From Candidatus Electronema halotolerans (lineage in GTDB: Bacteria > Desulfobacterota > Desulfobulbia > Desulfobulbales > Desulfobulbaceae), in NCBI GenBank assembly GCA_942493095.1, contig OW818675.1, positions 30,001 through 62,000 on the forward strand: DNA of 32,000 nt. The letters run 5' to 3'. Of the stretch, positions 1 to 32,000 are shown piece by piece. Within the stretch, counting starts at the first letter, position 1, and each line of letters starts with the position of its first letter. A model generated the notes under the pieces. That model did not search any database, was not told the DNA's origin, and saw only the letters and a program-made list of their open reading frames with translations. The position numbers were made by a program, and so were the translations under genes.

Positions 1-1
1 C

Positions 2-313
2 ATGAGCATGGTGCCGGGCATCAGCAAGCTCAAGCAGCTCAAGGATGCGCCCCAGCCCAGCGAGAAGGAGCTGTTCAAGACTGAGGCCATCATCCTCTCC
101 ATGACGAAGAAGGAGCGGGCCAATTACAAAGTTATCAATGCCAGCCGCAGAATCCGCATTGCTGCCGGCTCCGGCACCACCGTGGCAGAGGTCAACCGGG
201 TGCTGAAAAGCTACACCATGATGCTCAAAATGATGAAAAAAATCAGTGGCAAAGCGGCAGTGGTCAAAGATGGCCAACGGCGTAAGCTGCCCAAAGGCCT
301 GCGTCGCCGCTGA
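2..313 (+). CDS. ffh: Signal recognition particle protein Ffh, C-terminal (M domain) fragment; 5' end is outside the window
   Basis: Translation has a Met-rich M-domain tail (KSYTMMLKMMKKISGK) and the typical SRP54 segment ILSMTKKERANYKVINASRRIRIAAGSGTTVAEVNRVLK. The ORF is open to the window edge. Confidence 0.85.
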   Translation: MSMVPGISKLKQLKDAPQPSEKELFKTEAIILSMTKKERANYKVINASRRIRIAAGSGTTVAEVNRVLKSYTMMLKMMKKISGKAAVVKDGQRRKLPKGLRRR

Positions 314-403
314 AAAACTACAACTCAGGGAACTGTTGATACCGACAAATACTCTGAGCCTGTCAAAAGGTGGCCTTTTCTGCTCTATAACAGGAGAAAG
401 AAC

Positions 404-1858
404 ATGAAATCCATAAAACTGACAAAAAAAGCAAACGTATTGATAGCTATAGCATTTCTTTGCATCAGCTTGGATGGGAACCACGAGTTGTATGGTGAAA
501 ACATGTTGCTCATGATTCCGCCTATTTTGGCAAAGAAAAAGGCAGAGGGGCCGTTGAGCGGATATTGGTATTACACCCATAATGGGTATGAACTGAATAT
601 GTCTCAAAATGGAGATCAATTAACTGCAACTTATACAAATTTAAGCAGCGATGCGACGTTCAATATAGGCGACCAAGCATTTTACGGAACGTTGAAAGAT
701 AATAATATTACTGGAAAAATAAGAAGCAGATTTCCTATTGAAATTAAAGAGGTATGCCCAAATAATTGGGAGATATGGGCTGATGTCAATATGACTCTTT
801 CTGATGATCTTCATGACATTCAAGGGCAATATAAAACATATACAATATATTCATCAGATTGCCACGTAGAAGATGGAGATTGGCAGCCGATAAATGTTAC
901 AAGAACATTTACCCCTATTCTTAGTCCTGCAAAAGCTATTGAAGTAAAAATTACAGGAGAGCCATCTGCTGTGATTATTCGAACTAAAGATCAAAAAATT
1001 GGAGCAATACTTAATGGTGAGCAAGATTCATCAGGGAATTTAAAACAAGTAACTGATATCACATATTTCAATACTGAAAACAATAATATTAATGATGTTG
1101 TTCATCTTCATATTGATCCTATCGAAAAAACATTAAAATTTGTTTCTCCGGATGGAAAATTTGTTGTAATTGATAATTACAATCCTGTTTCAAAAACAGT
1201 AACCAAAAAAACTGGTGATATAGATACTGATGGGACAGAACATGTTACTTCAACGGAAGAAAACATTAAGGTTGATGATACATACAACGATATTGTAAAT
1301 CCTGATGATACAGTATCAAATATTTTTGAAGGTTTGAATAAAGTATGGAATGGCCTTCAATTATTAGGTAAAAAAATGTTTCCTCCATGGATTAGCTGGG
1401 TCTTTACAGTCAAACCAGATATATCTCAAGAAGACAGGTGCATAATTGACAATGTGTCTGGGCTTGTCAATCTACTTAATATGACTAAAAATATAACAGG
1501 ATGGATACACTCTATTTTTATCTTGAAAGAAACTCCTGTTTTGTCTTTCATCAAGACATTAGTTGAGAACGTTGAGAAATTATTTAGCTTTGGCCAAGAT
1601 GATGGCGCAGACAAAGTTTTTAAAACATGTGGAGCGGGTGTAGTATGTTGCTACCAACTTCAAGAGTTATGCAGAAAATATGGAGATGAAATTTACTCCA
1701 CACAATGCACTTGCACAATACTTACTTATGATGAAGTAAAAAAAATACAAATTATGCAAGAATGCGAGTCAATAGGAGGAGTGTCTGAATCTGTGGGCGA
1801 TTTTGTATGGTGCAAACAGTGGGATTTAGAGCCTCCATCCAAATGCGAAAATCCGTGA
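404..1858 (+). CDS. Hypothetical exported or membrane-anchored protein, 484 aa, Cys-rich C-terminus, strongly AT-rich gene
   Basis: Long ORF with RBS aggagaa 6 nt upstream of the ATG. It has an N-terminal hydrophobic helix (VLIAIAFLCISL) and 9 Cys in the last ~80 residues. I recognise no domain. Codon usage and GC differ clearly from the flanking genes. Confidence 0.6.
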   Translation: MKSIKLTKKANVLIAIAFLCISLDGNHELYGENMLLMIPPILAKKKAEGPLSGYWYYTHNGYELNMSQNGDQLTATYTNLSSDATFNIGDQAFYGTLKDNNITGKIRSRFPIEIKEVCPNNWEIWADVNMTLSDDLHDIQGQYKTYTIYSSDCHVEDGDWQPINVTRTFTPILSPAKAIEVKITGEPSAVIIRTKDQKIGAILNGEQDSSGNLKQVTDITYFNTENNNINDVVHLHIDPIEKTLKFVSPDGKFVVIDNYNPVSKTVTKKTGDIDTDGTEHVTSTEENIKVDDTYNDIVNPDDTVSNIFEGLNKVWNGLQLLGKKMFPPWISWVFTVKPDISQEDRCIIDNVSGLVNLLNMTKNITGWIHSIFILKETPVLSFIKTLVENVEKLFSFGQDDGADKVFKTCGAGVVCCYQLQELCRKYGDEIYSTQCTCTILTYDEVKKIQIMQECESIGGVSESVGDFVWCKQWDLEPPSKCENP

Positions 1859-1963
1859 CAGAATAATAATTACAGATAGTTGACAGGCGACAAGCCCTCC
1901 CTAATGGAGGACTATCCACTATATCATTACCGGAACATCTTATTCACAGGAGACAAGAAAAAA

Positions 1964-2227
1964 ATGGCAGTACGAATCCGCCTGACCAGAAAAGGCCGTA
2001 AAAAACATCCGTTCTACCGTATTGTGGTTGCAGATTCTCATTCCAGCCGCGACGGCAAATTTTTGGACATCGTCGGCACCTATGATCCCATGCAGGAGCC
2101 TGCCGCTGTCCGTTTGGATGAAAGCAAGCTGGCTGACTGGATGGGCAAGGGCGCGCTGCCTTCGCAGACCGTGCAGACCCTGATCGACCGGCAGCGGAAG
2201 ATGGCTGCCGCTGCGCCAGAGGCTTGA
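1964..2227 (+). CDS. rpsP: 30S ribosomal protein S16
   Basis: MAVRIRLTRKGRKKHPFYRIVVADSHSSRDGKFLDIVGTYDP is canonical S16. The ATG at 1964 follows aggaga; the upstream in-frame extension from 1880 is unlikely. Confidence 0.95.
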   Translation: MAVRIRLTRKGRKKHPFYRIVVADSHSSRDGKFLDIVGTYDPMQEPAAVRLDESKLADWMGKGALPSQTVQTLIDRQRKMAAAAPEA

Positions 2228-2237
2228 GCACAGTCTC

Positions 2238-2471
2238 ATGCAGGAACTGGTATCCTTTATCGCCGCCCGGCTGGTGGATGCGCCGGAGCACGTCGCCGTT
2301 TCAGAACGGGCAGGCGAGGACGGGGCAGTGACCGTGGAGCTGCGGGTGGCCAAGGACGACCTTGGCAAGATCATTGGCAAGCAGGGCCGCACGGCCCGCT
2401 CCATCCGCACCGTTTTAGCGGCGGCGGCGGAAAAGCAGGACAAACGCTGCCGTCTTGAGATTATTGAATGA
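2238..2471 (+). CDS. KH-domain RNA-binding protein (YlqC/UPF0109 family)
   Basis: 77 aa with the KH GXXG motif in LGKIIGKQGRTARSIRTVL. It holds the conserved position between rpsP and rimM. Confidence 0.85.
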   Translation: MQELVSFIAARLVDAPEHVAVSERAGEDGAVTVELRVAKDDLGKIIGKQGRTARSIRTVLAAAAEKQDKRCRLEIIE

Positions 2472-3001
2472 GCCAGGCCGGGATTAAGGACTTAGTCCTG
2501 ATTGGCAGGGTCACAGGTGCTCATGCCCTCCGGGGCGAGGTGAAAATCCGTCCTTATTCCGGTGAGCCAGAAAACCTGCGTTCATATTCCTGTCTGCTCT
2601 TGGCCAAGGACGGCGATGCTGCGCCAGTGCCGCATAAAGTCATCCAAGTCAGGATACAGAAAGACTGCGCCTTGGTCCAGTTGGAAGACTGCCGCAGCCG
2701 CACTGAGGCCGAGCAGTTCGCTCGTGCGGCTGTTTATGTGGAGCGGGATGCGCTGCCAGAGCCGGAGGAGGATGAATTTTATCTGTATGATCTGACTGGC
2801 AGGCAGATGAAGACGGCAGAAGGCCAGCTCATCGGCACCATTGCCGGACTGCTTTTAGGCGGCAGCCAAGACATTGCTCAAGTAAAAAGCACAGACGGAC
2901 AAGAATACCTGATTCCCTTGGTGCCGGAATTCATCGTTGCTGTGGAAACTGAGGAAGTGATTGTCTCCTTGCCGCCTGGCCTGCTGGAGATTAACGCCTG
3001 A
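2468..3001 (+). CDS. rimM: 16S rRNA processing protein RimM
   Basis: N-terminal LIGRVTGAHALRGEVKIRPYSGEPENL and C-terminal PRC-barrel-like IPLVPEFIVAVE. It has a 4-nt overlap with the KH gene and lies in conserved synteny. Confidence 0.9.
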   Translation: MSQAGIKDLVLIGRVTGAHALRGEVKIRPYSGEPENLRSYSCLLLAKDGDAAPVPHKVIQVRIQKDCALVQLEDCRSRTEAEQFARAAVYVERDALPEPEEDEFYLYDLTGRQMKTAEGQLIGTIAGLLLGGSQDIAQVKSTDGQEYLIPLVPEFIVAVETEEVIVSLPPGLLEINA

Positions 3002-3007
3002 GCTGCT

Positions 3008-3769
3008 GTGCGTTTTGAGATTCTGACCATTTTTCCTGAGCTATTTGCCTCGCCTTTGCAAGAGGGCATCATCAGGCGGGCGGCGGAGGCGGGTCAGATT
3101 GAGGTCAGGCTGCACAATATTCGCGACTGGGCTGCGGACAAACATGCCATGACCGATGACCGCCCTTTTGGTGGCGGCGAGGGCATGGTCATGAAGCCGG
3201 AGCCGCTGGCAGCCTGTCTCTGTGATGTGCAGGCTGATGAGCCGGGCCGAGTAATTCTGCTTTCGCCCAGAGGCGCAGTCTATAAGCAGCAAACTGCGGA
3301 GCGGCTGGCTGGATTGAATAAATTAGTCTTGGTCTGCGGTCGCTACGAGGGCGTAGATGAGCGTTTCTGCCAATTGCATGTTGATGAGGAGCTGTCGCTT
3401 GGTGATTACATCCTCACTGGCGGCGAATTGGCGGCCTTAGTGATAATAGACTCCGTGACCAGACTCTTGCCAGGGGTGTTGGGCTGTGCTGACTCTGCGG
3501 CCAAGGACAGCTTCAGCCGCAGCCTGCTCAAGCATGGCCAATATACCAGACCGCGTGACTTTGCGGGCATGGCCGTGCCGGAAGTGCTTCTCAGCGGCGA
3601 TCATGCCCGGATTGAGGAATATCGCTTTTTGGAATCGGTGCGGCTGACCTTGGCGCGGCGGCCCGAACTGTTGCGGCAGGCATCGTTCTCGCCTGCTGAG
3701 GAAAAGCAGCTCAAACAAGCCGGACTTCATGGACAGGTGCAGCAGGCAAGAGCCGGGCATGACTGCTGA
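3008..3769 (+). CDS. trmD: tRNA (guanine37-N1)-methyltransferase TrmD
   Basis: MRFEILTIFPELF...DDRPFGGGEGMVMKPEP...VCGRYEGVDERF...SLGDYILTGGELAALVIIDSVTRLLPGVLG are hallmark TrmD motifs. The start codon is GTG. Confidence 0.95.
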   Translation: MRFEILTIFPELFASPLQEGIIRRAAEAGQIEVRLHNIRDWAADKHAMTDDRPFGGGEGMVMKPEPLAACLCDVQADEPGRVILLSPRGAVYKQQTAERLAGLNKLVLVCGRYEGVDERFCQLHVDEELSLGDYILTGGELAALVIIDSVTRLLPGVLGCADSAAKDSFSRSLLKHGQYTRPRDFAGMAVPEVLLSGDHARIEEYRFLESVRLTLARRPELLRQASFSPAEEKQLKQAGLHGQVQQARAGHDC

Positions 3770-4346
3770 GTTCCGCTTTGATCTGGCCCTGATCCATCAT
3801 CCGGTGGTCAACCGGGTCGGCGAGATCATTGGCTCGGCTGTCACCAACCTTGATCTGCACGACATTGCCAGAGCAGGCAAGACCTTTGGAGTGCGGAATT
3901 ATTGGGTCGTGACTCCGTACCCGCTCCAGCAGGAGCTGGCGGACAGCATTGTCCGGCACTGGACCGACGGCTACGGCGGCAGGGTCAACACAGATCGGGC
4001 CAAGGCGTTGTCGCTGATCAGGATCAGCCCCAGCCTTGAAGCCGTGCTGGATGCAATGACCGACCAGGACGGCTGCCGACCTAAGATCGTTGCCACCAGC
4101 GCGGCAGCACAGGAGAAACGCATCAGCTATGCCGAACTGCGGCAGGAGATTGTTGCCCGGCACCAGCCGGTGCTGCTCCTGCTTGGCACAGCTTGGGGAC
4201 TGGCCCCAGAGGTCATGGAGCTGGCCGAGGCAGTCCTGCCACCGATCCAAGGGCCGGGGCCGTTCAATCATCTCTCGGTGCGGTCAGCAGCATCAATCAT
4301 CTTGGACCGGCTGCTGGGCCGACGAGAACCAGCTGATCAGCTTTAA
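3759..4346 (+). CDS. Putative SAM-dependent RNA methyltransferase (SPOUT-like, DUF2168/Methyltrn_RNA_4-type) located between trmD and rplS
   Basis: ORF 3729-4346. The likely start is MTAEFRFDLALIHHPVVN at 3759, overlapping the trmD stop by 11 nt. I recall this family in this syntenic slot in delta-proteobacteria. The family assignment is from memory and was not searched. Confidence 0.55.
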   Translation: MTAEFRFDLALIHHPVVNRVGEIIGSAVTNLDLHDIARAGKTFGVRNYWVVTPYPLQQELADSIVRHWTDGYGGRVNTDRAKALSLIRISPSLEAVLDAMTDQDGCRPKIVATSAAAQEKRISYAELRQEIVARHQPVLLLLGTAWGLAPEVMELAEAVLPPIQGPGPFNHLSVRSAASIILDRLLGRREPADQL

Positions 4347-4424
4347 AAAACACAGTGTTGACGAATAATCAAGCAGGGATGGAAGTGGAGGCATCCTTCG
4401 GGCAACAACCCGTAAATACGAGCA

Positions 4425-4790
4425 ATGAACATTATTGACAGAATTGATCAAGAGCAGATGCGGTTCGACCATCCCGACTTCAGACCGGGCGACACGGTCA
4501 AGGTGCATATCCGCATCGTTGAAGGGGCTAAGGAGCGGGTGCAGATTTTCCAAGGCGTGGTCATCAAGCGGAAGCGGGGCATGATGAATGCTTCTTTCAC
4601 CGTGCGCAAGATTTCTCACGGCGGTGTGGGTGTGGAAAAAACCTTTGCCCTGCATTCGCCCCGGATTGACAAGGTTGAGGTGGTCACGCAAGGCCGGGTG
4701 CGCCGCTCCCGCCTTTACTATCTGCGCGATCTGCGGGGCAAAGCAGCCCGCATCAAGGAGCGGCAGCGGGCAATGCAGACCGCAGCCTGA
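4425..4790 (+). CDS. rplS: 50S ribosomal protein L19
   Basis: [13 protein letters not shown]...[32 protein letters not shown]...SFTVRK is canonical L19. Confidence 0.95.
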
Positions 4791-4823
4791 TTGCTGGACT
4801 GGCAAGCACGGTGCGGTGACAAG

Positions 4824-5525
4824 ATGCAAAGCGGCAGTCCAAGCACCGTGCTTCCTGATTTTCCCCTCCCGCCTGATGGCGGCACCTTTTTTTATGAGCA
4901 GTCGCTGCGGCGGCAGGGCTTATGCTCTCCTGCCGGGCTGGACGAAGCCGGGCGCGGCCCGCTGGCCGGGCCAGTGGTCGCAGGCTGCGTCAACCTTCCT
5001 GCCAATTGTGATTTTTCCCGCTACCAAGACTCCAAGAAGCTGACTGCCGCCCGCCGGGAACAGCTCCATGCGGAGCTGCGCGCTTCTGATGCGGTCATCG
5101 GGGTCGGCCTTGCCACTGCTGAAGAAATCGACCAGATCAACATCCTTCAAGCATCACTGTTAGCCATGCAGCGGGCTGTGGCTGACTGCGCCGTGCCGCC
5201 GGATTTTCTCCTTGTTGACGGCAAGTTCAAAGTCCCGCTGGCCCTGCCTCAGCTCACCTTGATTAAAGGCGAGTCAAAAAGTGCCTCCATTGCCGCCGCC
5301 TCGATTGTCGCCAAGGTGACACGTGATCAGCTCATGGCCGAATATCACGCTCAATATCCGCAGTACAATTTTCTCCAGCACAAAGGCTATCCCACCAAGG
5401 CCCACCGGGCCGCCCTTGCCAAGCACGGCCCCTCGCCCATCCATCGTAAGACCTTCAAGGGAGTGCGGGAAATTTGCCAGCTGCTTGCTCCAACTACTAT
5501 TCACTTGGATTCGCCGCAAAAATAG
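4824..5525 (+). CDS. rnhB: Ribonuclease HII
   Basis: GLDEAGRGPLAGPVVAGCV (DEAGRG catalytic motif), LLVDGKF, SASIAAASIVAKVTRD and HRKTFKGV. I prefer the ATG at 4824; a TTG at 4791 is also in frame. Confidence 0.9.
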   Translation: MQSGSPSTVLPDFPLPPDGGTFFYEQSLRRQGLCSPAGLDEAGRGPLAGPVVAGCVNLPANCDFSRYQDSKKLTAARREQLHAELRASDAVIGVGLATAEEIDQINILQASLLAMQRAVADCAVPPDFLLVDGKFKVPLALPQLTLIKGESKSASIAAASIVAKVTRDQLMAEYHAQYPQYNFLQHKGYPTKAHRAALAKHGPSPIHRKTFKGVREICQLLAPTTIHLDSPQK

Positions 5526-6744
5526 TCAGCATCAGTTCCGCATCGTCAATCAGCTTGTACACAGGCCGTTTTCCTGAAAGTTTTTCGCTTTCAGACAGGA
5601 TGATCGGCACCCCTTCTCCCCGTTTGTCCATCAAAAAGCTGCGAGTACCAAGCGAATGCGAAGACGGCATGGGACAACGGGCAAGCAGGCTGGTCAGCAG
5701 TTCGTTGCGGGCCGACTGCCGGAGCGGAAGGCTTTCAACCGTCATGGTGTTGGGAATCGTGCCGGGTGAAAAAATTTCAAGGCGGTCAGCAAAGAGATGC
5801 AGCCGGATTTTCGAGCCTTGAATTGAGTAATCCCGGTGCGCCACGGCGTTGACCACAGCCTCAAAAACAGCTTGTATCGAATACTGCGGCATATCCTGCC
5901 GGGCCGGTGTCTTGACCGCATGAACCTGCATGTTCCGTTCAACAAAGCTGCATGCTTGCGCAATTTGTCTGTCTAACGGCCCGGTAATATCTTGCGCATC
6001 TGTCTGATAGGCCGCATTTCTTTCGCTGCCCCGATAGGCGACTGCCTGAATAAAGGCATTGACGATGAACTGATGCGGCTCTCTGCTTGCCATCAGAATG
6101 CCACTGACGCTTGGACAAGTTCCACCATCTTCATCTTGGGTGAGCAGCTTGAGTTTCCGCAGAAATTCCTCATCGCTGGCAGGGGACAAAGGCGTTTTGA
6201 ATTTTTTCCACAGGCTTTTGTCAAGGCAGTCTGGCGACGCTTTGCTGACCGCCTGCTCATCAAACCGAATTATTCTGCTTTGACTGCGCTGTTGAAACAG
6301 GCGGGCCAGAATATCTGGTGTCATCTGACGCTTCGAGCTGCCAATCCGGTGAAAGTATCCGCCAGGGCTTTGATGAACATAAAGACTTTTCGGAACATCA
6401 ATCCGTATGACAACGCGCTCGCTGCCGTCATCAGCAATAAGAGAGATTTTCCGAATCCGACAGAAGAGCGGCGGCGTGATCAGGTCATTGCAGATGTCTC
6501 GGAGCCATGTTTCGACGCTATCGAGCTTGTCCTCTGGAATACCGACGATGGATTTGAATGAATCGTCAACTCCCAGAACAACAACGCCGCTGGCGGCATT
6601 GGCCATTGCAGCCAGCTCATCCGCCATGCTGTTGCGATGCGGCTCGCTGACCTTTTTTCCTTTATAGCGCAGGTCTTTCAATTCAAGCGAGGAGTCCTCG
6701 CCCAGCCTGATCTGCCGCAGCAGTTCATCTGTGGTGTCAAACAT
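5497..6744 (-). CDS. AlbA_2 (Schlafen-like) domain protein with C-terminal HATPase_c_4 (RecG-C-like) domain, 415 aa
   Basis: The N-terminus, GEDSSLELKDLRY...ELAAMANAASGVVVLGVDD, is the typical AlbA_2 signature. The C-terminus, EAVVNAVAHRDYSIQGSKIRLHLFADRLEIFSPG, is the typical HATPase_c_4 signature. Its start ATG overlaps the stop of the upstream gene (ATGTTTGA). Confidence 0.75.
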   Translation of the reverse strand: MFDTTDELLRQIRLGEDSSLELKDLRYKGKKVSEPHRNSMADELAAMANAASGVVVLGVDDSFKSIVGIPEDKLDSVETWLRDICNDLITPPLFCRIRKISLIADDGSERVVIRIDVPKSLYVHQSPGGYFHRIGSSKRQMTPDILARLFQQRSQSRIIRFDEQAVSKASPDCLDKSLWKKFKTPLSPASDEEFLRKLKLLTQDEDGGTCPSVSGILMASREPHQFIVNAFIQAVAYRGSERNAAYQTDAQDITGPLDRQIAQACSFVERNMQVHAVKTPARQDMPQYSIQAVFEAVVNAVAHRDYSIQGSKIRLHLFADRLEIFSPGTIPNTMTVESLPLRQSARNELLTSLLARCPMPSSHSLGTRSFLMDKRGEGVPIILSESEKLSGKRPVYKLIDDAELMLTIFAANPSE

Positions 6745-9505
6745 GGCTGCTCTCTATCCTCATCCGTTTCCAGCGATTTTCAAAGGCTTTCCTTCCCCCT
6801 TCCATGATGTCGCAAATTGCCTTGCGGATATCCGGCTCATCCATCCCGCCCCGATGGTCAATCTGCACCTGGCCTTTGATGAATTGCAGCACATGGACCA
6901 ACTCGGCATCGCCGTTGACGACAATATTTGGATTGTGCGTGACAATAACAAGTTGCCGCCGCTCTTTGTTTGTATGAATCTGCGTGACAATAAGTTCAGA
7001 AATCAGCGCATTGTCTAAATCATCTTCCGGCTGATCAATAATCAGCGGTTCATTGCCGTGACTGAGCAGAAAGGCTAATATCGCCGATGCCTTTTGACCG
7101 GCAGAACCTTTTTCCAAATTATCAAATTTTTTGTCTCTGGAGTACTGCACCCGCAGCAGGTCTTTCGGCCACCATGCGTCAAGCTGATCAAAGATAGTCG
7201 GCTGATTTTGCAACAGCTCTTTAAGTCTGTTGCAAAATTTTCCATGACATGAGGAATCGTTACCTTCAGCAATGGCGCGAGTTCTGTCTTTGATTTCCTG
7301 AACAAGCTGAGGCAGCTCAGATTCTTGATGAGTTTCCTGCCAGTTTCGCAGGCTGTGCAGAATGCCGCCGTTTTCGTCGAGCACAGAACTGTCATGATTG
7401 TTGACAATATTAAGCAACGTCCGATATTCTTCTTCCAAGCTGCCAACGTCACCGAACTGAACCAAGTTTATGCGAACATACTTGTTGTTTCCAATAACTT
7501 TCTTGATAAATTCTTTTCTCCGTTCAAGCAAGTCATTCAGCATGGCAAAAAGAGAATTCCATTTTTCCTCGGCCTGTCGTTCAACTTGCTCTTTTTCTTT
7601 TTTTATGGAAACTAATTGATCCAGCTTGCGCTGTAAACTGTTCTTTTCCTGTACCCATTTGCCGTAATCAGACAGACTGCTGTTCTTTGCTTCATACTCT
7701 TTTCGCAGTTCTTCAAATGCAGCCATGCTTTCCTGCACAGCCTGCTGCCACTTGCTGGCAGCAATGGCATCCTGCCGTCTCTTTTTTAAGGAATCAACCT
7801 GTTCCGCCAGTTTGCCGAGGGTTTCGGCGATTGTTCCCAGTTCTTGCGCGGCTTGCTCATGAATGTCCCGCAACTCCGCAGCGCCAGCGGCCTGCTCATC
7901 AAACAAGTGCGCCGGAAAATCAGACATCTCCGCGATTTCTGCAATCTTTTTGATACTGGAGGAAAGATCATCAAAAACTTGGCCGCCCGGCAAACCATTT
8001 TTCTGCTGAATGCACTTCTGGTACTGCTTTAAGATTGCGCCATGCCCTTTTTCCTCATACTGCCGCAGGTCGCTTGTAACATCTTTCAGTTTTGCAAGCA
8101 ACTGCGGTTCTTCAGCAAGCTGCCGATCAAAAGCTCTCTTTTGTTCTCGAAGCTGAAGAAAATCACTTTTCACCCTCTCCCATTCAGATTCCCATACTGA
8201 ATGGTTTACGTCAGGTGTTCTGTCTATAATATCAAGCAGCCCATCTGAATTTGCTGCCAGCTCCTCAATTTGTTTCTGACTGTAAATGCTGAGAGGAAAA
8301 CGCTCAGATAGATCGCCCGGCTCAGTTTCCTGCCAACCGTCGTCGTTCTGCTCTTCTAAAACTGCCCCTTGTCCCTTAAATTGCCAACGCAGGCGGAAAT
8401 TCTTGCCGCGCCGATGCAGTTTAAGAAGAATTTCGGTGTCTTCCAGCATGACACCTTTCTTAGCCTGTAGGTCCTTGAACGTTTCTAACTTCTTTTTGAT
8501 CTCTGACTTATTGTCAAAATTCTGATCTCGCTGCGCAGCAATGCGGATGGATTCAAGAACCGTTGATTTTCCCGTTCCTCTGCTGCCAATGATGGCGTTG
8601 AAATACGGATGCAATTCCATGACAAATGGTTTATCTTTAACTCTCCCGCAGTGGCTCATATTTTTGATGGTCAGTTTTGACAAAAACAGATCAGGCAGGC
8701 AGTTCGGGTCTTCAATTTTATCTTCTTTCACATAATGCTGATGATCATCCACCATCAAAGCCAGCCGCAGACCTTCTATGTTTGGCTTGCTCATCTTCAA
8801 CCAGCTGAAGTGCTTTCCTATCTCATCAGGTTTGTGCGCATCGGAGCCACCCAGTTTGGCAAGGCGGTCAACCGCCTTTTGCAGCTCAGGTGTTGCTTGA
8901 GCGAAAAATTTTTCATAATTGCAGAACTCTGCGGCAACAATTGACTGCAAACTTTTTTCCAGTTCTTGAGTCAGCGAGCTTGCATTTTCCAACAAACCTT
9001 TTGCTTTTGCGCCGTCAATATGAGCAGCAATGGCGATTCCGCCTGCTTCTTTGATTTTTTTTACAGTTTTACAGAAGCCAATATGTGTTGCTGTCTGCTC
9101 GTCGTCACCAAATCCAGAAGTGATTTCGCATGACCCTAAAACACTTGTGATTGTGTCGCTGCCGCAACTCGGATCAAAAACTGCCAGCAGATGAACTCGG
9201 CTTCTGTTCCCGCCAACGGTGATTTCAACGCCGGGGAAGATTGTCAATTTCTGGAACCATTCCGGCCTGTTTTCCTGCTCCTGAAGTTCCTTGTTCTTTG
9301 CTTTCAAACGATCAATCCAGCCGCCTGAATTGTGGTCACTCAGCACCACGCAGTCAAGGCCAGCTTCCATAGCCTTCTGAAGCCATGCTTCCGGTTCAAT
9401 ATTTTTGAGAAAAAGATTTTCTCGGCCATAATCTTTCGATGCTGGCGAATGGGTATGGAAATCAATCTTCCACCATCTGCTACCCGGAAAAGTCTCGCTG
9501 CTCAT
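6737..9505 (-). CDS. PHP-domain phosphoesterase fused to a Rad50/SbcC/RecN-like ABC (SMC-type) ATPase, about 922 aa
   Basis: PHP motifs are DFHTHS, SDHN, GVE, AAHIDG and GSDAH. The ATPase part has Walker A GSRGTGKST, a long helical Glu/Lys/Gln-rich insert, ABC signature GSAGQKA, Walker B LIIDQPEDDLD and H-loop VTHNPN. The ATG at 9505 has GGGGAG 7 nt upstream; an alternative ATG is at 9523. Confidence 0.8.
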   Translation of the reverse strand: MSSETFPGSRWWKIDFHTHSPASKDYGRENLFLKNIEPEAWLQKAMEAGLDCVVLSDHNSGGWIDRLKAKNKELQEQENRPEWFQKLTIFPGVEITVGGNRSRVHLLAVFDPSCGSDTITSVLGSCEITSGFGDDEQTATHIGFCKTVKKIKEAGGIAIAAHIDGAKAKGLLENASSLTQELEKSLQSIVAAEFCNYEKFFAQATPELQKAVDRLAKLGGSDAHKPDEIGKHFSWLKMSKPNIEGLRLALMVDDHQHYVKEDKIEDPNCLPDLFLSKLTIKNMSHCGRVKDKPFVMELHPYFNAIIGSRGTGKSTVLESIRIAAQRDQNFDNKSEIKKKLETFKDLQAKKGVMLEDTEILLKLHRRGKNFRLRWQFKGQGAVLEEQNDDGWQETEPGDLSERFPLSIYSQKQIEELAANSDGLLDIIDRTPDVNHSVWESEWERVKSDFLQLREQKRAFDRQLAEEPQLLAKLKDVTSDLRQYEEKGHGAILKQYQKCIQQKNGLPGGQVFDDLSSSIKKIAEIAEMSDFPAHLFDEQAAGAAELRDIHEQAAQELGTIAETLGKLAEQVDSLKKRRQDAIAASKWQQAVQESMAAFEELRKEYEAKNSSLSDYGKWVQEKNSLQRKLDQLVSIKKEKEQVERQAEEKWNSLFAMLNDLLERRKEFIKKVIGNNKYVRINLVQFGDVGSLEEEYRTLLNIVNNHDSSVLDENGGILHSLRNWQETHQESELPQLVQEIKDRTRAIAEGNDSSCHGKFCNRLKELLQNQPTIFDQLDAWWPKDLLRVQYSRDKKFDNLEKGSAGQKASAILAFLLSHGNEPLIIDQPEDDLDNALISELIVTQIHTNKERRQLVIVTHNPNIVVNGDAELVHVLQFIKGQVQIDHRGGMDEPDIRKAICDIMEGGRKAFENRWKRMRIESSHV

Positions 9506-9556
9506 ACGGCAACTCCCCTGCATTGCTGAAAAGAGATAGATTTTGCTTGGCGCAGA

Positions 9557-9585
9557 ATTCTACCACCTCTGCCCGGCTGACGCAA
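9557..9585 (-). promoter_or_regulatory. Putative sigma70-type promoter for the PHP-ATPase/AlbA_2 cassette
   Basis: The minus strand reads TTGCGT, a 17-nt spacer, then TAGAAT preceded by TGG (extended -10 like). It lies between the dnaK terminator and the cassette start. Confidence 0.4.
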
Positions 9586-9599
9586 CACAGGGCAGAGAC

Positions 9600-9631
9600 A
9601 AAAAAAGGGAGAGCAGCTTGCCTGCCCTCCC
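9600..9631 (-). terminator. Rho-independent terminator of dnaK
   Basis: The minus strand reads GGGAGGGCAG-gcaag-CTGCTCTCCC followed by TTTTTTT. The stem is 10 bp with one mismatch, about 35 nt after the dnaK stop. Confidence 0.7.
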
Positions 9632-9665
9632 CTTGCTCATCCTTTGCTGCTGTGGAGTGAAAGCC

Positions 9666-11582
9666 TTACTTCACTTCCTCGAAGTCAGCATCCACAACAT
9701 CATCATCATCTTTCTTGCCGCCGCTGGAAGTTCCGCCTGTCGCGCCTGCCCCTGCATCAGCACCGGGCGCACCCTGCGAAGCCTGCGCATACATCAGCTC
9801 GGCCAGCTTGTGGGAAGCATTGGTCAGGGATTCAGTCGCGGCCTTAATTGCCTCCGCGTCATCACCCTCCAAGGCCTTTTTCACCTTCTCAATTTCCTGC
9901 TCCACCGTGCTCTTGGTCGCAGCATCAACCTTGTCGCCCAAGTCCTTGAGGCTCTTCTCAGCCATGTGAATCATCGAATCCGCATGGTTGCGGGCCTCGA
10001 CCAGCTCCTTGCGCTTCTTGTCCTCGTCGGCATGAAGTTCCGCATCCTTTTTCATCTGCTCAATCTCAGCCTCGCTCAGGCCGGAGGAAGCGGTGATACG
10101 GATCGACTGCTCCTTGCCTGTGCCCATGTCTTTGGCCGAGACATGAAGAATGCCGTTCGCATCCAAGTCAAAGGTGACTTCGATCTGCGGCACGCCACGC
10201 GGCGCAGGCGGAATCTCGGATAGCTCAAAGCGGCCAATGGTCTTGTTGTTTGAGGCCATCTCGCGTTCGCCTTGGAGAACGTGGATGGAGACCGCAGGCT
10301 GATTGTCCGCAGCTGTGGAGAAGATTTGGCTTTTCTTGGTCGGCACTGTGGTGTTCTTCTCAATCAGCTTGGTCATGACCCCGCCCAAGGTCTCAATGCC
10401 CAGAGACAGCGGCGTGACATCGAGCAGAAGCACATCCTTGACATCGCCCTTGAGCACGCCGCCCTGAATTGCCGCGCCCACGGCCACGACCTCGTCCGGG
10501 TTCACGCCTTTGTGCGGATCTTTGCCGAAGATTTGTTTGACTTTTTCCTGCACCTTGGGCATCCGGGTCATGCCGCCGACCAGAATCACCTCGTCGATCT
10601 TGGACGGGTCAAGTCCGGCATCTTTGAGCGCAGTGCGGCACGGGCCTTCGCAGCGGTCGATCAGGTCAGCAACCAAGGCTTCCAGTTTGGCGCGGGAGAG
10701 CTTGATGTTCAGATGCTTTGGCCCAGTCGCATCCGCAGTGATGAAGGGCAGATTGATGTCGGTCTCCTTGGACGAGGACAGCTCTTTCTTGGCCTTTTCC
10801 GCCTCTTCCTTGAGCCGCTGGAGAGCCATCTTGTCATTGCGCAGATCAATGCCGTTCTCGCGCTTGAACTCGTCCGCCAGCCAGTTGACAATGCGCATGT
10901 CAAAGTCTTCGCCGCCAAGGAAGGTGTCGCCGTTGGTGGATTTGACCTCAAACACGCCGTCGCCGATCTCCAGAATGGACACGTCAAAGGTGCCGCCGCC
11001 CAAGTCAAAGACTGCCACTTTCTCCTCGCCCTTCTTGTCAAGACCATAAGCAAGAGCGGCGGCGGTCGGCTCATTGATGATCCGCTGCACATTCAGACCA
11101 GCAATCTTGCCTGCGTCCTTGGTGGCCTGCCGCTGCGCGTCGTTGAAATAGGCTGGCACGGTCACGACCGCATCAGTGACAGTCTCGCCAAGATATTCCT
11201 CAGCCGTCTTCTTCATCTTGCCAAGAATCATGGCGGAAATCTCAGCGGCAGAATAGCTCTTGCCCTCCGCCTCCACCACGGCATCGCCGTTCGAGGCTTG
11301 GGTGATCGTGAACGGACTCAGCTCAATCGATTTCTTGACTTCCGGGTCAGTGAACTTGCGCCCGATCAGCCGCTTGATGGCGAACAGGGTCTTGGTTGGA
11401 TTAGTGACTGCTTGCCGCTTGGCAACCTGCCCGACCAGCCGCTCGCCGCTGTCGGAAAAAGCGACAATGGACGGGGTGGTGCGGTTGCCTTCGCTGTTTT
11501 CGATAACCTTGGGGTCGCCCCCTTCCATGATGGCCACGCACGAATTGGTGGTGCCAAGGTCAATGCCGATGATCTTACCCAT
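9666..11582 (-). CDS. dnaK: Molecular chaperone DnaK (Hsp70)
   Basis: [17 protein letters not shown]...[10 protein letters not shown]...[11 protein letters not shown] and a C-terminal EEVK tail. RBS AAGGAG lies upstream. Confidence 0.98.
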
Positions 11583-11688
11583 GATATATCTCCTTAAATT
11601 GGTTGTCGTGCATAATGATTCAATGCTGCGCCGCCGTTATAAACAATGCGCATAAAAACGGCCTTGTCAAGAGGATTTGCTGCGCAGT

Positions 11689-12309
11689 TTATTCTTTTTT
11701 GGCCGGGCCGCTTGACACCACCACTTGCGCATGACGGAGCATCCGGTCTTTGAACAGATAGCCCTTGGCAAACTCGCGCAGCACATGGTTAGCCGGAATC
11801 TCTTCGCTGACCTCCATAGTCAGGGCATCCATCTGCTCGGCATCAAAAGGCTGGCCCACAGAATCCAAGGCAGTCACTTCAAAACGTTCCAACATGGTTT
11901 CCAAGCCTTTCTTGGTCAGCTCGACACCAGTCATCAAGGCGGCCAGCTTCTGCTCCGGGTCGCCGCCCTCCACACTGCCCTGCTCCAAGGCGCGGTCAAG
12001 ATTGTCCGCAGTGGTCAGCAGCTCGCGGAGAATGTTCTCGCCCGCATACTTGCGCAGCTTCTCCTGTTCGCGCTCCATGCGCTTCTTGGAGTTCTCCGCC
12101 TCAGCGGCAAAACGGACCGTCTGATCCAGCTTGGCGCGCAACTCCTCCACTTCCTGCGTCAACGCCTCAATCTCCGACTTCTGCTCCTCAGCCGCCTCTT
12201 CCGGCTCCAACTGCGCTACAGGGGCAGCCGCAGCTTCTGCGGCCTGCTGCTCCTGCACATCCTCTGCTGCCATCTCGTTCTCATTCTCAAGAATTTTTTC
12301 TTCAGCCAC
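11689..12309 (-). CDS. grpE: Nucleotide exchange factor GrpE
   Basis: Acidic N-terminus, coiled coil, and a C-terminal GrpE signature (FDAEQMDALTMEV...VLREFAKGYLFKDRMLRHAQVVVS). The GTG at 12309 follows GAGGGAGAAG; the longer ORF to 12387 is unlikely. Confidence 0.9.
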   Translation of the reverse strand: MAEEKILENENEMAAEDVQEQQAAEAAAAPVAQLEPEEAAEEQKSEIEALTQEVEELRAKLDQTVRFAAEAENSKKRMEREQEKLRKYAGENILRELLTTADNLDRALEQGSVEGGDPEQKLAALMTGVELTKKGLETMLERFEVTALDSVGQPFDAEQMDALTMEVSEEIPANHVLREFAKGYLFKDRMLRHAQVVVSSGPAKKE

Positions 12310-12371
12310 GTATCTTCTCCCTCGTCTGAGCGGTTTCCGTACAATGAACAAAAACTGAATCTGTGGGGGCA

Positions 12372-12400
12372 ACAGTAAGTATGTCACCTGCCGGTGTCAA
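12372..12400 (-). promoter_or_regulatory. Putative sigma70-like promoter upstream of grpE
   Basis: The minus strand reads TTGACA, a 17-nt spacer, then TACTGT. No CIRCE inverted repeat was seen. Confidence 0.35.
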
Positions 12401-12463
12401 GGGCGGAATGCAGCAGGAAGACGTTGCCGGGCAGGCGGAAAACCGGGTACAAAGAAGACAACG

Positions 12464-13648
12464 ATGTTTCCTTCACGTTGTTGCGAGCTGATCATGAAAA
12501 CCTACTTCGCCTCTCCTGAGCGGGCTGCCGAGCAAGAGCTGGCCGCAGCCGTTGCTTTTGCCAGCAAAAATCCAATCATAAGCGGCCTGCTCTCCTCAGT
12601 CGGCGGCTTGCTGGCGGTTTTGGATGAGCACCGCCAGATTGTCGCCCTCAATGATGAATTCCTGCAAATGCTGGGCGTTGCTGATCCTGCCGCAGTGCTG
12701 GGACTGCGTCCGGGCGAGGCCCTGCACTGCATTCATGCGCATGAGGAGCCGGGCGGCTGCGGCACCTCCAAATTCTGCTCCAGCTGCGGCGCGGCCATCG
12801 CCATTGTCTCCAGTCTGGCCGAGGACGCGCCCAAGGAACGGCTCTGCGCGCTCTCAGCCATGCCGGGTGACAAGGTCATGGATGCGGCCCTCTTGGTCAG
12901 AGCGCGGCCCTTCCACATTGAGGGGCAACGCTTTCTCCTCCTCTTTGTTCAGGATGTGACCAAGCAGGAGCAGCGGGCCGCCTTGGAGCGCAGCTTTTTT
13001 TACGACATCAATAACATGCTCGGCCTGCTGGCCGGAACTGCCGAGCTGCTGGCTCAGGACGGCGGCCAGCACCCCGGCCTGAGCGAGACCCTGCACCGCA
13101 CCTCCATGCGCCTGGCCAAAGAGGTGGCCGTGCATCGCTGCCTGCTGCAGGAGCAGGGCGAAATTATTCAGCCCATGCTGACAGATGTGAGCGTGCAAGC
13201 CGTCTGCGATGAACTGCGCTCATTTTTCGCCAGTCACATCGTGGTCTGTCAGCAGAAGATCACCTTTCCTGAGCAAGTGCCGGAGCTGGTTCTGCGCACA
13301 GACCCGTCCCTGCTCCTGCGGGTGCTCTGCACCATGATCACCAATGCTTTGGAAGCCTCGATTGCCGGGCCGGAAAAACAGGTGCGGGTCTGGCTGGAGC
13401 AGACAGCGGACCAACTTGTCTTCTGCGTTTGGAATGCGCAGGTCATTCCCCCGGAGACGGCCTGTAGGATATATCAGCTCTATTTCAGCACCAAGGGCGA
13501 GCCGGGCCGGGGCATTGGCACCTATTCCATGAAGCTGATCGGCGAAAAAATTCTGGGCGGCAAAGTGAGCTTCTCCAGCTCTGAAGCAGAGGGCACGGTT
13601 TTCCGTTTCGCGGTGCCGAAAATGTCGGCGGGCGGGATAATCGTCTGA
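12464..13648 (+). CDS. Sensor kinase-like protein: Cys/His-cluster sensor domain plus HATPase_c catalytic domain
   Basis: The C-terminal G-boxes (GRGIGTYSMKLIGEKILGG...SSSEAEGTVFRFAVP) and N-box region (MITNALEAS) indicate a GHKL kinase domain. The N-terminal domain carries HCIHAHEEPGGCGTSKFCSSCG. An alternative start is at 12494 (MKTYFASPERA). Confidence 0.7.
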   Translation: MFPSRCCELIMKTYFASPERAAEQELAAAVAFASKNPIISGLLSSVGGLLAVLDEHRQIVALNDEFLQMLGVADPAAVLGLRPGEALHCIHAHEEPGGCGTSKFCSSCGAAIAIVSSLAEDAPKERLCALSAMPGDKVMDAALLVRARPFHIEGQRFLLLFVQDVTKQEQRAALERSFFYDINNMLGLLAGTAELLAQDGGQHPGLSETLHRTSMRLAKEVAVHRCLLQEQGEIIQPMLTDVSVQAVCDELRSFFASHIVVCQQKITFPEQVPELVLRTDPSLLLRVLCTMITNALEASIAGPEKQVRVWLEQTADQLVFCVWNAQVIPPETACRIYQLYFSTKGEPGRGIGTYSMKLIGEKILGGKVSFSSSEAEGTVFRFAVPKMSAGGIIV

Positions 13649-13889
13649 CATTCAAATCATTATGAAGACAGGCGGTGCGGCTGCAGGCCCTGACGGCTTT
13701 TTTGCCTCCTATGTCACCGCCCAAGTTCAAAAATTTGAAAAATGCGGCTCGACCGCAATTTTGCCTTGCGAAATCAATGAAGAAACTATATTATTCCAGA
13801 GTGGGAATTATTTAATCATTCCTGCCGCAGCAAATTTTTTTGACCGGCGGCAGGCAAACGGAAAGAAAGAAGAATGGAGGACAGAAACG

Positions 13890-14864
13890 ATGAAGCTTAA
13901 AGTGCTGCTGCAAGCTGCTGTGCTGCTGGTCTTCTCTGTGTGCGCCGCACAGGCAATCACAGTGACCAATGTGGGGCGCAATCCCTTTTATCAGCCGCCG
14001 CTCAATTCAGTCAATGATCTGCACTACATGATGCAGGATGCGCGGGGAGACATCAGAGACGGCCTCTATCAGGCAGGCTATCCTGAACTGTATCAGCCCT
14101 TGATGGCCCAGTTCAATCAAGCTGATGTCAGACAGGTCAATTACATGCCTGGCCAGACTTTTGTCTGGATGCTCTCCAAAGACAGGAGATACAGCGCAGT
14201 CAGGGTCGTGCAGGACATGACTTGGGGCGGCTCAAGACGGCTGCCCGCCTATGAGTTCTGCGTCTATAAAGATGGGATGCGCTATGTTTTTGCCGTGCCT
14301 TTGGTCTGCGGCAACTTGGCCCTCAAGGAAATCACTCCTATTGACAGAGGCGGCAAAATAGGCGGCGGCAAAATGGGCGGCTGCTTCGGCTTTGGCCTTG
14401 GCTGCATGCCGCTGCGCTTTGTTGCTGATGCCGGTTATCTGCACATGTCTGATCCGGCTGACTTTCTCCTGCTCCGGGCAGGCATTGAGTCGCCCATCAA
14501 CAACAGACTGTCCCTGCTGGCCATGGTCGGCGGCGCGCCGCATCTGTCCGGCGTGGATGGCACAGATGCCTTCCTGGTGGATTTCCTGCTCCAGTACGAC
14601 TGGTTCCGCTTCATGCTCGGCAACCAGTGGTCAGATGCCTTTGTCGGCGTGGGCGTGGGCGGCTGGATCAGCACCGACGGCGACGATGACTTGGAGGATC
14701 AGGACACGGATGTGGATATCATCGCCAACATTGGTGCCCGCATTGCCGGACAGCCGGACGGCTTCAACACCTCGCTCTTTTTCGAGGCCCGCAGCGGCGT
14801 GGATGAATTTGACAGCTTGGGTGAGTACGGACGATTTGGCGCAGGTCTGCGCTTCCGTTTCTAA
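13890..14864 (+). CDS. Secreted/outer-membrane protein of unknown function (signal peptide, C-terminal beta-barrel-like region ending in F)
   Basis: The ATG at 13890 follows GGAGGA. The signal peptide is MKLKVLLQAAVLLVFSVCAAQA. A Gly-rich linker (GGKIGGGKMGGCFGFGLG) is present. The terminal GAGLRFRF is typical of OMP C-termini. Confidence 0.6.
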   Translation: MKLKVLLQAAVLLVFSVCAAQAITVTNVGRNPFYQPPLNSVNDLHYMMQDARGDIRDGLYQAGYPELYQPLMAQFNQADVRQVNYMPGQTFVWMLSKDRRYSAVRVVQDMTWGGSRRLPAYEFCVYKDGMRYVFAVPLVCGNLALKEITPIDRGGKIGGGKMGGCFGFGLGCMPLRFVADAGYLHMSDPADFLLLRAGIESPINNRLSLLAMVGGAPHLSGVDGTDAFLVDFLLQYDWFRFMLGNQWSDAFVGVGVGGWISTDGDDDLEDQDTDVDIIANIGARIAGQPDGFNTSLFFEARSGVDEFDSLGEYGRFGAGLRFRF

Positions 14865-14876
14865 GCTGAAGAAAAA

Positions 14877-14903
14877 TTCATGCGCCTGAACACGGCGCAT
14901 GAA
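14877..14903. terminator. Hairpin between convergent genes; functions best as a terminator for the minus-strand acyltransferase gene
   Basis: TTCATGCGCC-tgaacac-GGCGCATGAA is a perfect 10-bp stem. An A5 tract on the plus-strand 5' side gives a T tract after the stem on the minus strand. Confidence 0.55.
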
Positions 14904-14924
14904 TGAACCGGGCGGCAGATTCAG

Positions 14925-15884
14925 TCACAGGGCTGAGTCTGCCGCCTTGCTGTTTTCTGCTTCCGCGAGCAAAAACTGGCCCGGACAGAAGCGGTCGAGA
15001 AAGTGCATCCAGCCAAGCTGCTGCCGGACATGCTCTTCGAGCAGAGCGGCAAAGTGGTTGGTGCATTCGAGTACGCCTGCCATGTCCGGCAGGGGAGAGG
15101 TGATTTCTTGGCCAATAATGGCGGTGAACGGCGGTTCCGTGCCTGGCAGGATGAAGAGCGGCAGCAGGGCTGCGCCGGTCTTGCGGGCGAGAATGGCCGG
15201 GCCAAGTGGCAGGAGCACTGGCCGATCCAAAAAGGTGAAGCGATGCTGTTTGCCGAACTGCTCGGCAGTGCCGGAGCCATCGCCCGTGATCATGATCACC
15301 TGATTCTGCCGCAGGGCGGTGAAGACTGGACGGAGAAACGTGTCTGCCTTGATGATCTCGGCAGGCATTTTTTTTTCATAGCCCATCCGCAGCCGGAAGG
15401 CGACATGGCGGCCAATCCAGCTCAGGCCCTTGTCCGAGGGATTGCCGACCTGCTTCAGGGGATAGCCCATCAGGGCAAGGCCGGTCAGCGGCAGATGGGC
15501 CGGGCCGAAATGACCATGCACGAGCACCACGCCCTTGCCGCGCTGCAAGGCTGCGTCCAGATGCTCTATGCCGGAAACACGCAGATATTTGCCAATGTTG
15601 CCAGCATGAAACTTGGGAAAAATGATTGGGAAGAGCTGATCCACATAATGGTTGCGCAGATAGGCGCGGATAATCTCCTGATGCTGCGCGGCGGGAATGC
15701 CCATCAGCACCAGATTCTTTGTCAAAAGCCGCCGCTTGCCGCTTGCCGCCGCATAATGCAGATCACCCATGCTGCGCAGCACAGCAATGCCGAGATTGGC
15801 AGGCAGGAGCAGGAGCAGCCAGCGCAGTGGATACCAGACAAGAAGGCGCAGCAGATCGCGCCCCAAGGATTCATGGGTTTGCAT
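14925..15884 (-). CDS. Lysophospholipid/lipid A biosynthesis acyltransferase family protein (LpxL/HtrB-like)
   Basis: N-terminal TM helix (LLRLLVWYPLRWLLLLL), VLVHGHFGPAH (HX4-type acyltransferase motif region), and ITGDGSG...LLPLGPAILARKTGAALLPLF. The start is uncertain: ATG at 15884 or TTG at 15965. Confidence 0.65.
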   Translation of the reverse strand: MQTHESLGRDLLRLLVWYPLRWLLLLLPANLGIAVLRSMGDLHYAAASGKRRLLTKNLVLMGIPAAQHQEIIRAYLRNHYVDQLFPIIFPKFHAGNIGKYLRVSGIEHLDAALQRGKGVVLVHGHFGPAHLPLTGLALMGYPLKQVGNPSDKGLSWIGRHVAFRLRMGYEKKMPAEIIKADTFLRPVFTALRQNQVIMITGDGSGTAEQFGKQHRFTFLDRPVLLPLGPAILARKTGAALLPLFILPGTEPPFTAIIGQEITSPLPDMAGVLECTNHFAALLEEHVRQQLGWMHFLDRFCPGQFLLAEAENSKAADSAL

Positions 15885-15974
15885 GGATTCAAAAAAAAGA
15901 GGGAGTGGTGCTGGCAGGCAGACTCGTTCCGCCAAGGAAAAGGATGAGGACCGGTTCAGCGGCAAAGATGCGGA

Positions 15975-16271
15975 TCAGACAACAACGACTGAATTTTTTT
16001 CGCCAAACTCGTTCAGCACGTACTTGTCAGCCTCTGGATCGTTGATCCATGTCTGCCGATTGAGAATGTAGCGGAAGCTGTACTCTTTTCCTGTAGCCAA
16101 GGTGACGGTGACAGAAAAGCAGCCGCTCTTGAGCAGGCGCATCGGCGTGGCTGTGGTTGACCAGCCATTGAATTCACCAGCCAGCGCAGCCGTGCCAGCC
16201 TGCTCCAGATTTGGGCAGTGAAAGGTGACTCGGCATTTTTTCCCAGTGGCAGTGTAGTTTTTTATCAGCAT
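15975..16271 (-). CDS. Small glycogen/starch-binding-like (CBM48 / isoamylase early-set type) domain protein
   Basis: 98 aa; VTFHCPN...AALAGEFNGWSTTATPMRLLKSGCFSVTVTLATGKEYSFRYI...WINDPEAD matches the AMPK-beta/CBM48 pattern. RBS AGGAGGAG lies upstream. Confidence 0.55.
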   Translation of the reverse strand: MLIKNYTATGKKCRVTFHCPNLEQAGTAALAGEFNGWSTTATPMRLLKSGCFSVTVTLATGKEYSFRYILNRQTWINDPEADKYVLNEFGEKNSVVVV

Positions 16272-16435
16272 TTTCTCCTCCTTTTCAGCTCTGCTGACAG
16301 CATGAAAAGTCTCCGCAGCAGCGGCAGACCGCCTCCTTTATTTATATGCGCATCTGCTGCCGTCTGCAAGGGAGAAATGCTTTTGCCGGCGGCACCAAGA
16401 CCCCGCCCGTGGACCCAAACAGCACCGGGCGGCAG

Positions 16436-17086
16436 TCAGGGTGCTACTTTGCCGAGCTGGGAGATTTTGCCGATGGCGACAACATGGTCGCCTTCCTGAA
16501 ACAGCTCATCCGCTCTGGGGATGTACTGATATTTTTTCTCGCCCTGCCGCCGCACCGCGATGACCTGAATGCCAAAACTGTTAGTCAAATTCAGCTCCTT
16601 GAGGCTCTTGCCTGCCCAGCGTTTGACTTCCAGCTCCTTGACGGCCATGGTTTTGTCAAACGACAGATACTCAATAAAACCGGGCATGGCGATCCGGCTG
16701 GCAATCTGCTTGGCAGCCATGTATTCAGGAATGACCACCTCATCCACGCCGATCTTGTAGAGCAGCTTTTCGTGGTCCTTGTTGATCGCCTTGGCCCAGA
16801 CCTTGGACACGCCCAGCTCTTTCAGATACATGGAGATCATGACGCTGGCCGCAATGGAGTCGCCGACGCTGACTAAGACATGCTCCAAGTCCTGAATGCG
16901 GATCTGCTCCAAGGCCTCGCGGCTCATGGCATCGGTCTGCACCACTTGGGTCAGAATATGCTGGGCATTCTTGACCTTGTCAGGATCAGTCTCCACGCCC
17001 AGCACCTCATGCCCCAAAGCCACCAAGCTCTGGCCGAATTTGAGGCCGAATTTGCCCAAGCCAACGATGCCAATCTGCAATTTCAT
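16436..17086 (-). CDS. trkA: Potassium uptake system NAD-binding (RCK) subunit TrkA/KtrA
   Basis: MKLQIGIVGLGKFGLKFGQSLVALGHEVLGVETD is a Rossmann GXGXXG motif. An RCK_C domain follows. The gene lies 17 nt downstream of the trkH-like gene. Confidence 0.85.
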   Translation of the reverse strand: MKLQIGIVGLGKFGLKFGQSLVALGHEVLGVETDPDKVKNAQHILTQVVQTDAMSREALEQIRIQDLEHVLVSVGDSIAASVMISMYLKELGVSKVWAKAINKDHEKLLYKIGVDEVVIPEYMAAKQIASRIAMPGFIEYLSFDKTMAVKELEVKRWAGKSLKELNLTNSFGIQVIAVRRQGEKKYQYIPRADELFQEGDHVVAIGKISQLGKVAP

Positions 17087-17103
17087 TGTGTTCCGCTCCG
17101 GGT

Positions 17104-18456
17104 TCAGCCGATGGAAAGTTTTTCTTCAGGCCGGGAAAATAACAATTTGGTGCCAAAGGACTGCACAGAACTCAACAGCACCAAGGGGCCGAGGCGGCCA
17201 ATGAACATCAGACAGATGATGACGATCTTGCCGCCTGAAGACAACGTCGGGGTCAGGTCCGCGCTCAGGCCCACAGTGCCAAAGGCCGAGACCACTTCAA
17301 AAAATATCGCCATGAATTTGTCGTGAGCAGCCCTGCCTTCAGTGAAATTCAAGGCGATCACACTGAAAAAAATAATCGCCACTGAGAAAAAGAGCAAGGT
17401 CAGGGCACTGTTGACCGATTCCTTATCTACAGCATATCTGCCGATCACGGTCTGATGGCGGCCTCTGGTCTGGGCTATGATGAAGGAATGCAGGACCCGG
17501 AAGGTGGTCACTTTGATGCCGCCGGCGCAGGAGCCAGGCGCGCCGCCAACAAACATCAGCAGGATCATGAAGAGCAGGGCGCCGTCGGTCATGGCGGCGA
17601 TGTTCAGAGTGTTGAAGCCAGCGGTCCTGCAGGTCACTGACTGAAAGAGCGAGGCTAAAAATGCCTTGTCCTGCGGCAGATAGGGTTTGAAAAAGATGAA
17701 TTCAGCAAAATAAATAAAAACTGTTCCAGCAGCGATGAGAAAGAGCGAGGTTTTCAGCACAATGCCGATATGCCAGCTGTCTTGGATGGGCATTCTGTTG
17801 CGGCGCAGTTTTCCCAGCAGAAAGGCTGCGCTTTCAATGATCACAGAAAAGCCCAGCCCGCCGAGAATGATCAGGAGCATGACAATCAGATTGATGGCCC
17901 AGCTGCCCTGCCAGCGCATCAGGTTATCAGAATTAAGGGAAAAACCGGCATTGCAGAAGGCGGAAATGGCATGAAACAGGGCGGAGAAGGGCGGAAAGCC
18001 CTGCGGATCGCTGTAAAAGAGGAGCAGCGCCCCGGACAGCTCAATCAACAGGGTGACTGCGGCAATCTGCACTAAAAAGCGGCCCAGATGAAAGCTGGCA
18101 TTGTTGAGCAGGCTCTGGCCGACGGCAATTTTGTCGGTCAGGGAGACCTTTTTTTTCAACAAATAAAAAGCCAGACTGGAAAAGGACATGATGCCCAACC
18201 CGCCCATCTGGATGAGCAGGAGGATGACAGCATGACCGGTGCGGCTGTAGGTGCTGCCAGTGTCAACCACGGTCAGGCCGGTGACGCAGACTGCTGAGGT
18301 GGCTGTGAAAAGCGCGTCGAGAAAAGAAACTCTGCCGGCCTGGCAGCTGAAAGAGCTGTGCAGGAGAATCGCTCCGCTCAGAATCGCAGCCATGAAGCAG
18401 AGGATGGGCAGCGATATGGGCGCGAAAATTTTCCTGATTTTTTTCTTCACATTCAT
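17104..18456 (-). CDS. trkH: Potassium transporter membrane subunit TrkH/KtrB family
   Basis: 450-aa polytopic membrane protein with repeated pore-loop motifs (TATSAVCVTGL, ISAFCNAGFS, SVTCRTAGFN, VSAFGTVGLS). Confidence 0.85.
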   Translation of the reverse strand: MNVKKKIRKIFAPISLPILCFMAAILSGAILLHSSFSCQAGRVSFLDALFTATSAVCVTGLTVVDTGSTYSRTGHAVILLLIQMGGLGIMSFSSLAFYLLKKKVSLTDKIAVGQSLLNNASFHLGRFLVQIAAVTLLIELSGALLLFYSDPQGFPPFSALFHAISAFCNAGFSLNSDNLMRWQGSWAINLIVMLLIILGGLGFSVIIESAAFLLGKLRRNRMPIQDSWHIGIVLKTSLFLIAAGTVFIYFAEFIFFKPYLPQDKAFLASLFQSVTCRTAGFNTLNIAAMTDGALLFMILLMFVGGAPGSCAGGIKVTTFRVLHSFIIAQTRGRHQTVIGRYAVDKESVNSALTLLFFSVAIIFFSVIALNFTEGRAAHDKFMAIFFEVVSAFGTVGLSADLTPTLSSGGKIVIICLMFIGRLGPLVLLSSVQSFGTKLLFSRPEEKLSIG

Positions 18457-18848
18457 TTGCTTCCTGTTTTGGCAATTCAGGCTTGGCCCATCATAGCAAA
18501 AAAGCCGCTTGCAGGAAACAGGTTTTCTGCTAAGGTAAGCACCTCGGCTCTGCTGCGCCGCCGGAGTGCTTTGTCAGTGTTCTGGCGACTCAACCAAGCC
18601 GGAATGTTATTTTTTCGTTGAACTGGATTCCTGTCAATGGAAAAGAATGGAAAATTCTGTCTGCCTTCTTGAAAATCTGATGTGCAGATAACTTTTGCGT
18701 GACACCTATGATGGACAAACGAATCCCGCGTTGCAGACTGACTGCCGCCAAGACCTTGTCTGAAGCAAAAAGAAAGCATTTCCAGCAGTCAGTTCCTCCA
18801 GAAAGATGTCAAAAAGGCAGCGATGCGCGGAACGGTGCAGGCAACATA

Positions 18849-20054
18849 ATGACTGCGGACAAGGCATTGGCGCAGGTTCGGAAGCAGGAGGCAGCGGAAC
18901 GGCATGAGGCGAGGCAGATTGCAGCCAAAAAATCACCTCCAAAGGAGGCAAGATGTCCAAAATGCGGCCATGTCCAGAAATTATCCGAAGAATGTGAAAG
19001 CTGCGGCTTGATATTTTCTAAATATTATTTGGCGCGGGCCAGAAAGCGCGAAGCAGCGAAACAGGAGGCTGCAAGGCAGGCTGAAGATGCCGAGAGTGAG
19101 GAGAATAAAGAAAATGATAGGAATGTCTCATGGAAGCGCATTTTGCTTGTTGTTGCCATCATAGTCATTGGTAACAGGATTTTTGCAGAAATGTATGTTT
19201 ATTATAAAAATAAAGCAATAGAAAGAGAGTACGAGAACAGCCAAGGAGGGCCAATCTCTTTGACGCTGGCAAAATTCAACGATCCGAAAAACTTCCTTGA
19301 AAAAGCTCGGAATGCAACAGTTTTTATTGAGACATCTTGGGGGTCTGGTTCTGGATTTTTCATAAACGATAAATGCAGCATTATTACCAACAGACATGTC
19401 GTGGAGCCTGACGAGGAGGAAAAAGAGAATCTCCGTAAAGAAGTTAATGCGTTGCGATACAAGGTGAGGATAGATCGATACGATGTTTCGAGATTTGAAA
19501 GCAATGTCAGGAGGAGTTTCGGCACTGCGGACTTTGAAGAAAAGAGAGATGCCCTTGATATAATGAAAAGAGTTCTGAGCGAGAACGAGGAACTGCTCAA
19601 GGAGGCCGAAGAAAGGTACGAGAACATGAGAACAAATGCTCATTTCGCCAAGGTTTTTTTGATAAATGGACAAAAGTATTTTGTTCATTCCCGTTCTTTC
19701 AGCAAGGAATATGATCTCGCTCTGCTGTCAATAATTGGAATTGGTTCTCCTTTTATCACACCAAGAATAAAAAAGAAAGATCGTGGCGACAAGGTGTTCA
19801 CTATCGGCAACCCTGTGGGACTGCGGCATACGGTCACGTCAGGCATCATATCAGGATACCAGGAATATGAAGGAAGAAAATATATTCAAACTGATGCGCC
19901 GATAAATCCCGGCAACAGCGGCGGGCCGCTTATCGATGAATCTGGATATGTCATTGGCGTGAACACAATGGTTATTGACAAAACAGAAGGAATAGGCTTT
20001 GCCATTCCCATAGAAGAAGTGCTCAACCAGTTCCCCTCTGTAAAAATGCCGTAA
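18849..20054 (+). CDS. Zinc-ribbon / single-TM / trypsin-like (S1C, HtrA-type, no PDZ) serine protease
   Basis: [18 protein letters not shown] zinc ribbon, TM helix [11 protein letters not shown], and protease motifs GSGFFI...TNRHVV (His), YDLALL (Asp), [14 protein letters not shown] (Ser). The start is uncertain: ATG at 18849 or earlier at 18699. Confidence 0.7.
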
Positions 20055-20097
20055 CTTGCATGAGCGAACAACAAGGCACTGCAAAACAATTGATCCC

Positions 20098-21879
20098 ATG
20101 AATGCCAAAGTAAAACTCTTTCTGCCCGGAGAAAACTCCGCCTTTATTCTCGTTTCAGCCCTGATCGGCCTGCTGGCCGGGGTCTTCATCATTGTTTTCC
20201 GGGAAGCGGTGGAGCTGGTTCATTATTTTATCTTTGAGCAGGGCCATGAACTGCTGCGAATTGACGCGGGCGGCTGGCATGTCCTTCTGCTGCCCCTGCT
20301 GCCCATGTCCGGCATGGCCCTGCTGATCCCGCTCTCCCTGCTTTTTCCCGGCAAGGTCAACGGCTACGGCTTCACCAAGTTCCTGCGCAAGGTCAATTTG
20401 GAAAACGGGGTCATCAAGGCCAAGAATATTTTCATCAAGATTGCCGCCACCGCCCTGACCATCGGCACGGGCAACTCAGCCGGGGTGGAAGGTCCCATCG
20501 GCCAGATCGGCGGGGCCATCGGCTCCCAGTTCGGTCAGCGGCTGCGGGTTTCCGGCAGGCGGATGAAAGTCTATATCGCCGCAGGCTGCGCAGGCGGCGT
20601 GGCAGGCATTTTCAACGCCCCGATTGCCGGGGTTTTTTTCGCTGCGGAAATCGTGCTGCTGGGCAGCTACGGCATCTCCTCCTTTTCCGGGCTGGTGGTG
20701 GCCTCAGCCATGTCAACGGTGGTCTCGCGAGCCTATTACGGCGGAACCCCTGCTTTCCCCATCCCGGATTATCATATTGTCAATCCAGTGGTTGAGCTGC
20801 CGCTCTACACGATCATGGCCCTGCTCATCGGCCTCTTGGCAGTGCTGCACATCCGCTTTTTTTATTATGTCCGGGACTGCTTCCGCAAAATGCCGATTCA
20901 TGAACAGCTCAGGCCGATCTTTGGCGCGTTTTGTGTCGGCTGCATCGGCGTGCTTTTTCCCCAAGTGCTGGGCGACGGCTATGAATACATTGAGGAGGTG
21001 CTCTATGGCGGCGGCCTGCCTTTGACAATGGCGGCCCTGATTTTTCTCAAATCCATTGCCACCGCGATCACGCTTGGCTCCGGCGGCGCAGGCGGTGTCT
21101 TTGCCCCAGCCCTGTTCATCGGCGCAGCAATCGGCGGGGCCTTTGGCTGGCTGGTCCATTATCTCATGCCGACCCTGACCGCCTCTTCAGGAGCCTACGC
21201 CACAGTGGGGATTGGCGCCTTTCTCGCCGCCTCCACCCATGCGCCGATGACCGCCATTTTTCTGCTTTTTGAGATGACCGGCAATTATCTGATCATTATT
21301 CCGGTCATGCTGACCGCCATACTCGGCACAGTCACGGCCCACAAGTTTTACAATGACTCGATTGACACGGTCGATTTCACCCGTGAAGGCATTGACATTC
21401 ATGAAGGCTGGGAGGTGGCGGTGCTCAAATCGATCAAAGTGGGCAAGGCGATCAGCGAGGATGTGGATTTCATCAGCGAAACCGCCAACATCAACCATCT
21501 GCTCAACTTGTTCGCCATTGCCAGGGAATCGCTCTATTTCCCGGTGGTCAATCATGTCGGCAGAATGGTGGGCGTGGTTTCGATGCAGGATGTGAAGACC
21601 ATCCTCCATGACGAGGAGCAGCGCTGCTGTCATCTTGTCGGGGCAATCTGCAGCCGGGATGTGATCAGCCTGACCCCGGAGGATAATCTCTACGACGCGA
21701 TCCGGCTCTTTGATGTCAAGGGCATTGAGGAAATTCCTGTGGTGGAGAGCATGGAAGATCAGTGGGTGCTGGGCATGCTCCGGCGGCGGGATGTGATTTC
21801 CGTCTATAACCGGGAGGTGCTGCGCCGGGGCATCAGCGAAAAGGCTGAGGAAATCAGAATCCTTTGCGCGACATCATGA
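20098..21879 (+). CDS. ClC-family chloride channel / H+-Cl- antiporter with C-terminal CBS pair
   Basis: GNSAGVEGP (GSGIPE-like selectivity motif region), GIFNAPIAGVFFAAEI, and GGVFAPALFIGAA. A C-terminal CBS pair follows (YFPVVNHVGRMVGVVS..., IPVVESMEDQWVLGMLRRRDV). Confidence 0.88.
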   Translation: MNAKVKLFLPGENSAFILVSALIGLLAGVFIIVFREAVELVHYFIFEQGHELLRIDAGGWHVLLLPLLPMSGMALLIPLSLLFPGKVNGYGFTKFLRKVNLENGVIKAKNIFIKIAATALTIGTGNSAGVEGPIGQIGGAIGSQFGQRLRVSGRRMKVYIAAGCAGGVAGIFNAPIAGVFFAAEIVLLGSYGISSFSGLVVASAMSTVVSRAYYGGTPAFPIPDYHIVNPVVELPLYTIMALLIGLLAVLHIRFFYYVRDCFRKMPIHEQLRPIFGAFCVGCIGVLFPQVLGDGYEYIEEVLYGGGLPLTMAALIFLKSIATAITLGSGGAGGVFAPALFIGAAIGGAFGWLVHYLMPTLTASSGAYATVGIGAFLAASTHAPMTAIFLLFEMTGNYLIIIPVMLTAILGTVTAHKFYNDSIDTVDFTREGIDIHEGWEVAVLKSIKVGKAISEDVDFISETANINHLLNLFAIARESLYFPVVNHVGRMVGVVSMQDVKTILHDEEQRCCHLVGAICSRDVISLTPEDNLYDAIRLFDVKGIEEIPVVESMEDQWVLGMLRRRDVISVYNREVLRRGISEKAEEIRILCATS

Positions 21880-22259
21880 TGAAGATCACCCTGTTTTCCT
21901 TTGGCTTCAAGCACGGCGGCCCGGCAGCGGACATGGTCTTGGATGTCCGCTTTCTGCCCAATCCCTACTGGGTGCCGGAGCTGAAGGAGCACACTGGTCT
22001 TGAAGAGCCAGTGGCGGCATACATTTTGGAAAGCGCGGCAGGCCGGGAATTTCTTGACCGGCTGCATTCCTTTCTGGTCTTCATGCTGGACAAGCACCGG
22101 CAGGCAGGCCGTGAGGAATTCGCCTGCGCCATTGGCTGCACCGGCGGCAGGCATCGTTCCGTGGCCGTGACTGAACATCTGCGGCAGGCTCTTGCCGCAC
22201 CGCCGCATTCCGATGAGCAGCAATGGACTGTTTTTCATCGGGATATCGATAAACAATAA
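21876..22259 (+). CDS. RapZ C-terminal-domain-only protein (no N-terminal P-loop domain)
   Basis: KITLFSFGFKHGGPAADMVLDVRFLPNPYWVPELKEHTGLEEPVAAYI...AIGCTGGRHRSVAVTEHL matches the RapZ/YhbJ C-terminal domain. Its ATG overlaps the ClC stop (ATGA). Confidence 0.7.
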   Translation: MMKITLFSFGFKHGGPAADMVLDVRFLPNPYWVPELKEHTGLEEPVAAYILESAAGREFLDRLHSFLVFMLDKHRQAGREEFACAIGCTGGRHRSVAVTEHLRQALAAPPHSDEQQWTVFHRDIDKQ

Positions 22260-22346
22260 TGTTCTTGCGCTGACTGTTCCATTCAGCCGCCGGATTTCCG
22301 GCAGGAGCCGCCGGGCCGCTGCGCTGAATTCAGTTCTGGCCCGCTT

Positions 22347-23294
22347 TCAGGCGGCAAACAGCTCCTCCAGCGAGGCGGCTGTGAAGACTTTGCTCATCCA
22401 CTGCCGGAGCTGCTCCACAGAGGCCAGCCGCACCCGCGTGCGCAATTCCTCCGGCAGCGGCCCGAATTTTTCCTCGGCAAGCAGGAGCAGGCTTTCCGCC
22501 ATGCCTGCGGTTTTGCCTTCAGCAACGCCCTCCGCACGGCCTTTTGCCAGACCTTTCTCCAAGCCTTTTTCCATGCCCTTCTCCTCAGCGGAGGCGATCT
22601 TGCTCTCCACATCCATCAGGGCGCGCATCCGGGTCTCATAGACTAACCGCTCCTCCTCGTTGAACATCCGGTCCACCGCCTCCATAGCCTTGAGAATGCT
22701 GCGGTCAGCGGCCATTGTCTCAGGCATTTCGTTCCGCCGCAGCTCGTGCGCCTTGGTGAGAAAGGCGGCCCAGCGGTCGAGCGGCTTGACTAAGTCGGCA
22801 AAGTCTTTCCTGAACTTGCGCAGCTCGATGTAATGCAGCTCAAAGATGTCATGCAGCCCGTCGTCCTTGCAGCTGGCCGTGTTGATGATTTTGTACAGGC
22901 TGTGAAATTCCTCATCGCCCGGCACGAAGTTGAAGTCGAGGATGCTGATGCAGACGGTCTTTTGCAGGGTTTTGTACATCTGCCCCTCGGTGAGCTGCTC
23001 TCTGACCAATTTGGCCCAGTAATAGATGGCCCGCTTGTCGAAATACAAATCCTCGCTGATCTGCATCTCGACATTGAACCAGCGGCCCTTCCGGTCAACA
23101 GCCTTGATGTCCAAGATGGACATCTTGCCCGCCTGATAGTCGGCCAAGCTGTAGGGATTGCGCAGGGTCACGTCCGCGACCTGATCCTCCTCAGAAACCA
23201 CCGCGTTGATCAGGGAGATGAGCAGATCCTTGTTCTCTTCGCTGCCGAAGAGCTTTTTAAAGGCGAAATCAACTCTGGGGTTTATCCGGCACAT
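22347..23294 (-). CDS. Rpn-family (YhgA-like, PD-(D/E)XK) recombination-promoting nuclease / putative transposase
   Basis: INPRVDFAFKKLFGSEENKDLLISLINAV...SILDIKAVDRKGRWFNVEMQ...YFDKRAIYYWAKL, plus a C-terminal DUF4351-like tail (EEKFGPLPEELRTRV...VEQLRQW). The ATG at 23294 follows GGAGGC. Confidence 0.8.
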   Translation of the reverse strand: MCRINPRVDFAFKKLFGSEENKDLLISLINAVVSEEDQVADVTLRNPYSLADYQAGKMSILDIKAVDRKGRWFNVEMQISEDLYFDKRAIYYWAKLVREQLTEGQMYKTLQKTVCISILDFNFVPGDEEFHSLYKIINTASCKDDGLHDIFELHYIELRKFRKDFADLVKPLDRWAAFLTKAHELRRNEMPETMAADRSILKAMEAVDRMFNEEERLVYETRMRALMDVESKIASAEEKGMEKGLEKGLAKGRAEGVAEGKTAGMAESLLLLAEEKFGPLPEELRTRVRLASVEQLRQWMSKVFTAASLEELFAA

Positions 23295-23608
23295 TTTTTT
23301 TGCCTCCGCTTGCTGAAGCCTGTTTTTCATGGAAAACTGCGTGCAGCAGTATAGGCGCAAAGCCGGACAATCTCAAGGGGGAAACGTCGGAATTCAGTGA
23401 ACCAGACGTTCTAGTTTAGACTTGCTTTATTGCGGCGCAACGCATTATAATATATGCCATCCTGTGTTTTTGAGACTCAAAGCCAAAGAGTGCCCCTTCT
23501 GTGCCGTGGCAGCATGCTGAAACGGGACTTTTGTTCAACCAAAGTGAAGTTCATGCGCCGCAGAAAGGGAATTCCAGCGAAAAAAAACAGCGGGCGGAAA
23601 AGAAAATC

Positions 23609-23637
23609 TTGACAGCCGCGCTGAAATCGGGCATATT
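23609..23637 (+). promoter_or_regulatory. Putative promoter of tRNA-Leu
   Basis: TTGACA, a 17-nt spacer, then CATATT. The -10 element ends 11 nt before the mature tRNA 5' end. Confidence 0.45.
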
Positions 23638-23648
23638 TGTCCTGCCGT

Positions 23649-23735
23649 GCCGAAGTGGCGGAATTGGTAGACGCGCTAGGTTCAGGGTCTAGTGAGCGTA
23701 CGCTTGTGGGAGTTCGACTCTCCCCTTCGGCACCA
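23649..23735 (+). tRNA. tRNA-Leu (anticodon CAG), 87 nt, encoded CCA
   Basis: Cloverleaf by hand: acceptor GCCGAAG/CTTCGGC, anticodon arm CTAGG-TTCAGGG-TCTAG, long variable arm, T arm GGGAG-TTCGACT-CTCCC. Near-identical in layout to E. coli tRNA-Leu(CAG). Confidence 0.95.
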
Positions 23736-23750
23736 TTTAAGTCAGATATG

Positions 23751-23795
23751 CAGGGCTTTGATATTGCTAGTGAATATCAAAGCCCTGTTTTTATT
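23751..23795 (+). terminator. Rho-independent terminator after tRNA-Leu
   Basis: CAGGGCTTTGATATT-gctagtg-AATATCAAAGCCCTG is a perfect 15-bp stem, followed by TTTTTATTT. Confidence 0.85.
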
Positions 23796-23812
23796 TCCAG
23801 CGGCTTTTCCTG

Positions 23813-23822
23813 CCTCTCCTTC
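23813..23822. repeat. Left copy of the 10-bp target-site duplication (CCTCTCCTTC) flanking the IS
   Basis: An identical 10-mer directly abuts the outer ends of both inverted repeats. It extends to 11 bp if the shared G is counted. Confidence 0.8.
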
Positions 23823-23841
23823 CTTACCATCCATCACTTTT
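23823..23841. repeat. IS left terminal inverted repeat
   Basis: CTTACCATCCATCACTTTT. Confidence 0.85.
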
Positions 23842-23910
23842 CTTGACAGAGCTTGAACGCCGGAGTAAAAAGATTGAAAAAACAATTCGTTTATTCAAAC
23901 TCTGTGAAAT

Positions 23911-25085
23911 ATGAGCACGATCAGTCATCTGGCAGAGGAAATCTCGTCCGGCCTGCGGGACGTTTTGCCCGGAATTAACAGGAATCCTCTGCGCAAGTTA
24001 AGCTTGTGCGCGGCGGCGGTTTTGGAAGTTCAGAGTTGCAATACTATGGACATGGCGGCTGTCCTTCCGCTGGAAACAGAACGGATTGACATGCGATATC
24101 AGTGGTTAAGCCGTTTCCTGAGCACAGACTCAATCGACAATGATGATGCGATGCGGCCTTTCATCCGTCAGGCATTGGAGACGGCCTCCGCTTCGGGAGA
24201 AACGCTGATTCTGTGCATTGACCAGACGCAGCTATCCGACCGTTTCGGCATTCTTTCGCTGTCATTGCGCTTCGGCGGTCGGGCCCTGCCTCTGCTATGG
24301 CGGGTCCGAAAAGGACAGGGCAATATCGGCTCGGATATCTGCATGGAACTTCTTGAAAAAATAAAATCATTCCTTCCAGAGGGCAGCAGAGTGCTGCTGC
24401 TCGGCGACCGTTTTTACGGTCAAGCGCCGCTGATTGCATTCTGCCACCGCAGCGGCTGGGATTATCGGCTCCGCCTCAAGGAAAATCTTAAAGTTTTCAA
24501 TGAGGCCGGCGATGAGACATCTCTTGCGGACCTTGTTCCTGCTGAAAAGAAAGGTCGCAAGGAACTGTTTATGAAAAATATTTATCTGACAGAACAGCGG
24601 GTTCAGACAAATTTAAGCATTCTCCAGGAGCCGGGACATGATGAGCCTTGGCTGCTGGCAGTCGGAGGAACTGAGCCAAATTATTATAAAACACTTGATT
24701 ACGGCATGCGCTGGGGATGCGAGGCCATGTTCAGCGATTTCAAAACCAGGGGGTTCGGTTTGGAGGACACAAAACTGGAGCGCGCCGACAGAATCGCCAG
24801 ACTGATGCTGATCCTCTCGGTCGCCATGCACTGGTGCGTACTCGCCGGACTCCGCGACAGGATGCGGAACCCGCTTCCAAGAGAAAAAAAACTGAAAATT
24901 TCGGATTTGACGACGTTGCCGACAAGGATGCGGAACAGCATGAGCTGCCGCCAGTCGTCAGAAAAACTTGGAGAAGTGTCTGTTCTTATTTCAAAAGAGG
25001 ACTCAGGCTGCTCAGAAGATACGCTCAGATGCTCCGTCCCCTGCCTCCCTTGTTTTTTACATTGCGAAAAAGTGATGGATGGTAA
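23911..25085 (+). pseudogene. IS4-type DDE transposase. It needs a -1 frameshift at an A8 run (24884-24891) to give a ~391-aa product, so it is either frameshifted/inactive or expressed by slippage.
   Basis: Frame 1 carries the DDE residues (CIDQT, LLGDRFYG, DYGMRWGCEAMFSDFK). The -1 frame after the A8 run encodes a transposase-like tail (SVCSYFKRGLRLLRRYAQ...) and stops inside IRR at 25085. Without the shift, frame 1 reads on as antisense of hpt to 25638. Confidence 0.75.
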
Positions 25086-25086
25086 G
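25068..25086. repeat. IS right terminal inverted repeat
   Basis: AAAAGTGATGGATGGTAAG is the exact reverse complement of IRL. Confidence 0.85.
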
Positions 25087-25096
25087 CCTCTCCTTC
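25087..25096. repeat. Right copy of the 10-bp target-site duplication (CCTCTCCTTC)
   Basis: Identical to 23813-23822. Confidence 0.8.
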
Positions 25097-25137
25097 TCGA
25101 AGATCGATCCTTTCAGGTTTGTAACGTATCTGTCTTT

Positions 25138-25659
25138 CTACAGCTCCAGCTCACAGACTTCAGGAAGGTGTCTGTACTGCTGGGCATAGTCCAGTCCGTA
25201 GCCGACCAGGAAGCCCTTGTCGATCTGAAAGCCGACATATTCCAGCTCCACCTCTGTTTTCCGCCGTTCCCGCTTGTCGATCAAGGTGCAGATGCTGACC
25301 GAGGCAGTCTGATGCCGGGCGGCAAAATACTGGCGCAGCCAAGCTGTGGTGATGCCGCTGTCAACAATGTCCTCGACCAGCAAAATGTGCTTGCCTGCCA
25401 GCTCCAGTTCCGGCCCTTTGCGCAGGGTGACCATGCCGCTGCTTTCCGCCTTATTGCCATAGCTGGCCACGCGGATGAAATCTATTTCCACCTCCAGCTC
25501 CACAGTCCGGGCCAGATCAGCCAGAAAAACAAACGCGCCATTGAGGATGCCGACCAGCACCAGCTTTTTTCCCTGATAGTCCGCGCTGATCTGGCGGCCA
25601 AGCTCCATGACCCGGTCCGCAATTTCAGCACGGCTTAGAATAGTTGCCGCAATGCGCAT
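25138..25659 (-). CDS. hpt: Hypoxanthine(-guanine) phosphoribosyltransferase
   Basis: ILLVEDIVDSGITTAWL (PRPP-binding motif), VLVGILNGAFVFLADLAR, and GFLVGYGLDYAQQYRHLP. The ATG at 25659 follows AGGAGG. Confidence 0.92.
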   Translation of the reverse strand: MRIAATILSRAEIADRVMELGRQISADYQGKKLVLVGILNGAFVFLADLARTVELEVEIDFIRVASYGNKAESSGMVTLRKGPELELAGKHILLVEDIVDSGITTAWLRQYFAARHQTASVSICTLIDKRERRKTEVELEYVGFQIDKGFLVGYGLDYAQQYRHLPEVCELEL

Positions 25660-25700
25660 CTTCGCCTCCTTTGCAAAAGTAACGTGAGAAAGATGCCTGC

Positions 25701-25729
25701 ATCCTAAACCGGGTGCTGCGGAATGCCAA
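25701..25729 (-). promoter_or_regulatory. Possible hpt promoter
   Basis: The minus strand reads TTGGCA, a 17-nt spacer, then TAGGAT. Confidence 0.3.
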
Positions 25730-25815
25730 GCGGAAAAATGTTGACAGCAGCCAGCGGAGCAGGTAAACGATGGATTCGGATCAACCATGAATCATTCTCC
25801 CAGCCGTTTTCAGCC

Positions 25816-26148
25816 ATGCGTCAATATCTTCTCGATGAGCTTTCTTTTCTTGAACACGACAACGTGGAGCATTATCTCAGGCGCAGCCTCAAGCGTGGCC
25901 CCATTGAAGGGGTCTATTGGCTGGAGCTGCCGCAGGAACTGCTCGCCCCGCCCCAGCTCGCCCACCCGGACTGCAGCCCGTTTTATTTTTCCGTGATTTT
26001 GGAGCCAAGCGAACTGCGGGCCGAATTTCTCGTGCGCAGCTCGCACAACATGCGCTGCTCCTGCATTGCTTGGGCCACTGCCGCCCAGCGGCAATTTGTG
26101 CTGGACTACATTGACAAACTGCTGCAAGAGGAGTTTATTGCAGTATGA
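25816..26148 (+). CDS. Hypothetical protein (~110 aa)
   Basis: ORF with host-like codon usage. The start is uncertain because there is no clear SD; in-frame alternatives are at 25723 and 25738. I recognise no domain. Confidence 0.4.
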   Translation: MRQYLLDELSFLEHDNVEHYLRRSLKRGPIEGVYWLELPQELLAPPQLAHPDCSPFYFSVILEPSELRAEFLVRSSHNMRCSCIAWATAAQRQFVLDYIDKLLQEEFIAV

Positions 26149-26191
26149 GGAGAAGAAAATTTCTTGCAACATATTTTCACAGGAGCTTGTG

Positions 26192-26821
26192 ATGAAAAAA
26201 TCTCTATTAATGCCTGCGGGCTGCACCGCCTTGTTTTTGCTGTCCTCTGCTGCGGCTTGGGCTGCGCCGGGACCGTATTTGAGCATGAACGGCGGCGTGG
26301 CAATCTTGGATGACGGCGACGCGAAAGGGCCAAAAGGAACCGTGGAAATGGAGTCTGATCCCGGCTTGGCCTTGGCTGGTGCGGCTGGCTATGACTTTGG
26401 CAACAATCTCAGACTGGAAGCTGAAGTCGGCTATCAGAAGAACGATATTGACAAAGTAGGCCTCCGGGGCGGGACGCGGGGCACCGCCTCTTCTGGCGAC
26501 ACCTCCAGTGTTTCCGGCCTGCTCAACGGCTACTATGATTTTGTTAATCAGAGCAGACTGACCCCTTTTGTCAGCGCAGGAGTTGGCGTGATGAAAGTGT
26601 CCCTCAGCGACCTCAACCTGCCCGGCACTGGTTTTGATGAGGGCTTGGATGGCACGGCGGTCGCCTGGCAGGCTGGCGGCGGGGTCAGTTATGCAGTCAA
26701 CTACGGTGTGGCTGTTGATCTCAAATACCGCTACATGAATGCTGTGGATTTGGAAGTGGATGGCGCGGAGCTTGATTACTCTGGCCACAATGTCTATGGC
26801 GGCATCAGGGCCTCCTTCTGA
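26192..26821 (+). CDS. Outer-membrane beta-barrel protein (OmpA-N/OMP_b-brl-like porin family)
   Basis: The ATG follows AGGAG. The signal peptide is MKKSLLMPAGCTALFLLSSAAAWA. Alternating beta-strand pattern (LRLEAEVGYQKN, WQAGGGVSYAV, AVDLKYRY) and a terminal GGIRASF. Confidence 0.75.
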   Translation: MKKSLLMPAGCTALFLLSSAAAWAAPGPYLSMNGGVAILDDGDAKGPKGTVEMESDPGLALAGAAGYDFGNNLRLEAEVGYQKNDIDKVGLRGGTRGTASSGDTSSVSGLLNGYYDFVNQSRLTPFVSAGVGVMKVSLSDLNLPGTGFDEGLDGTAVAWQAGGGVSYAVNYGVAVDLKYRYMNAVDLEVDGAELDYSGHNVYGGIRASF

Positions 26822-26907
26822 TCCGCCCTGCTGACACCCCGTCTGCCGGTCGGGCGGGGTGAACATCTGCGCCTGACAAAACGAGCTGAAAAAATAAGAA
26901 AAAGTCC

Positions 26908-26936
26908 TTGAGTATAGCTCCAGCTTCCTATACAAT
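26908..26936 (+). promoter_or_regulatory. Putative promoter of the Tyr/Asp/Ser-rich lipoprotein gene
   Basis: TTGAGT, a 17-nt spacer, then TACAAT. Confidence 0.4.
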
Positions 26937-26983
26937 AAGGCCGCAACTGTTATTGGGCTTTTCTTTCACGCGGAGGGAACATC

Positions 26984-27640
26984 ATGACCAAGCTGCCTGC
27001 TGTTGCCGTTTTTTTTGCTGCCGCTGCCGTTCTGAGCGGCTGCCAGCCCCAGAACTATTACACTAATTGCCCTGTAGAGCCGTCTTGGACAAGAGGAGAT
27101 TATTATTCCACTTCCAGCGGCTGGGCAGAGACCTATCCTGACGATGTCTATGTGGATGACAGCGTTTATGTTGATTCATCCGCAGATGATGTTTATGTCG
27201 ATGACAACACCTATGTTGACAATGGGCATTACGTTGATGACAGCAGCGTCATTGTTGATGACGGATATGTTGACGATGGCTACAGCTATCAGGATTCGAC
27301 CTATTACGACGATCCGGGGGTGGAGGAGTATTATCCGTCCAGCAGCTCGTATTATCCATCGTCCTCTTCATCCTATTATTTTCCCTCATCAAGCTACAAC
27401 GATCCGGGAGTGGAGGAATATTATCCCTCCGACAGCTCGTATTATGCACCGTCCTCTTCATACGTTCCCTCGTCAAACAGCAGCATGTACTATTCGCCTT
27501 GGTCCCGGCCTTCTGTGTCCTATCCTTCTCCCACGTGGAAGAACAGATTTATAGGGCAGCAGCCGTCAATGTATTTTTATCCATCAGGCAACTCGAACAG
27601 CATGCCGAACTGGCAGCAGGCGTATCCGTATTACTACTGA
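26984..27640 (+). CDS. Lipoprotein, Tyr/Asp/Ser-rich low-complexity repeat protein (218 aa)
   Basis: The signal peptide carries lipobox AVLSGC. The mature part is dominated by xYVDD repeats and two DPGVEEYYPS...SSSY repeats. It ends QQAYPYYY. Confidence 0.7.
   Translation: MTKLPAVAVFFAAAAVLSGCQPQNYYTNCPVEPSWTRGDYYSTSSGWAETYPDDVYVDDSVYVDSSADDVYVDDNTYVDNGHYVDDSSVIVDDGYVDDGYSYQDSTYYDDPGVEEYYPSSSSYYPSSSSSYYFPSSSYNDPGVEEYYPSDSSYYAPSSSYVPSSNSSMYYSPWSRPSVSYPSPTWKNRFIGQQPSMYFYPSGNSNSMPNWQQAYPYYY
27311..27463 (+). repeat. Two imperfect ~63-bp direct repeats with 90-bp period inside the lipoprotein gene
   Basis: The repeats are gatccgggggtggaggagtattatccgtccagcagctcgtattatcc... and gatccgggagtggaggaatattatccctccgacagctcgtattatgc... 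Confidence 0.8.
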
Positions 27641-27662
27641 CAGGGAAGCAGGGGATTTTTTC

Positions 27663-27691
27663 TTGAGTCCTGCCCGGCGGCTGGCTATAAT
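27663..27691 (+). promoter_or_regulatory. Putative strong promoter of the small Pro-rich lipoprotein gene
   Basis: TTGAGT, a 17-nt spacer, then TATAAT (consensus -10). Confidence 0.5.
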
Positions 27692-27739
27692 GAGTCCTAT
27701 TGTCCCTTCACTTCAACCCCCTTTTCAGGAGGTCATGCT

Positions 27740-27895
27740 ATGAAGACAGGAAAAATGCTGCTGAAACTGACTGCCCTGCTCGGCCTGTTGGGCTTGAGCG
27801 GCTGTTACTATTACGGCCCGCCTCCTCCTCCGGTTCACGGACCAGCAGTTATTGTTCCGGCTCCGCCGCCACCACCGCCAATCATTATGCCCTGA
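27740..27895 (+). CDS. Small lipoprotein, 51 aa, mature peptide CYYYGPPPPPVHGPAVIVPAPPPPPPIIMP (not in the supplied ORF track)
   Basis: AGGAGG lies 7 nt upstream of the ATG. The signal peptide is MKTGKMLLKLTALLGLLGLSGC with a lipobox. A terminator hairpin lies downstream. Confidence 0.6.
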   Translation: MKTGKMLLKLTALLGLLGLSGCYYYGPPPPPVHGPAVIVPAPPPPPPIIMP

Positions 27896-27964
27896 TGATT
27901 TGCCGTCAAAAGAACGCCGCAGAATTGCCTGCTCCTTTCTCAAACCGGCGGAAACCTCGTGAAG

Positions 27965-28000
27965 GCTGTGCCCAGACTGCGGCACAGCACTTTGTTTTTT
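27965..28000 (+). terminator. Rho-independent terminator after the small Pro-rich lipoprotein gene
   Basis: GCTGTGCC-cagactgc-GGCACAGC followed by actttgTTTTTT. Confidence 0.6.
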
Positions 28001-28028
28001 CATTTTAATTTTATTATATGAGGACAAG

Positions 28029-28169
28029 ATGATGCGCGCAATCAAACTGTCAGTCGCCCTGCTGCTTGCAGCCTGCCTGCTCTCCGGCTGTTATATGTAT
28101 CACCCGGACAGAGATCGTCATTCAGACGGTCGGCAGCAGCAGCAGCAGAGCCAAAAAGGCGCATATTAG
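28029..28169 (+). CDS. Small lipoprotein, 46 aa, mature peptide CYMYHPDRDRHSDGRQQQQQSQKGAY (not in the supplied ORF track)
   Basis: GAGGA lies upstream of tandem ATGs at 28029 and 28032. The signal peptide is MMRAIKLSVALLLAACLLSGC with a lipobox. Confidence 0.5.
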   Translation: MMRAIKLSVALLLAACLLSGCYMYHPDRDRHSDGRQQQQQSQKGAY

Positions 28170-28178
28170 CGAGTGAAA

Positions 28179-28212
28179 GCAATTCAGGGTTCTCTTGGGA
28201 ATCCTGAATTGC
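28179..28212 (+). other. Strong 14-bp stem-loop without a U tract, directly after the second small lipoprotein gene
   Basis: GCAATTCAGGGTTC-tcttgg-GAATCCTGAATTGC, with one G-U pair. Confidence 0.6.
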
Positions 28213-28422
28213 AGCGCGCCGCCTGCTGTTCGCCTGCATTCTGCCGCAGCGAATTTATCTGCTTGACAGAGTAATCATTCCGAGATATTTTTTCCTTCCT
28301 TTCCAGCAGCAGGATTGCTGCTGCTCTTCACTCCGCTCCTGTTTGCCAAACTGATACCTGCCGAATTTTTCCATTCGGTATTTTTTGCATCTTTCAATCT
28401 GTTGACGTCACAAGGAGACATC

Positions 28423-29217
28423 ATGAAACAAGGAATGCTCAGGAAAACTCTTGTCAGCGCAGTCAGCCTGCTGGCACTGCTGGCCACGGCGCCGGCTTTT
28501 GCCACGGACCTGAATGCCGATCAAGCGATTGCCAAGCTCAAGGAAGGCAATGCGCGTTTTGTCAGCGGCAAGTCCATGCGTCCGCATACCGACACAGCCC
28601 GGCTGACTCAGGCTGGCCAAGAGGATCAGGGCAAGCACGCTTATGCCACAGTCATCACCTGCTCTGATTCCAGAGTCCCGGTTGAGGAAATTTTTGATGC
28701 CGGCATCATGGATATTTTTGTTATCCGGGTGGCAGGCAACGTGGTTGACACGGACGAGGCAGGCTCGATTGAGTATGGTCTGGCCCATGTCAACACCCCG
28801 GTTCTGGTGGTGCTTGGCCACACCCAATGCGGCGCGGTCACTGCTGTGACGAACGCCATTCAAGGACATGGCCATGCGCTGGAAATCAACATTCCGCCGC
28901 TGGTTGACAACATCGAGCCTGCGGTCAAACGGGCCATTGAAGAGCATCCTGAACTGAAAGGCAAGGATGTGATTCCTGCCGCCATTGTTGAGAATGTCTG
29001 GCAGGGTGTGCATGACCTGTTCATGAGAAGTCCTGTTTCCCGCGAGATGGTCAAGAACGGCAAGGCCAAAGTTATTGGCGCAATCTACGATGTGAGCACT
29101 GGCAAGGTTGATTGGCTGCCTGAGGACAAAGTCAGCAAAATTCTTGACGAGGCGGAGAAAGACCCCAAGCGGGAGATGAAAAAATTAGCTGGCGGTGAGG
29201 AGAAAGCCGGTCACTGA
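28423..29217 (+). CDS. Beta-class carbonic anhydrase with N-terminal export signal
   Basis: CSDSRVPVEEIFD, FVIRVAGNVV and VLGHTQCGAV are the beta-CA zinc-ligand motifs (C, D-x-R, H-x-x-C). The signal peptide is MKQGMLRKTLVSAVSLLALLATAPAFA. The ATG follows AAGGAGA. Confidence 0.88.
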   Translation: MKQGMLRKTLVSAVSLLALLATAPAFATDLNADQAIAKLKEGNARFVSGKSMRPHTDTARLTQAGQEDQGKHAYATVITCSDSRVPVEEIFDAGIMDIFVIRVAGNVVDTDEAGSIEYGLAHVNTPVLVVLGHTQCGAVTAVTNAIQGHGHALEINIPPLVDNIEPAVKRAIEEHPELKGKDVIPAAIVENVWQGVHDLFMRSPVSREMVKNGKAKVIGAIYDVSTGKVDWLPEDKVSKILDEAEKDPKREMKKLAGGEEKAGH

Positions 29218-29250
29218 AGTTTTTTTTTCATCCAGCGTCATGAAACGGAA

Positions 29251-29280
29251 AGGCCGGATTTTTTCATCCGGCCTTTTTCT
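29251..29280 (+). terminator. Rho-independent terminator after the carbonic anhydrase gene
   Basis: AGGCCGGAT-tttttc-ATCCGGCCT followed by TTTTCTTTTC. Confidence 0.75.
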
Positions 29281-29420
29281 TTTCTCATTTTTTTTGGGAT
29301 ACTGGCAAAAAGGCAGGCAATAGGTTACTATTCGGCGCATAGCTGTCCCCACCCTGTGAGACCTTTCTTGGCTGAACGCAGGCGGCGGGCGGAAACACTT
29401 CAATTCAGCATGACGCAGCA

Positions 29421-29984
29421 ATGGCAAGTCCTGATCATACCCCGGAAATGGAACAGCTGGACCGGCTGACCGTGATCCTGTACCGCAGCGGTTTATCTGT
29501 TTTTGCTCTCAGCACAGCCTTGGAGGCGGCGGAGCTGCTCTCCGGCCAGTCCCTGCTCGGCAGATGGCATCTGTCCTTGGTCGCGGCCAGCGCAGGGCTT
29601 GCCAGCGCCAACATTCATCTCTACGATCCCCGCTTCCGCTGGCTTTTTCCCCTGATGAGCTGGCTCGGCTTCATCGTGCTGGCCTTCACCCTGCCGGTGC
29701 GCTCACCGGAGCTGGCAGCGTGGCTGTCTGGCCTCAGTCTGGCCTTTTTTTACGCAGGCGCGGCCATGTTCGCGCTCAAAGAATATTTCTGCTTCCGCAT
29801 CCCCGGCCTGCCTTTCATGCCAATATTTTTAGGCGGAGCCGTGCTGCTGCGCTGGTCCGGCTTTCCTGTCGGCGAAGGCCTTCTGCTGGCCATTGCCGCC
29901 CTGCTGTATTTGTGGATGGTCTGGGCAAAATGGAGGATGCCCCTTCATTTTGATATTGGCGACAAGAGCATGTATAAAATATAA
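29421..29984 (+). CDS. Integral membrane protein (possibly DUF2301 family)
   Basis: 187 aa with about 5 hydrophobic helices. The motifs YRSGL and KEYFCFRIPG are as I recall for DUF2301. The family assignment is from memory. Confidence 0.5.
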   Translation: MASPDHTPEMEQLDRLTVILYRSGLSVFALSTALEAAELLSGQSLLGRWHLSLVAASAGLASANIHLYDPRFRWLFPLMSWLGFIVLAFTLPVRSPELAAWLSGLSLAFFYAGAAMFALKEYFCFRIPGLPFMPIFLGGAVLLRWSGFPVGEGLLLAIAALLYLWMVWAKWRMPLHFDIGDKSMYKI

Positions 29985-30031
29985 TGTGCAACAGCCTGTT
30001 CAGGCAAACTATCTCACCAAGGAGGAATGTT

Positions 30032-30493
30032 GTGAAAAGCAGGACATTATTGGCAGCGTTTGTGGTTCTGGCCGGATTGCTGCTGGCAGGCGGCATCAGC
30101 ACTGCCGCCGCCGTGACCACAAATGTCTGGTACACGACCCCGGCTGACTGCGAGCGGGTGCAGGAGACCGCAAAAAAAGAGGATAAGGCCTTCATTCTCT
30201 TTTTTTACGTTGACTGGTGCGGCTACTGCAAACGGCTGAAAAAAGATTTTCTTGCAAAACCTGAAGTCGAGCGGGTGCTGGCCAAATATTACCGAGTCAA
30301 GATCAACCCTGAGAAAGGGGCGGAGGAGAAGGCCTTGGCAAATAAGTACGGCGTGCATGGCTTCCCCAATTTCTTGGTTGTCCGGCCTGACGGCAGCAAG
30401 GTCAGAATTCATCCCTTTAAACAAGGCGGCAAAGTTTGGACAGTGGAGGAATTCATCTCCAACTTGGAAGCGGCAATGACGGCCAAGGGATGA
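30032..30493 (+). CDS. Exported thioredoxin-fold protein (WCGYC active site)
   Basis: FFYVDWCGYCKRL is a CXXC thioredoxin motif, followed by GFPNFLVV. The signal-like N-terminus is VKSRTLLAAFVVLAGLLLAGG. The GTG at 30032 follows AAGGAGG. An alternative ATG at 29984 overlaps the upstream stop (TAATG). Confidence 0.75.
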   Translation: MKSRTLLAAFVVLAGLLLAGGISTAAAVTTNVWYTTPADCERVQETAKKEDKAFILFFYVDWCGYCKRLKKDFLAKPEVERVLAKYYRVKINPEKGAEEKALANKYGVHGFPNFLVVRPDGSKVRIHPFKQGGKVWTVEEFISNLEAAMTAKG

Positions 30494-30597
30494 GCAGCAG
30501 CAGCCCTGTTCTGTGCAGCGGGGCTGGCAGCAAACTGGCAGAAACAAAGCATCTGTCAGGCATTCCGTGCAGATGCCTGCTGTGAAATCGACTGACC

Positions 30598-31230
30598 ATG
30601 AATCAAAAAATAGGCAAGAAACTGCAAGAATGGCTTGTTGATGAAGCCGAGGACGCACCTGCTGAAACTGTTTTAGAGACATTGCACAGAAAACTGTGCA
30701 AAAGGATAAAATTCTGTTTTAATACAGAAAAAAGGATAGAAGAAAAAATAAAAAACTGGCTTACTGTTGAGGAACAGGAAAACTCTGCTGATTTTATTTG
30801 TATAATTGAAGAATCTTTTTTTAAAACAAGAAAAATTATAGCTGCGACAAGTCATCGTATTGTTTTGTTTGAATACAGCCTTTCAGGCACCCTGAAAGAT
30901 AAAAGTGATAAAATATGGCGGCAGCTTGTATCTGTGCATTTGCAGGAAAAAATTCCTTATTCCTCGTTGGAGCTTTGCTTCTTTCAGTTTCATGATTCAA
31001 TTTTTTATCACAATCCAAATCAGTTCAGCGACAAGCCCAAGATGAAGCACTGGAGGCTTGACGAGCTGAACAAGAAAAAAGCTCGAATTTTTTATGCTTT
31101 TTTGAAAAATAAAGAAATTGCCATGAAGGAAGCGAGGCGGCAGGAGCATCTCGACAATAAAATTGTCGGCGGCATGGGAGGCATGGCGCGGCCCGGAGGA
31201 GGAGGCCCGCCTCCGGGAGGCGGAAAGTAA
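30598..31230 (+). CDS. Hypothetical protein, AT-rich gene, Gly/Pro-rich C-terminal tail
   Basis: 210-aa ORF. The middle region (IIAATSHRIVLFEYSLSGTLKDKSDKIWRQLVSVHLQEK) resembles bacterial PH-like domains only vaguely. The tail is GGMGGMARPGGGGPPPGGGK. No clear SD is present. Confidence 0.45.
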   Translation: MNQKIGKKLQEWLVDEAEDAPAETVLETLHRKLCKRIKFCFNTEKRIEEKIKNWLTVEEQENSADFICIIEESFFKTRKIIAATSHRIVLFEYSLSGTLKDKSDKIWRQLVSVHLQEKIPYSSLELCFFQFHDSIFYHNPNQFSDKPKMKHWRLDELNKKKARIFYAFLKNKEIAMKEARRQEHLDNKIVGGMGGMARPGGGGPPPGGGK

Positions 31231-31246
31231 GCCTCCGGCATTTTTC

Positions 31247-31819
31247 ATGATGCGGCAGGGCAATCAAGTGCGGAACAATGATGAGTACAGGTCGTTGACC
31301 AAGCTGCTGGCCAAGATTGGTCAAGAGGCTGGCACTTCGTTCTGCATCAGTCTCATTCCCGGCTTGGCCGGATTGCTGGCTGCCGCCCTGAACAGCGTCT
31401 TGGGCACCTTTGGCTTTCTGCTGAAATTTCGCAGTGAGAGCGCAGAGCTTGTAACAAATTTGCTGGGCGGCGGCACTGGCTTTCTTTCCCGCAAGGAGCT
31501 GCGCCGCATTAAGCTGGAATTAGTCAGATGTGCGAAAAGAAACAAGGAATACGGAAAAGCGCTGGCCTTGGTCTGCGGCATTCTGGAGACAGACGCTGAA
31601 TGCGCTGAGGCCCTGCTGCTCAAAGCCATGATCCTGCATGAAGGTTTTAATGATTCCGCAGGCGCACGCCTGTCTTTGAGAAAACTGATGCGTCTGCGTC
31701 CTGATGCGGACAACGATCTTCTGCGCCGCTGGGGAGCGGCTCTGCATGACGAGCTTTGCCTGCAACAGAAACGCGGACAGGACAATTCCTCTGATCAAGT
31801 GCGGATACGATATGAATGA
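31247..31819 (+). CDS. Hypothetical membrane-anchored protein with TPR-like helical C-terminal region
   Basis: Hydrophobic segment TSFCISLIPGLAGLLAAALNSVLGTFGFLL, then a helical repeat-like region (YGKALALVCGILETDAECAEALLLKAMILHEG). The start is uncertain. Confidence 0.45.
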   Translation: MMRQGNQVRNNDEYRSLTKLLAKIGQEAGTSFCISLIPGLAGLLAAALNSVLGTFGFLLKFRSESAELVTNLLGGGTGFLSRKELRRIKLELVRCAKRNKEYGKALALVCGILETDAECAEALLLKAMILHEGFNDSAGARLSLRKLMRLRPDADNDLLRRWGAALHDELCLQQKRGQDNSSDQVRIRYE

Positions 31820-31891
31820 TGTGAGCGCGGCTGCCGCATCTCTCTTGAATTATGCGGCAAACAGCCTGAACACGTTGGGAGGACATATATT

Positions 31892-32000
31892 TTGACACGG
31901 ATCATCGTAATCACCTCCGGCAAGGGAGGAGTCGGCAAAACCACAACCAGTGCCGCCTTTGCTATGGGCTTGGCATTGGAAGGCTACAAGACAGCGGTGA
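31892..32000 (+). CDS. minD: Septum site-determining ATPase MinD, N-terminal fragment (continues beyond the window)
   Basis: The TTG start follows GGGAGGA at 7 nt. The translation (M)TRIIVITSGKGGVGKTTTSAAFAMGLALEGYKTAV carries the deviant Walker A of MinD/ParA; the MinD-type N-terminus makes minD the most likely call. Confidence 0.75.
   Translation, partial: MTRIIVITSGKGGVGKTTTSAAFAMGLALEGYKTAV

What the first reader, a model, noticed from the sequence alone, without database searches (positions are those of the whole stretch)
5497..9585. Candidate novel two-gene defence-like cassette: PHP-Rad50-like ATPase coupled to an AlbA_2/Schlafen-like HATPase_c_4 protein
Directly visible in the sequence:
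- Two minus-strand genes overlap by 8 nt (ATGTTTGA), which indicates translational coupling.
- They sit behind their own TTGCGT-N17-TGgTAGAAT promoter, placed immediately after the dnaK terminator.
- GC is visibly lower (around 45-50% by eye) than in the flanking housekeeping genes rnhB and dnaK.

Gene 1 fuses a PHP phosphoesterase (all His/Asp metal-ligand motifs present) to an SMC/Rad50-type ABC ATPase with a long helical insert. Gene 2 combines an AlbA_2 (Schlafen-type) nucleic-acid-binding domain with a HATPase_c_4 domain.

Established context: PHP domains act as nucleases or phosphoesterases. Rad50/SbcC/OLD-like ATPases are recurrent sensors in anti-phage systems. As far as I recall, a single-gene PHP-ATPase system (Ppl, Gao et al. 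2020) exists.

Inference: I know of no described system that pairs such a protein in an operon with an AlbA_2/HATPase_c_4 partner. This may therefore be an undescribed two-component variant in which one protein senses foreign nucleic acid and the PHP nuclease, or a Schlafen-like RNase activity, executes.
Basis: partly seen in the sequence, partly recalled or inferred. Interest (0 to 1): 0.85.

Follow-up and report, generated by a model that had tools for sequence, protein, structure and literature searches.

The report
Ppl-like nuclease paired with Schlafen-ATPase (trlFG)
This is a real, horizontally acquired two-gene cassette pairing a Ppl-like DNA nuclease/ATPase with a Schlafen-type RNase/ATPase; the pairing is widespread in bacteria and was named trlF-trlG in Photorhabdus in 2020, but no paper I could search treats it as a phage-defence module.

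Summary
Two minus-strand genes (6737-9505 and 5497-6744) overlap by 8 nt. They have lower GC than their flanks and lie between dnaK and rnhB in a Desulfobulbaceae genome.

- **Gene 1** is a PHP nuclease fused to an SMC/Rad50-like ABC ATPase. It matches the Ppl model full-length and passes NCBIfam's TrlF cutoff, but not the Ppl equivalog cutoff.
- **Gene 2** is a Schlafen RNase domain (E-x4-E-x-K intact) plus a GHKL ATPase domain.
- **Pairing from gene 1:** 60 of 77 informative species genomes have a gene 2 homologue starting -17 to +7 nt after gene 1. The two proteins co-evolve (r = 0.79). No third gene is conserved.
- **Pairing from gene 2:** only 26 of 73 close gene 2 relatives have the partner. 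Solo TrlF/Ppl genes are also common.
- **Context:** neighbours are often BREX, Hma or RM genes.

The claim of "no described system" is wrong. The pair is trlF-trlG of the Photorhabdus temperature restriction locus (2020), where trlG mutations relieve growth arrest. That paper never mentions phage. None of the papers I could search or read (the Ppl mechanism paper was not available) link TRL to Ppl or Schlafen defence.

Verdict: a new member of a known kind, and most likely a two-effector defence module.

The parts
9557..9585 (-). Sigma-70-like promoter candidate: -35 TTGCGT (9585-9580), 17-nt spacer, extended -10 TGgTAGAAT (9565-9557)
   Evidence: The sequence was read. It matches 8 of 12 consensus positions and was not called by the consensus scan. 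The hexamers are retained in L001/L002. Its function is inferred only.
9513..9518 (-). Shine-Dalgarno-like GGGGAG, 7 nt upstream of the likely true start codon of gene 1 (ATG 9505-9503)
   Evidence: In L001/L002 the upstream ATG is out of frame, so the ATG equivalent to 9505 is the conserved start.
6737..9505 (-). Gene 1 (trlF-like; Ppl-like): a PHP nuclease fused to an SMC/Rad50-like ABC ATPase, 922 aa from the ATG at 9505 (928 aa from 9523)
   Evidence: PADLOC Ppl 1.2e-145. NCBIfam TrlF 601 bits against a cutoff of 350; Ppl 613 bits against a cutoff of 1000. Catalytic motifs are conserved. AlphaFold model mean pLDDT 74.
8753..9478 (-). PHP (TrpH/RNase AM-like) metal-dependent phosphoesterase domain of gene 1 (residues about 16-257)
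   Evidence: H23, H25, D63, H64, E100, H111, H168, D228 and H230 are conserved in at least 56 of 57 homologues. Foldseek hits 3O0F/3E0F and RNase AM 9ETK.
8219..8689 (-). ABC ATPase head N-lobe with Walker A GSRGTGKST (residues 313-321)
   Evidence: Pfam AAA_23/SMC_N. K319 is conserved in 57 of 57. See also the model.
7496..8203 (-). Long helical (coiled-coil-like) insert of gene 1 (residues about 441-676); the least conserved part of the protein
   Evidence: AlphaFold helices 441-676 have pLDDT 80-96. Conservation is 0.25. Foldseek matches SMC, JetC, MukB and Rad50.
6743..7477 (-). ABC ATPase head C-lobe: signature SAGQK (807-811), Walker B IIDQPEDDLD (828-837), H-loop THN (862-864)
   Evidence: Pfam AAA_21 covers 747-868. 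The motifs are conserved in 57 of 57.
6737..6744 (-). 8-nt start/stop overlap ATGTTTGA coupling gene 1 to gene 2
   Evidence: The same -8 overlap type occurs in 20 of 58 homologous pairs, and all junctions fall between -17 and +7 nt.
5497..6744 (-). Gene 2 (trlG-like; 'Schlatpase'): a Schlafen/AlbA_2 RNase domain plus a GHKL-type ATPase domain, 415 aa, with no C-terminal HTH
   Evidence: Pfam hits. PDB sequence hits 3LMM and 5YD0. Foldseek matches SLFN11/12/13/14/5 and the SAMD9 tRNase domain. It is 25% identical (E 2e-29) to the TrlG-like protein of a Y. ruckeri plasmid.
6319..6699 (-). Schlafen (SLFN_AlbA_2) nuclease domain with E16-x4-E21-x-K23 and D61
   Evidence: E16 57/57, E21 56/57, K23 57/57, D61 57/57. 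EDSSLELK aligns to the catalytic segment ESASIEFK of Schlafen 5YD0. Model pLDDT is 80-92 in this region.
5536..5889 (-). GHKL (HATPase_c_4) ATP-binding domain with N-box E295-x3-N299...HRDY and SPG / GEG motifs
   Evidence: Pfam 1.1e-18. E295, N299, H303, R304, D305 and Y306 are conserved in 57 of 57. The structural model is poor here (pLDDT below 50).
5476..5496 (.). Distal edge of the cassette. Homology with relative L001, which lacks rnhB at this position, ends at 5476, so the last ~50 nt of the window's rnhB ORF (which ends at 5525) are cassette-derived
   Evidence: blastn of the window against L001. The RNase_HII Pfam match ends at residue 223 of 244.

Best explanation
The cassette is a trlF-trlG-type two-gene module without trlR, acquired horizontally by a Desulfobulbaceae chromosome. 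It is most likely an anti-phage / anti-mobile-element system with two effectors.

**Shown by the sequence and comparisons**
- Both genes are intact, and all four catalytic modules are conserved: PHP nuclease, ABC ATPase, Schlafen RNase and GHKL ATPase.
- The genes are translationally coupled. The arrangement gene 1 then gene 2, with a -17 to +7 nt junction, is kept in most related genomes across many phyla.
- The two proteins co-evolve.
- The unit moves as a block into varied contexts, often inside BREX, Hma or RM islands.

**Inferred from homologues studied by others**
- TrlF probably works like E. coli Ppl. Ppl is a 3'-5' ssDNA exonuclease held off by bound NTPs and switched on by 3'-OH DNA ends together with NTP depletion.
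- TrlG probably works like other prokaryotic Schlafen-GHKL modules. There, ATP binding drives oligomerisation into an active tRNA-cleaving nuclease that arrests translation and growth.
- Photorhabdus genetics fits this. All growth-arrest suppressors map to trlG and none to the larger trlF. TrlG is therefore the growth-arresting effector, and TrlF is not needed to activate it.

**My own inference**
- The two proteins form a complex.
- TrlF attacks invader DNA and also restrains or licenses the TrlG tRNase.
- TrlG then provides an abortive-infection back-up.
For: **Family assignment.** PADLOC Ppl 1.2e-145; NCBIfam TrlF 601 bits against a cutoff of 350. Gene 2 carries SLFN_AlbA_2 + HATPase_c_4.

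**Adjacency and coupling.**
- Gene 2 homologue immediately downstream in 60 of 77 informative species genomes, with gene 1 identity from 63% down to 30%.
- Junctions of -17 to +7 nt in all 58 scored pairs.
- Co-evolution: Pearson 0.79, Mantel 0 of 999 permutations.
- No third conserved gene.
- Catalytic residues conserved in at least 56 of 57 pairs.
- The pairing persists in very distant pairs on Y. ruckeri, P. savastanoi and B. thailandensis plasmids.

**Defence context.** PglX, PglZ, HmaB, HmaC/DUF499, DrmMI, mad2 and type II/IIG RM genes lie among the immediate neighbours.

**Foreign origin.** Low GC, and absence beside rnhB in the closest relatives.

**Structure.** Foldseek hits to Schlafen/SAMD9 tRNases for gene 2 and to SMC/Rad50/JetC plus PHP phosphoesterases for gene 1.

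**Literature.**
- Ppl mechanism (PMC12904381; PMC13434339 ref 51).
- pSlfn defence and the Ex4(E/D)xK motif (PMC13056530).
- GHKL-driven tetramerisation and tRNA cleavage (bioRxiv 10.64898/2026.05.29.728809).
- TRL genetics (PMC7554251).
Against: - No experiment addresses this cassette or any trlFG pair against phage. The TRL paper reports a temperature phenotype only.
- The partnership is not obligate. 47 of 73 close gene 2 relatives lack an upstream TrlF.
- Linkage changes state about 22 times on the gene 2 tree and about 15 times on the gene 1 tree. The gene 1 figure is hardly fewer than chance.
- E. coli Ppl and most plasmid and viral TrlF/Ppl genes are solo.
- HisKinase-type pSlfn constructs tested by others gave no defence in their phage panel.
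- A physical TrlF-TrlG interaction is untested.
- The window's own flanks are housekeeping genes, not a defence island.
- The C-terminal half of the gene 2 model is unreliable.
Confidence: 0.55

Rival explanations
1. Two independent single-gene defence systems share a transcript. A Ppl-like nuclease and a stand-alone Schlafen-ATPase each sense and act alone, with no physical or regulatory coupling, and are kept adjacent only by defence-island dynamics.
For: - Both occur solo. Ppl proper works as a single gene.
- 17 of 77 related genomes, and 27 of 28 viral contigs, have TrlF without the partner.
- 47 of 73 close gene 2 relatives lack TrlF.
- Linkage was gained or lost many times.
- Photorhabdus suppressors hit only trlG.
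Against: - Order, strand and a -17 to +7 nt junction are kept in all 58 scored pairs, down to 30% gene 1 identity, and even in the 24-25%-identity plasmid pairs.
- The identity matrices are strongly correlated (r = 0.79, Mantel 0 of 999).
- Flanking genes are otherwise unconserved. Defence islands normally shuffle neighbours at such distances.
Confidence: 0.25
2. The cassette is a physiological growth-control or stress module, as originally proposed for TRL. It arrests growth in response to temperature or other stress and has no role in immunity.
For: - The only genetics on the operon shows TRL transcription induced by a 28 to 36 C shift and trlG-dependent growth arrest.
- In the window and in L001 the cassette lies directly downstream of the heat-shock operon grpE-dnaK, on the same strand.
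Against: - Distribution is patchy and horizontal: 21 of 46 Photorhabdus genomes and 12 of 1218 V. cholerae genomes.
- The pair is carried on plasmids.
- Homologous pairs are embedded in BREX, Hma and RM loci.
- Gene 1 is a full-length homologue of a validated anti-phage protein.
- The dnaK context is seen only in the window and L001, not in the 80 other genomes.
- Temperature-triggered arrest could be auto-immunity of a defence system.
Confidence: 0.12
3. Gene 2 is a DNA-binding transcriptional regulator of gene 1, following the historical annotation of AlbA_2/HATPase_c_4 proteins as 'transcriptional regulator' or 'RecG-like'.
For: Database names for homologues include 'predicted HTH transcriptional regulator' and 'transcriptional regulator'.
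Against: - HATPase_c_4 ends at residue 403 of 415, which leaves no room for the C-terminal HTH found in many relatives.
- The nuclease motif E-x4-E-x-K plus D61, and the ATP-binding N-box, are conserved in 56-57 of 57.
- The fold matches Schlafen/SAMD9 RNases.
- In Photorhabdus, TrlG itself is the growth-arresting factor, and a separate small TrlR is the putative regulator.
Confidence: 0.03

Closest known systems
TRL operon (trlR-trlF-trlG) of Photorhabdus laumondii DJC (Hapeshi et al. 2020, Front Microbiol 11:548800; PMC7554251)
   Same: - Same two-gene core in the same order: a PHP/'histidinol phosphatase'-ATPase (TrlF) followed, tightly linked, by an AlbA_2 + HATPase_c_4 protein (TrlG).
- Gene 1 passes NCBIfam's TrlF-family cutoff.
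- Distribution is patchy and horizontal, including plasmids.
   Different: - There is no trlR homologue in the window or in any of the about 57 paired genome loci.
- Sequence identity to the enterobacterial and Pseudomonas TRL-type pairs is only about 24-27%.
- Those TrlG proteins carry E-x4-Q-x-K, whereas this clade keeps E-x4-E-x-K.
- The Photorhabdus sequences themselves could not be fetched.
- The TRL paper proposes temperature-dependent growth control, not defence.
Ppl, the single-gene anti-phage protein of E. coli (Gao et al. 2020; mechanism in Xu et al., Mol Cell 2026)
   Same: - PHP nuclease + ABC/SMC-like ATPase in one polypeptide of about 900 aa.
- Full-length HMM match (PADLOC 1.2e-145; 30% identity to plasmid-borne Ppl).
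- All PHP and ATPase motifs are conserved.
   Different: - It scores below NCBIfam's Ppl equivalog cutoff (613 against 1000 bits).
- It belongs to the sister TrlF family.
- It carries a conserved, translationally coupled Schlafen-ATPase partner that Ppl proper lacks.
Prokaryotic Schlafen nucleases / 'Schlatpase' module (pSlfn-HisKinase class, PMC13056530; SLFN-pAgo RzAgo, bioRxiv 10.64898/2026.05.29.728809)
   Same: - PF04326 Schlafen domain with Ex4(E/D)xK, plus a PF13749 GHKL ATPase with the E...N ATP/Mg site.
- Association with defence islands.
- Fold match to SLFN/SAMD9 tRNases.
   Different: - Here the module is a stand-alone 415-aa protein. It is not fused to a pAgo, Ig-like, DUF262 or Csx15 sensor.
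- Any sensor would be encoded by a separate upstream gene (TrlF).
- The papers I read mention no PHP/Ppl partner.
ABC-ATPase + nuclease defence systems (OLD, Gabija GajA, PARIS AriA, Lamassu LmuB, Wadjet JetC)
   Same: An SMC/Rad50-like ABC ATPase head with a helical insert is coupled to a nuclease. There are weak PADLOC hits to AriA, LmuB, GajA and PtuA, and Foldseek hits to JetC and LmuB.
   Different: - The nuclease is a PHP domain, not Toprim, DUF4435 or Cap4.
- There are no LmuA/LmuC, JetABD, GajB or AriB partners.
- The similarities are confined to the ATPase head.

Membership tests
TrlF family AAA-like ATPase (NCBIfam NF045780) | Whole-protein score at or above the curated cutoff (350 bits), with full-length coverage | tested here: met
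   601.1 bits, covering residues 14-921 against model positions 2-943 of 944.
Ppl anti-phage protein (NCBIfam NF042955 equivalog; PADLOC Ppl) | Single polypeptide with an N-terminal PHP phosphoesterase and a C-terminal ABC/SMC-like ATPase, aligned full-length to the Ppl model | tested here: met
   PADLOC PDLC02208 at 1.2e-145, covering residues 14-921 against model positions 4-892 of 894. Motifs are conserved. See also the model.
Ppl anti-phage protein (NCBIfam NF042955 equivalog; PADLOC Ppl) | Score at or above the curated equivalog cutoff (1000 bits) | tested here: not met
   613.2 bits, below 1000. Identity to plasmid-borne Ppl is only about 30%.
Ppl anti-phage protein (NCBIfam NF042955 equivalog; PADLOC Ppl) | Single-gene system with no conserved partner | tested here: not met
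   A Schlafen-ATPase gene overlaps the stop codon here and in 60 of 77 related genomes. Ppl proper on E. coli plasmids is solo.
Ppl anti-phage protein (NCBIfam NF042955 equivalog; PADLOC Ppl) | NTP-inhibited 3'-5' ssDNA exonuclease activated by 3'-OH overhangs; phage protection | not testable with these tools
   Known only from the literature on E. coli Ppl.
TRL operon (Photorhabdus trlR-trlF-trlG) | trlF followed on the same strand by a tightly linked trlG encoding AlbA_2 + HATPase_c_4 | tested here: met
   The architecture is described in PMC7554251. The homologous pair on a Y. ruckeri plasmid has the same layout.
TRL operon (Photorhabdus trlR-trlF-trlG) | Small (about 79 aa) putative regulator trlR upstream | tested here: not met
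   tblastn with the 79-aa ORF of the Y. ruckeri plasmid finds nothing in the window or in any paired locus. No small upstream ORF family is conserved. Only about 140 nt separate dnaK from gene 1.
TRL operon (Photorhabdus trlR-trlF-trlG) | Direct sequence relatedness to P. laumondii TrlF/TrlG | tested here: inconclusive
   The Photorhabdus sequences could not be fetched. I tested against pairs on a Y. ruckeri plasmid and P. savastanoi pPsv48B. The TRL paper reports TRL homologues on Y. ruckeri plasmid pYR3 and TrlG in P. syringae-group strains. Gene 1 is 24% identical (E 4e-35) and gene 2 is 25-27% identical (E about 1e-28 to 1e-30).
TRL operon (Photorhabdus trlR-trlF-trlG) | Temperature-induced, trlG-dependent growth arrest | not testable with these tools
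   Phenotype reported in PMC7554251.
Prokaryotic Schlafen nuclease (pSlfn) | PF04326 Schlafen/AlbA_2 domain with the catalytic Ex4(E/D)xK motif | tested here: met
   PF04326 at 3.8e-15. E16, E21 and K23 are conserved in 56-57 of 57. The motif aligns to the catalytic segment of 5YD0. Foldseek hits SLFN5/11/12/13/14 and SAMD9.
Prokaryotic Schlafen nuclease (pSlfn) | tRNA cleavage and phage protection | not testable with these tools
   Shown for other architectures only.
'Schlatpase' supradomain (SLFN + GHKL ATPase) | PF04326 followed by PF13749, with the GHKL Mg/ATP residues (E...N) present | tested here: met
   PF13749 at 1.1e-18. E295-x3-N299 and HRDY are conserved in 57 of 57. These correspond to E314/N318 of RzAgo as described.
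Lamassu / Wadjet / Gabija-type SMC- or OLD-like systems | Cognate partner genes (LmuA/C, JetABD, GajB) and family-specific nuclease domains | tested here: not met
   There are only partial ATPase-head hits (LmuB 4e-11, GajA 1.5e-7, AriA 2e-11). No such partners are present in the window.

The most novel reading that the evidence does not exclude
trlFG may be a bona fide two-effector immune system and the commonest, possibly ancestral, form of 'Ppl-type' defence outside enterobacterial plasmids.

- A DNA-end / NTP-sensing PHP-SMC-like ATPase (TrlF) physically restrains or licenses a Schlafen-GHKL tRNase (TrlG). This couples invader-DNA degradation to abortive translation shut-off.
- The two arms would be gated by opposite nucleotide states. 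NTPs inhibit Ppl-type nucleases, whereas ATP assembles the Schlafen-GHKL nuclease.
- The 'temperature restriction' of Photorhabdus would then be auto-immunity of this defence system.
Probability: 0.4. Interest if true: 0.7.

Novelty: new member of a known kind. Interest (0 to 1): 0.5.

Why it matters
Three separate literatures appear to describe parts of one module.
- Ppl is treated as a single-gene anti-phage nuclease.
- Bacterial Schlafen-ATPases are treated as tRNase effectors.
- The Photorhabdus temperature restriction locus has an unexplained growth-arrest phenotype.

If trlFG is a coupled system, three things follow.
1. Tools that call 'Ppl' as a single gene miss a conserved partner in most of the related genomes sampled here.
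2. The commonest and still uncharacterised class of bacterial Schlafen proteins gains a candidate sensor/partner.
3. Temperature restriction in an insect pathogen gets a testable mechanistic explanation: auto-activation of a defence tRNase.

Culturable carriers exist for experiments: B. thailandensis, the P. syringae group, Y. ruckeri and E. coli plasmids.

For this particular window, the finding is one more divergent, trlR-less member of the family.

Tried and rejected
1. **Site-specific insertion into the dnaK 3' end.** This was suggested by a 59-aa HSP70 fragment after the cassette in L001. The fragment is an internal dnaK piece, 96% identical to L001's own dnaK. It is more likely an assembly or rearrangement scar. 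The window has no such remnant.
2. **A third conserved gene.** None was found; the largest flank family occurs in 7 of 80 loci. No trlR was found.
3. **Gene 2's subfamily is exclusive to TrlF.** Rejected by the reverse test (26 linked against 47 unlinked) and by the tree.
4. **Paired and solo TrlF form separate clades.** Rejected: 15 state changes against 18.1 under shuffling.
5. **Phage or prophage carriage of the pair.** INPHARED has only distant hits. In IMG/VR, 27 of 28 genes are solo.
6. **A solved Ppl/TrlF structure.** None was found by sequence: phmmer at 1e-3 gave nothing, and the profile search gave only weak SMC-head hits.
7. **A full structural model of gene 2.** The alignment allowed was shallow (73-93% identity), so the C-terminal half is unreliable. 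Only the Schlafen domain is used as evidence.
8. **Origin of the name 'TrlF'.** The first searches were swamped by the TRLFS spectroscopy acronym. It was found only.
9. **The Ppl mechanism paper (Xu et al. 2026).** It is not held, so I cannot exclude that it mentions partnered homologues.
10. **Other defence genes in the window.** None was recognised.

Full report
**1. What is in the sequence**

- Two minus-strand ORFs occupy 6737-9523 (928 aa) and 5497-6744 (415 aa). They overlap by the 8 nt ATGTTTGA.
- Upstream, the dnaK stop codon is followed by a strong terminator-like hairpin (9634-9604). After it comes TTGCGT-N17-TGgTAGAAT (9585-9557).
- That element matches only 8 of 12 consensus positions, and the consensus scan did not call it. 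I treat it as a plausible, unproven promoter.
- Alignment with two 88%-identical relatives shows that the first ATG is out of frame there. The conserved start is therefore the ATG at 9505, preceded by GGGGAG.
- Gene 1 is 46.3% GC and gene 2 is 52.3% GC. The flanking housekeeping genes are 55-60% (GC3 49-57% against 61-73%).

**2. Identity of the two proteins**

*Gene 1*
- It matches the PADLOC Ppl model over its whole length (1.2e-145).
- In NCBIfam it scores 613 bits on the Ppl equivalog model, below the cutoff of 1000. It scores 601 bits on 'TrlF family AAA-like ATPase', above the cutoff of 350.
- The only PHP-clan Pfam model reported at E <= 0.1 is PHP_C, and that is sub-threshold. However, the PHP metal ligands, Walker A/B, the signature motif and the H-loop are conserved in at least 56 of 57 homologues.
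- An AlphaFold model (mean pLDDT 74) shows a PHP-type alpha/beta domain, a split ABC head and a confident helical insert at 441-676.
- Foldseek finds JetC, MukB, RecN, Rad50 and SMC heads for the ATPase. It finds TrpH-like phosphoesterases and RNase AM for the PHP part.

*Gene 2*
- It carries SLFN_AlbA_2 (residues 16-142) and HATPase_c_4 (residues 310-403).
- Its N-terminus, EDSSLELK...GVDD, aligns to the catalytic segment of a mammalian Schlafen structure.
- E16, E21, K23 and D61, and the GHKL N-box E295-x3-N299-HRDY, are conserved in 56-57 of 57 homologues.
- The confident N-terminal part of its model matches Schlafen 5/11/12/13/14 and the SAMD9 tRNase domain. The C-terminal half of the model is unreliable.
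- The protein ends 12 residues after the GHKL domain, so it lacks the C-terminal HTH that many relatives have.

**3. Is the pairing real?**

- I aligned 20 gene 1 homologues and fetched the 80 most similar loci from one-genome-per-species GTDB contigs. Identity ranged from 63% down to 30%, across more than 15 phyla.
- In 60 of the 77 loci with enough downstream sequence, a gene 2 homologue (45-75% identity) lies immediately downstream on the same strand.
- In all 58 scorable pairs the junction is -17 to +7 nt. There are 20 with the same -8 overlap type, 14 at +1, 6 at -11 and 6 at +2.
- Pairwise identity matrices of the two proteins correlate at r = 0.79 (Mantel 0 of 999 permutations). Gene 2 is the more conserved protein in 99.5% of comparisons.
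- No third gene is conserved; the largest flank family occurs in 7 of 80 loci.
- The same arrangement recurs in very distant pairs (24-27% identity) on plasmids of Yersinia ruckeri and Pseudomonas savastanoi. It also occurs in a closer pair (35% and 59% identity) on a Burkholderia thailandensis plasmid.

**4. The partnership is not obligate**

- Among the 80 closest gene 2 relatives in JGI metagenomes (42-75% identity), 26 have a TrlF-like gene upstream and 47 do not. Seven were uninformative.
- The unlinked ones sit beside SNF2 helicases, N6/N4 methylases, a second Schlafen-ATPase, other nuclease/ATPase genes or housekeeping genes.
- On a neighbour-joining tree of 126 gene 2 proteins, linkage is clustered but labile: 22 state changes against 36.1 under shuffling.
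- On the gene 1 tree, solo genes are scattered almost at random: 15 changes against 18.1.
- E. coli Ppl and the enterobacterial and Pseudomonas aeruginosa plasmid TrlF genes are solo. So are 27 of 28 homologues on IMG/VR viral contigs.
- Solo TrlF genes are often embedded in RM operons, for example HsdS-TrlF-HsdR.
- The 78% pairing figure applies to the 80 genomes most similar to this cassette, not to the whole Ppl/TrlF family. That family has about 1000 clusters at 50% identity with E <= 1e-30.

**5. Genomic context**

- Immediate neighbours of the paired cassettes include PglX, PglZ (BREX), HmaB, HmaC/DUF499, DUF1156 (Hma), DrmMI, mad2 and type II/IIG RM genes. Housekeeping genes are mixed in.
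- In the window itself the flanks are housekeeping. On one side is ffh...rimM-trmD-rplS-rnhB, and on the other grpE-dnaK.
- The host is a Desulfobulbaceae bacterium. The best named RnhB hits are Electrothrix, Electronema and Desulfobulbus.
- Relatives with 88% and 79% identical RnhB keep the upstream synteny but have different genes after rnhB. They have no cassette and no dnaK there.
- The 88%-identical relative L001 keeps grpE-dnaK-cassette but diverges 21 nt after the gene 2 stop.
- The cassette is therefore an accessory insertion linked to dnaK in this lineage. The last ~50 nt of the window's rnhB ORF are cassette-derived.

**6. Comparison with the literature**

- **Ppl.** It is described as a single-gene system. 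It is a 3'-5' ssDNA exonuclease whose PHP and NTPase domains are inhibited by NTPs, and it is activated by 3'-OH ends together with nucleotide depletion (review PMC12904381). The primary paper, Xu et al., Mol Cell 2026, is cited but is not held.
- **Schlafen proteins.** Prokaryotic Schlafen proteins with the Ex4(E/D)xK motif defend against phage by cleaving tRNA. The HisKinase/GHKL fusion is the commonest architecture. The two Enterobacterales examples tested gave no defence in that panel (PMC13056530).
- **SLFN-pAgo.** In that protein the SLFN+GHKL 'Schlatpase' binds ATP through E314/N318. Binding drives tetramerisation into an active tRNase (bioRxiv 10.64898/2026.05.29.728809).
- None of these papers mentions a PHP/Ppl partner.
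- **TRL.** The name TrlF comes from Hapeshi et al. 2020 (PMC7554251).
  - Photorhabdus laumondii carries trlR (79 aa), trlF ('histidinol phosphatase') and trlG (AlbA_2 + HATPase_c_4, misannotated as recG).
  - Spontaneous mutants able to grow at 36 C carry about 16 distinct trlG lesions and none in the larger trlF.
  - Deletion of the operon is viable, and the promoter is induced by temperature upshift.
  - The paper reports homologues in V. anguillarum, on Y. ruckeri plasmid pYR3 and in the P. syringae group.
  - It does not mention phage. No other held paper mentions TrlG.

**7. Most likely mechanism**

- *Shown:* an intact, translationally coupled, co-evolving pair with four conserved catalytic modules. 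It moves as a block and is often found in defence islands.
- *Inferred from homologues:* TrlF acts as a Ppl-like DNA-end / NTP-sensing exonuclease. TrlG acts as an ATP-gated Schlafen tRNase that arrests growth.
- *From Photorhabdus genetics:* TrlG is the growth-arresting effector and does not need TrlF to fire. If trlF loss-of-function mutations also gave thermotolerance, about 70% of mutants would be expected in trlF by target size. None of about 16 distinct mutations is in trlF.
- *My inference:* TrlF is either an independent DNA-targeting arm or a restraining/licensing partner of TrlG within a complex. The tight coupling and co-evolution favour a complex. The many independent gains and losses show that each gene can stand alone.
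- Confidence is 0.55 that this is a coupled defence module. It is about 0.9 that it is a trlFG-type homologue.

**8. Rival explanations**

- Independent neighbouring defence genes: 0.25.
- A physiological temperature/stress growth-control module, as originally proposed: 0.12. The position directly downstream of grpE-dnaK is a curious parallel, but it is confined to this lineage.
- Gene 2 as a transcriptional regulator: 0.03.

**9. Novelty and verdict**

The cassette is a real, conserved, defence-like two-gene unit, but the pairing already has a name (trlF-trlG).
- This instance is a divergent, trlR-less member with a canonical Schlafen active site.
- What appears new, within the literature I could search, is the recognition that TRL equals a Ppl-like nuclease plus a Schlafen-ATPase. 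Also new is that most of the sampled relatives of this 'Ppl' hit carry the partner.
- Interest is moderate (0.5).

Noticed in passing
window 404-1858 (+): A 484-aa ORF lies in a strikingly low-GC patch (31-39%) just upstream of the rimM-trmD-rplS-rnhB cluster. It has no Pfam or PADLOC hit and looks like another foreign insertion.
   Followed up: partly
window 18699-20054 (+): A 451-aa trypsin-like peptidase lies in a 42-44% GC patch. PADLOC matches only the protease part of the single-gene 'RT-Protease_XI' model (8e-18). No reverse transcriptase domain was seen.
   Followed up: partly
window 22347-25638: A PDDEXK_2 (Rpn-family recombination-promoting nuclease) gene lies at 22347-23360(-). It is followed by tRNA-Leu(CAG) at 23649-23735 and then a DDE transposase at 23911-25638. 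This is a small mobile-element hotspot beside a tRNA gene.
   Followed up: no
window 5476-5525: The rnhB ORF converges on gene 2 and overlaps its 3' end by 29 nt. The RNase HII domain ends at residue 223 of 244. The last ~50 nt are shared with relative L001, which has no rnhB at this position. The RnhB C-terminal tail is therefore encoded by cassette-derived DNA.
   Followed up: yes
L001 12170-12331: Directly after the cassette in the 88%-identical relative there is a 160-nt internal fragment of dnaK, 96% identical to that contig's own dnaK. It is either a rearrangement scar or a metagenome assembly chimera.
   Followed up: partly
window 9505-12387; L001 5310-10890: The cassette lies directly downstream of the heat-shock operon grpE-dnaK on the same strand, separated only by the dnaK terminator. 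This is curious because the homologous TRL operon of Photorhabdus is induced by temperature upshift. The context is not seen in the other 80 genomes.
   Followed up: partly
L174 7971-9119; L176 6004-7161: The TrlG-like proteins of Y. ruckeri and P. savastanoi plasmids carry E-x4-Q-x-K (GEDSRHQFK / GEDSRQQFK) where the window's clade has the canonical Schlafen E-x4-E-x-K. The TRL paper reports TRL homologues in these taxa. The enterobacterial/Pseudomonas branch may therefore have altered catalysis.
   Followed up: no
L099 3814-6239; also L098, L150, L042: Some close gene 2 relatives occur as tandem pairs of Schlafen-ATPase genes instead of being paired with TrlF.
   Followed up: no
L047, L069, L070, L089, L111, L118, L126: In several genomes the trlFG pair is embedded inside an Hma-type system, between a DUF1156 methylase and a DUF499/HmaC ATPase. 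It behaves like an 'embedded' accessory module of a larger defence system.
   Followed up: partly
L013 7543-8781: In a Legionellales genome a 55%-identical TrlF lacks the Schlafen partner. Instead it overlaps by 4 nt (gap -4) an SbcD/Mre11-like nuclease gene (Metallophos + SbcD_C), which may be an alternative partner.
   Followed up: no
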